The notes beneath the pieces are model-generated. The model searched no databases and was not told where the DNA came from. It worked only from the letters and a program-made list of their open reading frames with translations. A stretch of 64,000 bases of DNA from an uncultured Gammaproteobacteria bacterium (GTDB lineage: Bacteria > Patescibacteriota > Microgenomatia > JAMCZE01): the NCBI GenBank assembly GCA_964576435.1, contig CAZNUP010000002.1, positions 183,182 to 247,181 of the forward strand, given 5' to 3'. Shown here piece after piece: positions 1 through 64,000 of the stretch (position 1 is the stretch's first letter; every line of letters begins with the position of its first letter). Position numbers and translations under genes: made by a program.

Positions 1-567
1 GAAAAGTATATTGGCGGTGGGGGGAGAATTAAGGATTTGATGACTGAAATCATTTTAGAACTTAAGGTAAAAATACTGGAGAACCCTCAGTATACAGTTC
101 TTATAACAAAACTCATTGAAGCTAATGGTCTTATTAAAGATAGCCCGCTTCCCGAACTTCCCCTAGAACTTGTAATTGCTGAATGGTGTGGACAGAGTGA
201 AACACCTAAATCCAAACCAATGACTGTTTCAGTGTCTCCAGTAGAACCTGTTTCTGTGCCTGTTACTCCGGTTGAATCTAAAGCCGAAATAGTTAAACCA
301 ATTAGTGCGGCAATGCCTGGAGCAATTACAGATGAGAAGTGGCAAGAAATTATTACTGCCGTTAAACCCTACAATCACAACTTATCCGCGCTTCTTAGGT
401 CGAGTAGACCGGTTAGTTTGAAAGGTGACTATCTTACAATTGAAGCGTTTTATAAGTTCCATAAAGACAAGCTTTCTGAGGATAAGAACATAAAGATTCT
501 TGAAGAAGTAATTTCTGGTATACTTGGGGCGAATATAAAAATAAAATTTACTTTGAAGGAGGTGTGA
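1..567 (+). CDS. dnaX: DNA polymerase III subunit gamma/tau, C-terminal fragment (5' partial at the window edge)
   Basis: The reading frame is open from base 1 with no upstream stop. Conserved dnaX-ybaB-recR synteny lies immediately downstream. The C-terminal region shows only weak dnaX-like similarity. Confidence 0.5.
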   Translation, partial: EKYIGGGGRIKDLMTEIILELKVKILENPQYTVLITKLIEANGLIKDSPLPELPLELVIAEWCGQSETPKSKPMTVSVSPVEPVSVPVTPVESKAEIVKPISAAMPGAITDEKWQEIITAVKPYNHNLSALLRSSRPVSLKGDYLTIEAFYKFHKDKLSEDKNIKILEEVISGILGANIKIKFTLKEV

Positions 568-568
568 T

Positions 569-859
569 ATGGGTTTACTTGATGGAGTTAAACAGCTTGG
601 CGATCTTAATCAGATGAGAAAGACCGCTCAGCAAATTCAACAGCAACTTGCACAGGAAAAAATTGAAATTGTCAAAAACACAACTAAAGGAGATTTAAAG
701 GTTGTCCTAACTGGTGACCAAAAGGTTCTTGAAATATCTTTAGGTGGTGTCAGAGACTATGAGCTTGAAGCAGCAGTTGGTGAAGCACTTTATAAGTCAC
801 AGATGGTGGCGGCTTCCAAACTTCAAGCACTTTCTGGTGGCATGGGTGGAGGACAGTAA
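569..859 (+). CDS. ybaB: nucleoid-associated protein YbaB/EbfC
   Basis: The 96-aa product has the typical YbaB length and sequence (LGDLNQMRKTAQQIQQQLAQ...VKNTTKGDLKVVLTGDQKVLEISL). It sits between dnaX and recR. Confidence 0.88.
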   Translation: MGLLDGVKQLGDLNQMRKTAQQIQQQLAQEKIEIVKNTTKGDLKVVLTGDQKVLEISLGGVRDYELEAAVGEALYKSQMVAASKLQALSGGMGGGQ

Positions 860-861
860 GA

Positions 862-1449
862 ATGACCTTTCCAAAGCAGATTCAAAATTTGATTGAAGCT
901 TTTGAAAGGCTTCCCGGTGTTGGGCCTAAAACGGCTGAACGCTTAGCTTTTTATTTGCTTCATGTTCCTGACAGTGAGATTAAGAAATTTTCTGATTCCG
1001 TTTCTAATCTAAAAGAGGGAATTGTTCTTTGTGAGGAATGTAAGAATATATCTTCAGCTACAATTTGTGAAATTTGTTCTGACAACACACGAGATAAAGA
1101 TTCCATTTGTGTGGTTGAAGGGCCTTTAGATGTCTTTAGTTTAGAAAGATCTGGCACTTATCACGGGCTCTATCATGTTCTTCATGGGGTCATAAATCCA
1201 CTAAATAATATTGGACCGGATGAACTTTATATATCTGACCTTTTTAATAGGGAAACACTAGAGATAATTCTTGCTTTAAATCCTACAATGGAAGGAGAAG
1301 CCACGGCTCTTTATATTAAAGACAAGATGAAAGACAAAGGAATTAAAATTACTCGTCTTGGGGTTGGACTTCCCATTGGCGGAGACATGCAGTATGCTGA
1401 CTCCACAACTTTAACACGAGCTATGGAGGGCAGAAGATCATATGAGTGA
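862..1449 (+). CDS. recR: recombination protein RecR
   Basis: RLPGVGPKTAERLAFYLL helix-hairpin-helix motif, a C4 zinc finger (CEECKNISSATICEICSD) and a Toprim region. Confidence 0.93.
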   Translation: MTFPKQIQNLIEAFERLPGVGPKTAERLAFYLLHVPDSEIKKFSDSVSNLKEGIVLCEECKNISSATICEICSDNTRDKDSICVVEGPLDVFSLERSGTYHGLYHVLHGVINPLNNIGPDELYISDLFNRETLEIILALNPTMEGEATALYIKDKMKDKGIKITRLGVGLPIGGDMQYADSTTLTRAMEGRRSYE

Positions 1450-1909
1450 CCAAGGAAAATTAGGTGGCTTTACAGACGAAGTTGGAGAACTTTTTAAAGA
1501 TGCCGGCAAGGCAACAGTTCGAGAGGTTAAAGATATGGGGAAAATCGCTAAGGCACAGATTACTGGTAATTATAGTGATAGTTCTTCAAATAAACCACAG
1601 ACTGAGATTAAACCTGATGATAAGAAAGCAGGCAAAAAAGATCCAATTACTGGGAAAACTCCTCCAACCAAACAACAGCTTAATGATTTGAAACAGCAAA
1701 CGGCTCAACTCCAAATGGCACAACTTAAAAAGGTGCGGGCAGAGCTTGAAAAACAAAGACTTAAAGTTAGTGGACAACAACAAACTGGGTCGCCTCAAGT
1801 TGGGCCAGAAGTTAAAGAGGAGAACAAGAAACCCAAAGATGACGCTGTCCAAAAGACACTTAAGAGTTCAAAAAGCACAGGGGAGTTCAAAGGCTTGATT
1901 GGTGGGTGA
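1442..1909 (+). CDS. hypothetical Lys/Gln-rich low-complexity protein
   Basis: 155-aa ORF that overlaps the recR stop by 8 nt. It is K/Q-rich with a coiled-coil-like composition. Confidence 0.45.
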   Translation: MSDQGKLGGFTDEVGELFKDAGKATVREVKDMGKIAKAQITGNYSDSSSNKPQTEIKPDDKKAGKKDPITGKTPPTKQQLNDLKQQTAQLQMAQLKKVRAELEKQRLKVSGQQQTGSPQVGPEVKEENKKPKDDAVQKTLKSSKSTGEFKGLIGG

Positions 1910-2142
1910 TTTTTGGTATAGTTCAGAGTATGTTCAGTGGAATTAAAGAAAAATTACTACCTTGGTTTATTGGAGGGTCTATGGGTGCTTTATTGGGTGC
2001 TACAGGTGCAGTTGTTTTAGAAAATGCTCTTAACACACCCAATCACGATTTGTCTGTTTTTTCTGCAATGGTTTTTGGCTTAATCTTGGCAAATAAGGTT
2101 GAAAGGCGATATAATGCTAATAGAATAGCCATAACAGAATAA
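1906..2142 (+). CDS. hypothetical small membrane protein
   Basis: 78-aa ORF with a hydrophobic core (LPWFIGGSMGALLGATGAVVL). It overlaps the upstream stop by 4 nt. Confidence 0.4.
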   Translation: MIFGIVQSMFSGIKEKLLPWFIGGSMGALLGATGAVVLENALNTPNHDLSVFSAMVFGLILANKVERRYNANRIAITE

Positions 2143-2220
2143 GTATGAAGTTATTAAATTTTAGTTGTTGTTGCACTTTGCCAAGGTAAGATCGAGAAAT
2201 CGATTTACTTTGGCTTATTT

Positions 2221-2241
2221 CCCGCTTCGAGCGGGTTTTTT
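2221..2241 (+). terminator. rho-independent terminator (cccgct-tcga-agcggg followed by a T6 run)
   Basis: Perfect 6-bp GC-rich inverted repeat with a 4-nt loop and a following tttttt, seen directly downstream of the 1906..2142 ORF. Confidence 0.6.
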
Positions 2242-2242
2242 A

Positions 2243-2464
2243 ATGAAAAAAATTAAAGGATTCTATTTTCAAAACGCTAAATATCTTGTTACCGATGAAG
2301 AAGGTGATAGTCTATTTATGGTCATGAACTATAAAGATAATTCTTTTAAGCTTGAGACGATTTCTGGGGAAAATGTGGAACTTAAAAACGAGACTGAATC
2401 AGTTGCTTTGAAGCTTCTTGCTAAGAAACATGGTGTTAATTTTGTTTCTAGATTAGAGATATAA
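2243..2464 (+). CDS. hypothetical protein
   Basis: The ORF track gives 2165..2464. I trimmed the start to the internal ATG at 2243 (MKKIKGFYF) because the terminator hairpin occupies 2221..2241. Confidence 0.35.
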   Translation: MKKIKGFYFQNAKYLVTDEEGDSLFMVMNYKDNSFKLETISGENVELKNETESVALKLLAKKHGVNFVSRLEI

Positions 2465-3870
2465 TGAATAAAGAGATGAAAATCCACAATACAGCAACTC
2501 GCAAAGTTGAGGACCTTAAAACCATAAAAGCTGGAGAGGTTGGACTTTATACATGTGGTCCTACAGTTTATAGCACTCCCACAATTGGAAATTGGCGGAC
2601 ATTTGTATTTGAGGATGTCTTAAGAAGAGTCTTGGAATTTAATGGATACAAAGTTAACCATGTGATGAATGTCACTGATGTGGGGCATTTAACTGGGGAC
2701 AACTTGGGAGATGCTGATCTTGGGGAGGACCGAATGGAAAAGGCAGCTAAGAGGGAGAATAAGACAGCTTGGGATGTTGCCCAGTTTTATTTAGATGATT
2801 TTATCTCTTCAAGAGAAAAACTTAATATTTTGGCTCCAACTCATTTGCCAAGAGCTACTGATCACATTAAAGAGCAAATTGACCTTACCCAGAAACTTTT
2901 TGACAGGGGGCTTGCTTACACAACTTCTCAAGGAGTTTATTTTGATGTACAAAAATTCCCGGACTATGGCAAACTTGGAGGTCAAAAGATGATTGATAAA
3001 AGAATGGCTAGTCGGGATGAACTTATTGAAGATGGTGAAAAGAAAAATCCGTTTGATTTTGCTTTATGGAAATTTACTCCTAAAGGAGAAAACAGGCAGA
3101 TGGAGTGGGACAGTCCTTGGGGAAAAGGGTTTCCAGGATGGCATATTGAATGTTCTGCTATGAGTATGAGATATCTTGGAGAGACTTTTGATATTCACAC
3201 TGGAGGAGTAGATCACGTTGCTATCCACCATACAAATGAAATTGCACAGTCAGAAGGTGCTACGGGAAAAACATTTTCTAAATATTGGCTACATGGTGAA
3301 TTTTTGACAGTGGACGGGGGAAGAATGGGAAAGAGTCTTGGGAATGCCTATACACTTCAAGATATTGTGGCTCGCGGATTTGACCCACTTGCTCTTAGAT
3401 ATTTTTATTTCTCAGCAAATTATAGAACGGTATTAAATTTTACTTGGGAAGCTTTGGAAGCAGCGTCTAATGCACTTAAGAAACTTAGAACTAAAGTCAG
3501 TGCTTTAAATGAAGATCCTGGACAGGTTAACGAAAAGTATAAGAATGAATTTTTGGCAGCGATAAATAATGATTTAAATATGCCAGGAGCAATTGCTGTT
3601 CTTTGGAAACTTTTGGATGATTCAAATATTTCAGATAGTGAGAAATTAGCTACCGTTTTAGATTTCGATAAAGTCTTTGGACTAAAACTTAACGAAGAAC
3701 CAAATTTGGAAGTTGAAGTTCCAGTTGAGGTTTTGAGACTTGTTAGTGAAAGAGAGCGAGCACGTGAGGATAAGAATTTTAGTGAATCGGATAAATTAAG
3801 AGATGAAATTCTCAAAATGGGATATACTGTTAAGGATACACCCGAAGGCAGCAGGGTTTTCAAAAAGTGA
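2464..3870 (+). CDS. cysS: cysteine--tRNA ligase
   Basis: Class I aminoacyl-tRNA synthetase motifs are present: a HIGN-like region (GLYTCGPTVYSTPTIGNWRTF), the KMGKSLGN (KMSKS) motif, and Zn-binding Cys and His residues of CysRS. Confidence 0.93.
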   Translation: MNKEMKIHNTATRKVEDLKTIKAGEVGLYTCGPTVYSTPTIGNWRTFVFEDVLRRVLEFNGYKVNHVMNVTDVGHLTGDNLGDADLGEDRMEKAAKRENKTAWDVAQFYLDDFISSREKLNILAPTHLPRATDHIKEQIDLTQKLFDRGLAYTTSQGVYFDVQKFPDYGKLGGQKMIDKRMASRDELIEDGEKKNPFDFALWKFTPKGENRQMEWDSPWGKGFPGWHIECSAMSMRYLGETFDIHTGGVDHVAIHHTNEIAQSEGATGKTFSKYWLHGEFLTVDGGRMGKSLGNAYTLQDIVARGFDPLALRYFYFSANYRTVLNFTWEALEAASNALKKLRTKVSALNEDPGQVNEKYKNEFLAAINNDLNMPGAIAVLWKLLDDSNISDSEKLATVLDFDKVFGLKLNEEPNLEVEVPVEVLRLVSERERAREDKNFSESDKLRDEILKMGYTVKDTPEGSRVFKK

Positions 3871-4550
3871 TTCGAATTCTAGTCTTAATTGGATTTTTGC
3901 TTCTTGTTGGTAATTTGTTGGTTGTTAATTACTTCGTTTTTCAACACAACTCCAAGTTTGAGGACACTAATACGCGGATTTTGACTCTTGCAGACAGTGT
4001 TAAGGCGGCGAGAAACTCAATTACTCAAGATGTTTCTAGTGCATCTTCAAATGTGGTTTCTGATATTGAAGGGGATAACTGTGGAACAAAGTGTCAGGCA
4101 ATGATTAATGCTGCTGTTGATGCCAAAGTTAAGACAATTAAGTCCACAACCTCAACTAAAACTGTTGTAAAAGCTGCCCCAACTGGATCAACTCAGGAAT
4201 TTATTATTCCTATGGGAGGGGGAGTAGTTTCTCAAAATGGACAATGGGTAGATATTTATTCTGCCCAAACTCAAATTAATACAGCAAATTATCCACCAAT
4301 TGTGGCTGCTTACTTTGAAGTCGTTATGGGAATACCAAATGCACAAGGGACTATGCAAGCTCAACTTTATGATACGTCAACTCCGTATTTGTTTTCGGGT
4401 CAGGTACTTTCAACTCAATCTGGTCCAGGACAGTTTTTGTCGGTTCAGTTTCCAATTCAACCTGGGAATAAGTCGTACCATGTGCAGCTCCAAAATTCCA
4501 TAGGGACGGGAATTTTAGATTCTTCAAGGATTAGACTTGTGACGCAGTAA
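3867..4550 (+). CDS. hypothetical membrane-anchored exported protein
   Basis: N-terminal transmembrane helix (ILVLIGFLLLVGNLLVV) followed by a Ser/Thr/Gln-rich exported domain. Confidence 0.45.
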   Translation: MIRILVLIGFLLLVGNLLVVNYFVFQHNSKFEDTNTRILTLADSVKAARNSITQDVSSASSNVVSDIEGDNCGTKCQAMINAAVDAKVKTIKSTTSTKTVVKAAPTGSTQEFIIPMGGGVVSQNGQWVDIYSAQTQINTANYPPIVAAYFEVVMGIPNAQGTMQAQLYDTSTPYLFSGQVLSTQSGPGQFLSVQFPIQPGNKSYHVQLQNSIGTGILDSSRIRLVTQ

Positions 4551-5564
4551 ATATCCCTTTCCCTTAATATTTATTAGTTCAAAGCGATCTTTTATTTTAG
4601 GTTTAAGTCTGGATATTTGCTTGTAAATTGACCAGTAAGAACTATTCAAATTATTCATTTCTAGTAAATCTTCTATTTTTTCTATTGCAATTACTTTGCC
4701 ATCTGACTCATAGAGATATGTTGTAAGTTTTTGTTCTAATTCTGAAAACTGAGGATATATTTGTTTTATTGCATCACTTTTGTATGTTTGAAAATATTCC
4801 TTCAAAAGAAGAGATTTTATGTTCATATTTTCGTCAATTAACTTAAGCTCTATTAATTTGTCTGTGTCAACGGAGATAAGTAGTTTAGCTAAATAATTTA
4901 ATTGAAAAAAAATAGTTGGATTAGTCAAAAACTTTTTGGTATTCTTCAAGTCTGCTGTTCTTTCGGCTAAATCTTTGCAGATATGTTTAATAAGCCGAGG
5001 AATTCCACCTGATAAACCGTAAATACGAGGAATGTCTACATCTTGGGTACCGTACCCGTAGAAGCTATTGTTTATTCCTATCATTTTAGTTGTTTCTTCG
5101 AAGTTAAATGGAGCAATATATTGTCTTGACGGGAAGAATGGACTGCTTTTACCGAAATATTCGTCTGGCTTTGTAATTCCTGTGTGGTCTGTGATTATCA
5201 AAAATAAAATTTTCTTTTGTTTTGGTTGTCGAAGACTGCTAAGTTTTTCCAGAAGGATATTCTTGTTGTCTAGTAAATTGAATAGTCGGACAATGAATAA
5301 TACTTTAACATCTTTATTCTGGGGGATACGGTTACTTACGAAATTTACGAGTGATTCGCTGTTTACTTCTGGATCATAATATTGGATTTCTTCAAAAATT
5401 TTACTTTTCTCACAATTTAATAAAAACAAATTAAGAAAAGTTTTTCCTCCACAACCAATCATTGCACTAATAAGCACGTTCTCTCCCTGAGATAGATTTT
5501 TGAGTGCTTTTTGACAGGCACTATTCATATAGTCTTCTGGAAATGCATTGTAAATATTTTTCAT
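4524..5564 (-). CDS. predicted AAA+/P-loop ATPase (Arch_ATPase/ATPase_2-like)
   Basis: A P-loop-like ISAMIGCGGKTF segment near the N-terminus and a downstream YGLSGGIPRLI motif resemble the GGxP motif of the ATPase_2 family. The Walker A is non-canonical. Confidence 0.45.
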   Translation of the reverse strand: MKNIYNAFPEDYMNSACQKALKNLSQGENVLISAMIGCGGKTFLNLFLLNCEKSKIFEEIQYYDPEVNSESLVNFVSNRIPQNKDVKVLFIVRLFNLLDNKNILLEKLSSLRQPKQKKILFLIITDHTGITKPDEYFGKSSPFFPSRQYIAPFNFEETTKMIGINNSFYGYGTQDVDIPRIYGLSGGIPRLIKHICKDLAERTADLKNTKKFLTNPTIFFQLNYLAKLLISVDTDKLIELKLIDENMNIKSLLLKEYFQTYKSDAIKQIYPQFSELEQKLTTYLYESDGKVIAIEKIEDLLEMNNLNSSYWSIYKQISRLKPKIKDRFELINIKGKGYLLRHKSNP

Positions 5565-5644
5565 GTCAAAAATATGTCAAAGATAATACTGATTGCTGTC
5601 ATGAATTGGCCGTATAAGTCGATTATAAGTCTTTTACAATTATT

Positions 5645-6352
5645 ATGTTTATTGTCAAAGAGTTTAACAAAGAAGGATCTAATATTTCGCCTAAATACTT
5701 GGGAATAGAAGGTATGGGCGGTGCTGGAAAAGATACTGCCGCGCCCTTTGTTAAGAAAATTTGGGAAACTAATACTAGACGGATTGTGGTTTTAACTCGA
5801 GAACCAGGTGGAACCCCATTTGCGGAGGATATGAGAATAAACATATTTAATGCTAAGAATGACAAACGAGTTTCTCCTATGGGTTTAATCAAGATGTTTT
5901 ATGAGGCTAGAGAGTCGACTATTAATGAAGTGGTTAGACCTAATTTAAAGAGAGGAAGACATGTTTTGTCAGTGCGACACTATGCTTCTACGTTTGCTTG
6001 GGAAGGTGCAGGAGAAGGTGTTTCAGAAAAGCAAATACTTACTGAGCACAAGCGCGTATTGGGGAAGTTTGGGGCGGATTTGACTTACTATCTAAAAGTT
6101 TCAAGTCCATTAATTGGTTTAAATAGAAAGGGGGGTAATCACGCTGGAGATGCTTTTGATGATGAAAAGATTGAATATTTATTTAGGGTTCAAGATGCAT
6201 ATGATAGGATGGCAGCAACGTATCAATATGGATCAAGTCGTAGAGACAAAATATTTGGCAATTGGATTACTATTGATGCAGATGTTTCAGTTGATTTGGT
6301 TATGGACCAGATTAATGCACGAACTCAGGAATATTTAAAGGACTTAAGGTAG
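5645..6352 (+). CDS. tmk: thymidylate kinase-like protein
   Basis: The LGIEGMGGAGKDT P-loop together with the TREPGGTP motif is characteristic of dTMP kinase. The Walker A reads GKD rather than the usual GK[ST]. Confidence 0.75.
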   Translation: MFIVKEFNKEGSNISPKYLGIEGMGGAGKDTAAPFVKKIWETNTRRIVVLTREPGGTPFAEDMRINIFNAKNDKRVSPMGLIKMFYEARESTINEVVRPNLKRGRHVLSVRHYASTFAWEGAGEGVSEKQILTEHKRVLGKFGADLTYYLKVSSPLIGLNRKGGNHAGDAFDDEKIEYLFRVQDAYDRMAATYQYGSSRRDKIFGNWITIDADVSVDLVMDQINARTQEYLKDLR

Positions 6353-7144
6353 GAAACGTACTCGTGGCATATTGAAGTTAATATTTGTGGCGTTTCCTTG
6401 ATGTGTTGTCAATCCTCCTAAAAATCCGGCACGACTTGCTTCTTGCTGAACAAATTCATTACTAAGCCCTGAGGGGTAGGCAATAAAATTGATTGGGATC
6501 CCAAGATTCTCTTCCAATCTTAGTTTGCTTGTTAAAAGTTCATTAAACACTTTGTCTTTAGGAATTTGAGTAAGAATTGGGTGATTTACAGTGTGTGCCT
6601 GAAAAGAAATTAAACCTGACTTTTGCATGTCTTTAATCATGTTCCAGGTTAAATAGCCGGATTTTCCTACAAAGCCTGTGATTATAAACTGTGTTGCTTT
6701 TAAGTTATATTTCCTTAAAAGGGGATAGGCGTTAATGTAGAAATCGACATAGCCATCATCGAAAGTTAGGACAATGGGTTTTTGGGGCGGTTTTGCATTT
6801 TGTTTATAGATTCTATAGAGTTCGTCTAAATCAATAGGTGTCATCCCTTCGGTTTTAATTTTAATTAGCTCTTGTTCTAGTTGGTCTGGAGTTATGGATA
6901 AAGCATCTCTTAGTTTATCTTGGCCAGGATTTGGATTGAAACCTACATAGTGGTACATAACAATTGGGACGGAGATATTTGCACTTGGGGAAGAATTTAT
7001 AGTTTCTTTTTGCTCAACTGATTTTGAAACAATTTGTTTTTGAGTATCTGCTTTAATTTGTTTTTTGTGGGTGGAGGATAGAAAGCTAATAGGTGCCAGA
7101 ACAATTAAGCCAACTCCTACACCAATGAGAATTTCTTTTAACAT
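6344..7144 (-). CDS. polysaccharide deacetylase (NodB homology domain) with N-terminal TM anchor
   Basis: VPIVMYHYV, LTFDDGY and HTVNHP motifs match the NodB/CE4 family. An N-terminal hydrophobic segment is present. Confidence 0.8.
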   Translation of the reverse strand: MLKEILIGVGVGLIVLAPISFLSSTHKKQIKADTQKQIVSKSVEQKETINSSPSANISVPIVMYHYVGFNPNPGQDKLRDALSITPDQLEQELIKIKTEGMTPIDLDELYRIYKQNAKPPQKPIVLTFDDGYVDFYINAYPLLRKYNLKATQFIITGFVGKSGYLTWNMIKDMQKSGLISFQAHTVNHPILTQIPKDKVFNELLTSKLRLEENLGIPINFIAYPSGLSNEFVQQEASRAGFLGGLTTHQGNATNINFNMPRVRFLP

Positions 7145-7183
7145 GGGGCTATTTTACTACTTTAGCTTAAGAAACTAAGCTAT

Positions 7184-7603
7184 TTATTTTTTTTGACTAG
7201 TATTTCTTGAGATTACTGCTGATGCCTCAGGTGTTATGGAAAAATCCAGATTAGTGGGCCGCCTTTCAAGTGTAATCCTTGGATAGCCATTTTCTGCAAG
7301 CTTTAGTCCGAGAATATAGATTCTGACTGCCCGTCTTTGCATAGCTTCTCGTTCGATGTTTTGTTCTCCTTTATTGGTTATGGCCATTAATGAAGCCTTA
7401 ATTGTTTGAGATATCATAGCTGCCTTTTCCGGGTCCAATAAACCTTTTAGAAGCTCATGGGGTTCTTGATTTTGTATTGTTGGATCAAGCCATAATTTAT
7501 TCAAAGTCTGTCTTTGATTTGTGTCTCCACAATTCAGAAGATCTTTAAGTGTAATCCTATCTAGTTCTTTTTGTGTTTTCTCGAGAGTATGTGATATTTC
7601 CAT
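7184..7603 (-). CDS. hypothetical protein
   Basis: 139-aa ORF with no recognisable motifs. Confidence 0.35.
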   Translation of the reverse strand: MEISHTLEKTQKELDRITLKDLLNCGDTNQRQTLNKLWLDPTIQNQEPHELLKGLLDPEKAAMISQTIKASLMAITNKGEQNIEREAMQRRAVRIYILGLKLAENGYPRITLERRPTNLDFSITPEASAVISRNTSQKK

Positions 7604-7612
7604 TTTTTAGGG

Positions 7613-8770
7613 CTAGCGACGGACGAATAAAAGAGCGTTTGGGATGTTTCTTCCAGGTCCTGCTTTATAACCCCCAAACCAAAGCGCAGTGGAACCTCCT
7701 GAATCGAGGTTCATAGCATTGTCCATGCCCATAGCTTTTAGGACTAGAGCATTTTCAGCAACAGTTACGTTGTGCGCAACTCCGATATAGGCGGTATTTC
7801 CTTTACTTGCCACAAAACTCCTAGTCCCTTTACTACCTTGTTTGGGATCGCTATTTCCACCAAATACTGAATTGCCCCCAGAAACTAAAAGAGGGAAGTT
7901 TGAAATGACAGCATCGACTCCGGTATCCCGGCCCCAGTCTTGAGCACCGCCCACAAATCTTACGAAGTTGTTTCCAAAAATGGCTGCGGGGTTAGTTGAG
8001 TAGACATTGTTGTCAGAATTTAGGTATTTTTTGTTTTTGTTCATAACTAGAAGATCGAAGGAATTGGTTTTTCCAGCGCATGATGGATAATCAGCTGGAC
8101 AGAAATAGGTGCCATTGACGCCGGCATAGGCCCCATTTCTTGCCACATAGTCACCAAGTGAAAGTACTGGGCAATTGTCTTTGCAATCACCATCACTGGC
8201 TGTGTCTACAACCACTTTAGTCGATCCCAGATCTCCAGCAATTATGTCTACAACAAAATCACCGGCATCGGTGTGTACAGTTTGTCTACTGTATCCGGAC
8301 CCTGGTGCGGAATTATTAGCCGGGGCATTTGGGGGAACGGGGACTGAAGCAGCTATAATTTTTGCAGTTTCAGCCTTAATTTGAGAGCTTAAGCTTGTTA
8401 GATTAGCAGTAGCTGAGGCAAAATTGCGATCGGAAAGTTGTTTAATTGCTAATGCAAGAAGAGTGTCAAATTTTTTGTCTAGTTTTGGTTGTTGAACCTT
8501 AAGATCTTGGAGTAATTCATAAGTTTGGACTGATTGGTTATAGGTGGTTTCAATGTTTTTAATTTCTTCTTCAAGTAAATCATTTCTTTTAATTTGGTCG
8601 GTATTTTTGAGTTTTTTAAGTTCTGCACTAACGGAAGCAAGTTGTAGGTCAATTTTAGTTTTTTCTTGGGAGACTTCTTTTAATTTTTTAATTTGGATGT
8701 TTTGATAAGCAACGACAGTAGTGAAGATTATTCCAAGGATAATAACTAATATTACTGTGTGCTTGGCCAT
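7613..8770 (-). CDS. membrane-anchored phosphodiester glycosidase (DUF2233/NAGPA-like) family protein
   Basis: TM helix (HTVILVIILGIIFTTVVA), a coiled-coil region, and a C-terminal domain with GVNGTYF...LDSGGSTALW motifs typical of DUF2233. I moved the start to the internal ATG at 8770 (MAKHTV) to avoid a 117-nt divergent overlap. Confidence 0.55.
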   Translation of the reverse strand: MAKHTVILVIILGIIFTTVVAYQNIQIKKLKEVSQEKTKIDLQLASVSAELKKLKNTDQIKRNDLLEEEIKNIETTYNQSVQTYELLQDLKVQQPKLDKKFDTLLALAIKQLSDRNFASATANLTSLSSQIKAETAKIIAASVPVPPNAPANNSAPGSGYSRQTVHTDAGDFVVDIIAGDLGSTKVVVDTASDGDCKDNCPVLSLGDYVARNGAYAGVNGTYFCPADYPSCAGKTNSFDLLVMNKNKKYLNSDNNVYSTNPAAIFGNNFVRFVGGAQDWGRDTGVDAVISNFPLLVSGGNSVFGGNSDPKQGSKGTRSFVASKGNTAYIGVAHNVTVAENALVLKAMGMDNAMNLDSGGSTALWFGGYKAGPGRNIPNALLFVRR

Positions 8771-8872
8771 GTATTTAGTGTAGGGTAGATTGATTTCTGA
8801 TTCAACAGTGAACGGAAATAGATTCGCGTGTTCGTAAATGTTTGGTTTCAAATTGTCCGATAGTATATAATT

Positions 8873-9709
8873 GTGGTCATGATAATAAATGGTGTGGAAA
8901 TTGGTCACTCGGATGATGTCGTGGGAGGAAGCGATCCGGTATTGGCAAAAAAGTTTTTTCCTTTTTTGGGAGATTCTTTTATTGAACATATAGCCGTAGG
9001 GGGAATTAATAACGTCTTAGAATATTTTAATAGAGCACACGATTTGGGATTTGAAGTTGGAGTACATGGACGACTGGGTGGTTTAGGGTTTACATCCGTT
9101 CCTGAGTTAGCGGTTACAGCTGCTGCCCAGTTGACGATTGCAAAAACTTCTGAACTTATTGAGCAACTTACTGATGCTAAATATATATTGGTGCATGATC
9201 CAGAATCTCGCAAGAAAGGTACTCTCCAATCTGTTTCAACTGATACTATTCGGCGAAAATTTACAGTTGAAAATCATGGCGGAATTGCCCCGGCTATAGA
9301 ATCCGCTAATAATTTACGAACTGGTGTGACTTTTGATTGGGTTCATCAGTTTGAAGATTTAGGTGGTATGGGGAGGTTTCCAGATAGTTGGACGGAAACT
9401 GTTGATTCTTTCGAAGAACTAAGTAAAGCAGAACCTGTGTTTCTCAATGAGCATGTCCCTATTGGCTTTAATAAAGATTCCTTGCCTGAGGAAGTTATAT
9501 TTAATGACGATTGTATGTCATATGTCCGTCAAATGCGTCAGAGACTTGCTGGGTATGGTCTTCGTTCCAAAAGTATCGTTTTGGAGTGTCAGTATGGTTT
9601 AGGATTTACTTACTTGGTTAACAGACCGTTTGCAGGTGCTTTTTCTGGTGATAGGATTAAAGCGGTTGAGATTAAATTTGACCGATTGGTTAGCACCGGT
9701 TTTATTTAA
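8873..9709 (+). CDS. hypothetical protein
   Basis: 278-aa ORF divergent from the upstream gene. No motif was recognised and the start is uncertain. Confidence 0.4.
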   Translation: MVMIINGVEIGHSDDVVGGSDPVLAKKFFPFLGDSFIEHIAVGGINNVLEYFNRAHDLGFEVGVHGRLGGLGFTSVPELAVTAAAQLTIAKTSELIEQLTDAKYILVHDPESRKKGTLQSVSTDTIRRKFTVENHGGIAPAIESANNLRTGVTFDWVHQFEDLGGMGRFPDSWTETVDSFEELSKAEPVFLNEHVPIGFNKDSLPEEVIFNDDCMSYVRQMRQRLAGYGLRSKSIVLECQYGLGFTYLVNRPFAGAFSGDRIKAVEIKFDRLVSTGFI

Positions 9710-9733
9710 TTGGATATTTAACTTTAAAATTTT

Positions 9734-10369
9734 ATGACAGTTGGTGATGTATATAAAAGATTTGGAGTGCCCCCCAATTTGTCTGAGCATATGCTGCGAG
9801 TGGCGGGAGTGGTGGATTTCATTCACCGAAATTGGACAGGGGAAGAAATTGATTGGAATCTTCTAACAAAGATAGCCTTATTACATGATTTAGGAAATGT
9901 GGTCAAGTTCACTTGGGATAATTATGAAAAATTTGGGTTATCACAATCAGAGGCAAAATCACTGCAGCAGTTACAGCAAACTTTAATACAAAAATATGGA
10001 GAGGACGATCATGAGGCGACTAAGAAAATGCTTGAAGAATTGGGCGTGGAACAGATAGTAAGTCAAACTATTTTAGATAAGTCTTTTGGCAATTCGATAA
10101 AAACTGCAAGATCAAATAATTGGTACCCAAAAATATTGCTCTACTCGGATCTTAGAGTAATGCCAAACAACATTTCAACTTTAGACGAAAGAATTCAGGA
10201 CATACATGATAGGTATCCAAAATATAGAAATCGTGTAGATTTTTCAGAGCTGGTTAGAGCTAACTACGAAATAGAAAAAGAGATCCAGGAGCATGTTTCT
10301 GTTTCTCTTAGAGAAATAACTCAAAACACAATTAAAATAAACGAAGCATTTCTTAATTTGAATGTCTAG
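9734..10369 (+). CDS. HD-domain phosphohydrolase
   Basis: H..MLRVAG ... IALLHDLGN is the HD-motif arrangement. Confidence 0.65.
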   Translation: MTVGDVYKRFGVPPNLSEHMLRVAGVVDFIHRNWTGEEIDWNLLTKIALLHDLGNVVKFTWDNYEKFGLSQSEAKSLQQLQQTLIQKYGEDDHEATKKMLEELGVEQIVSQTILDKSFGNSIKTARSNNWYPKILLYSDLRVMPNNISTLDERIQDIHDRYPKYRNRVDFSELVRANYEIEKEIQEHVSVSLREITQNTIKINEAFLNLNV

Positions 10370-11363
10370 GATGAAGAAAAAAGTTGTTGTAATTGGCGGG
10401 GGAACAGGAACATATACTGTTTTGTCAGGTCTTAAAAAGTATCCATTGGATTTAACTGCTATTGTTACTGCCTCTGACTCTGGGGGAAGCACAGGAAAAC
10501 TCCGAGATGAATTTGGTTCACTTCCTGTTGGTGATGTTCGTATGGCTCTTGCAGCTTTATCTGATGATCCTGAAGAATCTAATTTTCTTCGAAAACTCTT
10601 CTTGTACCGATTTGATAAGGGAGATGGACTTAAGGGTCATAATTTTGGGAATTTGTTTTTGGTAGCTATGGCTGAGGTTTTGGGATCCCAGGAGCAAGCG
10701 ATCCTTTATGCATCGGAAATTTTACGTGTTAAAGGGAAGGTGCTTCCAGTTTCAGAGAGGGATTCTCACTTGGTTGCAGAATACGAAAATGGCCAATTAG
10801 TTTTTGGAGAAACTCATATTGATGAACCTGGGGACGGATTTGATGGGAAAATGAGAATAAAAAAACTTTGGATGCAACCTGAAGTTAAAATTTCTGATTC
10901 CGCTAAAAAGGCAATTTTAAATGCTGACATAATTGTCATAGGGCCTGGAGATTTATATACGAGTTTACTGGCAAATGTGGTTGTTAGTGGAGTTCCTGAA
11001 GCTATTAAAAAATCAAAAGCTAAATTAGTTTTTGTTGTTAACTTAATTGCTAAGTGGGGACAAACATTTGATTTTAATGTGTCAGACCATGTTGAGGAAT
11101 TCAAAAAATATGTGGGGAAATATCCAGATTATGTTTTAGTTAATGATAAGGCTTTACCGAAATCAATTCTTAAGAAATACGAACTGGAAAATGGAGGACC
11201 AGTTCGGGATGATCTTTTGCGGAAGAATACCCCTTATAAAGTAGTGAGGGCTGATCTTTTAGGGGAAGAAGTGATTAAAAAATCATCTGGAGATGTTTTG
11301 AAAAGAAGTCTAATTAGACACGATTCACAAAAACTTGCGCGGGTGGTTTATAATTTGGTCTAG
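10362..11363 (+). CDS. yvcK: gluconeogenesis factor / YvcK (CofD-like, UPF0052) family protein
   Basis: KVVVIGGGTGTYTVLSGLK...ASDSGGSTGKLRDEFGSLPVGDVRMALAAL matches the YvcK/CofD signature. Confidence 0.85.
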   Translation: MSRMKKKVVVIGGGTGTYTVLSGLKKYPLDLTAIVTASDSGGSTGKLRDEFGSLPVGDVRMALAALSDDPEESNFLRKLFLYRFDKGDGLKGHNFGNLFLVAMAEVLGSQEQAILYASEILRVKGKVLPVSERDSHLVAEYENGQLVFGETHIDEPGDGFDGKMRIKKLWMQPEVKISDSAKKAILNADIIVIGPGDLYTSLLANVVVSGVPEAIKKSKAKLVFVVNLIAKWGQTFDFNVSDHVEEFKKYVGKYPDYVLVNDKALPKSILKKYELENGGPVRDDLLRKNTPYKVVRADLLGEEVIKKSSGDVLKRSLIRHDSQKLARVVYNLV

Positions 11364-11365
11364 TT

Positions 11366-12199
11366 ATGAAGCTTGGGATAGTTGGTTATGGGTATGTTGG
11401 CAAGGCTGTTGAATACGGCTTTAAGGATAGACACGAAATAATAGTTCACGATAAATTTCTTCCCTCCGAATCTTTAGAAAAAGTTGTTTCTCAATCTGAA
11501 ATCATCTTTGTGGCAGTGCCGACTCCAATGGATGCAAAGTACACAAAGATTGATCTTTCAATTGTCGATAGCGTTATTAAAGATATAACAACACTTTCAA
11601 AAAAACTTAATAAAAGACCAATTATTGTCATTAAATCCACAGTTGTTCCGGGAACCACGAGGAAGATGGGGGAGAAATATAAATATCCTGAAATTCTTTT
11701 TAATCCAGAATTTTTGACTGAAGCAAACTATTTAGAAGACTTTGTAAACGCGGATAGGATTGTTGTTGGTGGAGACAACAATCGAATTAGACAAAAGCTT
11801 GTCGATCTTTACAGGGAAAGCTTTCCAAAGACATTACTTTTTGAAACAGATCCAACAACTGCTGAAATGGTTAAGTATATGGCAAATACACTTCTTGCTA
11901 CTGAAATTGTTTTTGCTAATGAAATATTTGATTTATCAAACAAACTGGGAATTAATTATGATGAGGTTAAAACAATGGTCAAAGCTGATAGAAGGATTAA
12001 CAAAGCGCCACTTGATGTTACAACGGAGAGGGGTTTTGGTCAGAAATGTTATCCTAAAGATGCTGTGGCTTTAATGGGGCTAGCAAAGGAACATGGTGTG
12101 GATTTGTCAGTTTTAAATGCTGCTTGGAGGAAAAATTTGAAAATCAGAAAAGTAAGGGATTGGGAGGAAATTCCAGGAGCGGTTTCTAAGAAGAAATAA
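11366..12199 (+). CDS. nucleotide-sugar (UDP-glucose/GDP-mannose) dehydrogenase family protein, short form
   Basis: N-terminal GxGxVG Rossmann motif (KLGIVGYGYVGKAV) and a GFGQKCYPKD catalytic-Cys motif, seen directly. At 277 aa it lacks the usual C-terminal UDP-binding domain. Confidence 0.6.
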   Translation: MKLGIVGYGYVGKAVEYGFKDRHEIIVHDKFLPSESLEKVVSQSEIIFVAVPTPMDAKYTKIDLSIVDSVIKDITTLSKKLNKRPIIVIKSTVVPGTTRKMGEKYKYPEILFNPEFLTEANYLEDFVNADRIVVGGDNNRIRQKLVDLYRESFPKTLLFETDPTTAEMVKYMANTLLATEIVFANEIFDLSNKLGINYDEVKTMVKADRRINKAPLDVTTERGFGQKCYPKDAVALMGLAKEHGVDLSVLNAAWRKNLKIRKVRDWEEIPGAVSKKK

Positions 12200-12202
12200 A
12201 TT

Positions 12203-12721
12203 TTGGTTTTGAATATATCTAATATGTTAGAAATTGAAAAGACATTTTTAGTTAAGAAAATACCAACAGACTTGGCGAAGTTTGAATCTTTTAAAATAAA
12301 GCAGGGATATATTTCGACTGACGACTCTGTAATTCGTGTTCGGTCAAAAGGTAATAAATTTGAGTTAACTAAAAAATGGAGAATTAATCCAAGTGATCAT
12401 AGGCGCCAGGAAGAAATAAATGTGTCTTTAACTGAAGGTGAATTTAAAAAATTGTGGCAACTCGTTGATAAGTTTGTTGAGAAAACGAGATATTTAATTC
12501 CACTTGATAAAGGACTTACGGCTGAGTTGGATATTTTCGAGGGTTTAATGGAGGGTCATGCTGTTGTGGAAGTTGAATTTAAAAATGAGAGGGAAATGGA
12601 TAGTTTTAAGAAACCGGATTGGTTTGGAGAAGATATTTCCCAAGATGATGTTGGTTCAAGTAATTTTTTATCAGGGAAGAGCTTTGAGCAAATTAAGAGT
12701 TTACTTAGTGCTCGCTCTTAA
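12203..12721 (+). CDS. CYTH-domain (triphosphate tunnel metalloenzyme) protein
   Basis: The EIEKTFLV start resembles the EIERKF CYTH signature. Acidic residues recur downstream. Confidence 0.7.
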   Translation: MVLNISNMLEIEKTFLVKKIPTDLAKFESFKIKQGYISTDDSVIRVRSKGNKFELTKKWRINPSDHRRQEEINVSLTEGEFKKLWQLVDKFVEKTRYLIPLDKGLTAELDIFEGLMEGHAVVEVEFKNEREMDSFKKPDWFGEDISQDDVGSSNFLSGKSFEQIKSLLSARS

Positions 12722-13681
12722 GTTTGTAATAATTACAGAGAGAACTGTCATAAAAGGAATTGCTAGAAGTGCTCCAGGGATTCCCATTAACTGAGAGCCA
12801 GTAACTACACCAATAATTATGACGATAGGGGAAAGTCCTACAGCTGAGTTCATAATCTTTGGAACTAAGAAACTATTTTCTGCCTGCTGAATTAAAAGAT
12901 AGGCTGCTATAACGCCGATTGCTGAAACTGGAGAAACTGAGAGAGCCACAATGACTGCTGGGACAGCTGCCAAGATTGGCCCAACTGTTGGAATAATTTC
13001 TAAAATTCCTGCGATGATTGCCAAAATTAAAGCATACTCAACGCCTAAGAGTCTTAGAGCAATGTAACTTAAAATGCCAATGAAAAGGCACAAGATAAAT
13101 TGACCTCTTACCCAAGCTCCTAGTTTCCACTCAGACTCATTCGCGATCTTGCTGATGAGTTTTTGTTTATCGCTTGGGAATAGTCCTACAAAGTTCTTTT
13201 TTAATTTGGCATGTTCAAGACTTAAATAGAAACTGATAACTATGGTAGAGATTACCGTCAAAAGGCCACCAAGAATTTTTGATGAGGTTTGGATGACATT
13301 TTTACCAACAAGACCTAGTTCAGAATTAATTAGTGAATTTAAGTCTGAATTAGAAATTGGGTTACCTAAAGCATAATTTAGCTGTGAGACATAAACTGGG
13401 AAGTTAGCTGCAAGGGATCTTCCTTGAATGTTAATAAAAGGAACTAAAGGGACAATTAACAGCACTAGTGCACAAGAAAAAAGAAGGTAAAGAATCACAA
13501 TTGAAGCCGCTCTTGGAATTTTTCTACTTTCTAACTTTTCAGCAATTGGATTTAGCGTTGAACTTATAATTACTGCTATAAAGAGAGAGATAAGGATATT
13601 TTTGACTTCAAAAAGAAACCAAGCGACGACAATAATTAGGAAAGCTAAGATAATTTGATTTGAAAGAAGTTTTTTAATCAT
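12701..13681 (-). CDS. AI-2E family transporter (UPF0118/PerM-like) membrane protein
   Basis: Multiple transmembrane helices, a G/A-rich C-terminal region, and the typical length. I set the start to the ATG at 13681, which overlaps the msrB stop in an ATGATTAA junction. Confidence 0.65.
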   Translation of the reverse strand: MIKKLLSNQIILAFLIIVVAWFLFEVKNILISLFIAVIISSTLNPIAEKLESRKIPRAASIVILYLLFSCALVLLIVPLVPFINIQGRSLAANFPVYVSQLNYALGNPISNSDLNSLINSELGLVGKNVIQTSSKILGGLLTVISTIVISFYLSLEHAKLKKNFVGLFPSDKQKLISKIANESEWKLGAWVRGQFILCLFIGILSYIALRLLGVEYALILAIIAGILEIIPTVGPILAAVPAVIVALSVSPVSAIGVIAAYLLIQQAENSFLVPKIMNSAVGLSPIVIIIGVVTGSQLMGIPGALLAIPFMTVLSVIITNLRASTK

Positions 13682-14060
13682 GCTTTGGCTTGAAGTCAAG
13701 CGCAAGGGAGTTGATGCAATAACGTTCTCCAGTTGGTTTTGGACCGTCTGGGAAAACGTGACCCAAGTGAGCACCACAATTAGCACAGTTGACTTCTGTT
13801 CTGGTCATTCCCAATGAGTTATCCATTTCTAATTTGACAGCTTGTTTGCCGGTTGTTTCCCAAAAACTTGGCCAACCAGTTCCAGAATCGAACTTGGTGT
13901 CAGATATGAAAAGCTCGTTTCCACAGTTGGCACAAGTATAAGTTCCGGCTTCTTGGAATTTGTTATACTTGCCGCTGCCTGGAGGCCCGGTGCCTTTCAA
14001 GAAGCAAACATATTTTTGCTCTTCTGTCAGGTTTGGGTTAAGTTGTTTGGGGGAATCCAT
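13674..14060 (-). CDS. msrB: peptide-methionine (R)-S-oxide reductase MsrB
   Basis: CxxC...CxxC zinc site and the GHVFPDGP...RYCINS signature are present. Confidence 0.9.
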   Translation of the reverse strand: MDSPKQLNPNLTEEQKYVCFLKGTGPPGSGKYNKFQEAGTYTCANCGNELFISDTKFDSGTGWPSFWETTGKQAVKLEMDNSLGMTRTEVNCANCGAHLGHVFPDGPKPTGERYCINSLALDFKPKHD

Positions 14061-14077
14061 ATCCTAATTATTATATC

Positions 14078-14953
14078 ATGGACAAAATTTTAGCCGCATT
14101 TTTAGGACTGACTTTTCTCTTTTCACCCCCGGTACCGGTATCTTTTAGTCCCCTTGCAAAAGGGGAGAACCAGAAAGAGTGGAGTAATCCCACTGTATCT
14201 AAAAACTTGGCAAATGTTGTTGACCAATCTTTAAGAGGAGCCCCTGGGAAATATAGAATTTATATTAGACATTTAGCTACCGGTGAAAGTTTTACTAAAG
14301 ACCAGAACGATGTGATTTTATCTGGAAGTATGTATAAAGCTTGGCTTGTTGCTGGAGTATTGGATGATATAAGAATTGGGAAACTTAGTGAGAATCAAAT
14401 TCTTACAGATTCAGTTGAGAATCTAAATGAATGGGCAGAACTTAAACCGGAAGATGCCGAACTTTCATCAGGAACCATGAAATTTACAGTCAGTGACGCT
14501 TTGGCTCGGATGATAGCAGTGTCACATAATTATGCCGCCTTCCTTTTGACCCGTGAGGTAGGTAATCCAAAAGTGCAAAAACTACTAAAAGATGAGAACT
14601 TAATGGATGTGAATTTCGTTAGACCTCCCACAGTTTCGCCAGCAGCGATGGCGCTTTTTTTGGAAAAGGTTTATAGGGGAGAGTTTTTTGATGATGAAAA
14701 ATATAATCAGGAATTTCGTGATCTACTTGCCTCTAATGAGCTAAATGATGGACTACCTAAACTTTTACCTAAAGATGTTCGAGTTGAGCATAAAACCGGG
14801 GAAATTAATGCGTATAAACATGATTGTGGAATTGTTTATTCAAAGGGCGGGGACTATATTATATGTGTGATGACTGAATCGAAAGTTCCACTTAAAGCTG
14901 AGGAGCAAACAGCCAAGACATCACTTGCTGTTTATAAATATTTTAATCCTTAA
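14078..14953 (+). CDS. class A beta-lactamase-like serine hydrolase (exported)
   Basis: Signal peptide, an SxxK motif (SGSMYK) and a KTG motif (HKTGEI). The SDN loop is replaced by SHN. Confidence 0.6.
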   Translation: MDKILAAFLGLTFLFSPPVPVSFSPLAKGENQKEWSNPTVSKNLANVVDQSLRGAPGKYRIYIRHLATGESFTKDQNDVILSGSMYKAWLVAGVLDDIRIGKLSENQILTDSVENLNEWAELKPEDAELSSGTMKFTVSDALARMIAVSHNYAAFLLTREVGNPKVQKLLKDENLMDVNFVRPPTVSPAAMALFLEKVYRGEFFDDEKYNQEFRDLLASNELNDGLPKLLPKDVRVEHKTGEINAYKHDCGIVYSKGGDYIICVMTESKVPLKAEEQTAKTSLAVYKYFNP

Positions 14954-14956
14954 AAA

Positions 14957-16612
14957 ATGATCTTTCTTATTATTTTCGCATTTCTTGCTGGAATTGTAAC
15001 TATTTTGTCTCCTTGTATTTTACCCGTGTTACCAATTGTCCTTGCTGGGGTAGTTGGGGAAGGAAAGAGACGACCTTTAGGGATTGTTGTTGGGTTTGTC
15101 CTGTCGTTTACTTTCTTTACATTGTTTTTGGCAGTAATTGTCAGAACTCTTGGAGTATCGTCTGATCTTTTAAGGAATATTTCAATTGTTGTCATCTTTA
15201 TTTTTGGAGTCAGTCTTCTTTTTTCTGGCGTTCAGGTTTACATGGAGAAACTGTTTTCAAAGTTGTCTTCCAGGGTGCCAGTTGGAAAAGGTTCTACGGG
15301 ATTCGCGGGTGGAGTAGTGATTGGGCTTTCCTTAGGACTACTTTGGACTCCATGTGTGGGACCAATTATTGCGTCTGTTATTACTTTGGCTGTTTCAAAT
15401 TCAGTTAATCTTGGGGTTTTCTTTATAACTTTTGCTTACGCTCTTGGAACTGCAATTCCAATGTTTATTATTATGATTTTTGGACGAGCAATTTTTGCTC
15501 GAATCCCATGGTTAGTTCCTAACTCAGGAAAAATTCAAAAGGTGTTTGGAGTGCTTCTAATCTTAGTGGCTTTGATGTTGTTTTTTAATTTCGACCGTAA
15601 ATTTCAAACTGTTTTACTTGAAAAATTTCCAGATTATGGGGCGGGGTTAACTAAGATAGAGGACAATAATATCGTTAAAGAACAACTAGAGAAGATAGGG
15701 GGAGTTAAACAGGCTAGTGTCACTGATAGTAAGACCATGCAAGACAATATGTTAAATCAAGCGCCGGAAATTATTCCAGGAGGTCTTTGGTTTAATTCAA
15801 AGCCACTTAAAATAAGTGACCTTAAAGGCAAGGTTGTTCTTGTGGATTTTTGGACATACACATGCATTAACTGTATTAGGACACTACCTTATATAAAAGA
15901 ATGGAATGAAAAATACGCGGACAAGGGGCTTGTCATTATTGGAGTCCATACTCCAGAATTCGAGTTCGAAAAAAACCCAGATAATGTAAAAAAAGCTTTA
16001 ACTGATTTTGGAATTAAATATCCAGTCGTTCAGGATAATAGTTATGCAACTTGGAATAACTACAACAATCACTATTGGCCAGCAAAATATTTCATAGATA
16101 AGAATGGCAAAGTGGTGTCGTCGCATTTTGGGGAAGGGGACTACACTGAGTCGGAACAACTTATTAGAAGACTGCTTGTTGAAGCGGGTGCCGATGTGTC
16201 AAAGATCCCAGTAAATTATAAAGATTATCAAATTTTTGCACAGACGCCGGAAACGTATTTAGGATCACTTAGGACACAAGGGAGAGTAGATGTAGCTACT
16301 GGATCGGCACTTCCTGATAATAGCTTTGCTCTTACGGGTGAATGGAATATTGGTGAAGAACGAGCCATACCTGCAATTGGAGCAGAACTTTTCTTCAACT
16401 TTAATGCAAAAAATGTTTATCTTGTGATGCGGACAGTTGATGGAAAACCCGGAAAAGTTGAAGTTGGTTTAGATGGACAAAATGTTCAGACAGTTGAAGT
16501 TAAAGATGACAAACTTTATCAACTTATAGACCTAAAAAATCCAGGGAAACATTTATTGGATTTGAAATTTTTGACACCGAATATTGAGGTGTACGCATTT
16601 ACTTTTGGATGA
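14957..16612 (+). CDS. CcdA/DsbD-type thiol:disulfide transmembrane transporter fused to a thioredoxin-like (TlpA/DipZ-like) domain
   Basis: N-terminal CcdA motifs (SPCILPVLP, TPCVGPI), then a CINC thioredoxin-fold region (VDFWTYTCINC), then a C-terminal beta-rich domain. Confidence 0.8.
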   Translation: MIFLIIFAFLAGIVTILSPCILPVLPIVLAGVVGEGKRRPLGIVVGFVLSFTFFTLFLAVIVRTLGVSSDLLRNISIVVIFIFGVSLLFSGVQVYMEKLFSKLSSRVPVGKGSTGFAGGVVIGLSLGLLWTPCVGPIIASVITLAVSNSVNLGVFFITFAYALGTAIPMFIIMIFGRAIFARIPWLVPNSGKIQKVFGVLLILVALMLFFNFDRKFQTVLLEKFPDYGAGLTKIEDNNIVKEQLEKIGGVKQASVTDSKTMQDNMLNQAPEIIPGGLWFNSKPLKISDLKGKVVLVDFWTYTCINCIRTLPYIKEWNEKYADKGLVIIGVHTPEFEFEKNPDNVKKALTDFGIKYPVVQDNSYATWNNYNNHYWPAKYFIDKNGKVVSSHFGEGDYTESEQLIRRLLVEAGADVSKIPVNYKDYQIFAQTPETYLGSLRTQGRVDVATGSALPDNSFALTGEWNIGEERAIPAIGAELFFNFNAKNVYLVMRTVDGKPGKVEVGLDGQNVQTVEVKDDKLYQLIDLKNPGKHLLDLKFLTPNIEVYAFTFG

Positions 16613-17369
16613 CGATCATATTCTTCTTTGTGTCTTCGATGGGAAGATGATATCCGGTTTCATAATCTCTTACTGCATTAAAAAATAGATCAACTGGATA
16701 CCTGTAATCTTTGCCTGGGGCGACACCAGCGTCATTTGTTATAAATTCGTTTGTGTCTGAATCATAACCGATAATTAAAACCATGTGGCGTTCTGGTCCT
16801 GGACTTGTGAAATGAGGATTATTCATGGCTTGACCATTCATCGGAGTTATTACTAAATTGCCGTTGTGTAGTTCTCTAATAATGTCGTTCGTACTAATAT
16901 TTTCTTTGTAACTGGCTCCATTAAAATTGAAATACCCCTTTGCAATTCTATCTAATGAATCCTTAGTTGATGTGTCTCTTGAATCTCCATAGTTTTCAGT
17001 TTGGTAGTTGGCAATGTCAATAATTTTGTCTCTAGTTTCCTGAGGAGTACCTAGTGTTTCGTTTCTTGCCCAAGCTACTGCCATTAAGAGTGCTGCTTCC
17101 TCACAGGCGTCTTGTTGTTTGGGATCACTCCATTCTCCGAGGGGGGCCTGGACGGTAAAAGGAACGTCTGTATTAATGACACTTTTATTTCTTAATGTCT
17201 CAATTGGGATTAGTGTTGGAGACGGGATTGGAGTGCTCGTTATGGTGGGGATAGTTTCAATAACTTCTGTGACTTGTGGTGAGAACCAATTAACAAGTGT
17301 TCCTGAGAAAACTACTAAGAAAACTGTAATAGCAGCAATAACATAGAGGCCGATGAGCAGTCTTGGCAT
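16599..17369 (-). CDS. C39-like (Peptidase_C39_2) cysteine peptidase-like exported protein
   Basis: N-terminal TM or signal segment, a Q..C pair (QQDACEEAALLMAV) and a C-terminal H-containing region (HMVLIIGYD) consistent with the C39-like fold. Confidence 0.5.
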   Translation of the reverse strand: MPRLLIGLYVIAAITVFLVVFSGTLVNWFSPQVTEVIETIPTITSTPIPSPTLIPIETLRNKSVINTDVPFTVQAPLGEWSDPKQQDACEEAALLMAVAWARNETLGTPQETRDKIIDIANYQTENYGDSRDTSTKDSLDRIAKGYFNFNGASYKENISTNDIIRELHNGNLVITPMNGQAMNNPHFTSPGPERHMVLIIGYDSDTNEFITNDAGVAPGKDYRYPVDLFFNAVRDYETGYHLPIEDTKKNMIVIQK

Positions 17370-17400
17370 ATATAGGAGATTCTACTATAAATCAAAATCC

Positions 17401-17862
17401 TTAGTTGTTTGCAGAGAGTGTGTAGCTTACAGAAGCAGGGAGTGGTTGTTGATCTCCGTCTAATCCTTCAAGAGTGTAAGCGTTTGTTTGTTTAAAGTAT
17501 TGTGGTTGGGAATTTGCACCACTTGGAGTCAAGGTAATAATGTCATTGGATCCACCTGACCAGGTTCCTGTTTCTGTAACGGGTTGTACTGATTTTCCTT
17601 GATAAACCATTACCATAGTGTAGGTGCCACTCGTGTTATTTGAACCGTCATAATTTAAAGTGAGAGTAGTATTGATTCCAGAACAATCAGCACATGGGGA
17701 AACGCCTTTATAGACAACTTGTTGAGTATTTGAATTTGTTGGTGCAGCGGTTACAACTTGAGTTGGGGTGGGAGTGATATTTGATGCCTCTTGGCTACCC
17801 ATTCCAAATATAGCCAAAACCGAGGCAAAGAATGCTGCAATTGTTGTTAGAAATCCATTCAT
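17401..17862 (-). CDS. NlpE N-terminal domain-like secreted protein
   Basis: Signal peptide plus YKGVSPCADCSGINTTLTLNYDGS, which resembles the CxDCxGI motif of the NlpE N domain. Confidence 0.5.
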   Translation of the reverse strand: MNGFLTTIAAFFASVLAIFGMGSQEASNITPTPTQVVTAAPTNSNTQQVVYKGVSPCADCSGINTTLTLNYDGSNNTSGTYTMVMVYQGKSVQPVTETGTWSGGSNDIITLTPSGANSQPQYFKQTNAYTLEGLDGDQQPLPASVSYTLSANN

Positions 17863-17890
17863 GTTTTTATATTAACATGTCTTAACGAAG

Positions 17891-19477
17891 TCATTGCAAG
17901 GGGCAAATACAATCTGGTTCTCCAGGACAGGATTGGTTTTGGCAGGTTTGACTACCTGGCATTCCTCCTGGGACATTAGTGCAGGATAAACCTTGGGCAC
18001 ACGAGTATCCGTTTGATCCACATGATTGTCCACATTGCGAAATTTTTGGTGAAGGAACTGGAGTTGGAGAGGGTAATGGGGTGGGGCTTGGTGAGGGGGC
18101 TTGGGTCGGGGTTGGAGTTGGATTTGGATTTCCGCCACAATAGAAGCGCATTGGAGGAGTGGAGAAGTTTGAGAAATTGGAATCGCTTGAACAATTTACA
18201 CAAAGGGAATATGCCCACTGAGCATAATAGTTTTTAGAACCTTGGACATCGAAAGAGGTACGTTGACCCTGACTGTTATTTGCTGATACTTTTTGATTTA
18301 TGGTATCTGATTGGCCTGGGTTTGTGCCAACTTGGAACCAATAGTTGCCCGCATTACTTTGATTGGGCCACTGTAATGTAGCATTGAAAGTATTACTGCT
18401 GACTTGATTACAAGATACTAGAGAAGGCTGAGCTGTTGGGGTTGGAATACTAACCCCCGTATTTATTGTGAAGTTGACGTTACTTGCTGGAGCTGTCACT
18501 GTTGTTGATCTTGCTTGGGCAGAGTTGTTGCCGTTAACTTGCAAGGTAGCAATTATTTGATAACTTTGGCCAGTTTGTGCTCCATTCCATTGCCAGTTTT
18601 GACTGTTTGTTGGATTATTTACCTGAGCTATTTGGGTAGTAGATCCTGTTCCTGATTGTTGGGCTGTAATTATGAGAGTTGAGTTGTTATTGATTGGACC
18701 ATTAATATAGACGTTTCCTGAAATTGTGGTTGTTGATGGCGCGGGGGGAGTTGCCCTAGAAGTTAAAATCATTGTAACTGCGTTGTCACCAGCAATTGCA
18801 TTCAAACTTCCTGTGGTTCCAATTAAGGTGCCATTTAATGTGAGATCAGCTTTAACATTGTAGTCAGTGCCTTTGACTGCATTTTTCCAAACCCAACTTT
18901 GTGTGGCAGCGGGGGAGTTAAATGTTTGAGTTGTTACAAAGTTTTGAGCTGTTGCTTCTTTTGCTGAAATTGTAAGAATTGAACCACTTGGAATAAAACC
19001 GTTAATGATTGCAGTTCCTGTAACATTGGTCGTAGCTTTATCTATTAAATCTGATGGGAGGTCGTCCCAGTCGACATGCAAAGCTAAGGTAACATTTTCA
19101 GCCGGCGCAGTTGCGGTTACTGGTTCTGATTCTTTTATTTCTTTAGAACCAATCATTAGAACTGATATAAATTCATAACTTTCTCCAGCTACTGCGTCGT
19201 CCCAAGTCCATTTAGCATTATTTTCAACTGGCAAAGTTATCCCTGTTGACTGATAGTCGTCTTTTGAATTGTAGTTTTTGTATTTAATTACAACTGTTCC
19301 TTTATCAGCATCTTCTGGATCAGGTTTTAATGCGGTAAAGGTCACGGTTCCTGAAACTGGGCCGTTTGCAGCAACGGGTTCAGGGGAGGTTGGTCCATTT
19401 TTGAAGAAGAAAAGACCAACTAAAATTAGTATAACAACGGCGGCGACTCCAAATATTTTCAAATATTTTTGTGACAT
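17891..19477 (-). CDS. large secreted surface protein with three tandem repeats, Pro/Thr-rich linker and Cys-rich C-terminal module
   Basis: The start is set at the internal ATG at 19477 (MSQKYLKIFGVAAVVILILVGL signal/anchor). Three ~90-aa repeats share W-x-W..A..G..Y...A.L..NG. A PTPTPT linker and about 11 Cys in the last 50 aa are present. The ORF track gives 17891..19588. Confidence 0.6.
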   Translation of the reverse strand: MSQKYLKIFGVAAVVILILVGLFFFKNGPTSPEPVAANGPVSGTVTFTALKPDPEDADKGTVVIKYKNYNSKDDYQSTGITLPVENNAKWTWDDAVAGESYEFISVLMIGSKEIKESEPVTATAPAENVTLALHVDWDDLPSDLIDKATTNVTGTAIINGFIPSGSILTISAKEATAQNFVTTQTFNSPAATQSWVWKNAVKGTDYNVKADLTLNGTLIGTTGSLNAIAGDNAVTMILTSRATPPAPSTTTISGNVYINGPINNNSTLIITAQQSGTGSTTQIAQVNNPTNSQNWQWNGAQTGQSYQIIATLQVNGNNSAQARSTTVTAPASNVNFTINTGVSIPTPTAQPSLVSCNQVSSNTFNATLQWPNQSNAGNYWFQVGTNPGQSDTINQKVSANNSQGQRTSFDVQGSKNYYAQWAYSLCVNCSSDSNFSNFSTPPMRFYCGGNPNPTPTPTQAPSPSPTPLPSPTPVPSPKISQCGQSCGSNGYSCAQGLSCTNVPGGMPGSQTCQNQSCPGEPDCICPLQ

Positions 19478-19540
19478 TCTTAGAACTATATACAACGAGT
19501 GTTGTCGAAACACAAGATGGTCATATGGTATCTTTAATAG

Positions 19541-20227
19541 ATGGATGAAATTAGAAAAGAAGAGGGAAAGATTGATTCTGATATCCAAGTTTTGATAAGC
19601 AAGGATAGGGTGATGGGTTTTTCTGACGCGGTTTTTGCTTTTGCTGCAACACTTCTTGTTCTTAAAATTGATTTACCTGTAGTTACTGCTGTACAACTTT
19701 CTAGTACCACGACATTTGTAGATTTATTTAGAGATTTGTGGCCGCAGTATTTAGCGAATATTCTTAGTTTTATCATTATTGGGTACTACTGGGTCAATCA
19801 TCATGCAATCTTTGGAATGGTCAAGAAGTTTGACATGACAATTGTGTGGATTAATCTTTTTTTCTTAATTTGTTTGTCGTTTCTTCCGTTTCCAGTTGAT
19901 TTATATGGGAGCTATTACACAGTCCCACTGGTTGTTGTCTTTTATTCAGCAAGCCTAGCGGCAGTTGGATATTTTCTTTTCTTTGTATGGTGGTATGCGT
20001 CACATAATAGAAATCTCATTAGTAAAACTATTAGTGATAAGCAGATTCGGTATTACAGTATTAGAAATTTGATTGCGCCGATTGTTTTTACACTTGCGAT
20101 ACCACTTGTCTATATTCATCCAATGCTTGCTGAAGTTTGTTGGGTGTTTATCCTTCTTGGAATTTACATTGTTAATAAGATATTCCATGAGAAGGAAATT
20201 TCGGACATTGAAAAATCGTCAATTTAA
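19541..20227 (+). CDS. DUF1211/TMEM175-family putative K+ channel
   Basis: RVMGFSDAVFAFAATLLVLKI matches the TMEM175 RxxxFSDGVFAIAxTLLVL signature. A second half carries YWVNHH. Confidence 0.7.
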   Translation: MDEIRKEEGKIDSDIQVLISKDRVMGFSDAVFAFAATLLVLKIDLPVVTAVQLSSTTTFVDLFRDLWPQYLANILSFIIIGYYWVNHHAIFGMVKKFDMTIVWINLFFLICLSFLPFPVDLYGSYYTVPLVVVFYSASLAAVGYFLFFVWWYASHNRNLISKTISDKQIRYYSIRNLIAPIVFTLAIPLVYIHPMLAEVCWVFILLGIYIVNKIFHEKEISDIEKSSI

Positions 20228-20243
20228 AGGTTATATTTAAATC

Positions 20244-20699
20244 ATGAATAGAAATTTAATTGTTGGACTAGTTGTAGCGGTTGTCGCTGTTGGTATTTTT
20301 GGGCTTTTATTTATAAATAGGCAACCAAGTGAGTCCAATAACCAACAACAGCAAACAAATCAGAATCAAAATCAAAGCCAAAATAGTACTGGTCTTGCCA
20401 ACCCAGCCTCAGTCAATTGTGCAAAAGTTGGAGGACAGACTGAAATTGTTAATGGACCAAACGGTCAATATGGGCTTTGTAACTTTGAAGATAATATGTC
20501 TTGTGAGGAGTGGGCACTTTTTAGAGGAGATTGTCCAGTTGGAGGAGTAAAAACAACTGGATTTGATACTAAGGCACAAATGTATTGTGCATGGGTTGGT
20601 GGTCAAACACTTGCTGTTCCTGACGCGCAATGTACACTTCCAAATGGTAAAGTGTGCCCAGACGAGGCACTTTATAACGGCGAATGTTCTCCAAATTAA
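20244..20699 (+). CDS. DUF333 (putative hemolysin-like) secreted protein, two repeats
   Basis: TM or signal segment, then two NPASVNCAKVGGQ...CNFEDNMSCEEWALFRGDC-type modules (the DUF333 pattern). Confidence 0.6.
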   Translation: MNRNLIVGLVVAVVAVGIFGLLFINRQPSESNNQQQQTNQNQNQSQNSTGLANPASVNCAKVGGQTEIVNGPNGQYGLCNFEDNMSCEEWALFRGDCPVGGVKTTGFDTKAQMYCAWVGGQTLAVPDAQCTLPNGKVCPDEALYNGECSPN

Positions 20700-21337
20700 A
20701 AATTACCAAGTCAAATAGAAAGATCTTAATTATTGGTGGTGTAATTTTAGCTGTATTGGCAGTTTTAGTTATTGTTCCTTTTATAGTTGCCAAATCTCAA
20801 AAGCCCGCAGTTTTGCCACAACCAACACCTGTTGTTCCTGTTATTAAAAACGTTTCACTTAGGAGTTTTTTGGGATCGACTGAAACTGAAAAATGTACAT
20901 CTAAAGAGGCTGTAATTTATACAGATGGGGGAAAGGTAAAGGGAAATTTTAGGCCCAAGGTTTCTGGAAGTGTTGTTCCAAGTAGTTTGATTTTTGATGG
21001 AGATAATATTTATATCTGGGTGTCGGGACAGAAAACAGGATTTCAAATATCTGGACTTGCCGTTGAAGGGGGAGCATTACTTCTTACACAAACGAAAATA
21101 GTTGATGTAAACAAGAAACAAGAATTTTCTTGTGTGCCTTGGGAGGCTAACAAAAATGAATTTGTTTTACCACAAGGAGTTAAATTTACTGACTTTTCTC
21201 AGATAATAAATAGTGTTCCGGGGACTGTTTCCAAAGTTAGTGATGCTTTAAATAATCCTAAGGTTGTTAAGTGTGCTGCTTGTGACCAACTTCCTGGTGT
21301 GTTATCTAAAGAGTGTCGAAGTAAACTAGCTTGCTAA
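20684..21337 (+). CDS. hypothetical exported protein
   Basis: N-terminal TM helix, conserved Cys pairs, no known motif. Confidence 0.4.
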   Translation: MFSKLKITKSNRKILIIGGVILAVLAVLVIVPFIVAKSQKPAVLPQPTPVVPVIKNVSLRSFLGSTETEKCTSKEAVIYTDGGKVKGNFRPKVSGSVVPSSLIFDGDNIYIWVSGQKTGFQISGLAVEGGALLLTQTKIVDVNKKQEFSCVPWEANKNEFVLPQGVKFTDFSQIINSVPGTVSKVSDALNNPKVVKCAACDQLPGVLSKECRSKLAC

Positions 21338-21343
21338 AAAATT

Positions 21344-22030
21344 ATGGCAAAAAGAAAACAGGAAACTAAATACGTTGCTCCCAAATGGGAGACTAGACTG
21401 TCTTTGGTTTTGGAAATATTAATTTTGGTTTCGGGACTCTTCCAGACATTTTTTGGTGAGACAACAATTGGGATTTTAACCTTAGTTTGTTGGGGAGCGA
21501 TTGTATTCCCAAAGTTTTTTACAAGAGGATTTATCCCAAAAATTCCAATTGAGATTGAAATCATTTTGTTTGTAATGGTTTTTGTCCAGTTTGTTTTAGG
21601 AGAAGCAAGAGATTTTTATACGACAATTCCTTACTACGATAAATTTGTACATTATCTTTTGCCAATGTTTATTGGTCTTCTGGCCTTTTTGTTTTTATAC
21701 ACTCTTCAAGAGACGGGAAATTTAAAAGTTTCCAAATGGGCAATGGTAGTTCTTGTTGTGATGATTGCACTCGCTATTGGAGCGTTTTGGGAGATTTGTG
21801 AATATCTATCTGATCGAATTTTTTATGCCATGTTTGACTCTTGGCATCATTTTCAAGGGAATGCTCAGCAAAGTGCAATTGATGACACAATGACTGATTT
21901 AATAATTGATACCTTGGGTGGAGTATTTGGCGCACTTCTTGCCCTTTGGTTTGTTGGGAAGGAAAAGGGGACCAGTCGGCTGGAGGAGATAACTTCTGAT
22001 TTCTCACTTCTTTTTGCTAAAAAGAAATAA
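21344..22030 (+). CDS. hypothetical integral membrane protein
   Basis: Five or six predicted TM helices. Confidence 0.4.
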   Translation: MAKRKQETKYVAPKWETRLSLVLEILILVSGLFQTFFGETTIGILTLVCWGAIVFPKFFTRGFIPKIPIEIEIILFVMVFVQFVLGEARDFYTTIPYYDKFVHYLLPMFIGLLAFLFLYTLQETGNLKVSKWAMVVLVVMIALAIGAFWEICEYLSDRIFYAMFDSWHHFQGNAQQSAIDDTMTDLIIDTLGGVFGALLALWFVGKEKGTSRLEEITSDFSLLFAKKK

Positions 22031-22047
22031 TATCCTATAATAAAGGA

Positions 22048-22506
22048 ATGGAAAAGAAAATTATTGTTCATCCAGGTTGTGTTCGCATGGCTCAATATGA
22101 TGAGAGACTTCCTTCACAAATGAGGGTAAATGCTGTATTTGTTTATCAAATGATAAATGACCTCATTGAAAATGGAAGAAACAATTCTTCCGTAGTTTTG
22201 ATTGACACAGACAAGTTGCCGGTAAAACTCAAAGGAGGAGGGAGATTGGAGATACCGAATTTCACGGGTCACATCTGTGTTATAGGAGATTATAGTCATG
22301 TTAATGTGACCTATGATCTTGTCCAAAAGTCGGATGTTGTGGAAATATTTGGAGGGTATTTAGGAAACTGTGTGAGCGAAGTGCATAACATTATTACAAA
22401 GAAAATTGGGGCGAGAGCCACCATTTCCCCTGTTGGAACAATTGAAGATTATCTTTCTCCCAGTGATGTCGAAATTTTTTGGAAGACCCTGAGGGGTAAA
22501 AAATAA
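22048..22506 (+). CDS. hypothetical protein
   Basis: 152-aa ORF, no motif recognised. Confidence 0.35.
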   Translation: MEKKIIVHPGCVRMAQYDERLPSQMRVNAVFVYQMINDLIENGRNNSSVVLIDTDKLPVKLKGGGRLEIPNFTGHICVIGDYSHVNVTYDLVQKSDVVEIFGGYLGNCVSEVHNIITKKIGARATISPVGTIEDYLSPSDVEIFWKTLRGKK

Positions 22507-22509
22507 TAA

Positions 22510-23178
22510 TTATTTTATTAAGCTAATTGCTCTTGAAACAACCATCCCGATTATTACTAGGGAAATTAGTGCTTCTACCATCATTAATAATCTAGCACGG
22601 TGGGTGAATGGGAGTGTGTCAGCGGGAGCAAAACTTGTTGATGTAAAGAAAGAAAGTGAAAGATAGTCAAAGAATTTGGGTTCCCAATTATCCTCAGTTT
22701 TAAGTGATGTTTGATTTTGGGGGAAAAGAAAATCAATTTTTCCTTTATCGTTTTCTTTATCAAGGATCCAGTACCAAATAGTAAAGGTCATAATTGATGA
22801 TAACCAAATTAAACCCGCGTCAATTAAGATGGCTGACCCATTTTGATTGGTGTCTGAATTTATGATGAGTGAGAGTAAATTTAAAAATACGTGGATAGTC
22901 ATAAACGTGAGAAGCACGTAGAAGCTGTAACGAATTATTTTTCTTTTGCCGATAATTACTGAAACTATGCAGATTGCTAGGAAAAAAATGTAGACACCAA
23001 GACTTGCGTAGAGAGTGTTTAAGATTCTTTGAAAGGTTTCTGGATTATTTGAATAAACTCCAAGAAATATTGTGAAGTTCATCAAGACTAAAACCACTGC
23101 AGCAAGAAGAAGTGAGAAAGTATTTTTGTGAGGATTTTTCATTACATAAAAGTGTAGCACAATAGTGGGGGTTGACAA
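22510..23178 (-). CDS. hypothetical membrane protein (DUF1345-like)
   Basis: Multi-TM protein. The C-terminal SFFTSTSFAPADTLPFTHRARLLMMVEAL region resembles the DUF1345 pore-like segment. Confidence 0.4.
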   Translation of the reverse strand: MSTPTIVLHFYVMKNPHKNTFSLLLAAVVLVLMNFTIFLGVYSNNPETFQRILNTLYASLGVYIFFLAICIVSVIIGKRKIIRYSFYVLLTFMTIHVFLNLLSLIINSDTNQNGSAILIDAGLIWLSSIMTFTIWYWILDKENDKGKIDFLFPQNQTSLKTEDNWEPKFFDYLSLSFFTSTSFAPADTLPFTHRARLLMMVEALISLVIIGMVVSRAISLIK

Positions 23179-23207
23179 GAATTTTTTAATCTGGGCATAC
23201 TAAATAT

Positions 23208-23408
23208 ATGGCAAGTAAAACTAAGACACAAGTCAAAGCGCCAAAGAAGACAGGATTTTATTATTTCGAGTGGCATTATTTGATTCCAGCTGCACTTGGT
23301 GGAGGAATTGCCTTCATATTTTCTTGGAGTTGGCTTTTAGCGTTTCAAGTTTTTGCAGCAGTTATAGTTGGAAGCGCTATTGGTCATTGGATTGCAAAAC
23401 ATAAATAA
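23208..23408 (+). CDS. hypothetical small membrane protein
   Basis: 66 aa with two hydrophobic segments. Confidence 0.3.
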   Translation: MASKTKTQVKAPKKTGFYYFEWHYLIPAALGGGIAFIFSWSWLLAFQVFAAVIVGSAIGHWIAKHK

Positions 23409-23416
23409 TCTCCTTT

Positions 23417-24415
23417 TTGATGGCAAAATTTAGAGAAGCACAGATTTGGGAAGATGGACTTCGAACTGATCCAAATGGAAAATCTTTTGAATGGTGGTAT
23501 TTTGATACAAATTTCGATGATGGGTCAACTTTGGTTTTGACCTTTTTTACCAAGCAGGCTCAAAACACCTCTGGGCCACTTAAACCTCAAATTCAAATTG
23601 TTTATACAACTCCAAGAGGGGAAAGAATTAAATTCAACCAGGAATATCAACCGTCTGAATTTAAAGCATCTAGCGATAAGTGTGATATTAAAATGGGTCC
23701 AAATAAAGTTGAAGGGGATTTGAAAACTTATAACTTACATGTGGAAGTGGGAGAGCTTTTAGGGGACATTGAATTTAAAAGAGTTGCGCCATCTTATAGC
23801 ACAACGGAAAACAAAAATGACAAGGTTTCTACCTTTGGATGGTTTCCAGCAATTCCATACGGAACAGTTTCTGGGAGTTTAACTTATAAGGGGGTAAAGG
23901 TGGGTGTCAAAGGTAACGGATACCATGATCACAATTGGGGAACAATGGATATGAAAGGATTTTGTGATTATTGGTATTGGGGACGGGGGAATGTTAATGG
24001 ATATTACACAGTATTTTCAGTCATGTATTTGCGAAAATTTTTAGGAGGCAAGCAAGCGTCAATTTTTTATCTAGCAAATGATAAAGAAATCTTAGTTGGA
24101 GATTCTAACCACCTAATGCTTTCTAAAACAGATATTAAACCTCCAAGACCAACTGCTGACCATTTACCTAAAGAGCTCACCTTTAAATATGATAATAACG
24201 GTGAGACGGTTGAGTTTAATTTATCTAACCCAAAACTAATTGAATCAGCTGATCCAATGGGTGGGGAAACTGGGTTTAGGAAATTTTGGTCGCATCTTTT
24301 TTCAAAACCACTTTACGTTAGGTATAACGCTAATTTAAAGATGGATATTAAATTAGAAAATATTAAAGACAAAAAAGACGGAAGTGGCCTATATGAAATT
24401 ATGATTCTCCACTAG
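23417..24415 (+). CDS. hypothetical protein, AttH/CrtC lipocalin-like family (tentative)
   Basis: The N-terminal FEWWYFDTNFDDGSTLVLTFF resembles the hydroxyneurosporene synthase/AttH motif. Confidence 0.4.
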   Translation: MMAKFREAQIWEDGLRTDPNGKSFEWWYFDTNFDDGSTLVLTFFTKQAQNTSGPLKPQIQIVYTTPRGERIKFNQEYQPSEFKASSDKCDIKMGPNKVEGDLKTYNLHVEVGELLGDIEFKRVAPSYSTTENKNDKVSTFGWFPAIPYGTVSGSLTYKGVKVGVKGNGYHDHNWGTMDMKGFCDYWYWGRGNVNGYYTVFSVMYLRKFLGGKQASIFYLANDKEILVGDSNHLMLSKTDIKPPRPTADHLPKELTFKYDNNGETVEFNLSNPKLIESADPMGGETGFRKFWSHLFSKPLYVRYNANLKMDIKLENIKDKKDGSGLYEIMILH

Positions 24416-24990
24416 TGTCTTATAAGGCTTCTTAGGAAAATAATATATTCTGGATAATTGTTATAGAAAAGCCAGCCGTTTAAAACAAGAAGTGCTGGGA
24501 ACACAAATGTTTTTTCAGCCAACCCTCCTGTTCTTATACGCAAAAATGAAAATGGGGGAAATCCTAGCTTCCAAGGAATAGGAAAAAGCCAAGGAACTCC
24601 ATCTGTTGTAAATGAGTCAATAACTAGGTGAGAAAAGTAACCAATCATAAAGCTCCACCAAACTATATTCATATCAACGAGAAGAATTTGACCGACATAG
24701 TAAAGAATTATTTTTAGGATGAATCCAACAATAACTAGACCTACGAGTGAATGTGATAAGTGTCTATGTGCTCCAATAAATGGATGGAAAATGTGACCAA
24801 GAAGAGAACTTGCTGGTAACTTATCCCACAAATCTCCGGTTGGTTGATCGGCATCAGGTGCAACTCCACCAATTAAATTCATCCCAAGAGCAACAACTGC
24901 GGTTGCTAAACTCATTTGGGGAACAGTTATCGAGACGAAGACCAAATTTAGTGCTGTAAAAGCTGTGAGGTCATGAGTTCTTCCTGTCAT
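24412..24990 (-). CDS. membrane-bound metal-dependent hydrolase (YdjM/DUF457 family)
   Basis: MTGRTHDLTAFTAL start, multiple TM helices and His-rich loops. Confidence 0.6.
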   Translation of the reverse strand: MTGRTHDLTAFTALNLVFVSITVPQMSLATAVVALGMNLIGGVAPDADQPTGDLWDKLPASSLLGHIFHPFIGAHRHLSHSLVGLVIVGFILKIILYYVGQILLVDMNIVWWSFMIGYFSHLVIDSFTTDGVPWLFPIPWKLGFPPFSFLRIRTGGLAEKTFVFPALLVLNGWLFYNNYPEYIIFLRSLIRH

Positions 24991-25071
24991 ACGAAATAAT
25001 AATATACCAGGTATTTAGTTAGCTGATAGGAGACAAATGTTAAAGGATTTTTGATAAATCGTTAGTAAAAA

Positions 25072-26190
25072 TTATCGTGAAGTTGTAACTTCAGATCCAA
25101 TAGCTTCAGCAATGTTTTTAAAGCCTTTAGCTTTTAGTTTTTTTCCTAATCCGTCATTTATTTCTGAGATTAGCTGAGGCCCTTCAAATATCATTCCTGT
25201 AATGAGCTGGACAAGACTTGCGCCGTGTGTAATTTTTTCAAATGCATCGTCTGTATTAAAAACTCCACCACAGCCAATTATGATAAGTTTTTTGCCAAAA
25301 TGCTTATAAGTAAGAGTGATTAATTCGTTTGATCTTTGAAAAGTTGGTTTGCCACTTAAACCACCTTTCAGATTATTAATATGTTTGGCATCCTCCTTGT
25401 CCAGAAGTGTTCGATCTTTTTGGAGGTTGCCAATGATTACTCCTTTTGGGCTGTGTCTTGTGACTACTTCTAACATCCTTGCTGTATCATAGTTTGTTTC
25501 GGAAATCGGCATTTTTACAAATATTGGTTTGCTGATATTTAGGCTGTCAACCTCAGTTAATAGTTCGTCAAGGTTTTTTGGTGGATAGAAGCTAACAGGA
25601 CCAAAAAGATTAGGGCAGCTGATATTGAGTTCATAGTAGCTGTTGTGAGTTCCTGCCTTTTCAAATTTTATGAAGGACTGAACGATGTCTTCGATGCTTT
25701 CCTTTTGTGTGCTAATTGTTTTTGAATTAGTCCGGCCTATACTTATTCCAATCGGAATATTAAAATTTTTATTTTGAAGTTTTTTGATTGTGACATCTGT
25801 TCCAAGATTTTTAAAACCTTTATTGATAAGAAGAGATTTTGATTTTGGCACCCTTTGGAGCCTGGGTCTTGGGTTACCTTCATAAGGTAAGTTGGTGATT
25901 GTCCCTACGCTTCCAAATCCGAAACCCAAAGGAGCAAGGATTTGGGTCAATCTGGCCTCATAATCAAAACCAGCGGCAAGTCCAATTGGAGAATTAAATT
26001 CTATTTTTACGATTTCTTGCGAAAGAGCTGGATTTTTTTGGGCGTAAGTGTTTGAAAGAAGTTGTCGAAATGTCTCATTTTCCCCCAGAATTTCTCCAAA
26101 ATGGACTAAAGTAGTGTGAACAGTTTCAGGATCGATTTTAAAAAGAATTGGCTTGGCAATGTTTTGATAAATTGTTCTAAACATTTTCAT
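25072..26190 (-). CDS. pyrD: dihydroorotate dehydrogenase (quinone), class 2
   Basis: An N-terminal membrane-association helix and the class-2 motifs GFDK-like region (GFDYE), SIGRTNSK, GGLSGKP and IIGCGGV. Confidence 0.9.
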   Translation of the reverse strand: MKMFRTIYQNIAKPILFKIDPETVHTTLVHFGEILGENETFRQLLSNTYAQKNPALSQEIVKIEFNSPIGLAAGFDYEARLTQILAPLGFGFGSVGTITNLPYEGNPRPRLQRVPKSKSLLINKGFKNLGTDVTIKKLQNKNFNIPIGISIGRTNSKTISTQKESIEDIVQSFIKFEKAGTHNSYYELNISCPNLFGPVSFYPPKNLDELLTEVDSLNISKPIFVKMPISETNYDTARMLEVVTRHSPKGVIIGNLQKDRTLLDKEDAKHINNLKGGLSGKPTFQRSNELITLTYKHFGKKLIIIGCGGVFNTDDAFEKITHGASLVQLITGMIFEGPQLISEINDGLGKKLKAKGFKNIAEAIGSEVTTSR

Positions 26191-26273
26191 TGGTTTTGTC
26201 CGATTAATATTGGTTCGTCTAACTAGGCTAACCTGGACGAAGTATATTTTAGAAGTGGAATCAAGACCGTGAT

Positions 26274-26969
26274 TTACATCACAGAGATTAATCGGTTTTT
26301 GATGACGATTTTCCCCTCCATAGCTAACTTTTTCAGCTCACGACTAGTCGTTTCTCTCGTTAAACCTGTCAGAGTGGCGATGTCTTCATGAGTGAATGGG
26401 TAATTAAGTGTTAATTTGTTGTCTTTATTGGTTCCGAAGTGTTTACCTAGAAAATATAGGATGCCTAATGTGCGTTCGCTGGCGTTTCTTGAGGCTAAAA
26501 ACTCAATACGTGTTACTAAACCATCTATCCCAGATAATAACCTGCGTGATAGTTCAAAAACAAGCTCGGGATCAGTTTTTAATAAATTAATGACCTCGTC
26601 TTTAGGGGCCAAATATGTTTTCAAGGGTGTAAATGCCTGGTAATAATACCTATTCGGTAGGTCATTTACTGCCCAAAAAAGTGGAAAAAACGATTTAGGT
26701 TTAAAAAAGTGGAGAGTTAATTCTTGACCTGTCTGTGTGAAAATATATTGCCGTACAAACCCTTGTTCTATAAAGTAAACACCTGGAGGATTTGTGCCCG
26801 ATTTCAGAATGGTGTCACCCTTTTTAAATGCCACTTGTTTTTGATTTTTGAAAAATAATTCTAATTTTGATTTTTGGGTTTGATCTGGCATATGCGAATT
26901 ATATCCTAATAGTGAATTAAACTTATCCAAGGAATAGTAGTTGGGAAGATTCGGAGCGCATGTCTTCAT
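26274..26969 (-). CDS. Crp/Fnr family transcriptional regulator
   Basis: cNMP-binding beta-roll plus a C-terminal HTH (HEDIATLTGLTRETTSRELKKL). Confidence 0.8.
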   Translation of the reverse strand: MKTCAPNLPNYYSLDKFNSLLGYNSHMPDQTQKSKLELFFKNQKQVAFKKGDTILKSGTNPPGVYFIEQGFVRQYIFTQTGQELTLHFFKPKSFFPLFWAVNDLPNRYYYQAFTPLKTYLAPKDEVINLLKTDPELVFELSRRLLSGIDGLVTRIEFLASRNASERTLGILYFLGKHFGTNKDNKLTLNYPFTHEDIATLTGLTRETTSRELKKLAMEGKIVIKNRLISVM

Positions 26970-26998
26970 GGTTAGTGGACCAATTTGTATTTGGAGTC

Positions 26999-27682
26999 CT
27001 AGTGTAGGTGAAGGTATCTTAAGATGTAAACTCTTTCACTTTTTTGAGGATTACCGTCTGCGAGAAATAGATCAAAAATTCTGTCGTTTGTTAAAAGAGG
27101 AGGGCGGATTTCGAACTTGGAGAGGTGTGTGTCTAAAGACCCGGAGAGGTCAGACAAAAAAGTGCTGAAGGGGTGTTCGATGCTGTTAACTAAAGAGTTA
27201 TATAATTCTGGCGATGGAACAAATGCAAAGGCATCTATATCTGAGTTTTCTGTAGGTTGATTCCCTTGGTCTCTTGCTGCTAGTAGGCCGATTGAGCCAG
27301 CACCATAAAGTGCGATCGTATTTTTGAACTCTCTTGGCATAAATTTTTCGAAAGTTCGCGCTAGTGTATCTAGCCAAAAATTTCCGAGATCAGTCCATTG
27401 GTAATAGTTGGCTAATTCAATTCGTCTTGGTTGCATTACAGCTTGGTCACCAATAAATTTTGGATATTCTATTCGGGTGTAATCAATTGATGCCTCTAAG
27501 ATTTTTACTTTTGTGCAGCTAGGGTAATGAGCTATTTGAATTGGGGATCTTTGAAAAAAGTGAGTTTCTATATGCCCTGCTAATTGTGTATCGCCATGTG
27601 GGTAGTTTGTGTTTGCTGTGCAATCAAAGGCATTTCTGAAGTTTTCTGGGTTGTAAAGTTCGCCTGATTTAATCCATGGCAT
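26999..27682 (-). CDS. nucleotidyltransferase-domain protein (Pol-beta superfamily) with N-terminal extension
   Basis: YGAGSIGLLAARD...SDIDAF matches the GS-x(n)-DxD signature of minimal nucleotidyltransferases, but it sits at about residue 150 of 227. Confidence 0.5.
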   Translation of the reverse strand: MPWIKSGELYNPENFRNAFDCTANTNYPHGDTQLAGHIETHFFQRSPIQIAHYPSCTKVKILEASIDYTRIEYPKFIGDQAVMQPRRIELANYYQWTDLGNFWLDTLARTFEKFMPREFKNTIALYGAGSIGLLAARDQGNQPTENSDIDAFAFVPSPELYNSLVNSIEHPFSTFLSDLSGSLDTHLSKFEIRPPLLTNDRIFDLFLADGNPQKSERVYILRYLHLH

Positions 27683-27746
27683 CCAGGGAACTATAACATT
27701 TACCTATAGTATTGTAAATAGGAATAATTAGTCTTATAATGTATAT

Positions 27747-28769
27747 ATGGCGGTCACACGTAGTCATGAGATAAATAGAAGGCAGCTCTTGACATGGGCT
27801 GCTATAAGTGGGGCTGTTTTGAGTGGAGTAGCATTAGCTAGGGCTGTGAACATAGATCGAATAGAGTTTTCTTCTGAACCTATAGCGACAAACTTTGATT
27901 TACCGCGACAACTTATGCCTCAGCAACTAGAATTTCCTTTACCCTCACAATTGTTCGTTGGAAATGAAGGAATGCCTGAATACATCCAAGATACTGCCAG
28001 GATGATTGACATTAACCCTGCAAGACTTATGGAGGTTAAACCTATTTTAAATATTCCTCCTGAACTAGTTCCGAAATTTTACACTGAAGGCCCAGAAGTG
28101 CTTCCCTTAAGGACCTTAAAAGATTTGACGTTTTTAGCCGTAAATGGAGCATTTGCGTTTGGTGAAGATATTGCCGAAGCAATAGTAAATACATATAAAG
28201 CCAGTATCCCTGCCGTAAAAAAGACTCAAAATGGGGTTGATTATCTTGCTCCTAATTTCCCTCAACTTGTTGAGGGTCTTGGGCAACGAGCCGAAGAAAT
28301 CTCTCCAGACGGAAAAACATATTTTGTGCGTTATAAAGCTGATCCTGAAAGGCCTGTGGCTAATTGGCGAGCAGTTGACACTGAGATTCTAGGTGTATAT
28401 GTAGACGCCGTGGACACGCAAGTAGAAGCATTGGCTAGATTTTATGCTGAAGCCGGAGTGCCTAAACCTGATTGGATTATCCCTATAGGATCAGTACCTA
28501 CTGGGAATGTGGCAGGCAGGCCAATTTTTTCTGACTCTGATTTTGCTGCTATTTGGAAAGATAAGGATAGCTTTGTTGCTGGTGTTAAATCATTAAATGC
28601 ATTAAGTACAAATAAATCTAACAAGTTTAGGGATTTGATACGTGAAATGTATGAGCCGCATTTAAGGTCAATCGATGGATTTAAAATACCATCTGGAAAT
28701 CATAATGCCTTAGTTTATCAAGCTGATAAGATTGTCAATCTCTATAAATGGTTGACTTTAGGACAGTAG
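27747..28769 (+). CDS. hypothetical exported protein with Tat-like signal peptide
   Basis: N-terminal INRRQLLTWAAISGAVLSGVALARAV has a twin-arginine motif, a hydrophobic core and AxA. GC content looks slightly raised. Confidence 0.5.
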   Translation: MAVTRSHEINRRQLLTWAAISGAVLSGVALARAVNIDRIEFSSEPIATNFDLPRQLMPQQLEFPLPSQLFVGNEGMPEYIQDTARMIDINPARLMEVKPILNIPPELVPKFYTEGPEVLPLRTLKDLTFLAVNGAFAFGEDIAEAIVNTYKASIPAVKKTQNGVDYLAPNFPQLVEGLGQRAEEISPDGKTYFVRYKADPERPVANWRAVDTEILGVYVDAVDTQVEALARFYAEAGVPKPDWIIPIGSVPTGNVAGRPIFSDSDFAAIWKDKDSFVAGVKSLNALSTNKSNKFRDLIREMYEPHLRSIDGFKIPSGNHNALVYQADKIVNLYKWLTLGQ

Positions 28770-28831
28770 ACTTTATTAAACTCGGCGTTTATTGTTTTTC
28801 AAAACTATTTACAAATTCCTCTATTTTAAAG

Positions 28832-28961
28832 ATATAATCAGAAAATGCTTCAAGTAGGAATGCGATTTACGCTTTCCCACAAAATAAATTCCTCCAGTTT
28901 GCATTCGATTTCCAGCTTCCAGAACCGCGAAAGGAAAGCTTCATAACCGACAGATAATTAG
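28832..28961 (+). ncRNA. candidate small RNA / cis-regulatory leader element, copy A (own -10 TATAAT at 28833-28838)
   Basis: This ~130-nt block is about 85% identical to 30222..30354. Both copies begin with tataatc.ga.aatgctt and end with gata(a)attag. Confidence 0.35.
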
Positions 28962-29080
28962 TCATGTAGTCCACTTAAAGTCAGCTGGGGTAGAGATATA
29001 AGTTAACGATTAGTGACATGCAACAAGACGTGAACAGAGTAAACGCAAAAATGTTATTTGTGATTTATACAATCCTATAG

Positions 29081-29086
29081 TATAAT
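29081..29086 (+). promoter_or_regulatory. -10 box (TATAAT) within conserved atcctatagtataataat motif, 9 nt upstream of ATG 29096 (near-leaderless)
   Basis: An identical 18-nt motif occurs at 45547..45564. Confidence 0.4.
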
Positions 29087-29095
29087 AATCATTCT

Positions 29096-30205
29096 ATGGA
29101 AAAAATTTCGAGAAGAGATTTTTTGAAAATAGCTGCTACAGTATTTGAAGGGGCTTTAGTGCTCCCGTTAGTAGCTTGTGGACCCTCACTTAACAATTCT
29201 GAATGTCCCGCGAATTTTACAGATGGGCTAAATGAGTTCATGGCTGATTTGGCGAAATCTAAAAAAATAGGGCTGCCCGAACTGAAAAAAAGGATATCGA
29301 ATCAATTTCCTTCGCAAAACTCTGTATTACTTATGGGTGAATCGCATCAAGATGAAAAGCAAGAAGCAATTGCTAAAGAAATTATTGGCGGACTGATATC
29401 TTCAAAAAAAATTGGGCAAATGTTTTACGAAACTGATCTTTTCTGGCAACACGAGACTATTGATCCATCAGTTAACACTAATGAGTTTAATGCTTGGTCC
29501 TTTCAGGAAATACAGAATATTAATCCGTCTTCTGAGAATGGAGTAGTTTTATATGCAGGTTTTATGCATGTTTACCCGGAATTGCATCAAAAATGGGCAT
29601 ATAATGAAACTGACTCTTTTTATGAATTGACGCAAAAGCCAGAATATAAGACTTTATGGGAACTCTGTAAAAGTAGAGGCGTTAATCCGATGACTTTTTT
29701 AATGATGCGAAGTGACGGAGTATATGTGGATGCTGAACTGGATATCTTAAGAGGAATCCAAGCAGTTGGTTTGCCTGAATTTGAGCGAATTATTGACGCA
29801 AGGAATAGCTTTGAATGCGGTGCTTTATTAGTTGAACAAGATAAGATTTTTGACCTTGGTAATGAAGTTTATATCTATCTTTCGCCAAATATGCATTCGA
29901 AATATGGGGAAGGCCAATTATTGGGAGCGGCCGCTGATATTTCCCGAGCTTTATATAGTCCCTTTTCACCACTTCCAAATATTGATTTAAGGAAATTAAG
30001 ATTTCACAGTGCCATATATATTGGGGGTAGGGATGGATATGGATACCATCAGAATGTTGATTATGTTTTACACCTTATAGACGATGATTATGGCTATGAC
30101 TTTATTTTTCCTTCGAGTGAAAGAGCAACTATGATTTTGGATATTTTCAATATCTTGCAACGGGAATACACGCAGAAGAACATTCGCATAGATCGACCTC
30201 GTTAA
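29096..30205 (+). CDS. Tat-signal lipoprotein, ChaN/TraB/TIKI-superfamily-like (GESH motif)
   Basis: MEKISRRDFLKIAATVFEGALVLPLVAC carries a canonical SRRxFLK twin-arginine motif and an L-V-A-C lipobox. LLMGESHQDEKQ resembles the GExH motif of ChaN-like proteins. Confidence 0.55.
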   Translation: MEKISRRDFLKIAATVFEGALVLPLVACGPSLNNSECPANFTDGLNEFMADLAKSKKIGLPELKKRISNQFPSQNSVLLMGESHQDEKQEAIAKEIIGGLISSKKIGQMFYETDLFWQHETIDPSVNTNEFNAWSFQEIQNINPSSENGVVLYAGFMHVYPELHQKWAYNETDSFYELTQKPEYKTLWELCKSRGVNPMTFLMMRSDGVYVDAELDILRGIQAVGLPEFERIIDARNSFECGALLVEQDKIFDLGNEVYIYLSPNMHSKYGEGQLLGAAADISRALYSPFSPLPNIDLRKLRFHSAIYIGGRDGYGYHQNVDYVLHLIDDDYGYDFIFPSSERATMILDIFNILQREYTQKNIRIDRPR

Positions 30206-30221
30206 TCATACTTATTTGGCT

Positions 30222-30354
30222 GTATAATCTGAGAATGCTTAAGGTAGGAATGCGATTTACGCTTTCCCACAAAATAGATTTCTCCAATTTACGTTCGACT
30301 TCCAACTTCCGAAACCCGCTAAAGAGAGGCTAATAATTGAAAGAGATAAATTAG
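30222..30354 (+). ncRNA. candidate small RNA / cis-regulatory leader element, copy B (own -10 TATAAT at 30223-30228)
   Basis: Paralogous to 28832..28961. It sits in the intergenic leader of the 30403 gene. Confidence 0.35.
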
Positions 30355-30390
30355 GTCGAATTGTGCAGTCACAAGTGTCATCGTTAGCGA

Positions 30391-30396
30391 TATAAT
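30391..30396 (+). promoter_or_regulatory. -10 box (TATAAT) 6 nt upstream of ATG 30403 (leaderless arrangement)
   Basis: gcgatataattgttttATG: TATAAT at 30391-30396 with no Shine-Dalgarno between it and the ATG. Confidence 0.35.
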
Positions 30397-30402
30397 TGTT
30401 TT

Positions 30403-31023
30403 ATGTTGAATCAAGATTTGCCGCAGCCTAAAGAGGGTGAGACTAAAGAAGTTCCGATTATTAAAGATCGTGAGCTTTGTAGTAAGGTTATCGATTTTTT
30501 AGATAAAATGACTGTTATTCTTGTAGATAGTGTTGATGCTGAGGTTAAAATGGGTTCAGAAAATCAACCAGAAATACCAACAAAGTTTGAAACAGTTCTT
30601 GTTGAAGGCAAAGGTTTGAATATACGGGTTGGAGTAGATAGAGATGAAGATATTGCCTGGGATATTCATTTTGGCATTCGTGGAAAAAATAGTCGCAAAG
30701 CAGCAGAGGCAGAAGGTATTACAGTCTATGAGACTTTTCAAACCATGATAGATGATTTGGGAAACCTTAAAACTGTCGTACAAAATAATCCGCAAATAGA
30801 ACCAAGAATGATTGTCAGCCGTACTACAAATGGAACGATGTTTGATTTTGCAAAACGTATTGGCATTATAAAAGGTGTATTGCCATCAGAATATAGGTTC
30901 GAAGGAGACCAAGGAGAAATGGATCCATTGGTTTTTGACAAAGATAGACTGTTTGATCTGATGTATAAAGTGGACAAGAATGTAAGTTATAGAGATAATC
31001 TAAAAGTTATTTTGGGAAAGTGA
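30403..31023 (+). CDS. hypothetical protein
   Basis: 206-aa ORF, acidic, no motif recognised. Confidence 0.45.
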   Translation: MLNQDLPQPKEGETKEVPIIKDRELCSKVIDFLDKMTVILVDSVDAEVKMGSENQPEIPTKFETVLVEGKGLNIRVGVDRDEDIAWDIHFGIRGKNSRKAAEAEGITVYETFQTMIDDLGNLKTVVQNNPQIEPRMIVSRTTNGTMFDFAKRIGIIKGVLPSEYRFEGDQGEMDPLVFDKDRLFDLMYKVDKNVSYRDNLKVILGK

Positions 31024-31029
31024 TGCAAA

Positions 31030-32070
31030 ATGTTAAAAATTGGAATTGTCGGTTTAGCAAATGTTGGAAAGTCTACTTTGTTTAATGCTCTTCTTAGAAG
31101 ACAGCAGGCGATGGTGGCAAATTACCCGTTTGCAACCATTGAGCCAAATATAGGGATTGTGCCAGTTCCTGATCAAAGGTTATCTGATCTTCAAAAGGTA
31201 ATTGGAGAAGGAACTCCAATTGTTCCAGCCACTGTTCAATTTGTAGATATTGCTGGTCTTGTTAAAGGAGCTGCTACTGGAGCTGGTCTTGGAAATAAAT
31301 TTCTGTCACATATTAGGGAAGTGGATATCATTGCTCAGGTGGTTAGAGCATTTCCAGATGAAGACGTAATTCGCGAAGGAAGCACGACTCCACTTGATGA
31401 CATTCAAATTATTAATACTGAACTTATACTTGCTGATCTTCAATCTATTGAAAAAATAGATGCTGCTAAAGAACGTAATCCACATAAAGCTAGTGCTGTT
31501 TTGAAACTTAAAAAAGAACTGGACGGCGGAAAACTTGCTAGAGATGTTTCATTGACTCCTGAAGAACTTGAAGGAATTAAGGATTTACAGCTTCTAACGA
31601 TGAAGAAGATTATCTACGTGTTCAATGTAAACACGGCTTCTAAATGGGAAGACTTAGCTAACTTACCTCAACCATTTTGTGTGATTGATGCCAAACTTGA
31701 AGCGGAACTAGCTCAACTTGATCCCACTGAACAAGAAGAATATTTGGCAAGTCTTGGAATTAAAGAGTCTGGAGTTGATCAATTTATTCGCTTAGCCTAT
31801 CAAGCACTTGGATTAATTTCTTTCCTAACAGCTGGTGAGAAAGAAGTTAGAGCGTGGCCAATTCCAAATGGGTTCAAAGCACCACAAGCTGCTGGGACAA
31901 TTCATACTGACTTTGAAAAAGGATTTATTAAGGCAGAAGTTGTGGACTTCAAGGATTTTATTGAATCTAAGGGATGGAAAGGGGCACGTGAGGTGGGGAA
32001 AGCAAGGATCGAAGGTAGGGACTATATAATGAAGGATGGGGATGTGGTTGAATTTAGAGTTAATTCTTAG
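31030..32070 (+). CDS. ychF: ribosome-binding ATPase YchF (Obg-family GTPase)
   Basis: MLKIGIVGLANVGKSTLFNAL G1 motif, NYPFATIEPN, DIAGLV, and a C-terminal TGS domain (IEGRDYIMKDGDVVEFRVN). Confidence 0.93.
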   Translation: MLKIGIVGLANVGKSTLFNALLRRQQAMVANYPFATIEPNIGIVPVPDQRLSDLQKVIGEGTPIVPATVQFVDIAGLVKGAATGAGLGNKFLSHIREVDIIAQVVRAFPDEDVIREGSTTPLDDIQIINTELILADLQSIEKIDAAKERNPHKASAVLKLKKELDGGKLARDVSLTPEELEGIKDLQLLTMKKIIYVFNVNTASKWEDLANLPQPFCVIDAKLEAELAQLDPTEQEEYLASLGIKESGVDQFIRLAYQALGLISFLTAGEKEVRAWPIPNGFKAPQAAGTIHTDFEKGFIKAEVVDFKDFIESKGWKGAREVGKARIEGRDYIMKDGDVVEFRVNS

Positions 32071-32129
32071 CCTAGTTAGGCCTAGTTGTTGCGATTATCA
32101 GGTATTGTTGCTAAAATAGGGGACAAGAC

Positions 32130-32414
32130 ATGAGAGAATATGAACTTACAGTTTTAGTTGACGGGAAATTGGACGAAAAGACAGTTTCCAAAGTTGTTAA
32201 AGATTTAAGTGAGCTTTTAACTAAAGTTAAGGCCAAAATCAAATCCAAGACAGATCCAGCTAAAAAACAAATGGCTTACGAAATCGAAGGAACTCGAGAA
32301 GCTTACTATTTGTTTTTTGATTTAGAACTGGACCCAGCAACTGTACTTGAAGTTGATGCTAAAGTTAAACTCATTGATAATGTGATTAGGTATTTATTAG
32401 TCAAAAAGAATTAA
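32130..32414 (+). CDS. rpsF: 30S ribosomal protein S6
   Basis: MREYELTVLVD start, 94 aa, and the rpsF-ssb-rpsR gene order. Confidence 0.88.
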   Translation: MREYELTVLVDGKLDEKTVSKVVKDLSELLTKVKAKIKSKTDPAKKQMAYEIEGTREAYYLFFDLELDPATVLEVDAKVKLIDNVIRYLLVKKN

Positions 32415-32939
32415 ATGGCATCTAAGTCCCTAAACAAAGTTACATTGATTGGAAACGTTACTAGAGATCCTGAACTTAGATATACACCACAGGGAAATGC
32501 AGTTGCTACATTTGGACTTGCAACTAATAGACAATGGAAAACAGAATCAGGTGAAATTCGCGAAGATGCTGAATTTCACAGACTCGTTGCTTGGAACAAG
32601 TTGGCTGAACTTTGTAGCCAACTTATTACAAAAGGAAGAAAGATTTATGTTGAAGGGAGACTTCAAACAAGAAGTTTCACTGGAAGCGACAATGCTCAAC
32701 ACACAATCACTGAAATTGTGATTGACGACATGATTCTTTTGGACTCAAAGTTTGGAGGGCAAGGTCAAAGACCAGCAACAGAAGCTGTAACACCTGAAAT
32801 TGCAGCAACTGAAGAAGTGCAAGGCGTTCAAGAGGAAGTACCAGCGGAACCAAAAGCAACTAAGGGAAAGAAGAAAACTGAAGAAGAAGATGCTAAACCA
32901 AATAATGAAAACGTCGATATCGGAGATATACCATTTTAA
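32415..32939 (+). CDS. ssb: single-stranded DNA-binding protein
   Basis: OB-fold N-terminus ([32 protein letters not shown]), a Gly/Gln-rich linker and an acidic tail ending DIPF. Confidence 0.93.
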
Positions 32940-32944
32940 ATAAT

Positions 32945-33178
32945 ATGTTTAGAAAACCTTTTAAACCAAAACCAGTAAAAGAAAATTGTCCTTTCTGCAA
33001 AGAGGATAGGGTTCCTGATTATAAGAATTTTGAGGAACTTAGAAAATATGTCTCTGAACGCGGCAAGATTATTGGAAGAGCACGATCTGGAATTTGTGCT
33101 AAACACCAAAGAGATCTGGCTGTTGAAATCAAAAAAGCTAGACATATTGCTACGCTTCCATTTGTTTCAGGATTATGA
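32945..33178 (+). CDS. rpsR: 30S ribosomal protein S18
   Basis: CPFC...DYKN...[11 protein letters not shown]...R..GICAKHQR matches S18. Confidence 0.93.
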
Positions 33179-33435
33179 GAATAACAACACCAAAAATTGT
33201 ATCTGCTACTGAAATTGGGGGCATTTTTTCTTTAAATGGAGAAGAAATTAAAAAAATGGGTGGAGCAGAGATAGCGGCGCATGTGCTTACAATGAAAGGT
33301 TACATTTTTATATGTCAGGACCTTCAAGAGGGAAGTGCAAAGTTCATACCTATGTCAGATGGAAACCAAGATAGGCTGCATCAGGCAATAAAAACCTTCG
33401 AACATTATGGTGTGTCAATCGAGAGAAAGACCTAA
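33175..33435 (+). CDS. hypothetical protein
   Basis: 86-aa ORF whose start overlaps the rpsR stop. Confidence 0.35.
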
Positions 33436-33480
33436 TACTTCTTTGAATTAACTTATTCATCTGTTACTATTACCACTGAA

Positions 33481-33855
33481 ATGGTTTCATATCAAAACAT
33501 CTCCCGTTGGTTAACTTTTAAAATGGATCCGGTTTCAATTGAAGATTGGGTAGCTAATCGTGAACTTTTTGGTCCCGTTCACAAACCTTCCAAAGAAGAT
33601 GAAGAACTTGAAAAAGCTTATTCCATTGAAAGTGGTAACGAAATTAGTGAACTTCTACTTTTCAAAATCGAAGACAAAGCCCTTGATCTTGAGGTAACTG
33701 ACTATGAAGGAAAAGTTAAGAAGATGAAAGTTGATAAAGGGGATTTTTTAACAATTAGCCCAAATGGAGGGAATATTAAACTTCGAATTCGTGGCAAGAA
33801 TGAAACAACCTGGGAAGGTGGAGGTAAACAAAAAATTGTAATTGAAGCTGTATGA
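33481..33855 (+). CDS. hypothetical protein
   Basis: 124-aa ORF. Confidence 0.35.
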   Translation: MVSYQNISRWLTFKMDPVSIEDWVANRELFGPVHKPSKEDEELEKAYSIESGNEISELLLFKIEDKALDLEVTDYEGKVKKMKVDKGDFLTISPNGGNIKLRIRGKNETTWEGGGKQKIVIEAV

Positions 33856-34214
33856 TTTTAAATTCAAAAATTGGTTTTGGTGGAGGAGCTAACGGGGAAA
33901 TTGTTGTACTTCCTGAGGATGTTAAAACAGAGGATCTTACTATGGATCTAGCAGGCAAAGTTTTAATATTTTTAACCTCTCCTTCAAAAGAGATCTTAGA
34001 AAAAACTAGGTTTCTTGGAGTTAGTGGGGTAGTTGTCCCTGAAATGCATTTTAGAGACTTTGAATATTTCAAAGAGATGGGAGAGTTTGTTATTATAGTT
34101 CTTCAAAGGTTTGGAGTAGGTCCACTTGAAAAGGAACTTAAAGATAAACTTTCTAAATTATCTGGTAAGAAGGGTGAAGTTAATGGAGAGCAACATGAAA
34201 TTAAAATCGGTTAG
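33852..34214 (+). CDS. hypothetical protein
   Basis: 120-aa ORF overlapping both neighbours. Confidence 0.35.
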   Translation: MILNSKIGFGGGANGEIVVLPEDVKTEDLTMDLAGKVLIFLTSPSKEILEKTRFLGVSGVVVPEMHFRDFEYFKEMGEFVIIVLQRFGVGPLEKELKDKLSKLSGKKGEVNGEQHEIKIG

Positions 34215-35403
34215 GAATATAGTTTTGATTTTGGTTTTAGTCCTCATTTCTGGATGGGTTGGGTATTCAATTGGGACAAAAAATACCATTCCAATGACGA
34301 CAAGTGGAGGGAAGGCGGACCTAACTTTATTTTGGACAGTTTGGAATGAAATTAGTCAAAAATATGTAGACAAATCTAAAGTTGATTCCGAAAAGATGGT
34401 TTATGGAGCAATTTCTGGAATGGTGGCTGCTGTTGGAGATCCTTACACTGTATTTTTACCTCCTACTGAAAATAAAGAATCTAAAGAACAGTTAAATGGA
34501 AACTTCCAAGGAATTGGAGCACAACTTGGAATTAAAGATAAAAGGATTGTAGTTATTGCACCCCTTAATGATTCACCAGCTGAAAAAGCAGGAATAATGC
34601 CTGGGGATTGGATTTTAAAAGTTAATGGAAAAGAGACAATGAAATGGACACTTCCTGAAGCGGTTTCTAAAATTCGCGGTCCCAAGGGATCAACAGTTGC
34701 CTTAAATATTTTGCATGAAGGAGACAATGAGCCTAAGGATTATAAGATTATGAGGGATGATATTATTTTAAATAGCGTTGAATGGGAAGTTGTTTCTTCG
34801 ACCAGTTCGGCAGCTCCCAAGAAAGCAATTCACTTGAAACTTATGAGGTTTGGAGACCAGACACAACCTCAATGGGATAAAGCAATTTCTCAAATAAATG
34901 GGTATTTAGCTACTAACTCAGCAAATACAGCTGGAGTCATCTTGGATGTTCGAAATAATCCTGGAGGGTATTTGACTGGTGCAGTTTTTACAGCATCTGA
35001 ATTTTTGCCTAATAACTCAGTAGTTGTTAAACAATCTAGCTATGATGGAAACGTGCAAACATATTCAGTGGATCGTGTGGGAAATATGCTCTCAGTGCCA
35101 CTAGTAGTATTAATTAACAAAGGATCGGCATCAGCATCCGAGATTTTAGCTGGGGCTTTGCAAACTGCAAAAAGGGCAAAGCTTGTTGGTGAACAAAGTT
35201 TTGGAAAGGGAAGCGTCCAACAAGCGGAAGACTTGCCAAATGGAGCTGGACTTCACGTAACAACTGCCAAATGGTTACTTTCAGATGGTAACTGGATTCA
35301 AGGTAAGGGGTTGACACCTGATCTTGAGGCTTTGGGAGCTAGTCAAGAAGCTACACAGGATGGCCAACTTGATGCAGCGATCAAGCTTTTGAATAAAAAG
35401 TAA
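34195..35403 (+). CDS. ctpA: carboxyl-terminal processing (S41 tail-specific) protease
   Basis: TM anchor, a PDZ domain and the S41 motifs (LVVLINKGSASASEILAGALQ). The start is set at the ATG at 34195, which follows a GGAGAG ribosome-binding site. The ORF track gives 34126. Confidence 0.83.
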   Translation: MKLKSVRNIVLILVLVLISGWVGYSIGTKNTIPMTTSGGKADLTLFWTVWNEISQKYVDKSKVDSEKMVYGAISGMVAAVGDPYTVFLPPTENKESKEQLNGNFQGIGAQLGIKDKRIVVIAPLNDSPAEKAGIMPGDWILKVNGKETMKWTLPEAVSKIRGPKGSTVALNILHEGDNEPKDYKIMRDDIILNSVEWEVVSSTSSAAPKKAIHLKLMRFGDQTQPQWDKAISQINGYLATNSANTAGVILDVRNNPGGYLTGAVFTASEFLPNNSVVVKQSSYDGNVQTYSVDRVGNMLSVPLVVLINKGSASASEILAGALQTAKRAKLVGEQSFGKGSVQQAEDLPNGAGLHVTTAKWLLSDGNWIQGKGLTPDLEALGASQEATQDGQLDAAIKLLNKK

Positions 35404-35447
35404 ACTTCAGCTTTTTTTCAGCAAATATTCTTACAATCCCTTGTAAT

Positions 35448-36605
35448 ATGGCAAAAAGAGCGTTTATTTTGGGGTCAATAGTTGTAGTCGTCTTACTTCT
35501 CATTGTTGGGAGTGAACGATTTAAACTTAGCGCCGACCAACTTCCACAAGTCCTTAGGATAACTGGACCTAATGTTGGGGAATCTACGACGCAACCACTT
35601 GAGAACACCAAAGTAGTTTCTGAGGAGTCGTTAACTATCGATGTTGTTAAGAGGGTGTCACCATCTGTTGTAACAGTGGGAATTACAAAAACACAGGCTC
35701 CGGTCCAACAGAGTTTTGGTTTTTTTAGTTTACAAGATGAACAGCAAGAACCACGAGAAATTAAACAAGACATTGGGTCAGGATTTATTGTTAAAGAGGA
35801 TGGCCTAATCATCACAAATAGACATGTAGTTTCTGATACTGATGCTAAATATCGGGTAATTACATCGGATAATAAAAGCTATGATGTTCAGAAGATTTAC
35901 CGGGATCCAACAAACGATCTTGCAATCTTAAAGATTAATGCCAAATCTTTACCAGTTGTTGAACTGGGGGATTCGGAAAAACTTCAAGTTGGGCAATTTG
36001 CTCTCGCAATTGGAACTGCACTCGGAGAATTTAGAAGTACTGTAACAACTGGTGTTGTTTCCGGGCTCTCAAGGGGGATTACTGCCGGATCTCCCTTTGA
36101 GGGCTCAGAGAAACTGGAGAATGTGATTCAAACATCTGCTCCAATTAATCCCGGAAATTCCGGGGGTCCGCTACTTAATTCAGCGGGACAAGTGATTGGA
36201 GTTAATGTAGCGGTTGCTCAAGAAGCTGATAATATTGGTTTTGCACTGCCAATTAATCTTCTTAAGGATTCTCTTAAGACATTTGAATCAAATGGAGCAT
36301 TTGCGCCAAGAGCGTATTTGGGAGTTTCTTATCAAATGGTAACAAGGGATCTTGCTGTTTTAAATGAAATTCCTGAGGGAGCTTTTGTTCAGGATGTTGG
36401 GGAAGATACACCAGCTGGGAAAGCCGGAGTTGTGAGAGGGGATATAATTACAAAAATTGATGGAACACAACTTCGTGATACTGAAGGTGGGCTGGCTAAG
36501 GTAATTGCTTCGAAAAAACCAGGCCAGACAGTTGAACTTACAATTTATACCAATGATGGGGATACAAAGAATATAAAGGTAACACTAAGTGAGTCTGAAC
36601 AATAA
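35448..36605 (+). CDS. htrA: HtrA/DegP-family trypsin-like serine protease with PDZ domain
   Basis: Catalytic triad context (ITNRHVV; DLAILKI; NPGNSGGPLLN) and a C-terminal PDZ domain. Confidence 0.88.
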   Translation: MAKRAFILGSIVVVVLLLIVGSERFKLSADQLPQVLRITGPNVGESTTQPLENTKVVSEESLTIDVVKRVSPSVVTVGITKTQAPVQQSFGFFSLQDEQQEPREIKQDIGSGFIVKEDGLIITNRHVVSDTDAKYRVITSDNKSYDVQKIYRDPTNDLAILKINAKSLPVVELGDSEKLQVGQFALAIGTALGEFRSTVTTGVVSGLSRGITAGSPFEGSEKLENVIQTSAPINPGNSGGPLLNSAGQVIGVNVAVAQEADNIGFALPINLLKDSLKTFESNGAFAPRAYLGVSYQMVTRDLAVLNEIPEGAFVQDVGEDTPAGKAGVVRGDIITKIDGTQLRDTEGGLAKVIASKKPGQTVELTIYTNDGDTKNIKVTLSESEQ

Positions 36606-36609
36606 AAAC

Positions 36610-37104
36610 TTACTCCTGAAAACCCGGTCTGTCTTGAGGAAATTGCCTAATTTTTATTAGGGCGTCTGCTACAATTGGTGCATCTCTTCGGAAAAAACCT
36701 GAAATCTCTACAAAACTTACACCTCTAGCTGTGAGGTCAGCTTCAGTTATATCGTAAGATTTCAGTGTCGACAAAATGTCGTATCGTGCGTTGGTATTGT
36801 AAATAAATGGTAAAATTCTGTTTTCTGTAAGTATTAGTCTTCTTGCTAACTTGCAATAGACTTCAAAGCTTTGCTCATATGTTGTGGGAAGTAAGAAAAG
36901 GTCTGCGATTAAAAGCGTTTTGTCATTATGTACACCTTCAAAATAGGTTGCTCCCATTCTAGGTGTGGAATCAACTTGAATGCCTGTCAACTCGGCCAAT
37001 TCGGTCATCAATGATGTAAAGTGTCGTGGGCTTGTAAATGCTGTTCCCACAGTGACATCTTTTAGAGAGGAATACCTTTCTCCCGCTGAAGATGGATTAA
37101 GCAT
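36610..37104 (-). CDS. hypothetical protein
   Basis: 164-aa ORF in an operon with prfA-like and rpmE. No motif recognised. Confidence 0.35.
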   Translation of the reverse strand: MLNPSSAGERYSSLKDVTVGTAFTSPRHFTSLMTELAELTGIQVDSTPRMGATYFEGVHNDKTLLIADLFLLPTTYEQSFEVYCKLARRLILTENRILPFIYNTNARYDILSTLKSYDITEADLTARGVSFVEISGFFRRDAPIVADALIKIRQFPQDRPGFQE

Positions 37105-37112
37105 TTACCCTA

Positions 37113-38021
37113 TTATAGTAGTCTAAATTTGTTTTGCAACTCTGAAACTATTTCATCCATTTTTCCTTCCATAATCGCTTGGATATTGTGAAAGTTTTCG
37201 TCTAACCTGTGATCTGTCACTCTGTCCTGGAGGAAGTTATAGGTGCGGATTTTTTCGTTTCTCATACCTGTTCCTACTTGGGAGAGTCTATCTGCTGAGA
37301 GTTCAGCGGCTTGTCTTTCTTCCTCTCTTTCCCAAAGAAGGGTGCGAAGTTTCTTCATTGCTTTTTCTCTGTTTTTTGGTTGATCACGTTCATCTTGGCA
37401 GGTAACTACTATTCCACTTGGAATGTGAGTCAGTCTAACAGCTGAGCTAACTTTGTTGACGTTTTGACCGCCGTGGCCTCCGGCTCTATAGAAGTCTTCT
37501 TGGATTTCTGAGGGATCGATATGAATATCAAAATCTTCTAGCTCTGGTAAAACAGCTACTGTTGCAGTTGATGTGTGGACACGGCCGGCTGATTCAGTCT
37601 CAGGGACTCTTTGAACGCGGTGGACTCCAGATTCATACTTTAGTTTGCTGTAAGCACCCTTACCTCTTATTGTGATCATGGATTCACCTTGAGCTACCTT
37701 CCAACCTTGTGTGGCTGCATAGCGAGAATACATTCTTAGTAGGTCTTCTCCCCACATTTTGGCTTCTTCGCCGCCTGCGGCGCCACGAATTTCAACAATG
37801 ACATTTCTTCCGTTCCACTTGGCATCAGGATCTCCTGGATCTGAAGAAGCTTGTGTTTGGGGAGTGGTGGAGTTTATTAGAAGATTTTTTTCTTCTTCAA
37901 GTCTTTTGATTTCTTCTTTGGCCATTTCTGCCATAGAGGGGTCAGAAGCAAGGCTTTGTGCTTCACTAATTTTATTATCCAAATCAGCGATTTGGGGTTT
38001 TAGGTAGTCAGGAATGTCCAT
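37113..38021 (-). CDS. prfA: peptide chain release factor 1-like (PET/GGQ motifs), short N-terminus
   Basis: RVQRVPETESAGRVHTSTATVAVLPE (PxT-type motif, not SPF) and AGGHGGQNVNKVSSAVRLTHIPSGIVVTCQDERDQ (GGQ). At 302 aa it is about 60 aa shorter than a typical RF1. Confidence 0.8.
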   Translation of the reverse strand: MDIPDYLKPQIADLDNKISEAQSLASDPSMAEMAKEEIKRLEEEKNLLINSTTPQTQASSDPGDPDAKWNGRNVIVEIRGAAGGEEAKMWGEDLLRMYSRYAATQGWKVAQGESMITIRGKGAYSKLKYESGVHRVQRVPETESAGRVHTSTATVAVLPELEDFDIHIDPSEIQEDFYRAGGHGGQNVNKVSSAVRLTHIPSGIVVTCQDERDQPKNREKAMKKLRTLLWEREEERQAAELSADRLSQVGTGMRNEKIRTYNFLQDRVTDHRLDENFHNIQAIMEGKMDEIVSELQNKFRLL

Positions 38022-38321
38022 CTACTTAGCTTGTTGAAGCATTTCGCGAAGTGTCTTTGGGCGTCTGTCGTCTTCGTCTTGTTTTTGTTTTTTAGCTTTA
38101 ACTGTCGCTTGTTTAGTAGCTGCAGCTTGTTGCTTTTGTTGGAACCTTTGAACAGTTCCTGCCGTGTCTACAAATCTTTGAGCGCCTGTGTAGAAAGGAT
38201 GGCAGGCAGAGCAGATTTCTACTTTGATTGCATCTTTGGTGGAACCTGTTGTGAAGACATTACCGCAGGCGCAAACTACCTGGATATCTTCAAAATATTG
38301 TGGGTGAATGTTGGTTTTCAT
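38022..38321 (-). CDS. rpmE: 50S ribosomal protein L31
   Basis: MKTNIHPQY...CACGN...[10 protein letters not shown] zinc ribbon, followed by a basic C-terminal extension. Confidence 0.88.
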
Positions 38322-38373
38322 TAACAGTATATTATCACATATCTTGTAATTAATAAAGTCTTATAGTGATATA

Positions 38374-38865
38374 ATGACTGCAATGAATGCTCAAGAAAGT
38401 GAAAATTTTGAGAATAAATTGACTCCGGCTGAGGAGGAGGTTTGCCGCCTTGTGGCCCAGGGTCTGGAAAACAAGGAAATAGCATTTCAGCTTAGAAAAA
38501 ATGCGAAAACTGTGGCGAACCAGATGACCTCAATAATGCAAAAATTAGGTGTTTCTTCTAGAGGCGAGCTTGTGTTGACCAGAGGTGAAATAAAGACAGA
38601 ATATTATTTAGGCTTAATACTGTCGGAAGAATTGAAACTTTCTAATTCAGAAAGAGTTGCGTTCGAAGCTTTAATTGATGGACTTGAACCCAGGGTTGGT
38701 AGGGATATCGCTCTTAGAAGTGATACCAGCCCAAGTCGGATTGCGAATAGATTCCATGGAGTAGGTAATAGATTCAGGCTGGTTACTGGTCGGGATATGA
38801 CACTTGTTGACAAGTTCGGCATAAGTTTGGCTTGCCAAGAAATTTCTAACAGAAAACAAACCTAA
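38374..38865 (+). CDS. LuxR/GerE-family HTH regulator with HTH at the N-terminus and unknown C-terminal domain
   Basis: LTPAEEEVCRLVAQGLENKEIAFQLRKNAKTVANQMTSIMQKLGVSSRGEL matches the LuxR-type HTH. Confidence 0.65.
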   Translation: MTAMNAQESENFENKLTPAEEEVCRLVAQGLENKEIAFQLRKNAKTVANQMTSIMQKLGVSSRGELVLTRGEIKTEYYLGLILSEELKLSNSERVAFEALIDGLEPRVGRDIALRSDTSPSRIANRFHGVGNRFRLVTGRDMTLVDKFGISLACQEISNRKQT

Positions 38866-39839
38866 GAGGCATTTGGATGTTTTTTTGTTTGGTGTCTAGT
38901 TTCAGCAAATGCGAGTCCAATTATTATCAAGACTGATCCAATCATAAAGAATACTGTTGGTTTTTCATCTAGGAAAAGGATACTTAGACTGACAGCCACA
39001 ATTGTGCTTACATATCCCATTGTTGAGGCAATGGAGGCTGGAATGAACTTAAGTCCAGTATTAGAGAAGATGTAGGCTAGGATGGAAGATCCAATAACTA
39101 GATAGGCAATGATTAGAACGTCTCCAGTTGTGATTCTTGTCATCCAGGATGGATCTTGAATAAATTCCCAGATAAAAAGAGGAATTGACAGAACCAAGGT
39201 AATTAGGAAAGTATAGAAAGCAATTAAAACAGGGCTGTATTTGGCGACAAGTCTTTTTAAGATGACAAAGGAGATTACGGCAGCAATTGCTGATCCTAGC
39301 ATTAGGAAATTTCCAAAAAAGTCTCCTTGGCCAAAGCTAAAAATAGGAGAGCCAATGATAACTAAAGTTCCCAGAAAGGCTATTCCCACACCGACATAGA
39401 CCTTTTTATCTAGGCGTTCTTTTAGGAAGAAATAGGAGTAGATTACTAGGAAAATTGTGCCGGTACTTGCTATGACCCAGGCATCAATAACTGTTGTTCT
39501 AGTTTGTCCCCAGAAATAGAGAGCTAGATTTAAGAAAACTCCAAAGAAGGCACAAAGAAAAATGTCTTTTATGTCCATATTTCCGAATGGAAAGATGTCA
39601 GTTATGAGGTTTTTCTTAGGTAGCTTGTTTTCTTTTTGAAGTTTTTCTTTTAGTTCTGGGAGAAGTTTAAATTCGAAAATTGGGAAAAGAATTAAAGTCG
39701 TAAAAAGCGCTCTTAGGAACATTAGACTCATGGGAGGAATGTCAGTTAAAACGACTTTGACAAATGGTCCCGCTATACCCCAAATTACATGGGCAGATAG
39801 GGTTAAAATAATGCCTTTGTGCCAATTATTCAATTTCAT
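38862..39839 (-). CDS. EamA-family (DMT superfamily) transporter
   Basis: About 10 TM helices arranged as a duplicated 5-helix unit. Confidence 0.65.
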   Translation of the reverse strand: MKLNNWHKGIILTLSAHVIWGIAGPFVKVVLTDIPPMSLMFLRALFTTLILFPIFEFKLLPELKEKLQKENKLPKKNLITDIFPFGNMDIKDIFLCAFFGVFLNLALYFWGQTRTTVIDAWVIASTGTIFLVIYSYFFLKERLDKKVYVGVGIAFLGTLVIIGSPIFSFGQGDFFGNFLMLGSAIAAVISFVILKRLVAKYSPVLIAFYTFLITLVLSIPLFIWEFIQDPSWMTRITTGDVLIIAYLVIGSSILAYIFSNTGLKFIPASIASTMGYVSTIVAVSLSILFLDEKPTVFFMIGSVLIIIGLAFAETRHQTKKHPNAS

Positions 39840-41079
39840 CCGTTAGATTCTCCTGCGGAAGAGTTTTTTGCTGTTTGGTTTGGAGATTTTTAACTGTGAC
39901 CAAACCTTTTTCTGCTTCATCAGGTCCAATTATTATGGCATAGGGAATACCTTTTTGATCGGCATACTTTAGTTGCTTATCGAGTTTTGTGGTGATGCTT
40001 AAATAGATTTCAGCGCTAATATTTTTTGCACGAATTTGATTGACTACCTCAACAGATTTATCAAAGAGATCTGGAGAGAAAATTGTCACTAGAGCGGAAC
40101 TTGGGATATTTTTGAATCCCGGCCATAAGTTAAGTTCGTTTATGACATCGACAATTCTGTCTAGTCCAAGGGTTGTTCCCACTGCTGGAGTTGGGGTGCC
40201 TGTAAACGAACCAATTAAGTTGTCGTATCTGCCACCACCTGTGACTGATCCTATTTTTGGTTCGGTGACTGTGGTTTCGAAAATTGCACCTGTGTAATAG
40301 TCTAGGCCTCTTGAGAGGAAGGGGGAGAATTCGAGGTGGTCTTCTTGAAGTCCAAATTTTTGAGCCAGCCCAATTATTTCTTGAAGATTGTCGTTTGGTT
40401 TGACTGATTTTAGAGCCTTAAAGATTGAATCAATCGTTTTTGGATCAAAGCCTTTTACACTTAGCTCTTTTTTGACTTCGTCCTCTGATTTTTTGTCCAG
40501 TTTATCGATTGATTGAATGGCAGTTAAATATTTGTCTTCACTTACCCCAGCTTTTTCCATGACTTCAAAAAGAATTTGCCTGCTATTCAATTTAATTTTG
40601 AAGTTAGTGAACTTAATTCCTTGAAGAGCCTCACAAATTACTGCCAAGATTTCGGCATCAGCAAGAGGGGAGGTGGTGCCAAACGTGTCAATGTCACATT
40701 GTGTGAACTCTCTGTATCTACCTTTCTGAGGCTTTTCAGCTCGCCATGCTGGTTGAATTTGGTATCTTTTAAAGGGTTTTGGGAGTTCTTGATATTGAGC
40801 AATCACTCTTGCTGTTGGAACTGTTAAATCGTAGCGCATTCCAACATCTCTTTGGCCGTTATCTTTAAAAAGATACATCAGTTTTTCTGCTTCCTCGCCA
40901 TATTTACCAAGGAGGATGTCTTGATACTCAAGTGTTGGAGTTTCAAGTGGTTCAAAGCCATATTTTTCAAAGATCTCAGTAAATATGGAAATTACTTTTT
41001 TTCTAATGCGAAGAGTTTCGGGTAAATAGTCCCGAAATCCAGGCAAAGTGCGTGGTTCAATTTGTTTTTTGTCTATCAT
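39826..41079 (-). CDS. hisS: histidine--tRNA ligase
   Basis: LPGFRDYLPE, class II motif 2 (RYQIQPAWRAEKPQKGRYREFTQCDID), motif 3 (GGGRYDNL), and a C-terminal anticodon-binding domain. Confidence 0.93.
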   Translation of the reverse strand: MIDKKQIEPRTLPGFRDYLPETLRIRKKVISIFTEIFEKYGFEPLETPTLEYQDILLGKYGEEAEKLMYLFKDNGQRDVGMRYDLTVPTARVIAQYQELPKPFKRYQIQPAWRAEKPQKGRYREFTQCDIDTFGTTSPLADAEILAVICEALQGIKFTNFKIKLNSRQILFEVMEKAGVSEDKYLTAIQSIDKLDKKSEDEVKKELSVKGFDPKTIDSIFKALKSVKPNDNLQEIIGLAQKFGLQEDHLEFSPFLSRGLDYYTGAIFETTVTEPKIGSVTGGGRYDNLIGSFTGTPTPAVGTTLGLDRIVDVINELNLWPGFKNIPSSALVTIFSPDLFDKSVEVVNQIRAKNISAEIYLSITTKLDKQLKYADQKGIPYAIIIGPDEAEKGLVTVKNLQTKQQKTLPQENLTDEIE

Positions 41080-41729
41080 ATTTTTATTTCAGTTACTTTG
41101 GCGCTAACTTCAAAATAACCTCGGGATCTCTTAATGGTTATTTTTTCTCTGGTTGGCTGAATAATGTTAGCATAGTTTTTGGCTACATTTAAGGCGATAC
41201 TACCAGATCCACATGCAGTTTCTTTAAATAATGTATTCGTACCTTTTACGTAAACATAAGGTGTTATTTTGTTTTTCTTGTAAATAATTAGTCCAAAGGC
41301 AGGGAGATCATATTTTTGAGTACATCTTTTTAGAAAAACTTTTAGGTTCTTTGGTTTTTTTGTCATGCAGGTGAAGCCGATTCCAGATAAAAGTATGTCT
41401 TTCCCAACTTTAACTGGATTTATTGGTAAACATATCTTTGTTAAGTTTTCACTATTTGAGTATTTAATTTTTTTATCAATGCCGCTGGCCAAGAGGTTTC
41501 CTGATCTTCCCAATATTGATGCTAGGGCAATTGTCCCATTTATGCACAATTCGTTGCCCATCATTTCAAGCTGGTAGTCATCTCCTTGTTTGGTCACAAA
41601 ACCTATTTGTTCTACCTTGCCAAGATTTTTTTTAATCAAAATTGGCCTATTCGCACGCAAGCAATTCCACACTAATAAAGTGGAATTCCCTTTAGCAATT
41701 AAGAATTTTCTTAAAATTGTTTTGCTCAT
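41076..41729 (-). CDS. diaminopimelate epimerase-fold (DapF-like) protein, short
   Basis: GNSTLLVW (compare GNDFxVVD), MGNELCINGTIALAS (compare CGNGARC) and ETACGSGSIALNV (compare ACGSGACAA). At 217 aa it is shorter than canonical DapF (about 275 aa). Confidence 0.5.
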   Translation of the reverse strand: MSKTILRKFLIAKGNSTLLVWNCLRANRPILIKKNLGKVEQIGFVTKQGDDYQLEMMGNELCINGTIALASILGRSGNLLASGIDKKIKYSNSENLTKICLPINPVKVGKDILLSGIGFTCMTKKPKNLKVFLKRCTQKYDLPAFGLIIYKKNKITPYVYVKGTNTLFKETACGSGSIALNVAKNYANIIQPTREKITIKRSRGYFEVSAKVTEIKI

Positions 41730-41973
41730 ATATTTGAAGCAAAAGGGGAGGAGAAGTGGTCTAAGAACGAAAAAGCTCAGCCATTTAGTTGAGCTAACTT
41801 AGACTTTAGCTTCTGGCTCCACTTATTGCGACACCAGTCGAAATATTTTTACGGTTTTTCTTCCGTATCCCATTTTGGGGATCAGCTCCTGGATCGTGAC
41901 TCCAGTTAAGCGCTTTGTATTAAATTATGATTTATTATACCAGTTTTTAACACAGTAGGCGATTATAGCAAGA

Positions 41974-42621
41974 TTATTGGATAACTAAAGCTTTTAATGA
42001 AGAATAGACTTCATCTTCCGGAGAATGAGCTAAGACAAATGCTGTTTTTCCAGTTTGGAAATCTGATACTTTTGCCACAGTTATTTTTCCATCTGCGTCC
42101 ATTTGCTCATAGGAGGCGTCTGAAAGATCAATTTTTGTTCCATTTATGGTAATTATGTTTTTTTCTACTGCTGTTATTGGGCCCGCAAAAACAGTTCTTT
42201 TAATCTTTGTAATGATTTGCTTAGCTGTCATTGTTTTGGTTGCTGGATCGATAGTTCCAATGACAACAATATCTTCACCCTTTTTTATTCCAGCAAAATC
42301 AGTCTCGCTTTTTTTGCTGGCTTTAATTCTAAAAAACTCGGTAGCATCATTTGTGGCTATTTGCCTATCACCTTCAGAAGTTGTTATGGTGTAGGTTTCA
42401 GTACCAACAGACTTTATTACCCCGTGATAAGTCCTTTTATCTGAATCAGCAATTTGTGCAACTTTAGTTGCAACCCTATCCAAAAGATCTTGAGCCTTTT
42501 TCTCAACGGGAGTGACTTTTGCTGCTGAGGGGGTGGCGGCTGATGACACAGTTGAATCAACTGCAAATGTGGGTTTAACAAAGACTAAAGCTAAAAGCAA
42601 AATTAGGAAAGATTTTTTCAT
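41974..42621 (-). CDS. hypothetical secreted protein
   Basis: Signal peptide (MKKSFLILLLALVFVKPTFA). Confidence 0.45.
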   Translation of the reverse strand: MKKSFLILLLALVFVKPTFAVDSTVSSAATPSAAKVTPVEKKAQDLLDRVATKVAQIADSDKRTYHGVIKSVGTETYTITTSEGDRQIATNDATEFFRIKASKKSETDFAGIKKGEDIVVIGTIDPATKTMTAKQIITKIKRTVFAGPITAVEKNIITINGTKIDLSDASYEQMDADGKITVAKVSDFQTGKTAFVLAHSPEDEVYSSLKALVIQ

Positions 42622-43046
42622 TGAATTTCTAAAGTAATGTTAAGTGTTTTTGTCTGAATTGGTTCAGTTAGATCGGAAATTGTGACTTCGTTTTCTCCTT
42701 CTTCAAGTTTAACAGTTGAGTCAAATTTCCCATTGGCTCCGACTGTGGCCATTTTTTGATCTGTATTTGAATAGATGACTATTTTTGCATTTGGAGTAGC
42801 AACTCCTGAAATTTTCACTTCCGACTTTGTTACTGAACTATTATTTTCTGGAGTACTTATAGTTAAAGTCTTTTTTGTGACTTGGGCCGCTTTTGTTGGA
42901 GACTTAGAAGCTTGTGGAGTTGGGGATGCAGTCACTTGTTTTGAAGTGCCATTTGAGACAAGTTGTGGGCCAAAAAAATAGGCCCCTGCCAACATAATTC
43001 CCACGACTAAACCAATGATGATTGTTACTATTTTTTCCCTTACCAT
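42618..43046 (-). CDS. hypothetical membrane-anchored protein
   Basis: N-terminal TM helix followed by an S/T/P-rich exported region. The ORF overlaps the downstream gene by 4 nt. Confidence 0.45.
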   Translation of the reverse strand: MVREKIVTIIIGLVVGIMLAGAYFFGPQLVSNGTSKQVTASPTPQASKSPTKAAQVTKKTLTISTPENNSSVTKSEVKISGVATPNAKIVIYSNTDQKMATVGANGKFDSTVKLEEGENEVTISDLTEPIQTKTLNITLEIQ

Positions 43047-43115
43047 GGTAGTGTGGCGATTCTAGATTGAGTTTGTTCTATTGTCAACTTTAGAAAGGGT
43101 GATAATATTCTCCTT

Positions 43116-43736
43116 ATGGATATTTATCCACTTGGACATGCTAGCTTCAAAATAAAAGGTAAGACCGCTACAGTTGTAACTGATCCATATGAAGGAAAAG
43201 CGGAAGCAGATATTGTTTTAGTTTCTCACGAGCATCCTGATCACAACGCAATTTCTAAAGTTTCTGGGGAACCATTTATTGTTAATGGACCTGGAGAATA
43301 TGAAATTAAAGATGTTACTGTAACTGGAGTGCCTTCTTATCATGATGATAAAAAAGGTGAAGAGCGAGGGAACAATGTCATTTATAAGTTTACTGTTGAT
43401 GGACTAAATTTGTGTCATCTTGGGGATCTGGGACACAAGCTAACTGATAAACAAGTTGAAGACATTGGGGATGTTGATATTTTGTTTGTTCCAGTTGGAG
43501 GACACTTTACAATTAGTGCTGAGACAGCTTCTGAAGTTGTTGCTCAAATTGAACCTTATATTGTTATTCCAATGCATTATAAGACAAAAGATTCTGATCC
43601 AAAGATTTTTGAAAAACTTGATGGTGTGTCTACGTTTTTGAAGGCAATGGGAGCCGAGGCAGTTACTCCAGTTAACAAATTTAGTATCTCTAAAGACAAG
43701 TTGCCAGAAAACACTAGTATTATTGTTTTAGAGTAG
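43116..43736 (+). CDS. MBL-fold metal-dependent hydrolase (UPF0173-like)
   Basis: HEHPDHN is the HxHxDH motif. Confidence 0.72.
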   Translation: MDIYPLGHASFKIKGKTATVVTDPYEGKAEADIVLVSHEHPDHNAISKVSGEPFIVNGPGEYEIKDVTVTGVPSYHDDKKGEERGNNVIYKFTVDGLNLCHLGDLGHKLTDKQVEDIGDVDILFVPVGGHFTISAETASEVVAQIEPYIVIPMHYKTKDSDPKIFEKLDGVSTFLKAMGAEAVTPVNKFSISKDKLPENTSIIVLE

Positions 43737-43739
43737 TTT

Positions 43740-45080
43740 ATGGCTTCCCCAAAAATTCCTCCAAACAGCCTTGAGGCTGAGCAATCGGTGCTTGGGGCGA
43801 TATTGATTGATAAGAATGCCATTGTTGAAGTGGCAGGATTTTTGCGTCCGCATCATTTTTATGAAGCTAGACACGGAGATATCTTTGATTCAATGCTGTC
43901 CCTTTATGAAGAAAGGCGTCCAATTGATCTCTTAACTCTCACTGAAAAGTTGAAGACAGTTAAAAAGTATAAAGATATTGGAGGGTCTGCATATCTTACT
44001 GAGCTTACTGGAGCGGTTCCTACATCAGCCCACGTTGAACAATACGGAAAAATTATTCGGGAACTTAGTGCCAAGAGAGAACTAATTGCAGCAGGGGGAA
44101 TTATCACAGAATCAGCTTTTGATTCAGGCAAGAATTTACAAACGGTTCTCGATGAAGCGGAGTCAAAAATTTTTTCAATTTCTCAAGAAAATTTAGCACG
44201 GAACTTTGTTTCTATGAAAGAAGTTCTTGCTGGAAGTTTCGATAGACTTGACGAGATACAAAGACTTGGAGGAGGAATGAGGGGAGTGCCAACGGGATAT
44301 AAGGATCTTGATAACTTGCTTGCCGGGATGCAGGCATCAAATTTAATAGTTCTGGCTGCAAGACCGGGAACTGGAAAAACTGCGTTTACACTTAATCTTG
44401 CCCAACATGTTGCTGTTAAAGAGAAGATGCAGGTTGGGTTCTTTTCTTTGGAAATGAGCAGTGAGGAACTTGGGGACAGACTTCTTGTTATGGAAGCGGG
44501 AATTGATTCATGGCGACTTAAAACTGGAAAACTTCAGGATGAGGACTTTGACAAACTTCAAGAGGCCATGGGAGTCCTTGCTGATGCACCAATCTATATT
44601 GATGACACCCCTGGGCTTTCAATTATGGAAATGAGAACAAAAGCTAGGAGACTTCAGATGGAGCGGGGCCTTAAACTTGTAGTTGTCGATTATTTGCAAC
44701 TTATGGATGCAGGGAGAAGATTTGATTCAAGAGTCCAAGAAGTCTCCATGATTTCGCAATCGCTTAAAAATTTGGCTCGTGAACTTAGAGTGCCTGTTAT
44801 AGCGGTGTCACAGCTTTCCCGGGCTGTGGAACAAAGAGGAACCAAAAAACCACAGCTGTCAGATCTTCGAGAATCTGGATCAATTGAACAGGATGCGGAT
44901 GTTGTGATGTTTTTGTATAGAGCTGAAGAAGCTGGTGACATGGCACCGTCTGACAAAATGCCAATTAAACTGGCAATTGAAAAGCATAGAAATGGACAAG
45001 CGGGAGTGGAAATTGACTTTATGTTCCACGGGGCTAAACAACAGTTTAAACTTATGAGTAAAGCAGCTACAACTACTTAG
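43740..45080 (+). CDS. dnaB: replicative DNA helicase DnaB
   Basis: N-terminal LEAEQSVLGAILID, Walker A (ARPGTGKTAF) and RecA-like motifs (DYLQLM, SQLSR). Confidence 0.93.
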   Translation: MASPKIPPNSLEAEQSVLGAILIDKNAIVEVAGFLRPHHFYEARHGDIFDSMLSLYEERRPIDLLTLTEKLKTVKKYKDIGGSAYLTELTGAVPTSAHVEQYGKIIRELSAKRELIAAGGIITESAFDSGKNLQTVLDEAESKIFSISQENLARNFVSMKEVLAGSFDRLDEIQRLGGGMRGVPTGYKDLDNLLAGMQASNLIVLAARPGTGKTAFTLNLAQHVAVKEKMQVGFFSLEMSSEELGDRLLVMEAGIDSWRLKTGKLQDEDFDKLQEAMGVLADAPIYIDDTPGLSIMEMRTKARRLQMERGLKLVVVDYLQLMDAGRRFDSRVQEVSMISQSLKNLARELRVPVIAVSQLSRAVEQRGTKKPQLSDLRESGSIEQDADVVMFLYRAEEAGDMAPSDKMPIKLAIEKHRNGQAGVEIDFMFHGAKQQFKLMSKAATTT

Positions 45081-45403
45081 CTCCAGGAGCGTTTTTTGTT
45101 GATTTTCTCTTTTTCTCTGAATGCTTTTTCTAAATTAATGCCGAAATCATTAGCTATTTCCAAAAGGAGCATAAATGCGTCCGCAGTTTCTTCTGCTATG
45201 TTGTGATTTTTTGAGTTTTTGTCGACCTTCATAGCTTTAGCTTTTCTGGCAGATTTTGCCAATTCGCCACATTCTTCCATAAGTAATACAAAGCGTTCAG
45301 ACCAGTTTTCTTTCTGAAAACCGCGAAGCTGGATCATTAGTTTTACATATTCTTGATAATGCTTTAGCGTTGGATTTTTTGGGAGGATAAGTTTGTCTTT
45401 CAT
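45077..45403 (-). CDS. MazG-like nucleotide pyrophosphohydrolase domain protein
   Basis: The EECGEL...EETADAF acidic pairs match the MazG NTP-PPase motif. I moved the start to the ATG at 45403 to clear the tRNA (the ORF track gives 45439). Confidence 0.55.
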   Translation of the reverse strand: MKDKLILPKNPTLKHYQEYVKLMIQLRGFQKENWSERFVLLMEECGELAKSARKAKAMKVDKNSKNHNIAEETADAFMLLLEIANDFGINLEKAFREKEKINKKRSWS

Positions 45404-45406
45404 ATG

Positions 45407-45490
45407 TGCCGGGGGAGGGAGTCGAACCCTCACAGACATTACATCTAATAGTTTTTGAGACTATCGCGTATACCATTCCGCCACCTCGGC
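45407..45490 (-). tRNA. tRNA-Leu (anticodon CAA), long variable arm
   Basis: The reverse complement reads GCCGAGG-T-GGCGGAATGG...ATAGT-CTCAAAA-ACTAT...GAGGGTTCGACTCCCTC-CCCCGGC-A. It shows 7-bp acceptor pairing with one mismatch, a GTTCGACTC T-loop and a CAA anticodon loop. CCA is not encoded. Confidence 0.8.
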
Positions 45491-45555
45491 ATTTGTTTTA
45501 TTATACCTCAGATTTATATCAACCTGATAAGACTTGTCTATTTATGATCCTATAG

Positions 45556-45561
45556 TATAAT
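45556..45561 (+). promoter_or_regulatory. -10 box (TATAAT) within conserved atcctatagtataataat motif, 6 nt upstream of ATG 45568
   Basis: Identical to the motif at 29073..29090. Confidence 0.4.
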
Positions 45562-45567
45562 AATTAT

Positions 45568-46113
45568 ATGAATACTATGGATTTTGAAGTAGCACCTTTT
45601 TTGATTCGCTCTCATCATTTACAAAAATTACTTGAAGTAAAAAAACAAAATTATGATATGAGAGGATTTCTTCATAGTTTGGTTTGTGCCGTTATTGTGC
45701 GGAGAGGGGAAATAGTCCGACCTGGTTTAACTTATGGCGAAGATGTGAAGGGGAAAAATAAGGCCGGTAGACAAAAATTTGAAGCGGGTGTTACAAAATA
45801 TATTGATTCATACAAAAAATTACAACCTGATGCCCCAATAAAAATTGGGTCTTTTTTAGATGGGATTTGTATGGCGTGTGTGATTGGCGAACATTGTAAA
45901 CTTAGTTTAAATAATACTGATTATAACTATGGGGAGGGTTATGCTGTTGATAAATTTATCGACTTAGCAAGACGTTTGAAGATCTTAGATCGGATACAAG
46001 TTTTTGATCCTTCGGAAGGCTCGATTCGTACAATAATTACGACTAAAGGTGTAGTTGAACAAATAATCTCGGAAGCAGCTGAGCGCAGGGAACACTTTAT
46101 ACCAAAAAGTTAG
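45568..46113 (+). CDS. hypothetical protein
   Basis: 181-aa ORF that shares its promoter motif with the 29096 gene. Confidence 0.45.
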   Translation: MNTMDFEVAPFLIRSHHLQKLLEVKKQNYDMRGFLHSLVCAVIVRRGEIVRPGLTYGEDVKGKNKAGRQKFEAGVTKYIDSYKKLQPDAPIKIGSFLDGICMACVIGEHCKLSLNNTDYNYGEGYAVDKFIDLARRLKILDRIQVFDPSEGSIRTIITTKGVVEQIISEAAERREHFIPKS

Positions 46114-46157
46114 CAAGTATTTAATAATTAAAGACTTTGAGGTAGAATTCTTTCGGA

Positions 46158-46727
46158 ATGATTGATGTTACTGAACTTCGCCAGGGAATAGTTTATGAAG
46201 ATGCCAATACTGGTGTTGGGCCTTGGGTGGTCATTAAATATGAGCACGTTAAGATGGGCCGGGGATCTGCAACTATTAAAGTTAAGATTAAAAACCTCAA
46301 AACCGGAACATTAATTGAAAAATCCTATACAAATGGTGCCAGAATGCAGGATGTGACTTTGGAGAAAAGACGTGGACAGTTTCTTTATAAAGATGAGACT
46401 GGATATGTTTTTATGGATCCAGGCACTTATGAGCAGTTTTCAGTGCGTGAAGATTTGGTTGGAGAACAAGGACAATTTTTGAAGGAAGGAACTGAAGTTG
46501 ATCTTAAGTTTTACCAAGATGAGCCAATTTCAATTGTTTTACCTCTTAAAATGAATTTTGTAATAACTGACACTGATCCTGGAGTTAAGGGAAACACCGT
46601 TTCAAATGTTTATAAAGAGGCGACAATTGATACGGGAGCTAAAATTAGAGTGCCGCTTTTTGTTAACGAAGGCGAGGAAGTGGTTGTGAATACTGATACT
46701 GGGGAATACGTAGAGAGAGCTAAATAA
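46158..46727 (+). CDS. efp: elongation factor P
   Basis: 189 aa. MIDVTELRQGIVYEDANTGVGPWVVIKYEHVKMGRGSATIKVKIKNLKTG matches EF-P domain I with a KxGRG loop variant. Confidence 0.9.
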   Translation: MIDVTELRQGIVYEDANTGVGPWVVIKYEHVKMGRGSATIKVKIKNLKTGTLIEKSYTNGARMQDVTLEKRRGQFLYKDETGYVFMDPGTYEQFSVREDLVGEQGQFLKEGTEVDLKFYQDEPISIVLPLKMNFVITDTDPGVKGNTVSNVYKEATIDTGAKIRVPLFVNEGEEVVVNTDTGEYVERAK

Positions 46728-46731
46728 CAAT

Positions 46732-47196
46732 TTACTTCGGAGCAGCCCAAACTAAAAAGATTAGAACTGTTACTACTTGTGTGACAACGCCCCAAGGAGC
46801 ACTAAGTCTTGCGTTAAAACCAATATCATGGATCCAGCTTTGTAGCTTGTAGTCATGGTAGAAGGGGAATATCTTCGTGTGGAAAACAAGGTAAGGGGCT
46901 TCTAGGAAATCTGGGAGCTGGGCGGCAAAGGCAGAAATGAAAACCAATATTGGGTCTGCTACTTGAAACCAGCCCAAAAAAATCATGGCTACTAAGATGT
47001 AGCCAATAATGATGTCTAATGCTGTTTCAATATAAATCTGTTTTTTTGTTTTTGTTGCTTTATTTGTCATTGGATCCCAATGGGGGATTTTATCGATTAG
47101 AAAGTGGGATAAAAATGAAAGGGGAATGGCTATCCAGGGGTTTGGAATTTGAGTAGCAATTGATGCTCCAATAAGAGCGTGCCCAGTTGCGGTCAT
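46732..47196 (-). CDS. membrane-bound metal-dependent hydrolase (YdjM/DUF457-like)
   Basis: The start is set at the internal ATG at 47196 (MTATGHALIGA...). The product has His-rich loops and TM helices and is paralogous to 24412..24990. Confidence 0.5.
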   Translation of the reverse strand: MTATGHALIGASIATQIPNPWIAIPLSFLSHFLIDKIPHWDPMTNKATKTKKQIYIETALDIIIGYILVAMIFLGWFQVADPILVFISAFAAQLPDFLEAPYLVFHTKIFPFYHDYKLQSWIHDIGFNARLSAPWGVVTQVVTVLIFLVWAAPK

Positions 47197-48495
47197 CTTT
47201 TTAGTATAACAGTGAGAGTCAATTTTTGTATAATCTGTAAAGTGAAAGAAAACGCCTTTGTTAGAGTTCTCCATATTCAGGCTTTTAGGAACTTGTGGTT
47301 GTCACAGGTTTTTTCTCAAGTTTTTTTGAATCTTTTGTTTTTTACCCTCATTATTCGCGTTTATGAACTAACAAGAAGCAACACTGCAGTTTCAATCATG
47401 GTTGTTATGACAATTCTCCCCAATATTTTAATTGGAGCATTGGCAGGTGTTTTAGTTGATAGGTGGGATAGGAAAGCGGTAATGTTCTTCTCACATTTTT
47501 TGAGAGCGATGGTGGTTTTACTGTTTTTAGTTTCTTCAGAAAGCCTTGCTTGGATTTATATTCTAGCTGCGCTTGTGGGAATTATTACTCAATTCTTCTT
47601 CCCAGCTGAAGGAGCGACGATACCTGAAGTTGTTAAAGACAAAAAGTTATTACTTTCTGCAAATAGTCTATTTACACTTACGTTTTTTGCTTCAGTTGTT
47701 GTGGGGAATGTTCTTGCTGGGCCATTTTTAAAAACATTTGGAGCGCATACCACATTTCTAATTGTTGCAGGGGCTTTTTTGGTGGCATCAATTTTTACAT
47801 CCAGACTTCCTGGTCTTAGTGTTTGGAAGGGATTTTTAAAGAGCAAAAGAGATGGACTTGGAACTGGGCTTTTGCAGAATTTTATGGAGGGACTCGATTA
47901 TATTCACAGACACGAAGTTGTTAGACATGGAATTTATTTCATGGCTTTGGGACAGGGAATGCTTGCAATTTTAGGCGCAATTGCTCCAGGGTTTGCGGAT
48001 AGGGTGCTTGGACTGGAAGTGGCACAGGTTTCAATTTATATTATGGCGCCGGCTGCTTTTGGAATGATTGTCGGAGGGGGAATTCTGGGTCAATTTTTTG
48101 GAGGAGCAAATAAAATGAAACTTATTAAAATCGGGGTGTTTGGTGCTTCTTTGGCGCTTGTTGTCTTTTCTCAAGTGGATAGGTTCGGGATTTTATTTCA
48201 TACACCAATACTTCTCTCAGCAACAATTTTCTTAATCTGTTTAGGGATTGCTAATTCGATGGTGGAAATTCCAGTCAATACGCTTATTCAAGAAAATACA
48301 GAAGAGGTGGTTCGAAGCAGAGTATACGGTGTTATTGCTACAATAAGTGGTACGGCAGCAATTCTACCTGTTATTGGGGCTGGTACTATTGCTGATTTTT
48401 TTGGAGTCAGAGCAGTTATGTTCTTTTCCGGATTTGTCCTAGTCGGACTAGGGCTTATTGGATTTAAAAAATCAAATGTTTCCAGTCATTCTTAA
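47179..48495 (+). CDS. MFS transporter
   Basis: FRNLWLSQ, a DRWDRK loop and 12 TM helices. The longest ORF starts at GTG 47179, but the true start is uncertain; it may lie nearer 47272-47293. Confidence 0.65.
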   Translation: MPSCGHLFSITVRVNFCIICKVKENAFVRVLHIQAFRNLWLSQVFSQVFLNLLFFTLIIRVYELTRSNTAVSIMVVMTILPNILIGALAGVLVDRWDRKAVMFFSHFLRAMVVLLFLVSSESLAWIYILAALVGIITQFFFPAEGATIPEVVKDKKLLLSANSLFTLTFFASVVVGNVLAGPFLKTFGAHTTFLIVAGAFLVASIFTSRLPGLSVWKGFLKSKRDGLGTGLLQNFMEGLDYIHRHEVVRHGIYFMALGQGMLAILGAIAPGFADRVLGLEVAQVSIYIMAPAAFGMIVGGGILGQFFGGANKMKLIKIGVFGASLALVVFSQVDRFGILFHTPILLSATIFLICLGIANSMVEIPVNTLIQENTEEVVRSRVYGVIATISGTAAILPVIGAGTIADFFGVRAVMFFSGFVLVGLGLIGFKKSNVSSHS

Positions 48496-49264
48496 TGCCG
48501 GCCCAGTTACAATAAAATCTTTTGGTGTGCTTTTGTGCATCGCTTTTTTGGCATGTCTTTTCGTTGTTTGGAAAAGAACAAGGGAAGAGGGACTTCCAGA
48601 GGAAAGTGTTTTGGATATGTTTTTTTTATCGACTGGTGCCTTTATTTTATTTGGAAGACTGGGGTTTGTATTTTCAAACTGGCAAATATTTCAGGAAGAC
48701 ATAGGAAGAATTATTCTCCTTTTTAGGTACCCCGGTATTTCATTTGAATGGGGGCTAATTTTTGCTAGTTTGGTTATTTTTGGTCTTTCCCGACTGTTTA
48801 CTTTATCAGCACTTTTAATATTTGATATTGTTTTTCTTGGACTTACCTTGGCATCAGCTTTTTGGTTCTTGGGATGTTTTCTGGATGGATGCTATAGCAA
48901 CCCATCAGTTTCACTTGGAATGACAGTTAGTTATTTGGCTTTGTATTTTATTTTGAGATTAGCTATTAGCCGGATCAAGAAGTCTCCCGATTTGCATATT
49001 TTGTCCAAGAAACCCGGATTTATTGCGCTTTGCTACTTGATTTTTACCTCTGTTTCTTTTTTAATTTGCTCGTACGTTCTTAGACTACCACTTCCAAAAA
49101 TTGCCATTTTGGTTTTAGTGTTGTCTACAGGATCGTTCCTTTTTAGATATTTTGAATTTTTGAAAGGAGTCCAGTGGTCAAGTTTCCCAAAAGCGTTTTA
49201 TCACAAGTCGGTGGATACCTTGAGGAAAGGAAAAGGGCTCTTGAAAAGAAAATTTCTGACTTAA
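48476..49264 (+). CDS. lgt: prolipoprotein diacylglyceryl transferase
   Basis: MFPVILNAGPVTIKSFGV start and a GCFLDGCYSNP motif (compare the Lgt GCFLNGCCYG). The product is multi-TM. The ORF track start at 48458 would overlap the MFS gene. Confidence 0.75.
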   Translation: MFPVILNAGPVTIKSFGVLLCIAFLACLFVVWKRTREEGLPEESVLDMFFLSTGAFILFGRLGFVFSNWQIFQEDIGRIILLFRYPGISFEWGLIFASLVIFGLSRLFTLSALLIFDIVFLGLTLASAFWFLGCFLDGCYSNPSVSLGMTVSYLALYFILRLAISRIKKSPDLHILSKKPGFIALCYLIFTSVSFLICSYVLRLPLPKIAILVLVLSTGSFLFRYFEFLKGVQWSSFPKAFYHKSVDTLRKGKGLLKRKFLT

Positions 49265-49536
49265 AAAAGGAAGATCCCTTTTCTGATAAGACAAGACTCC
49301 TTGACCAAGCTAGTGACGATTCTGAAGCTCAAAACAAAGCGGAGCACGAAAGAGTTACTGCTCTTCATAGACAACTTAGCATAGCTCTAATTGAAACCAA
49401 AAAGGCTTTGACTAAGATAAAGATTGGAAAATATGGTATTTGTGAGAACTGTGGCAAAATGATTGATACTGACAGATTGGCAGCTATGCCAACTGCTAGG
49501 CTTTGTGTCACTTGCGAGAAAAAGCGTGAACGTTAA
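49174..49536 (+). CDS. DksA/TraR-family C4 zinc-finger protein
   Basis: GTG start preceded by an AAAGGAG ribosome-binding site. CENCGKMIDTDRLAAMPTARLCVTCEKK is the C4 finger. Confidence 0.65.
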   Translation: MVKFPKSVLSQVGGYLEERKRALEKKISDLKKEDPFSDKTRLLDQASDDSEAQNKAEHERVTALHRQLSIALIETKKALTKIKIGKYGICENCGKMIDTDRLAAMPTARLCVTCEKKRER

Positions 49537-50206
49537 CCCTCAAATTATCTTCGAAGACGAGTCAATGTTAGTTATTGATAAACCTTATGGCGTGGTGGTG
49601 AATAAAGCTGACACAACCGCTGGTTTTGAAACTATCCAAGATTGGGCGGAAACCAAAGTTTCAAAAGACGCTTTTGATGAAGAATTTAATAGCCGGGGAG
49701 GGATTGTTCATAGACTTGATAAAGATACTTCTGGTGTTTTAGTTATTGCAAAAACTTCCGAAGCATTTCAAAAACTAAAAAGCCAATTTAAAGAGAGGGA
49801 AACTGGGAAAAAATATATTACTCTTGTTCACGGGATTTTGGAATCTCCGGTTGGGACAATTGATGCCCCAATTGAAAGAAGTCCATTTAATAGGATGCAT
49901 TTTGGGGTTTTTCCTGGGGGTAGGGAAGCGCAAACTGATTACAAAGTTATTCAAAAATTTAAAGAATATTCCTTGGTTGAAGTTAAGCCTAAGACTGGCA
50001 GGACGCACCAAATTAGAGTGCATATGAAATATATTGGTCATCCAATTGTTTCTGATCCAATTTATGGAGGAAGAAAACAAAGTAAAAAAGATCTTGAAGT
50101 GTCTCCTAGATTGTTTTTACACGCTGCAGAACTCGAAATTCTAGGTAAAAAATACGAAGCCCCACTTCCTTCCGATTTGCAGCAAGTCTTGGATTTGTTA
50201 TCATGA
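49526..50206 (+). CDS. RluA-family pseudouridine synthase (catalytic domain only)
   Basis: IIFEDESMLVIDKPYGVVV followed by HRLDKDTSGVLVIAK (catalytic Asp). The start is set at GTG 49526, overlapping the dksA-like stop. There is no S4 domain. Confidence 0.82.
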   Translation: MNVNPQIIFEDESMLVIDKPYGVVVNKADTTAGFETIQDWAETKVSKDAFDEEFNSRGGIVHRLDKDTSGVLVIAKTSEAFQKLKSQFKERETGKKYITLVHGILESPVGTIDAPIERSPFNRMHFGVFPGGREAQTDYKVIQKFKEYSLVEVKPKTGRTHQIRVHMKYIGHPIVSDPIYGGRKQSKKDLEVSPRLFLHAAELEILGKKYEAPLPSDLQQVLDLLS

Positions 50207-50207
50207 T

Positions 50208-51893
50208 TTGATGCACGAGATCTATCTTCTGACTCTAATTCTTACACTTGCCGCGGCACTGGCGATTTTTACTAAAAGATTAGGGCTCCCTCTTCTCGTT
50301 TCCTATATTGCTGTCGGGGCAGCACTGTCGGCGTTTCATATTATAAAGCCTGAACAGCTGGAGTTTTTGGCAATTCTTCCTGAAATTGGTTTGGCGCTTC
50401 TTCTTTTTCTTGTGGGGATGGAACTTGATTTATCTGAATTTAAAGCTATTGGTAAAAAGGTAGTTTTAGTTACTTTAGGGCAAGTCCTTATAACATCAAC
50501 AATTGTATATTTAGGGCTTACTTTTTTTGCGGGCGTTTCTTCTGTTGCGGCAATAATCCTTGCTGTAGCACTGTCATTTAGTAGCACGATTTTGGTTATT
50601 AAGCTTCTTATTGAAGAAAAAGAGCTTACTTCACTTCATGGGAAACTGTCGGTTGGAATTCTTCTTGTGGAAGACCTTATTGCTGTTCTTCTTCTTATGA
50701 TGATGACGGTGGTTTTTGGAGGACAGGGGGGATTTGGTTCAACTGAACTTATTCTTGTTTTAGTTAAGGGAATGCTTCTAATTGCATTTGCGATTTTTGC
50801 AGGCAAAAAACTTTTGCCAGCAATCTTTAAACTGACAGCTGACTCAACAGAACTCTTATTTTTAGCAGGAATTTCTTGGTGTTTAATTTTTGTAACAATT
50901 GCTTCACTTCTTAATTTCTCCTTGGCAATTGGTGCGTTCTTGGCTGGCGTCTCACTGGCTCAGTCGGTTTATAGACTTCAGATTTCAGGAAAAATAAAAC
51001 CACTTAGAGATTTCTTTATTATGATTTTCTTCTTGGATCTTGGAACCGGACTTTCCATTAGTGGACTTGGAACTTATTTGTTTATGGGACTAGCATTTCT
51101 TGTTTATGCTGTCGCAATTAAGCCAATAGTTTTTTATGTACTATTTACACTTTGTAAGTTTAGATTAAGACCAGCATTTGAAACTGGTGTTTACATTTCG
51201 TCGATTTCAGAATTTTCTTTAATTGTTTTAGTGTCAGCAAGTAAACTTGGAATAATTGATAAAACTTATTTGTCTCCTTTAATTTTTGCTACTGTGTTTT
51301 CATTTATTTTTTCGTCACTTCTTGTAACTCATAAGAAAGGGTTGTTTGCAAAGCTTGGTGGCGTTTTGAAGAAATTTGAAAGAGGGGCAGCGGAGAACTT
51401 GGAAGGCGGGACACACGAACTAACAGATCATGCGGTTTTAATTGGTTGTCATAGAAGTGGAGAAATAATTCTTCAAAAACTTCAGAAGATTTACGATAAA
51501 AATGTTTTAGTCTTGGATTTTAATCCGGATGTTGTTCAAAAACTTAAAAGTGAGGGAGTGGCTGCAGTTTATGGCGATGCATCTGATCTTGAGATTTTGG
51601 AGGGACTTAGACTTGGTGAAGCTAAGGTCATAGTTTCAACTGTTCGTGATTTTAAAGACAATTTGGTTCTTCTTGATACCATTTTGAAGGAAAAATCCAA
51701 GGCAACGGTTATAATTACGGCAGAGGATGCTAAAAGTGCACTGGTCCTTTACGAAAAGGGTGCGCATTATGTTTCGCTTCCCATGAATTTGGAAGGTAGA
51801 CATATTAGCCAACTTATCTCGACTGATCTTAAAAAAGAAAAGGCAGAGAGACTGGAGGAATTAGAACATGCCGAAATTCATCGCGAAAAATGA
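50208..51893 (+). CDS. monovalent cation:proton antiporter-2 (Kef-type) with C-terminal RCK/TrkA-N domain
   Basis: About 12 TM helices plus a Rossmann GxGxxG region (HAVLIGCHRSGEIILQKL). Confidence 0.82.
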   Translation: MMHEIYLLTLILTLAAALAIFTKRLGLPLLVSYIAVGAALSAFHIIKPEQLEFLAILPEIGLALLLFLVGMELDLSEFKAIGKKVVLVTLGQVLITSTIVYLGLTFFAGVSSVAAIILAVALSFSSTILVIKLLIEEKELTSLHGKLSVGILLVEDLIAVLLLMMMTVVFGGQGGFGSTELILVLVKGMLLIAFAIFAGKKLLPAIFKLTADSTELLFLAGISWCLIFVTIASLLNFSLAIGAFLAGVSLAQSVYRLQISGKIKPLRDFFIMIFFLDLGTGLSISGLGTYLFMGLAFLVYAVAIKPIVFYVLFTLCKFRLRPAFETGVYISSISEFSLIVLVSASKLGIIDKTYLSPLIFATVFSFIFSSLLVTHKKGLFAKLGGVLKKFERGAAENLEGGTHELTDHAVLIGCHRSGEIILQKLQKIYDKNVLVLDFNPDVVQKLKSEGVAAVYGDASDLEILEGLRLGEAKVIVSTVRDFKDNLVLLDTILKEKSKATVIITAEDAKSALVLYEKGAHYVSLPMNLEGRHISQLISTDLKKEKAERLEELEHAEIHREK

Positions 51894-52188
51894 TCCTTTC
51901 AAATGTGAACACTGTGGATTTGATGTTCCCCCAATAGTTTATGGTGGGTCTTACAGAAATCATTGTCCCAATTGTTTGTGGAGTAAACATGTTGATAGCG
52001 ATGTTCCTGGAGACCGTGCAAACGCCTGTAAGGGTCTTATGGAGCCCATTGGTGTCCAAACGAGAAGAACCGGGGAATATGTTCTTGTACACAAATGTGT
52101 GGCTTGTGGGTTCGAAAGGTTGAACAGATTAGCTGGGGATGATAATATCGAGCTAGTTACAGAGATATCAGGCCGCCCTATTAAATAA
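51868..52188 (+). CDS. RNHCP-domain zinc-ribbon protein
   Basis: CEHCGF...RNHCPNCLWSKHVD...HKCVACGFER. Confidence 0.55.
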   Translation: MPKFIAKNDPFKCEHCGFDVPPIVYGGSYRNHCPNCLWSKHVDSDVPGDRANACKGLMEPIGVQTRRTGEYVLVHKCVACGFERLNRLAGDDNIELVTEISGRPIK

Positions 52189-52195
52189 ATCAAAT

Positions 52196-52402
52196 ATGAA
52201 GCACTCATCTGAGATAGTAAACAGACCAAAACTTAGGCGCCTAAAAATATTTGCGCTCTTTTTCCCTCTTACTGGAGTTCCAGTCATTATGGCCGATACC
52301 ATAGATAAAGGATTTAGACGGTTTCTCGATGATTATATTCAAACTGAAACACAGATTTCGATGCTAAGAATGTCTGACAATAACTCTAAATCTTCTAGAT
52401 AA
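52196..52402 (+). CDS. hypothetical small protein
   Basis: 68-aa ORF with weak support. Confidence 0.25.
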   Translation: MKHSSEIVNRPKLRRLKIFALFFPLTGVPVIMADTIDKGFRRFLDDYIQTETQISMLRMSDNNSKSSR

Positions 52403-52405
52403 ACC

Positions 52406-53590
52406 GTGACCAAGTTCCAAGTAACTGCATTGGATGGTAAAGCGCGAAATGGAAAATTAATTACGCCAAGGGGGGAAGTTTTAACTCCGGTTTATCTTCC
52501 TGTGGGAACTCAAGCAACTGTAAAAGCAGTTACTCCTGAACAAGTTAAAGCGATTGGTGCGGAGATGATTCTTTCAAATACATATCACTTATATCTTCGT
52601 CCTGGAGCTGATACGGTTTTTGAACTTGGAGGTCTTCATAAGTTTATGAATTGGGATAGGCCAATTCTTACAGATTCTGGTGGTTTCCAAGTTTTCTCCC
52701 TTGGGTTTGGGGTAGAACACCAAGTAGGAAAAATATTTAGAGCAGGGGAGGAAGATCTGGTTCTTGGAGATTTTGAATCTAAAGATGTGGTTGTTCGGAC
52801 CAAACTCTGTAAAGTGGAAGAAGAAGGGCCAACTTTTCAGTCTCATATAGATGGCTCAGTGCATTTCTTTTCTCCGGAAGTGTCAGTTGATGTTCAAGTT
52901 AAACTGGGGTCGGACTTTATAGTGGCCCTTGATGAATGTACTTCACCCCTTCATGACTATGATTACACAAAAAATTCAATGGAAAGATCTCATAGATGGG
53001 AAAAGAGATCTTTAGAAGCTGCCCCAGAACATAACATGTTTGGAGTTATTCAAGGCGGACCGTTTGAAGATTTAAGGATTGAGTCGACAAAGTTTGTTTC
53101 CAAAAACGATTTCTTTGGAGTAGGAATTGGTGGAGCCTTAGTTTCTAGACAGAAGATGGTAGAGATTTTGGATTGGATTTATCCACATCTTGATTCCTCT
53201 AAACCTCGTCATCTTTTAGGAATTGGAACCGTTCCTGATATCTTTCTTGCAGTGGAACGGGGAGTTGATATGTTTGATTGTGTAGCACCAACAAGAATAG
53301 CTAGGAACGGTAGGCTTCTTGTGAGACGCGGGCATATTGATATTACAAAAGCTGAGTTTAGGGCGGATCCTTCACCAATTGAATTTGATTGCGACTGCTA
53401 TACTTGTCAAAATTACTCCCGAGCTTACGTACATCAACTTTTCAAAGCTCATGAACTTTTGGCCTATACACTTTCGACGATACATAATTTAAGATTTATG
53501 AGTAGGTTAATGAGTCTTATTCGGGAATCTATTAATGAAGGTCGTTTTTTGAAGCTAAAGGCAGAATGGCTTCAGGATTATGAAACATAA
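52406..53590 (+). CDS. tgt: queuine tRNA-ribosyltransferase
   Basis: TPRGEVLTPVYLPVGTQATVKAV; ILTDSGGFQVFSL; Zn site CDCYTCQNY...H. The start codon is GTG. Confidence 0.9.
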   Translation: MTKFQVTALDGKARNGKLITPRGEVLTPVYLPVGTQATVKAVTPEQVKAIGAEMILSNTYHLYLRPGADTVFELGGLHKFMNWDRPILTDSGGFQVFSLGFGVEHQVGKIFRAGEEDLVLGDFESKDVVVRTKLCKVEEEGPTFQSHIDGSVHFFSPEVSVDVQVKLGSDFIVALDECTSPLHDYDYTKNSMERSHRWEKRSLEAAPEHNMFGVIQGGPFEDLRIESTKFVSKNDFFGVGIGGALVSRQKMVEILDWIYPHLDSSKPRHLLGIGTVPDIFLAVERGVDMFDCVAPTRIARNGRLLVRRGHIDITKAEFRADPSPIEFDCDCYTCQNYSRAYVHQLFKAHELLAYTLSTIHNLRFMSRLMSLIRESINEGRFLKLKAEWLQDYET

Positions 53591-54524
53591 AAGAAAGCGG
53601 TCGTCTTCTGGTGGTGGACTTGGTGGAATCTTTAAACTCATTATTATTCTCCTAATTCTTGGGGGCCTGGGAGTATTTCTTGCTAAATTTGCTCCAGTTA
53701 TGCTTGCTGGGAAATTTAGCAGCAGTGAAAGATTTAATTTAGTGGTAACTTCTCCTGAAAAGACGGCATTCTTATCGCTTGATCCGGATTCTAAAAAAGC
53801 AACGATTATTGACTTTCCAACTGATCTTTATATTACTGATGTTGCTCATGGATATGGACAATACCCATTGTCTAAAGTTTATGAAGTAGGGGAACTTGAT
53901 AAACGAGGCGGCACAGTGTTGTCAGATACCGTCTCTACATATCTTGGGGTTCCTGTTAATGGATATATAAGGCTTGCTGGTTTTTCGCCGCAAAATTTGA
54001 AGGCCAGTATTGTGTCTCCGGGATTTATTCTTAACCCAAATTCTAATGTGAATTTGTGGGATAGATTTCTTCTCGCTAAAGAGTTTTTCAATTTGAGGTT
54101 TGACCGAATTAAAACCATTGGACTTTCTAAAAGAACTGAACCTTTGATGCTCGCAGATGGGTCAACTGTAAAAGTTTTTTTAGAAGAAGATTTGGATAAT
54201 ATTTTAGGTGGGGTGTTTGCTGAGGAGCCGATTTTAAAAGAGGGAATGAGAGTGCAAATTATAAATACGACTGAAACTCCTGGTCTTGGTAATGCTTTTG
54301 CGAGAATAATTTCAAGTATTGGGGCGGTTGTAATTGATGTGACAACATCGGAACAAAATTTTGCGGGATGCAAAATTGAAGCCAGTGAGAAAATGTTGAA
54401 ATCTAAGACAGTTTCAAGAATCTCTGAAATTATGGGTTGCCAAACTAAGAAAAATGATGACACAGGAAGAGCGGATGTCATAGTTTATCTGGGGCAAGAC
54501 CAAGCTAAACTTTTCATGGATTAG
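53580..54524 (+). CDS. LytR-CpsA-Psr (LCP) family cell-envelope phosphotransferase
   Basis: N-terminal TM helix, an LCP core (FNLVVTSPEKTAFLSLDPDSKKATIIDFPTDLYI) and a C-terminal LytR_C-like domain. Confidence 0.78.
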   Translation: MKHKRKRSSSGGGLGGIFKLIIILLILGGLGVFLAKFAPVMLAGKFSSSERFNLVVTSPEKTAFLSLDPDSKKATIIDFPTDLYITDVAHGYGQYPLSKVYEVGELDKRGGTVLSDTVSTYLGVPVNGYIRLAGFSPQNLKASIVSPGFILNPNSNVNLWDRFLLAKEFFNLRFDRIKTIGLSKRTEPLMLADGSTVKVFLEEDLDNILGGVFAEEPILKEGMRVQIINTTETPGLGNAFARIISSIGAVVIDVTTSEQNFAGCKIEASEKMLKSKTVSRISEIMGCQTKKNDDTGRADVIVYLGQDQAKLFMD

Positions 54525-54714
54525 CTGTTAAAATCCTCCTTATGTTTGAAGGTGTTCAGTTTTGGCAGGTACTTGTAGGGATTTTTGTGGCTTCTATACT
54601 TCTTGCTTGGTGGTCGATGAGAGAGATAAAAGCTCCAAGGGATTTTTATCCTAAAATTGAGAACAAGGTAAAGAAGCTTCTTTCTGGAATAATCTATTTA
54701 CCAAAAGCCTAAAT

Positions 54715-55500
54715 TTAATTTTCCTCTGGCATTTCATCTTGATGGAGTTTTTCTGCCTTTTTGAATGATGCTTCGTCTTCGTCGTCACCACTATCTTCAT
54801 CTGTTGCTTCTTTTTCAGTGTCGTCGACATGATTGTCGTCTCTGACAAAACTTAGATAGTCGGTTGAGCCACTTGGGAAAGAGGGAGTGTTTTTGAATTT
54901 CTTAGATCTAACCCTTTCTCTTATGAAAAGGACTAGGCTACCTTTTCCAACGGATCTAACAAAAGCTTCGTATTCGTTTCCACCTTTAATTAGAACAAGA
55001 ATTCGGTGTCCTAGGTCGTCTGGGAGGGCACCGAGATAGACTCCATCAGCTCTTTCAGCAAAGATGGTATGTCTTTTGGCTGTCAGACTTACGTGATCGG
55101 TGCATTGTAAGGTTAGAAGCACTTTTGCAGGTGCGACATTAACTAGAGTGATCATCTTAGTTTTGCCTGGTTCTTCAAGGAAGCTAATGGTTGGGGACTG
55201 GGGACGGTTTGGTGTTTCATCAGTTTTGCCTTTTTGTTTAGTTTTAGGAGCACTTGTTTCATTAGCACGAAGGAGGTTTTTAGTAGCGATTGGATCGTAT
55301 TTATTAACTTTCAATACCTCTTTAAAGTATGTGGCCGCCTTTTTGTTGTTGCCAAGCTCTAAATATGCCCTACCTAATCTATTTAGACAGTCGAGATCAG
55401 TGGGATCATCTTTTAGGATTTCTGTATTTAAATCGACAGCCCTTTGCCAATTTTGGGCAAGAGCCGCGTCAATTGCTGCCTGTGTTTTTTGTTCGAACAT
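54715..55500 (-). CDS. TPR-repeat protein with acidic C-terminal tail
   Basis: N-terminal TPR units (LNRLGRAYLELGNNKKAATYFKEVLKVNKYDP) and a DE-rich C-terminus. Confidence 0.45.
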   Translation of the reverse strand: MFEQKTQAAIDAALAQNWQRAVDLNTEILKDDPTDLDCLNRLGRAYLELGNNKKAATYFKEVLKVNKYDPIATKNLLRANETSAPKTKQKGKTDETPNRPQSPTISFLEEPGKTKMITLVNVAPAKVLLTLQCTDHVSLTAKRHTIFAERADGVYLGALPDDLGHRILVLIKGGNEYEAFVRSVGKGSLVLFIRERVRSKKFKNTPSFPSGSTDYLSFVRDDNHVDDTEKEATDEDSGDDEDEASFKKAEKLHQDEMPEEN

Positions 55501-55532
55501 TAGTTGACAATTATATAGTAAAATACCTGTAA

Positions 55533-56219
55533 ATGTCAGGACATTCTAAATGGTCCACTATTAAAAGGCAAAAGGGGGTTACTGACGCTAAAAGGGGTAA
55601 CCTCTTTACAAAGCTTTCAAACGCTATAACAATAGCAGTTCGTGAGGGTGGTGGCGGAGATCCAAGTTCAAACTTCAGATTAAGACTTGCCATGGATAAA
55701 GCCCGTGAGGCTAATATGCCTAAAGAGAATATTCAGAGGGCAATTGATAAAGGAACTGGTAAGGGTGGAGCAGTTGAGCTGTCAACAGCGATTTATGAAG
55801 GCTTTGCTCCTGGGAATGTGGCAGTTATTGTCGAAACTATTACTGACAATACAAATAGGACAGGAGGGGAAATTAGAACTATCTTTGATAAGAATGGTGG
55901 CAGGATTGCTTCAGTTAACTATATGTTTACCAGGGTTGGGGAGATTGAAGTAACTGGAGATGAAGTATTTGAAAAAGCACTGGAGGCTGGGGCAGAAGAT
56001 GTTGAAGAAAATATTGTTTATACAAGACCAGAAGATCTTCACAAAGTGAAAGAAAAACTTGAAGCCTCAGGACTTACTGTCACACAAGCAGGATTAATTT
56101 TCAAACCCAATAAAGAGACCATGATTACACTTGATGATGAAAATGGTGAAAAAGTGATGTCCTTTGTAGAAAAAATTGAAGAAATGGATGATGTACAAAA
56201 TGTATTTGTAAATATTTAA
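55533..56219 (+). CDS. yebC: YebC/PmpR-family transcriptional regulator
   Basis: MSGHSKWSTIKRQKGVTDAKRGNLFTKLSNAITIAVREGG is the DUF28 signature. Confidence 0.9.
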   Translation: MSGHSKWSTIKRQKGVTDAKRGNLFTKLSNAITIAVREGGGGDPSSNFRLRLAMDKAREANMPKENIQRAIDKGTGKGGAVELSTAIYEGFAPGNVAVIVETITDNTNRTGGEIRTIFDKNGGRIASVNYMFTRVGEIEVTGDEVFEKALEAGAEDVEENIVYTRPEDLHKVKEKLEASGLTVTQAGLIFKPNKETMITLDDENGEKVMSFVEKIEEMDDVQNVFVNI

Positions 56220-56223
56220 ATAT

Positions 56224-56517
56224 ATGCTTGGTGTTCCAGAAAATTCGCAACCTTATTATGGTGGAGATGGTGGTATAGCGAAGGATATACCAGAGGGGCA
56301 ATTGGAAGCGAAATTAAGAAAGATGGTGGAGAAGGCAGGAGGAGACCCAGATAAAGTATTAGGAAAGATTGTGCAAGGCAATAATCCACCCCAACCCCCT
56401 TTGTTCCCACTAGAAAGTGTTGGTGGTAAACCAGATGATAGTTCTTCAGAACTGACCCCTGATGATATTAGGAGATTAGGTCGAGAAGGTGTAAGCAGGA
56501 CAAAAGCGTTGGAATAA
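56224..56517 (+). CDS. hypothetical protein
   Basis: 97-aa ORF, G/P-rich. Confidence 0.3.
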   Translation: MLGVPENSQPYYGGDGGIAKDIPEGQLEAKLRKMVEKAGGDPDKVLGKIVQGNNPPQPPLFPLESVGGKPDDSSSELTPDDIRRLGREGVSRTKALE

Positions 56518-56519
56518 AT

Positions 56520-57071
56520 ATGCTAATTCTTGGAATAGACCCCGGCACAGCACGACTAGGAATTGGGCTCATTGAGACCACTTCTGATGGCGATGGAAAA
56601 CCAAATAGTATGAAATATATTTATGCTAATTGCTTGGAAACAAGTATGGATTCCACTCCGGGAGATCGGCTTTTTTATCTTGAAGAAGAACTAGCTAAGA
56701 TAGTTTCTGAATATAAACCTGATGTCGCCTGTGTTGAAATGCTTTTTTTTGGAATTAACGCCCGGACTGCAATTGCTGTTGGGCAGGCGAGGGGGGTAAT
56801 CCTTGCAACTCTTGCTAAATATAAGATTCCACAAATTGATTACCAGGGGCTTTCTGTAAAATTTGCGGTTACTGGTTTTGGGAAAAGTGACAAGAAACAA
56901 ATGCAGGAAGCAGTTCGAGTTCATCTTGGGATGAAAGAGGTTGTTAAACCTGATGATGCTGCTGATGGACTTGCACTTGCTATTACCCACTATATTAAAC
57001 TTAAGAATGGCGATCAGCCAAAGGCGAAGCCTAAGGCAAAACCAAAGAAAGCCAAGAAGAAGAAAAAGTGA
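56520..57071 (+). CDS. ruvC: crossover junction endodeoxyribonuclease RuvC
   Basis: MLILGIDPGTARLGIGLIE with catalytic acidic residues, followed by a Lys-rich C-terminal tail. Confidence 0.9.
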   Translation: MLILGIDPGTARLGIGLIETTSDGDGKPNSMKYIYANCLETSMDSTPGDRLFYLEEELAKIVSEYKPDVACVEMLFFGINARTAIAVGQARGVILATLAKYKIPQIDYQGLSVKFAVTGFGKSDKKQMQEAVRVHLGMKEVVKPDDAADGLALAITHYIKLKNGDQPKAKPKAKPKKAKKKKK

Positions 57072-57919
57072 AAAGAATTCTCAATTTAACTAAAAGGCAA
57101 AAGTTTGCCATCGCTACGGTGGTGCTTTTGTTGGCAATAATTGCGATTCGAGCATTTGGTTTGGAACAAATCGCCTGGAGATTTAGGGTGGGCGTTTTTG
57201 CGTTGATATCAATTGGGGTTACATTATTTGCTCTCAAGGATGAAGATTTTTCTGGTTCAGAGTGGTTTTTACTTCCCATTTTGCCGGTTTTTTTCTCTGT
57301 TGGGTCGGTTCTCGTTTACCCACTCCTTCCTCAAAGGATGGATAATTTTTTGGGAATAGCTGTTCGACCTGACACAGGATTTATTTTGGGAGTAATTGTG
57401 AGGGCAATTTTTCTTGGATTTTTTGTAGTAGGGTATTATGCGGCGCTTTTGACCTCAAATATTTACAACGTGGCTGCCGTTAAAGGGATTCAGCTCCTCC
57501 GTGTGGCACACTCAATTGGGTTTTTAACCACGGTTGCTACAGCACTTTTCTTCTATATAGTTATTAGCTCGTTTCATTTATCTAGTTTTCAAAACTTTGT
57601 AGCGGTATTTTTAGTGTCATGGCCTTTGGCACTTCAATCTATTTGGAGTATAAATTTGGAAAGCAAAGTGGGGGAGAATGTTAGGAATTTTTCCCTTATT
57701 ACGGCGCTAATTCTTGCAGAAGCTGCTTTTATTTTGTCATTTTGGCCACTTGGAGTATCAATTTTTGCATTGTTCCTGACAGCCTTATTTTATGAGGTGA
57801 TTGGGATAGTGCAGTTTCATATGGGGGAAAAACTGTCTTCAAGGATTGTTAACGAGTTCGTAGCGGTAGCAATTGTTGTATTTTTGTTAACCGTGTTTAC
57901 AACAGTTTGGGGAGCTTAG
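57068..57919 (+). CDS. hypothetical integral membrane protein
   Basis: About 8 TM helices, no motif recognised. Confidence 0.45.
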   Translation: MKRILNLTKRQKFAIATVVLLLAIIAIRAFGLEQIAWRFRVGVFALISIGVTLFALKDEDFSGSEWFLLPILPVFFSVGSVLVYPLLPQRMDNFLGIAVRPDTGFILGVIVRAIFLGFFVVGYYAALLTSNIYNVAAVKGIQLLRVAHSIGFLTTVATALFFYIVISSFHLSSFQNFVAVFLVSWPLALQSIWSINLESKVGENVRNFSLITALILAEAAFILSFWPLGVSIFALFLTALFYEVIGIVQFHMGEKLSSRIVNEFVAVAIVVFLLTVFTTVWGA

Positions 57920-58099
57920 TTTGAGGTGGGGAAGAGAGGAGTCTGAAAAACTATAAGACTTAATGCGGGGATCTTTTCACTAATTTGGGGACAGGTTTTC
58001 ACAAATATCAAACTATATCATTATCAGATATACAACAGGGATTAAACGCTACAATGGCGAGGATAAACGCATAAAAAACCCGAAAGCTACGCTGGAAAT

Positions 58100-58530
58100 A
58101 GAAGATATATCGCATTGCTACGCTCCAAATATCACGACGTAATGGAAATTATAGGACTAATATTTACGGTCAAAAATGATAGTTTAGACTGTTTTTATGC
58201 TCCAAACTCCATCGAAATTCATCATGGTCTTGTATACTTTTGCTACAGCTCCCAATGAAAGAAGTGAGGTCAAACTGTGAAAGAAAGAGCGTTCTTATGC
58301 TCCGCAAATGAACACAAAATATATTGCCAAATATTAATATTTACGCTCAAAAATGATTGTTTTGGCTGATAATATGCTCCAAAGTAGAGTGGAAGTGAGG
58401 TTGCTCCTTAGATACCAAAAGAGAGGTTGGTTTATTCGAAAAGATGTTCCTATTAACTAACAAGAGAGTGTATTACTTTTGCCAATTAAAAGGTTTTGTA
58501 GTTACTGATAAGTTTCTATGCTCCCTAATA
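58100..58530. repeat. degenerate direct-repeat array (49-nt units at 58158-58206 and 58335-58383; five tatgctcc/tacgctcc cores) in the 0.9-kb intergenic region upstream of the recombinase
   Basis: The two 49-nt units are about 84% identical (taatatttacgNtcaaaaatgatNgttt..ctg.....atgctccaaa). gaagtgaggt recurs at 58261 and 58392. Confidence 0.55.
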
Positions 58531-58837
58531 GTGAGGGGTCTTAAAAATAGCTTTTTGTTGACAATTTAGGCTGTGGGGTGGTAAATTGGTTATGTCGTAA
58601 ATTGTATCTTTAACGACGTATAAGCTCGAAACTGAGAGAAGAGTAAGGATTTGGCTTTTTGCCTTGTTTTTTTATTTTTGTACTTAATATTGTGTTTCAG
58701 TTATACTGATCATTATTAATTTGACCTTATATTCTCGACTTACTAGTTAGGTGTTATCCCCTACTATAGGTTAAAGAGTGTATTTGGAGAATCAGATATA
58801 GATTGATTTAACAATATAAATAGACCACCCTTTTTGT

Positions 58838-59767
58838 ATGGCAGATAAATTATTAGTGGAGTACATTACTGATTTCCTCGAATACTGTGAGCTTGACCGG
58901 AATTTGTCACCACTGACAGTTAAGATGTATGGTTATTACCTACAAAGCTTTGCTGGATGGCTTAGTGAAACTAAGCAAAGTATTAGGCCGCAAGACCTCA
59001 CAGAAGACACCTTAAGGGACTACCGTTTGTATCTAAGCAGGTATGTAAATCCTGTCAAAGGACCATTAGCAAAGCCTACTCAAAATTATTTCCTTATAGC
59101 TATAAGAGCGTTTCTAAGATTTTTAAATAAGAAAGGAGTAAAAACTTTAGCGCCTGATCAAATAGAACTTGGAAAGAATAGAGACAGGCAAATTAAATTC
59201 TTATCTAAGGATCATTTAGAATTGTTACTTGCCGGACCAGATACTGATACTGATGAAGGAATGAGAGACCGGGCAATATTAGAATTATTTTTTAGTACAG
59301 GACTTCGTGTGTCAGAACTAACAAGACTTGATAGAGATAAAGTTAATTTAGAAACAAAAGAATTTGGAATAATTGGTAAGGGCGGACGGGCGCGGGTGGT
59401 GTTTATATCAACCAGGGCATGTGAAATCCTTGGAAGGTACCTTTCACGGCGTCAGGATATTTGGAAGCCATTATTCATTCGTTATAGTGGAAAGGTTGAT
59501 GAAAATGACCAAGGAAATAAAATGCGACTTACTCCAAGAAGCGTTGAAAGAATGGTTGCCAAATATGTTAAGAAAGCAAAGTTGCCAGTCAATGCAACGC
59601 CACATACCTTGAGACATTCGTTTGCTACTGATCTACTTATGAACGGCGCTGATTTGAGAAGTGTTCAGGAAATGCTCGGACATAAAAATGTCGCTACAAC
59701 TCAAATTTATACTCACGTTACTAATGCAAAATTAAAAGAGGTTCACGAGAAGTTTCATGGGAAGTAG
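58838..59767 (+). CDS. tyrosine site-specific recombinase (XerC/XerD-like)
   Basis: N-terminal SAM-like core-binding domain plus catalytic R..HxxR..Y (ELTRLDRD...; HTLRHSFATDLLMNGADLRSVQEMLGHKNVATTQIYTHV). Confidence 0.85.
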   Translation: MADKLLVEYITDFLEYCELDRNLSPLTVKMYGYYLQSFAGWLSETKQSIRPQDLTEDTLRDYRLYLSRYVNPVKGPLAKPTQNYFLIAIRAFLRFLNKKGVKTLAPDQIELGKNRDRQIKFLSKDHLELLLAGPDTDTDEGMRDRAILELFFSTGLRVSELTRLDRDKVNLETKEFGIIGKGGRARVVFISTRACEILGRYLSRRQDIWKPLFIRYSGKVDENDQGNKMRLTPRSVERMVAKYVKKAKLPVNATPHTLRHSFATDLLMNGADLRSVQEMLGHKNVATTQIYTHVTNAKLKEVHEKFHGK

Positions 59768-59938
59768 TTCTATTTCGGGGGTTCATCAAACCTGTTTGCT
59801 ATAACAGCGATTTCAATTATGCCACTGGTCCAACTGGCAATTATAAGCCACATTCCTGTAATATGGTCATGTTGCAATATTATTAGTCCCAGAAGTTATT
59901 GGTATAAAAAATGTTCAATCGGAACCATACGTCGTAGA

Positions 59939-60367
59939 TTATTGTTTCTCTTGTGAATTGTCATTTTCGTCGCTGCTCATGTCTGCATAATATTGATCCC
60001 AGACTTTATTTTTTAGTTGCCTTTCTATGAGATTTTGTCTTGCTTTAAGTCCAGTGGAGATCAGCTCAGCAAATCCTATACTAAACATAAAATAACCGGT
60101 GTAAAAGTCTCCCTCAGCCATATTTTTGATTCCTGCAGTCAATAGTAAAATTCCTACTGAGGCTCTAAAAAAAGGCATCTTTTCGTTCCGCTTGTTTGCT
60201 AAGGCTTTTCCCATGTCAAGTCTAACTAAAAGATTTCCCTTCCCATCAAATTTAGCAGTTAATGGATGGCTTCTTGCTTCCTGATAATTGGAAGCAAGGA
60301 CATCGACTGTGGTTGCGGCTACAGGCCCAAGGGTCAATGTAGCTAACTCTAATCCCCCTGCAATCAT
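59939..60367 (-). CDS. hypothetical protein
   Basis: 142-aa ORF with an N-terminal hydrophobic region. Confidence 0.35.
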   Translation of the reverse strand: MIAGGLELATLTLGPVAATTVDVLASNYQEARSHPLTAKFDGKGNLLVRLDMGKALANKRNEKMPFFRASVGILLLTAGIKNMAEGDFYTGYFMFSIGFAELISTGLKARQNLIERQLKNKVWDQYYADMSSDENDNSQEKQ

Positions 60368-60505
60368 ACGAGTATTTTAAACTATAGGGTGAAAATTGTA
60401 AAGATTACCTTTTTTTGCGACTTAGGGTTAGATTTTTGTCCGTTTGGGTTTGGTTTGACTGATACTTGGTTGTTTGCGATTACAATGGGCGCCTTAGGTA
60501 ATATG

Positions 60506-61435
60506 TTAAATAAGGCCGATTTCTTTTGCCCATTGGTCCTCCTGGTTGCCAAGAAGCTCTATTGCTTGTATTACTTCAAATGGGTCAATTCTACCCCTTT
60601 TTGCTTGGATTGCTAATTCTGGTGTGCTATGTGTTACGTCGTGATGACCTTGTGCATCGGTGACAAATTTACCGGCTTTTAAAATACTTTCATTAAAGGC
60701 AATCACAACACCCCCACGCTCTTCTGTTGCAGTTTCAAGAAATTCGAATACAGTTTGAATTTTGTCTGGAGATATTAGGTTTGAAAAAGTTGTCAAAAGT
60801 GGATAACGGTTCTTATAGGATAAATACTGTGTGGGGTCTATACTCTCGTAACTTGCTTGCTCGATAGAATTCCTCAAATGTTCAAAAAATGCTTCGAAGA
60901 CTAAAGCATCAGAATAATGTCGACTTTTTGCAGATTCGTCTATCTGGTTTATGATAATTTGCCTTAAATCTTTTATGTAATTTCCCTTGAAAAGAGGAAC
61001 AACATTTCTATGAACGGCCATTAGAAAAGCACCCATGCTTGCATATCTATTGACGTTGTTGTCAGTTATTTCAGTGTGGAAGGATTGTGTCGGGTTATAT
61101 GTTTCACCAACAAGTTCTTGATGGTCTCTGAAGTATTGGTGTGAATATAGTGGAGTAGTGTAATACCAGCCTTTGGCTTTTCCTCGTACTGCCATATTCG
61201 AATCCTTATCTACTTTAATTTCTCCGTCTGCAAGTTGGCCGAATATATTGAAAAAATCATCTGAACGTACAGCGACAATATTGTTTTTCTCTTGATTAAG
61301 ATTTGTTCCTAAAAATGCTTTCGTTTGTTGGACTCGATAAGGATTGCGCGCAAACTTTGTTTTTATTTCGAATAAAAGAGATTTTTCAACCTCGCCAAAG
61401 TGAGGTGCATCAGTCGGTTCGCCGAATCTTGGCAT
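60506..61435 (-). CDS. hypothetical protein (no recognisable domain)
   Basis: 309-aa ORF whose start is 4 nt from the upstream SIMPL gene's stop. Confidence 0.45.
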   Translation of the reverse strand: MPRFGEPTDAPHFGEVEKSLLFEIKTKFARNPYRVQQTKAFLGTNLNQEKNNIVAVRSDDFFNIFGQLADGEIKVDKDSNMAVRGKAKGWYYTTPLYSHQYFRDHQELVGETYNPTQSFHTEITDNNVNRYASMGAFLMAVHRNVVPLFKGNYIKDLRQIIINQIDESAKSRHYSDALVFEAFFEHLRNSIEQASYESIDPTQYLSYKNRYPLLTTFSNLISPDKIQTVFEFLETATEERGGVVIAFNESILKAGKFVTDAQGHHDVTHSTPELAIQAKRGRIDPFEVIQAIELLGNQEDQWAKEIGLI

Positions 61436-61438
61436 GTC

Positions 61439-62212
61439 TTATCTTGTTTCGTAACTTAAAGTTATTTGAACTATAATTTCTGTTTGGCCTGGTTCGATCT
61501 GGGTTGGAACTTGATCGGCCGCTACTGCATTTTCCTTTGCCATAGACATAGTTGGGTAGTTCCCTCCCCTGCCAACTTGCGATTCATAAACGTTGATTAT
61601 TTTCCCAAGCGTAATTCCAGTTTCTGAAGCTAGTGCATTGGCATTTGCTTTAGCGTCAGCTATAGCAAGTTTACGAGCTTCATTTTGGAACTTTTGTGGA
61701 TCGTCAATTGTAAAAGATAGACCGCCAATTTGATTGGCTCCATTTGCGGTTGCCACATCAATTACCTGGTTAATTTTTTGGAAATCTCTAACCTTAACTT
61801 GCATATTAACGTTGACGTTATAGCCAGTTATTTTTGGTTGTGATCCAGTATCTCCAAGACCAAGAGGAGTTGGTTGGGTGGAATACTCAGGTGAGATATT
61901 GTAATTGGTTGTTTGAATATCTTTTTCTGGAATACCAAGAGCTTTTAATTCTGAATTTATTTTATTAACTGTTTCATTCGCTTTGTTTTGAGCAGCGCTT
62001 ACTGTTGGGGCAGAATAGGTGTAACCAATTTGGACAATTGCGACATCGGGCTTAGCGTAAACTTTTCCTTCACCATTTGATGTAAAGAATTCAGATTTAT
62101 TTGTGTTAACAACTGCAACTGGAATACTTGGACCAAAAGAAGCGTAAAGGCCAAAGAGAACGAAAAAGGCTACAAGAATTATTAAAGCGCTGACTGGTAT
62201 TTTATTGCTCAT
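61439..62212 (-). CDS. SIMPL-domain (DUF541/BP26-like) exported protein
   Basis: Signal/TM segment plus PDVAIVQIGYTYSAPTVSAAQNKANETVNKINSELKALGIPEKDIQTTNYNISPEY, which fits the SIMPL core. Confidence 0.65.
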   Translation of the reverse strand: MSNKIPVSALIILVAFFVLFGLYASFGPSIPVAVVNTNKSEFFTSNGEGKVYAKPDVAIVQIGYTYSAPTVSAAQNKANETVNKINSELKALGIPEKDIQTTNYNISPEYSTQPTPLGLGDTGSQPKITGYNVNVNMQVKVRDFQKINQVIDVATANGANQIGGLSFTIDDPQKFQNEARKLAIADAKANANALASETGITLGKIINVYESQVGRGGNYPTMSMAKENAVAADQVPTQIEPGQTEIIVQITLSYETR

Positions 62213-62466
62213 CTTATTGGTGGTGGTTTAATTATTGAACCAGAACATTTATTGTCTACGCATTTCATAGAGCCAAGTGATTTGTTTGTGCAGCGCATTA
62301 TTGGTCCGCAGCGCAGTGTACAGTCACTATCTCTTGTGCAATAAGATCCTGGTTTTGGCACACTTCTATATGCTTGCGGAGAGAAGTTTACACCACTTTG
62401 AACAAGAACAACAGCAGAAATTACGGCTACTACTAGAATGAGAATAAACAAAAGCTTCATGCACAC
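62209..62466 (-). CDS. small secreted cysteine-rich peptide (8 Cys)
   Basis: Signal peptide, then a C-x6-C-x3-C-x6-C-x8-C-x4-C framework plus further Cys. Its stop overlaps the SIMPL gene start. Confidence 0.45.
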   Translation of the reverse strand: MCMKLLFILILVVAVISAVVLVQSGVNFSPQAYRSVPKPGSYCTRDSDCTLRCGPIMRCTNKSLGSMKCVDNKCSGSIIKPPPIR

Positions 62467-62486
62467 TCATTAATGCAAAAAAGAAT

Positions 62487-64000
62487 TTATTTTTCAAGAG
62501 CAGCTACTGCTGCCACTTTGTCTCCCTTTTCGGAGAAGCGCATGAGGATAACACCTTGGGTGCTTCTGCCTAATTTCGGAACTGAAATGATTGGAAGTTT
62601 TATCACAATGCCCTTTGACGAAGTTAATATCAGTTGATCAATGGTTTCGTCGACCATTCTTGCGGTTACTAAGTTTCCAGTTTTGTCTGTGAGATTCATG
62701 GCTTTTACTCCCATACCTCCCCTACCTTGCTTTGGGAATTCTTTGACGATGGTTCTTTTGCCAAGCCCATTTTCAGCAACAACTAGAAGTTCTGGGTTTT
62801 CATTTGGTGAAATTGATTCCATTCCAACTACAAAATCGCTTTTTGAGAGTTTGATACCTCTAACACCAATAGTGTCTCTTCCTTGAGGTTTGGCTTCCTT
62901 TTCAGAGAATCTGATGGATTTGCCTTCATGAGTTACAAGTAAAATATCATCGTCACCGGCCGTTAATTTTGCCCAAACTAGTTCGTCCCCTGATTCTAGT
63001 TTGATTGCAGTTAGGCCATTTCTTCTTATGTTTGTAAATTCAGTCAGTGAAGTCTTCTTGACCGTACCAGCTTTGGTTGCTAGGAACACATATCCTGGTT
63101 TATCAAGCTTTGCTGGGTAAGTGAGAATTGATTGCACACTTTCTCCTTGCTCACTACTAATGATATTAACAATTGCTTGACCTTTGGCTTGTCTACTTCC
63201 TTCAGGGAGTTCAAAAACTCGTGTTTGATAGACCTTGCCTTTATTTGTAAAGAAAAGAATATTATCATGGGCATTTCCTGTTACTAGATGTTCGATTTCG
63301 TCTTCTTCTTTTGTGGTCATCCCAGTTACTCCTTTACCACCTCTGGCTTGTGCTTTGTAAGCAGTTGGTGAGAGCCTTTTGACATAGCCAGTTTTAGTAA
63401 CAGTTATGACCATGGGTTCGTTTTGGACCAGGTCTTCTTCTGAAAATTCCCCTACTTTACCTTTAATGACTTTGGTTCTTCTGTCATCACCGTACTTTTC
63501 TTTGAGTTTTATCAGTTCGTCTTTAATGACAATCATGATTTTCTCTGGATGAGCAAGAAGGTCTTCAAGATATGCAATGGTTTCTCTGATCATTGCTAAT
63601 TCGTCTTCAATCTTTTGTCTTTCCAAAGCCGCTAGTCGTCTTAGCTGCATATCTAAGATAGCGGTTGCTTGAATGTCTGATAGCTTGAATCTGTCCATGA
63701 GTTTTCCTTTAGCAATATCAGCCGATTCTGCTTTTCTAATGATTGCTATAACTTCGTCAATATGGTCGACAGCAATCTTTAAACCTTCTAAGATATGCTC
63801 TCTAGCTTTTGCTTCTCTTAATTCGTATTCACTTCTTCTTCTGACAACATTTTGGCGGTGCTTTAGATATTCATCCAAAATCATCTTAAGTGTTAGAGTT
63901 TGTGGGGTGTTATCAACTAAAGCGACCACATTAACCGGATAAGAGATCTGAAGATTGGTGTGTTTAAAGAGATTATTCAAAACGGATTGGGGTTTGGCGT
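62487..64000 (-). CDS. gyrA: DNA gyrase subunit A, C-terminal ~500 aa (5' end beyond window)
   Basis: LFKHTNLQISYPVNVVALV, a coiled-coil region (LSDIQATAILDMQLRRLAALERQKIEDEL) and repeated beta-pinwheel GKG/GGxG blades. The ORF is open to the window end. Confidence 0.88.
   Translation of the reverse strand, partial: AKPQSVLNNLFKHTNLQISYPVNVVALVDNTPQTLTLKMILDEYLKHRQNVVRRRSEYELREAKAREHILEGLKIAVDHIDEVIAIIRKAESADIAKGKLMDRFKLSDIQATAILDMQLRRLAALERQKIEDELAMIRETIAYLEDLLAHPEKIMIVIKDELIKLKEKYGDDRRTKVIKGKVGEFSEEDLVQNEPMVITVTKTGYVKRLSPTAYKAQARGGKGVTGMTTKEEDEIEHLVTGNAHDNILFFTNKGKVYQTRVFELPEGSRQAKGQAIVNIISSEQGESVQSILTYPAKLDKPGYVFLATKAGTVKKTSLTEFTNIRRNGLTAIKLESGDELVWAKLTAGDDDILLVTHEGKSIRFSEKEAKPQGRDTIGVRGIKLSKSDFVVGMESISPNENPELLVVAENGLGKRTIVKEFPKQGRGGMGVKAMNLTDKTGNLVTARMVDETIDQLILTSSKGIVIKLPIISVPKLGRSTQGVILMRFSEKGDKVAAVAALEK

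Follow-up and report, generated by a model that had tools for sequence, protein, structure and literature searches.

Lineage-specific genes between a Crp/Fnr-type regulator and ychF in a probable Microgenomates-type genome, including one for a predicted Tat-type lipoprotein

The 64-kb window, that is, the whole stretch of DNA analysed, carries four open reading frames (genes A to D) between a Crp/Fnr-type regulator and ychF, a placement borne out by Pfam. Gene A (26999-27682, minus strand) encodes a protein of 227 aa, gene B (27747-28769, plus strand) one of 340 aa, gene C (29096-30205, plus strand) one of 369 aa and gene D (30403-31023, plus strand) one of 206 aa. An earlier note had given the same lengths and the same outer coordinates and had described the four as genes without core functions. 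That description held, and the genes were in addition lineage-specific. None of the four proteins matched a Pfam or NCBIfam family. A and B were strict ORFans, each matching only itself among 5.8e9 protein clusters; A gave no match in Pfam, NCBIfam, PHROG, PADLOC or PDB, and B had no viral relatives. For C, a single homolog was found (P0002, 55% identity), even with an exhaustive HMMER profile search, and no relative of D turned up among viral contigs or JGI metagenome contigs. A non-coding element of about 125 nt is present twice, once after B (28833-28954, plus strand) and once after C (30223-30344, plus strand).

The promoters of the four genes are of a type found throughout the window, with a leaderless TATAAT-N6-9-ATG layout. 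Eleven of the 16 TATAAT-N5-9-ATG sites in the window start genes of at least 128 codons, B, C and D among them, and a CCTATAGTATAAT motif is common to the cluster and to core genes. Between A and B lies a divergent promoter pair (27690-27740), delimited by a promoter scan, the sequence itself and the window-wide leaderless pattern. The pair is compact, with -35 hexamers that overlap at 27712-27718. The promoter of A (TTTACA-17-TATAGT) ends 7 nt upstream of the ATG, and both A and B appear to be leaderless. D starts without a leader (TATAAT-N6-ATG) and is tightly coupled to ychF, with 6 nt between its stop codon and the ychF ATG. Because of this 6-nt gap, we assign D to the ychF transcription unit, probably as the first gene of D-ychF-rpsF-ssb-rpsR, and do not read it as a free-standing island gene. 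All four genes would be transcribed from leaderless promoters of the host's type.

The best matches of YchF were to CPR MAGs (51-65% identity). Genes A to D were found in none of the 80 ychF loci compared, in which the nearest relative was 65% identical in YchF. In one relative (L005), pyrD and ychF-rpsF-ssb-rpsR are linked with eight unrelated genes between them, and in another (L004) a serine recombinase occupies the corresponding position. The pyrD-ychF interval is a variable slot that holds unrelated genes in distant relatives. It should be noted that the closest relatives are so distant that genes taken up in the remote past and since ameliorated would look just as lineage-specific as these.

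The segment had been thought to be slightly higher in GC than its surroundings and to carry a possibly acquired signature. However, 1-kb bins in the segment had a GC content of 0.36-0.40 versus 0.34-0.43 across the window. GC and codon usage were host-like when genes A to D were compared with the other 78 genes (|z| <= 1.1 for GC, GC3 and synonymous-codon likelihood), and the values of C and D were under the gene mean. The tetranucleotide signature was host-like as well (z = 1.58). Neither integrase or mobility genes, nor a tRNA target, nor flanking direct repeats were found in or beside 26.2-31.0 kb. With composition and promoter architecture both host-like, the acquired signature was not sustained. 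We consider it very unlikely that the segment arrived by horizontal transfer as an accessory island, be it from a phage, a plasmid or another mobile element. Such an origin would fit the ORFan status of A to D, the slot contents that differ in every relative (including the serine recombinase) and a tetranucleotide distance that peaks locally in 27-31 kb, albeit at z = 1.58 only. Against it stand the leaderless promoters of all four genes, whose architecture is host-specific and includes the shared motif, the host-like GC, GC3 and codon usage, the lack of an integrase, tRNA or flanking direct repeat, the fusion of D into the ychF transcription unit, and the searches of viral contigs, PHROGs and PADLOC, in which the segment's proteins had no matches.

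We favour, with a probability of roughly 0.6, the reading that A to D evolve fast, are specific to their lineage and are native to an under-sampled CPR bacterium of the Microgenomates type, in which they occupy the variable pyrD-ychF slot, rather than forming a recently imported island; B and C would be exported or envelope proteins, and C would be TIKI-like.

Gene A had been regarded as an atypical nucleotidyltransferase (NTase) on account of a GS...DID motif. The motif is present as quoted, but the assignment was not supported: no NTase family HMM matched the motif-bearing segment or the whole protein at E <= 10, and with 17 residues between GS and DID, A falls outside the strict signature (hG[GS]x9-13Dh[DE]h). 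The relaxed GS...DxD pattern is non-specific, occurring in nine of the 82 window proteins (11%, C included) versus 4.7 ± 2.1 in shuffled proteins, a frequency close to chance. In comparison with minimal, Pol-beta-like NTases (e.g., PF01909, NTP_transf_2), A shares a G-S...D-x-D after a helix-like segment; it differs in a spacer outside the 9-13 range, in the missing HMM support and in a pattern that is common by chance among the window proteins. We also weighed the more specific proposal that A is a genuine, extremely divergent NTase-fold enzyme with an N-terminal extension, that B is perhaps another, and that their nucleotide signal is sensed by the adjacent Crp-type regulator. In favour of this proposal, A has a helix-like LDTLARTFEKF followed by YGAGS, 17 residues and SDIDAFAFV, B has IGS-x13-DSDF, and A adjoins the regulator, which contains a cNMP-binding domain according to Pfam. 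However, the HMM searches were empty, B as well as A departs from the strict motif (D-S-D in B), and the relaxed pattern is widespread enough to include C. Moreover, relatedness between A and B was undetectable (Smith-Waterman z = -0.65), PADLOC gave no match with CD-NTases included, the regulator apparently starts at 26891 from a promoter of its own, and the AlphaFold model of A was unusable (pLDDT 34.2). Taken together, the proposal is highly doubtful.

Genes B and C were the only two among the 82 window ORFs with twin-arginine N-termini. The motifs previously pointed out in C (SRRDFLK, LVAC and LLMGESHQDEKQ) are all present, as is the RRQLL-type twin-arginine-like motif of B (NRRQLL). In C, SRRDFLK is followed by an uncharged h-region (IAATVFEGALVLPLVA) and then by the lipobox LVAC with Cys28. 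C was the only window ORF whose signal peptide closes with a lipobox of the pattern [LVI][ASTVI][GAS]C. The homolog P0002 has SRREFLK and keeps both the twin-arginine motif and the cysteine; its lipobox, LRSC, departs from the usual pattern at position -2. The N-terminus of B (NRRQLLTWAAISGAVLSGVALARA) has an A-x-A cleavage site and an arginine in the c-region, and it fits the Tat consensus only in part (NRRQLLT). It looks like a twin-arginine-like signal peptide, though it could alternatively be a signal anchor. Both proteins scored below the cut-off of the Pfam TAT_signal family (PF10518; 15.7 bits for C and 12.6 bits for B versus 22.7), and neither had an NCBIfam match.

Within the 64-kb window, no tatA or tatC was found by tblastn with approximate query sequences (weak Tat matches at 42.2 kb were antisense to a real gene), and no lgt or lspA was seen. 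The presence of Tat substrates had been presented as unusual for a lineage of this kind. This premise was not supported, as TatA and TatC have already been reported in Microgenomatia (PMC9166423). From its sequence, C is probably enzyme-like, exported and anchored by a lipid, and we predict it to be a Tat-type lipoprotein. In combining SRRDFLK with an h-region of moderate hydrophobicity and a lipobox cysteine, C recalls the Tat-dependent lipoproteins known from Streptomyces and haloarchaea; it differs from them in its CPR/Microgenomates setting and in the atypical LRSC lipobox of its homolog.

The mature domain of C contains G81-E82-S83-H84, E112 and G155-F-M-H158, all of which are invariant in P0002. 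The earlier note had likened C to ChaN and the TIKI superfamily, and this likeness gained weak support but never reached significance. For the domain segment of C, PF04187 was the sole match among the 24,736 Pfam families (13.6 bits, E = 0.068), as it was for P0002 (12.3 bits, E = 0.16). Both scores fall under the gathering cut-off of 27.7 bits, the matches cover profile positions 7-37 only, and full-length C did not match PF04187 in Pfam. In the TIKI superfamily, the first catalytic motif is a Glu-x-His that closes a beta-strand and forms part of a 2His/2Glu motif (PMC6254334). The first motif of C, LLMG-E82-S-H84, fits G-E-x-H, and its E112 (in QMFYE) lies 28 residues past H84. A His-to-Glu spacing of 28 is also found in Bcr135 (H85/E113) and RRSP (H3902/E3930) (PMC6254334), and the Glu of E. 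coli YbaP lies 26 residues past the first His. In a local hhalign alignment, VVLYAGFMH158 of C aligned with VVAVGALH251 of YbaP, though not significantly (E = 0.23). A regular expression for the three motifs, composed after the sequences had been inspected, matched one of approximately 1,600 unrelated ORFs and one of 5,000 shuffles.

C shares G-E-x-H and then Glu at +28 with ChaN (PF04187) and the wider TIKI superfamily, which includes TraB/PrgY/GumN (PF01963), erythromycin esterases, TIKI and RRSP; the G-x-x-H that follows in C may be a further shared motif. C differs from these in its sub-threshold scores, in a distance of 46 residues from E112 to H158 versus 184 in YbaP, in approximately 170 extra C-terminal residues, and in having a Tat-type signal where theirs is of the Sec type. 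A conserved arginine was not identified either: the stretch from E112 to H158 has no conserved R or K in C and P0002, and the invariant arginines lie elsewhere (R219, R236, R284 and R302), where no alignment assigns them to the site. Campylobacter ChaN is a lipoprotein, as predicted for C. PDB sequence searches with C returned no ChaN, Ere or TraB chain. The AlphaFold model of C, built from a two-sequence alignment, was unusable (pLDDT 37.7), and its Foldseek result was noise.

Another explanation sees only Sec signal peptides of the usual kind, or signal anchors, in the twin-arginine N-termini and takes GESH, the glutamate and GFMH as coincidental, in which case the genes would simply encode rapidly evolving proteins on the surface of an episymbiont, without chemistry of the TIKI kind. 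This would account for the sub-threshold matches to TAT_signal and PF04187, the lack of PDB sequence matches, the failure to see tatA or tatC in the 64-kb window and the departure of B from the consensus. However, C has a perfect S-R-R-x-F-L-K consensus that is kept at 55% overall identity, PF04187 is the sole match among all families for both C and P0002, and the exact +28 glutamate and the second motif, G-x-x-H, lie outside the region that drives the PF04187 match. We consider this explanation unlikely, and retain the reading in which B and C carry signal peptides of the twin-arginine type and are exported or reside in the envelope. C is the only one of the four for which a mechanism can be outlined. 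Under that reading, the SRRDFLK signal would direct C to TatAC, if the genome encodes them, and C would cross the membrane folded, possibly loaded with a metal or cofactor. Lgt and LspA would then lipidate and cleave it at Cys28, leaving it tethered on the outside of the cell membrane. The mature domain may be a very divergent alpha/beta domain of the TIKI/ChaN/erythromycin-esterase type, in which the site formed by Glu82-x-His84, Glu112 and His158 could activate water for peptide or ester hydrolysis, or could bind a cofactor as ChaN does with haem.

The duplicated non-coding element, also mentioned in the earlier note, proved to be real. Its two copies are 122 nt long and 80% identical, and they share a core of 33 perfectly identical nucleotides (chance expectation, 0 matches). 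Copy 2 begins 18 nt past the stop codon of C. Each copy has its own TATAAT followed after 6 nt by an ATG, at 28845 in copy 1 and at 30235 in copy 2, and these open reading frames of 33 and 32 codons, respectively. An invariant hairpin of 21 nt, GGAATGCG-ATTTA-CGCTTTCC, is found in the element. Searches for an Rfam match, a terminator, covariation or a copy outside the locus gave nothing. Between the two reading frames, 13 codon differences are non-synonymous and one is synonymous, which weakens the reading of the element as a small ORF.

Judged by its architecture, copy 1 is a candidate for a small gene with a leaderless start, an sRNA or a leader, and the pair most likely represents small independent leaderless transcription units, each for a basic peptide of 32-33 aa or a small RNA. 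Both copies share TATAAT-N6-ATG with genuine leaderless genes of the genome; they differ from leaderless small ORFs and promoter-proximal small RNAs in that no purifying selection is visible on the 33- and 32-aa reading frames and no terminator, covariation or Rfam match accompanies them. A bolder and quite improbable extension is that the element represents a novel small gene, leaderless and duplicated in place, for the basic peptide or for a small RNA around the hairpin, that works with the exported proteins, and that C founds an unseen compact branch of Tat-exported TIKI lipoproteins in CPR bacteria. Independent Logan assemblies break within the element.

Four open reading frames lie between a Crp/Fnr-type regulator (cNMP_binding and HTH_Crp_2 domains) and ychF: A (26999-27682, minus strand, 227 aa), B (27747-28769, plus strand, 340 aa), C (29096-30205, plus strand, 369 aa), and D (30403-31023, plus strand, 206 aa). 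These positions were exact in the earlier note, and every sequence motif quoted there was found in the ORFs. None of the four genes matched Pfam, NCBIfam, PHROGs, PADLOC, or PDB sequences, no viral relatives were found for any of them, and no paralogs were present within the window. A and B were singletons in a search of 5.8 billion protein clusters, and D had no relatives in viral or JGI metagenome contigs. C had one homolog (P0002, 55% identity), located on a 1,971-bp contig (L003) of an unrelated run, and an exhaustive HMMER profile search with the two-sequence alignment against 1.84 billion representatives retrieved no others. On the opposite strand of L003, after the C homolog, positions 1375-1970 (minus strand) encode a pair of genes of 89 and 109 aa, which by eye look like a type II toxin-antitoxin system (RelE/ParE-like with an RHH-type antitoxin). 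A phage or defence origin of A-D was rejected because neither PHROGs, PADLOC, nor scans of viral contigs gave a match. We conclude that A-D genuinely form a cluster of lineage-specific ORFans and that they occupy a variable slot in a CPR genome.

The best matches of YchF (65%) were found in two MAGs mislabelled as Gammaproteobacteria, followed by matches of 51-57% in Levyibacteriota, Woesebacteria, Roizmanbacteria, and other Patescibacteria, a profile that assigns the window to a Microgenomates-type CPR lineage that is under-sampled. Several MAGs with the YchF, SSB, and S18 most similar to those of the window (L004, L005, L008, L009, and others) are titled "uncultured Gammaproteobacteria bacterium", and these titles of CPR-like MAGs are probably taxonomic mislabels. 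On the closest long contig (L005), pyrD is linked to ychF-rpsF-ssb-rpsR as in the window, and the 5.5-kb interval from pyrD to ychF contains eight unrelated genes, including msrA, msrB, and a ZIP transporter gene. The contig with the closest YchF (L004, 65%) encodes a 563-aa large serine recombinase (1054-2745) directly upstream of ychF, and the recombinase is itself preceded by small ORFs resembling HTH or excisionase genes, indicating that in this genome the same slot houses a mobile element. Neither A, B, C, D, nor the regulator was encoded at any of the 80 ychF loci examined. The pyrD-ychF slot is variable, and the relatives are too distant for dating any event.

The earlier note described the segment as a possibly acquired island that looked slightly higher in GC content. 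The GC difference was not real, with bins of 0.36-0.40 in the segment and a range of 0.34-0.43 in the window. GC, GC3, and synonymous-codon likelihood of each gene deviated by at most about 1.1 SD from other window genes, C and D were below the mean in this per-gene comparison, and the tetranucleotide distance for 27-31 kb reached only z = 1.58. The A-D segment is host-like by every measure that could be taken.

The expression signals of the segment also appear native. A Shine-Dalgarno-like motif preceded only about 10% of the 82 window genes. A window-wide scan for TATAAT-N5-9-ATG returned 16 sites. Eleven of them mark the starts of genes with 128 codons or more, and two lie in the copies of a duplicated element, whose ORFs have 33 and 32 codons; in shuffled sequence, 1.4 such sites had an ORF of at least 30 codons. 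The grammar of gene starts in this genome is strongly leaderless (TATAAT-N6-9-ATG; examples at 8879, 14060, 22048, 37104, 38383, 45568, and 55500), a property that could make gene calling more accurate for the lineage. The starts of B, C, and D are all of the TATAAT-spaced leaderless type, and that of A lies 7 nt downstream of a TGnTATAGT box. A and B have a very compact pair of divergent promoters, whose -35 hexamers overlap on opposite strands at 27712-27718. The C promoter contains the motif CCTATAGTATAAT, which also occurs at core genes, and an extended CCTATAGTATAAT motif is common to several window promoters. The leaderless starts and this motif place the island genes under native expression signals which, together with the host-like composition, disfavour a recent import and leave the acquired-island reading without support. 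The D stop codon and the ychF ATG are separated by 6 nt that contain no promoter, so that D probably heads the ychF-rpsF-ssb-rpsR unit.

For the Crp/Fnr-type regulator, the longest ORF starts at 26969 (minus strand, 231 aa), and an ATG at 26891 (minus strand, 205 aa) is preceded by TATAAT-N6. The regulator probably starts at 26891, in which case it would have its own promoter and co-transcription with A would not be required; an operon of A and the regulator gene is weakened by this apparent leaderless start. A second compact divergent pair (54715-55500, minus strand, and 55533-56219, plus strand) is separated by a 32-nt gap (55501-55532) containing both -10 boxes. One of the 16 TATAAT sites, at 45492 (minus strand), adjoins tRNA-Leu(CAA) (45406-45490), where transcription would begin at about the mature 5' end, which suggests a leaderless tRNA transcript.

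The identification of A as an atypical nucleotidyltransferase is unsupported. Its spacer of 17 residues departs from the strict signature hG[GS]x9-13Dh[DE]h, as does B, which has a similar pattern but with D-S-D. A relaxed pattern that A does fit was found in 9 of the 82 window proteins, including C, compared with 4.7 ± 2.1 shuffled proteins. No nucleotidyltransferase HMM matched A even at E ≤ 10 with the motif segment scanned alone. The possibility that A and B are paralogs sharing a nucleotidyltransferase-like C-terminal domain was rejected, their Smith-Waterman score lying at z = -0.65 relative to shuffles; the scores of island protein pairs did not exceed z = 2.1. A short impression of "GS...DxD" or of an "island" gained from raw sequence alone is insufficient, and apart from what C may prove to be, the main value of these results is negative and methodological.

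The Tat motif and lipobox noted in C were borne out. In its N-terminus (MEKISRRDFLKIAATVFEGALVLPLVAC), a perfect match to S-R-R-x-F-L-K is followed by an h-region of moderate hydrophobicity and a canonical lipobox. With an overall identity of 55%, P0002 retains both SRREFLK and the Cys, making C a credible Tat-type lipoprotein. The N-terminus of B (NRRQLLT, an uncharged stretch of 18 residues, and ALARA with an Arg in the c-region) is a plausible twin-arginine signal, less typical than that of C. Among 82 non-overlapping window ORFs, only B and C had an RR-type N-terminus and only C had a lipobox. Both scored below the Pfam TAT_signal cut-off of 22.7 bits (C, 15.7 bits; B, 12.6 bits). No tatA or tatC was found within the 64-kb window, and weak TatA/TatC-like tblastn matches at 42.2-42.4 kb were spurious, being antisense to a real 215-aa gene. 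Tat substrates had been considered unusual in such lineages. However, Microgenomatia, Paceibacteria, and Saccharimonadia have been reported to encode TatA and TatC (PMC9166423), and a soil Saccharibacterium with Tat has four predicted substrates (PMC6031116), so that Tat substrates are not surprising here in principle.

A resemblance of C to ChaN/TIKI proteins had been suggested on the basis of its GESH segment. Full-length C matched no Pfam family. For residues 55-226, PF04187 (Cofac_haem_bdg, described as "Tiki superfamily, ChaN") was the sole match among 24,736 Pfam families (E = 0.068), spanning the GESH region with a score well under the gathering cut-off, and it was likewise the sole match for the domain segment of P0002 (E = 0.16). 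Active TIKI-superfamily enzymes are defined by a 2His/2Glu motif and a basic residue, and 28 residues separate the first His from the second Glu in Bcr135 (H85/E113) and RRSP (H3902/E3930) (PMC6254334). C has the same spacing, with E82-S-H84 followed by E112 exactly 28 residues on, both invariant in P0002. An hhalign comparison of the C family with E. coli YbaP, an annotated TraB family protein, was not significant (E = 0.23), and its only local match aligned GVVLYAGFMH158VYPE of C with RYVVAVGALH251LYGE of YbaP, in which GALH251 is the second G-x-x-H motif of the family. A three-motif ordered regex, composed post hoc after the sequences were known, matched C, P0002, and YbaP; beyond these, it hit a single ORF among ~1,600 unrelated ones and a single sequence among 5,000 shuffles of C. 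The evidence against the assignment is that the second His lies 184 residues from the Glu in YbaP and 46 in C, that no conserved Arg could be placed in the C family, and that C matched no PDB sequences. AlphaFold models of C (two-sequence alignment, pLDDT 37.7) and A (single sequence, pLDDT 34.2) were unusable, and Foldseek with the C model returned only noise. The motifs, the spacing, and the sole PF04187 match favour the resemblance, but no score reaches significance; C probably carries a TIKI/ChaN-like catalytic motif set, and we put its TIKI-like assignment at roughly 55-60%. If confirmed as Tat-exported, lipid-anchored, and TIKI/ChaN-like, C would be a new surface hydrolase or cofactor-binding protein of the poorly known CPR episymbiont envelope and would provide a specific example of a Tat substrate where reports of Tat in the lineage are only patchy.

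The duplicated noncoding element was confirmed as two copies of 122 nt with 80% identity and a perfectly identical 33-nt core, for which the chance expectation is zero. Copy 1 (28833-28954) lies 64 nt after B and precedes the proximal promoter of C, and copy 2 (30223-30344) lies 18 nt after C and precedes that of D. Independent Logan assemblies from three sequencing runs break inside the repeat, which confirms it as genuinely present in the organism. No more copies were found in the window, the compared loci, or metagenome and viral contigs. The element is a discrete ~125-nt module, with similarity extending from its own -10 box to near 28955 and 30345; a larger segmental duplication including the promoter and 5' end of D was rejected, since the flanks are no more similar than shuffles. 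A known RNA family (no Rfam match at gathering score or E ≤ 10) and a structured RNA (folding z of -0.4 to -1.6, no compensatory pairs on either strand) were also rejected, the only predicted structure being an invariant hairpin, GGAAUGCG-AUUUA-CGCUUUCC.

An ATG-initiated +0 ORF (MLQVGMRFTLSHKI...) is intact in both copies, which differ in this frame by 13 non-synonymous and one synonymous codon changes. Differences cluster in one phase, either that of frame +2 (11 of 19 at its third positions) or that of the antisense frame paired with it; this periodicity is only marginally significant. In frame +2, 30 of 40 residues are identical, with ~10 synonymous and 10 non-synonymous changes by hand count from the alignment. 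Frame +2 was rejected as coding (no start codon, a stop in copy 2), as were antisense frame -1 (a start codon in copy 1 only) and a -1 frameshift (no slippery site on inspection). The frame +2/antisense -1 pattern may be a relic of coding sequence. The element is best read as two small leaderless transcription units that would produce a peptide or an sRNA.

What the first reader, a model, noticed from the sequence alone, without database searches (positions are those of the whole stretch)
57920..59767. Degenerate direct-repeat array in a 0.9-kb noncoding stretch immediately upstream of a tyrosine recombinase
The only large intergenic region in the window (57920..58837) carries five copies of a tatgctcc/tacgctcc core at 70-180-nt spacing. 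Two 49-nt units at 58158-58206 and 58335-58383 are about 84% identical, and a gaagtgaggt element recurs at 58261 and 58392. It ends at the start of a XerC/D-like recombinase gene. Candidate interpretations are iteron-like or arm-type binding sites of an integrated element, a Xer/dif-associated region, or a decayed repeat or noncoding-RNA array. I could not find a canonical 28-bp dif palindrome or DnaA boxes. The genes after the recombinase (59939..62466) are all unknown or niche, which is consistent with cargo.
Basis: seen in the sequence. Interest (0 to 1): 0.6.

Follow-up and report, generated by a model that had tools for sequence, protein, structure and literature searches.

The report
Chromosome dif site with flanking repeats
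The repeat-filled gap in front of the recombinase gene is this uncultured bacterium's chromosome-untangling (dif) locus, and the repeats are a motif kept beside that site in about a hundred related genomes, which ordinary chromosomal dif sites are not known to need.

Summary
TAYGCTCC occurs 6 times in the window, 5 of them in 58119-58524, and the two 49-nt units are 86% identical.

A canonical 28-bp Xer site (11-6-11), ATGTCGTAAAT TGTATC TTTAACGACGT, lies at 58592-58619, 219 bp upstream of xer.

- One equally oriented copy sits in the same gene neighbourhood (YebC-RuvC-DUF5656-gap-site-Xer-SIMPL-GyrA) in 98 distinct related CPR/Microgenomates loci.
- A polar G-rich motif switches strand inside this gap. 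In the window, GGGGA has 112 top-strand hits, all at or before 57987; six of its 16 bottom-strand hits lie at or after 58757.
- In pooled relatives, AGGGGAG is 72:1 (top:bottom) left of the site and 16:142 right of it, regardless of gene strand.

So this is the dif locus, not an integrated element.

The repeats are the local form of a conserved dif-flanking half-site (GGCTAAA in relatives). It is organised in a 43-49-nt unit about 230 nt left of dif, duplicated here and in at least 8 relatives, and it recurs just right of dif.

I infer accessory protein-binding sites. RNA covariation, Rfam and helical-phasing tests gave no support for the alternatives. Third-codon-position GC skew does not switch at dif, which is unexplained.

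The parts
57068..57919 (+). DUF5656 membrane-protein gene, the conserved left neighbour of the dif region
   Evidence: Pfam PF18900. A homologue ends 350-950 nt before the dif-like site in nearly all related loci, including L058 where this module is inverted relative to xer.
57920..58837 (.). Noncoding dif region (918 nt), the largest gap in the window
   Evidence: No ORF longer than 63 aa. Largest gap in the window. An equivalent gap is present in relatives.
57926..57942 (+). Top-strand G-run just after the DUF5656 stop; the last top-strand GGGGA copies are at 57928, 57967 and 57987
   Evidence: A conserved block GGGGAAGAGAGGAG is seen in relatives.
57974..58002 (+). Two TTTTCAC motifs (57974-57980 and 57996-58002)
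   Evidence: Invariant in the alignment of close relatives. In pooled loci the motif is enriched on the top strand at -600 to -200 from dif.
58007..58020 (+). ATCAAACTATATCA block, the reverse complement of the TGATATAGT repeats found in more distant relatives
58073..58086 (+). AAAAAACCCGAAAG block (AAAAATACGAA in distant relatives)
   Evidence: Nearly invariant in six close relatives. AAATACGAA occurs on the top strand only, at -400 to -100 from dif.
58088..58129 (+). First pair of half-sites, TACGCTGGAAA and TACGCTCCAAA, 31 nt apart
   Evidence: (family D7).
58158..58206 (+). 49-nt composite unit, copy 1 (the extra copy): two direct half-sites 31 nt apart around TTTAGACTG
   Evidence: 86% identical to copy 2. 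Matches the unit profile built from relatives at E = 6.5e-5.
58261..58270 (+). GAAGTGAGGT, first of two exact copies (purine run)
   Evidence: GTGAGG is only mildly strand-biased in the window, 15:5.
58296..58306 (+). Single half-site TATGCTCCGCA
   Evidence: A homologous GTTATGCYC block is seen in L001, L003 and L004.
58335..58383 (+). 49-nt composite unit, copy 2 (the copy shared with relatives), followed by GTAGAGTGGAAGTGAGG, which includes the second GAAGTGAGGT at 58392-58401
   Evidence: Aligns with single units in L001, L003, L083, L004 and L002. GCTCCAAAGTAGAG is kept in L003 and L083. It starts 257 nt left of dif, within the usual range of unit-to-dif distances in relatives.
58517..58527 (+). 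Half-site TATGCTCCCTA, followed by AGTGAGGGG
58558..58587 (+). Sigma-70-type promoter-like site, TTGACA-18-TAAATT (with TG), ending 4 nt before dif
   Evidence: Best promoter match in the region, 10 of 12. TTGACA, 17-18 nt, TAnnnT, 4 nt, then dif is also found in L001, L003 and L083.
58592..58619 (+). dif core: ATGTCGTAAAT | TGTATC | TTTAACGACGT (11-6-11)
   Evidence: The only PWM hit in the window. A single, equally oriented site is present in 57 of 81 sequences in the genome set and in about half of the metagenome loci. It lies between the last top-strand and first bottom-strand GGGGA.
58621..58648 (+). Half-site TAAGCTCGAAA directly after the right arm, then purine run TGAGAGAAGAGTAAGG
   Evidence: In relatives GGCTAAA peaks at +28 to +60, followed by GGGAGAAG or GGGGAGGG.
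58757..58770 (+). TCCCCTACTATAGG: conserved block that contains the first bottom-strand GGGGA; possibly the xer promoter
   Evidence: In pooled loci ACTATAGG peaks at +150 to +200.
58799..58820 (+). TAGATTGATTTAACAATATAAA, a copy of the palindromic core of the relatives' unit, on the right side of dif
   Evidence: nhmmer hit to the unit profile, E = 0.0055.
58838..59767 (+). xer: Xer-family tyrosine recombinase, 309 aa
   Evidence: Pfam Phage_integrase and SAM-like domains. XerC 239 bits, XerD 235 and XerA 203.5, all below the equivalog cut-offs. The best solved relatives are archaeal XerA and E. coli XerD. The catalytic motifs LRVSE, HTLRH, LGH and IYTH are visible in the translation.

Best explanation
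The 0.9-kb stretch is the dif region of a CPR (Microgenomates-type) chromosome.

Shown:
- A 28-bp Xer core site with two 11-bp inverted arms around a 6-bp centre lies at 58592-58619, 219 bp upstream of the only Xer gene in the window.
- One such site, in the same orientation and the same gene neighbourhood, is found in 98 distinct related loci.
- A very strongly polar G-rich motif (GGGGA / AGGGGAG) points at this site from both sides, independently of gene strand. FtsK-orienting (KOPS-type) sequences behave this way around dif.
- The 'direct-repeat array' is the local spelling (TAYGCTCCAAA) of a half-site that is specific to the dif region in relatives (GGCTAAA, about 50 times background).
- The half-site is organised as a 43-49-nt unit with two direct half-sites 30-32 nt apart around an inverted one. 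The unit usually lies about 230 nt left of dif, with further copies directly right of dif and at about +200.
- The unit is duplicated in the window and in at least 8 relatives.

Inferred:
- The half-sites bind an accessory DNA-binding protein that shapes or controls the Xer-dif complex, much as accessory sequences do at plasmid Xer sites.
- Chromosome dimers are resolved here by Xer, with a KOPS-reading translocase bringing the sites together.
- In this sub-lineage a sigma-70-type promoter fires straight into dif, so Xer bound at dif would also repress xer.
For: - **Core site.** Searches show the 11-6-11 structure. The asymmetry between the arms is conserved (GTCGCACAA versus GTCGTAAAA). There is one hit per locus, and all but one are on the xer strand.
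- **Synteny.**
- **Polar motif, window.** GGGGA has 112 top-strand hits, all at or before 57987, and 16 bottom-strand hits, six of them at or after 58757. Fisher p = 1.5e-6. TGGGGA, GGGGAA and GGGGGA are the most strand-skewed hexamers in an unbiased scan.
- **Polar motif, 98 pooled loci.** GGGGAG is 154:12 on the left and 57:251 on the right. AGGGGAG is 72:1 and 16:142. The top 8-mer, AGGGGAGA, points toward dif 100 times and away 4 times.
- **Independence from gene strand.** '+' ORFs on the right carry 39 bottom-strand and 4 top-strand copies. '-' ORFs on the left carry 6 top-strand and 0 bottom-strand copies. The switch is located between +100 and +200.
- **Repeats.** Clustering in the window is shown. 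The unit profile hits most loci, at distances from -204 to -274 with a mode of -232, and several loci have two copies. GGCTAAA reaches 2.8 per kb at -300 to -200, 1.3 per kb at +28 to +60 and 2.1 per kb at +200 to +250, against about 0.05 per kb elsewhere.
- **Conservation.** The unit is conserved in close relatives whose intergenic DNA is otherwise only 48% identical.
- **Sequence, not pairing, is conserved.** The CTAAA / TTTAG cores hardly vary, and 259 of 500 shuffles reach the observed covariation score.
- **Motif order and orientation differ between lineages.** ACTATATCA here corresponds to TGATATAGT in distant relatives. That fits DNA sites better than one RNA.
- **Promoter.**
- **KOPS properties for comparison.** PMC3384302.
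Against: - No protein is identified that would bind the half-sites.
- Distances between the unit and dif show no helical phasing.
- The extra copies in the window are degenerate and could be neutral duplications.
- Third-codon-position GC skew, read in the orientation of dif, is positive on both sides (L+ 0.165, L- 0.230, R+ 0.116, R- 0.168). It is positive on the right in 87 of 91 loci, out to +16 kb. So the site is not at the mutational-skew switch where dif usually lies (PMC3025954).
- A conserved top-strand G-run at +45 lies on the 'wrong' side of the core.
- Copy number per whole genome, the presence of FtsK, and recombination activity could not be tested.
- Roizmanbacteria-type loci lack a PWM hit near xer.
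Confidence: 0.7

Rival explanations
1. The repeats are neutral, decaying local duplications in a dif-adjacent gap that tolerates junk. Only the 28-bp core and perhaps one unit matter.
For: - Copy 1 of the unit and several lone half-sites have no counterpart in L001, L003 or L004.
- The copies are degenerate.
- Gap length varies from 305 to about 950 nt among relatives.
- There is no helical phasing.
Against: - The same half-site is kept on both sides of dif across relatives whose Xer is 54-60% identical, at about 50 times background and almost only on one strand.
- Duplication of the unit recurs independently in at least 8 loci.
- L083 also shows a run of GCGYWAAA-type half-sites.
- CPR genomes are otherwise compact: the next largest gap in the window is 326 nt.
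Confidence: 0.15
2. The stretch encodes one or more noncoding RNAs, for example a small-RNA family with a GCUCCAAA seed, or a long RNA running from the DUF5656 stop to dif. On this reading the repeats are RNA modules.
For: - The unit contains a hairpin-capable inverted repeat, paired in 84% of cells, and many one-sided changes give U-G on the top strand.
- Variable GC-rich hairpins, one with a TTCG loop, sit between conserved blocks in L003 and L083.
- A purine run and a matching pyrimidine run lie about 70-120 nt apart between the unit and dif in many relatives.
- Promoter-like elements are present.
Against: - No Rfam family matches, even at E up to 10.
- There are no tRNA or tmRNA genes.
- RNAalifold finds only the two palindromes.
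- Covariation is no better than shuffles.
- Position 6 of the hairpin is mismatched in 12 of 32 units.
- The order and orientation of blocks differ between lineages.
Confidence: 0.1
3. The oriented half-sites are polar replication-fork barriers (Ter-like sites) that make forks cross dif in one direction only.
For: - All half-sites share one orientation on both sides of dif.
- GC3 skew shows that the DNA on both sides is replicated in the same direction.
- Inference only: the CTAAAT core loosely recalls part of the B. subtilis Ter consensus, as I remember it.
Against: - No terminator protein is known or found.
- A barrier that the usual fork passes freely leaves no testable trace here.
- The resemblance to Ter is recalled from memory and covers only 5-6 bases.
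- A fork trap needs sites in opposite orientations.
Confidence: 0.04
4. One reading: arm-type or iteron sites of an integrated mobile element whose integrase is the adjacent recombinase, with cargo genes downstream.
For: - A recombinase gene lies next to repeats.
- Two downstream ORFs (59939-61435) have no homologue in related loci or in any family library.
Against: - The locus is syntenic in about 100 genomes.
- There is no att duplication and no second core site.
- The recombinase is Xer-type without an arm-binding domain.
- The polar motif converges here.
- No viral contig carries the core site.
Confidence: 0.01

Closest known systems
XerS/difSL module of streptococci and lactococci (single recombinase genetically linked to its site; PMC2965235, PMC2731167)
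   Same: - The recombinase gene lies directly downstream of its own dif-type site.
- A polar purine-rich motif family converges on the site (PMC3384302).
- The site is chromosomal and conserved across a whole lineage.
   Different: - The recombinase is not a XerS orthologue (129.5 bits against a cut-off of 267). It scores like XerC, XerD or XerA.
- The core is 28 bp (11-6-11), not the 31-bp difSL.
- In many relatives 1-5 kb of other genes separate the site from xer, and the constant neighbour is DUF5656, not xer.
- No conserved kilobase of flanking motifs is described for difSL.
XerCD/dif with FtsK and KOPS (E. coli and most bacteria)
   Same: - A 28-bp core with 11-bp arms and a 6-bp centre. 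The centre TGTATC differs by one base from E. coli TGTATA, as I recall it.
- G-rich polar motifs switch strand at the site, with skew of about 0.9-1.0, like known KOPS.
   Different: - Only one Xer gene is seen, next to the site.
- The arms are nearly palindromic.
- The polar motif is AGGGGAG-like, not GGGNAGGG.
- The site is not at the GC3-skew switch.
- The core is embedded in conserved flanking motif arrays, which chromosomal dif sites are not known to need.
Plasmid Xer sites with accessory sequences (cer, psi)
   Same: A Xer core flanked by a few hundred bp of conserved, protein-binding-type sequence that could impose directionality or control.
   Different: - This locus is chromosomal, not plasmid-borne.
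- The motifs lie on both sides of the core.
- The motifs (GCTMWAAA, TTTTCAC, and in relatives TGATATAGT and a DnaA box) are unrelated to ArgR, PepA or ArcA sites as far as I know.
- The binding proteins are unknown.
- KOPS-type polarity suggests a translocase is also used.
Archaeal XerA/dif (PMC2958812)
   Same: - Closest solved structures by sequence (4a8e and 5hxy).
- A single recombinase acting on a near-palindromic site.
   Different: - The XerA equivalog cut-off is not reached (203.5 bits against 220).
- The organism is bacterial.
- A polar motif converges on the site, which implies an FtsK-like partner. As I recall, XerA acts without one.

Membership tests
Chromosomal dif site (Xer target for dimer resolution) | About 28-bp core: two roughly 11-bp inverted arms around a 6-8-bp centre | tested here: met
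   58592-58619 reads ATGTCGTAAAT/TGTATC/TTTAACGACGT. Eight of 11 arm positions are complementary here, and 8 of 11 between the two arms of the relatives' consensus site.
Chromosomal dif site (Xer target for dimer resolution) | Polarity of KOPS/AIMS-type oligomers converges on the site | tested here: met
   In the window, GGGGA is 112:10 (top:bottom) on the left and 0:6 on the right. Pooled AGGGGAG is 72:1 on the left and 16:142 on the right, independent of gene strand.
Chromosomal dif site (Xer target for dimer resolution) | Lies at or near the GC-skew shift point | tested here: not met
   GC3 skew keeps the same sign from -58 kb to +5 kb in the window and out to +16 kb in 87 of 91 relatives. 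The true distance to the shift point is unknown.
Chromosomal dif site (Xer target for dimer resolution) | A cognate Xer-family recombinase is encoded in the genome | tested here: met
   58838-59767 scores as XerC, XerD or XerA-like, with catalytic motifs present.
Chromosomal dif site (Xer target for dimer resolution) | One copy per chromosome; recombination demonstrated | not testable with these tools
   There is one copy per 64-kb window and per locus. Whole genomes and activity cannot be examined here.
XerS/difSL-type single-recombinase module | Recombinase gene adjacent to its site | tested here: met
   The gap is 219 nt in the window, 0.2-0.9 kb in many relatives and 1-5 kb in others.
XerS/difSL-type single-recombinase module | The recombinase is a XerS orthologue | tested here: not met
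   NF003462 scores 129.5 bits against a cut-off of 267.
Integrated element with arm-type sites / att | Duplicated att core at the two ends; element absent from some relatives; integrase with an arm-binding domain | tested here: not met
   There is a single core, conserved synteny, and only SAM-like and catalytic domains.
Replication origin / iteron region | Cluster of DnaA boxes and a skew switch from negative to positive | tested here: not met
   No DnaA box with one mismatch or fewer lies in 57920-58837, and the window total is at the chance level. Skew does not switch. The polar motif converges rather than diverges. Relatives do carry one perfect box in the gap.
Known structured RNA family / tandem or CRISPR-like array | Match to a covariance model, covarying helices, or regular tandem units | tested here: not met
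   Rfam gathering and E up to 10 give nothing relevant. ARAGORN finds nothing. TRF finds nothing. RNAalifold and pair counts show no covariation.
Plasmid-type Xer site with accessory sequences (cer/psi) | Accessory-protein binding sites flank the core and are required for recombination | tested here: inconclusive
   Conserved flanking motif arrays exist. The binding proteins and the requirement are unknown, and the replicon is a chromosome.

The most novel reading that the evidence does not exclude
Microgenomates keep a dedicated nucleoprotein 'dif organiser' of about 1 kb. It would consist of oriented CTAAA-type half-site units on both sides of the Xer core, together with TTTTCAC pairs, 10-nt-spaced TGATATAGT repeats and a DnaA box in most relatives. 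These sites would bind accessory proteins that control chromosome dimer resolution, making this a chromosomal counterpart of plasmid cer/psi accessory sequences. They may also link dimer resolution to DnaA. The locus is deliberately placed away from the replication-skew switch, so segregation polarity (KOPS and gene orientation) and replication polarity are uncoupled in this lineage.
Probability: 0.25. Interest if true: 0.75.

Novelty: new variant of a known kind. Interest (0 to 1): 0.55.

Why it matters
No description of a dif site or of KOPS-type polar motifs in the Candidate Phyla Radiation turned up in the searched literature.

This locus supplies both for a large CPR lineage, which has three practical uses:
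- It gives a sequence-level landmark for the segregation terminus.
- It helps with checking and orienting metagenome-assembled genomes.
- It gives a concrete substrate (28-bp core plus Xer) for biochemistry in organisms that cannot be grown alone.

The unusual part is the conserved kilobase of oriented motifs around a chromosomal dif. Canonical dif works with the core alone plus FtsK, as far as I know. If the flanks prove to be required accessory sites, that would be a new way of controlling chromosomal Xer recombination.

The mismatch between motif polarity and mutational skew also bears on the old question of whether replication ends at dif (PMC3025954).

Tried and rejected
- **Tandem repeats.** Tandem Repeats Finder found nothing.
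- **Known RNAs.** Rfam at gathering threshold and at E up to 10, on the window and on 12 related loci, gave only chance-level hits. ARAGORN found no tRNA or tmRNA in the gap.
- **Hidden gene with TGA recoded.** Stop-free stretches grow to 101-128 aa under tables 4 and 25. However, TGA ends 7 of 34 confident genes and the stretch is not conserved as coding.
- **Origin of replication.** The window's DnaA-box count is at chance, none lies in the gap, and no dnaA signature is in the window.
- **Terminus by plain GC skew.** The apparent plateau at 60-64 kb is a gene-strand effect. GC3 skew does not turn there.
- **Integrated element or IMEX.** There is no second core site, and no viral contig carries the core.
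- **Consensus RNA structure.** None was found for the left part of the gap in six relatives. Across 16 relatives from the unit to dif, only the two palindromes were predicted.
- **Covariation in the unit hairpin.** No better than shuffles.
- **Helical phasing of unit-to-dif distances.** None.
- **Half-sites as extra Xer arms.** They share only AYG...AAA with the arms (6-7 of 11 bases) and less in distant relatives, by my reading. Rejected as unsupported.
- **GAAGTGAGGT as the local KOPS.** GTGAGG is only 15:5 skewed, whereas GGGGA is the polar core.
- **Extending the contig to the right.** The contigs that carry the SIMPL gene are 5.5 kb or shorter.
- **FtsK in the held loci.** No Walker-A match was found.
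Full report
**1. The observation**

The stretch 57920-58837 has no ORF longer than 63 aa. It is the largest gap in the window, 918 nt against 326 nt for the next largest.

TAYGCTCC matches six times in 128 kb of both strands. Five matches lie on the + strand between 58119 and 58524, and no shuffle out of 100 reached six. The two 49-nt units are 42/49 identical, and GAAGTGAGGT is exact at 58261 and 58392.

With two mismatches allowed, there are nine half-sites of the form TAYGCTCCAAA, including three pairs spaced 30-31 nt. This is a dispersed degenerate array, not a tandem one. The description is confirmed, except for the statement that no 28-bp dif palindrome exists.

**2.

At 58592-58619 lies ATGTCGTAAAT TGTATC TTTAACGACGT. 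It has two 11-bp inverted arms around a 6-bp centre, and it sits 219 bp before the xer start.

The recombinase is a Xer-family enzyme. It scores 239 bits for XerC, 235 for XerD and 203.5 for XerA, all below the equivalog cut-offs. Its best solved relatives are archaeal XerA and E. coli XerD, and the catalytic motifs are present.

**3. Relatives**

Scans with the Xer protein returned 80 genome loci and 80 metagenome loci, all CPR/Microgenomates: Levyibacteria, Roizmanbacteria, Curtissbacteria, Gottesmanbacteria and others. Only five or six are closer than 64% identity.

A position weight matrix built from the first matches finds exactly one site in 57 of 81 sequences of the genome set. It also finds one in about half of the metagenome loci, many of which are too short on the relevant side. 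Every site but one is on the xer strand. The consensus is AYGTCGYAMAA TAATAC TTTTRCGACRY, with a conserved asymmetry between the arms.

The gene order is conserved: YebC, (RuvC), DUF5656, a gap of 350-950 nt, the site, about 200 nt of further noncoding DNA, 0-5 kb of variable genes, Xer, then SIMPL and GyrA on the other strand. In L058 the DUF5656-gap-site module is inverted as a block and lies downstream of xer. The constant partner of the site is therefore the DUF5656 gene and its gap.

This rules out an integrated element. There is no second core, and no viral contig carries the core.

**4. Is it dif?**

An unbiased comparison of 7-mers on the two strands, left and right of the site, was pooled over 98 distinct loci. 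AGGGGAG stood out: 73 top to 1 bottom on the left, and 16 top to 145 bottom on the right.

The effect does not follow gene orientation:
- On the right, '+' ORFs carry 39 bottom-strand and 4 top-strand copies.
- On the left, '-' ORFs carry 6 top-strand copies and none on the bottom strand.

The best 8-mer, AGGGGAGA, points toward the site 100 times and away 4 times.

In the window itself GGGGA has 112 top-strand hits, every one at or before 57987. It has 16 bottom-strand hits, six of them at or after 58757. That gives 112:10 left of the site against 0:6 right of it, p = 1.5e-6. TGGGGA, GGGGAA and GGGGGA are the most strand-skewed hexamers of the window.

Convergent, gene-independent, near-total polarity of a G-rich oligomer is the signature of FtsK-orienting sequences around dif (properties in PMC3384302). 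At an origin the motif would diverge. I therefore take the 28-bp site to be the dif of this lineage. I found no paper describing dif or KOPS in CPR.

**5. A conflict that stays open**

Third-codon-position GC skew, expressed in the orientation of dif, is positive for genes of both strands on both sides: L+ 0.165, L- 0.230, R+ 0.116, R- 0.168. It is positive on the right in 87 of 91 loci, with no decline out to +16 kb.

Gene orientation does turn at the site, at 82% '+' on the left and 66% '-' on the right. So motif polarity and gene orientation converge on dif, while mutational strand bias continues through it.

Published surveys place dif within 0-1.4% of the genome from the skew shift point, with outliers up to 3% (PMC3025954). 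An offset of 16 kb or more, always on the same side, in genomes of roughly 1 Mb is at the edge of that range. Whole contigs are needed to settle this.

**6. What the repeats are**

Close relatives (L001, L003, L083, L004, L002) align poorly over the gap, at 48% mean column identity, but they share discrete blocks:
- a G-run after the DUF5656 stop
- two TTTTCAC motifs
- ATCAAACTATATCA
- AAAAAACCCGAAAG
- one copy of the 49-nt unit
- a TTGACA-17/18-TAnnnT promoter ending 4 nt before dif
- dif itself
- CCCCTACTATAGG

The window's copy 2 (58335-58383) is the copy shared with relatives, and copy 1 is an extra.

A profile of the unit built from distant relatives has the consensus TGAGGCTAAAAT-N6-GTTTAGATTGATTTAACAATCTAAAT. 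It hits most loci at -204 to -274 from dif, with a mode of -232, and several loci have two copies.

The half-site GGCTAAA is specific to the dif region. It reaches 2.8 per kb at -300 to -200, 1.3 per kb immediately right of the core and 2.1 per kb at +200 to +250. Elsewhere it is about 0.05 per kb, and it lies mostly on the top strand.

The window shows the same layout in its own spelling. Units lie on the left, TAAGCTCGAAA sits one base after the right arm, and a copy of the unit's palindromic core lies at 58799-58820.

**7. DNA sites or RNA?**

The unit's inverted repeat is paired in 84% of cells, but covariation equals the shuffles (259 of 500). One position is mismatched in 12 of 32 units. 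What stays fixed is the CTAAA / TTTAG sequence itself.

RNAalifold on six close relatives gave no structure, and on 16 distant relatives it gave only the two palindromes. Rfam gave nothing. Block order and orientation differ between lineages.

These results favour protein-binding DNA sites. The lack of helical phasing and the lack of a candidate protein keep this an inference. Hairpins with compensating sequences in L003 and L083, and purine/pyrimidine runs between the unit and dif, mean an RNA is not excluded.

**8. Mechanism proposed**

Shown: the core site, its conservation, the convergence of the polar motif, and the dif-specific, oriented, repeatedly duplicated half-site unit.

Inferred:
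- Xer resolves chromosome dimers at 58592-58619.
- A KOPS-reading translocase aligns the sites.
- An unidentified accessory protein occupies the GCTMWAAA half-sites on both flanks and shapes or gates the synapse, comparable to cer/psi accessory sequences.
- In the window's sub-lineage the promoter at 58558-58587 starts transcription inside the left arm, so Xer bound at dif would repress xer.

**9. Other features in relatives**

In relatives the same gap also holds TGATATAGT repeats at 10-nt spacing and one perfect DnaA box, present in 29 of 47 gaps and on the top strand only. The window has only a decayed box. I cannot say what these features do.

**10. Verdict**

The finding is a real, non-random repeat array. 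It belongs to a conserved xer-dif locus and not to a mobile element. It is a new variant of a known kind of system. Two features would interest specialists: the conserved kilobase of oriented motifs around a chromosomal dif, and the uncoupling of motif polarity from mutational skew.

Noticed in passing
window 1-64000; related loci L001-L162: A KOPS-like polar motif (core GGGGA / AGGGGAG) is almost entirely on the + strand up to 57987 and on the - strand from 58757 onward. In 98 pooled loci it points at the dif-like site from both sides, regardless of gene strand.
   Followed up: yes
window 50000-64000; right flanks of about 90 related loci: Third-codon-position GC skew does not change sign at dif and stays positive out to +16 kb, although gene orientation and the polar motif both turn there. 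The replication-skew switch must lie elsewhere, always on the same side.
   Followed up: partly
L009-L079 and L085-L160, from -800 to -100 relative to the dif-like site: The DUF5656-to-dif gap of Levyibacteria-type relatives carries, on the top strand only and in fixed order: TGATATAGT repeats at 10-nt spacing, one perfect DnaA box TGTGGATAA (29 of 47 gaps), two TTTTCAC motifs, and AAATACGAA. The window has only a decayed box, TGTGGGGTG at 58573-58581.
   Followed up: partly
about +45 from dif in relatives; window 58633-58648: A conserved top-strand G-run (GGGAGAAG or GGGGAGGG) lies just right of the core. Its orientation would be non-permissive for a translocase arriving from the right. The first bottom-strand copy is the CTCCCC of CTCCCCTACTATAGGG, near +180.
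   Followed up: no
window 27703-27710(-), 29074-29081(-), 45549-45556(-), 58763-58770(+), 60381-60388(+): ACTATAGG occurs five times against 1.3 expected, and every copy is in intergenic DNA. One lies about 60 nt upstream of tRNA-Leu. It may be a promoter element of this lineage.
   Followed up: no
window 59939-61435 (- strand): Two ORFs of 142 and 309 aa lie between xer and the conserved SIMPL-gyrA block. They have no homologue in any of the 80 related genome loci then held and no hit in Pfam, NCBIfam, PHROGs or PADLOC. This is a small lineage-specific insert next to the dif locus.
   Followed up: partly
L001 5664-6002: In the closest relative, a 112-aa ORF between dif and xer gives a weak LAGLIDADG endonuclease hit (E = 2.9e-4, below the cut-off).
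   Followed up: no
L058 (CAYPVH010000003.1): The DUF5656-gap-dif module is inverted relative to xer and lies downstream of it. GC3 skew is inverted along with it, so dif keeps its orientation relative to the strand bias.
   Followed up: partly
L004 6916-7241: 5S and 23S rRNA genes lie directly after xer, on the opposite strand.
   Followed up: no
record titles of L001, L003, L004 and many others: Many CPR metagenome-assembled genomes in the genome collection are titled 'uncultured Gammaproteobacteria'. Their gene content and nearest relatives are Patescibacteria, so these are probably mislabelled records.
   Followed up: no
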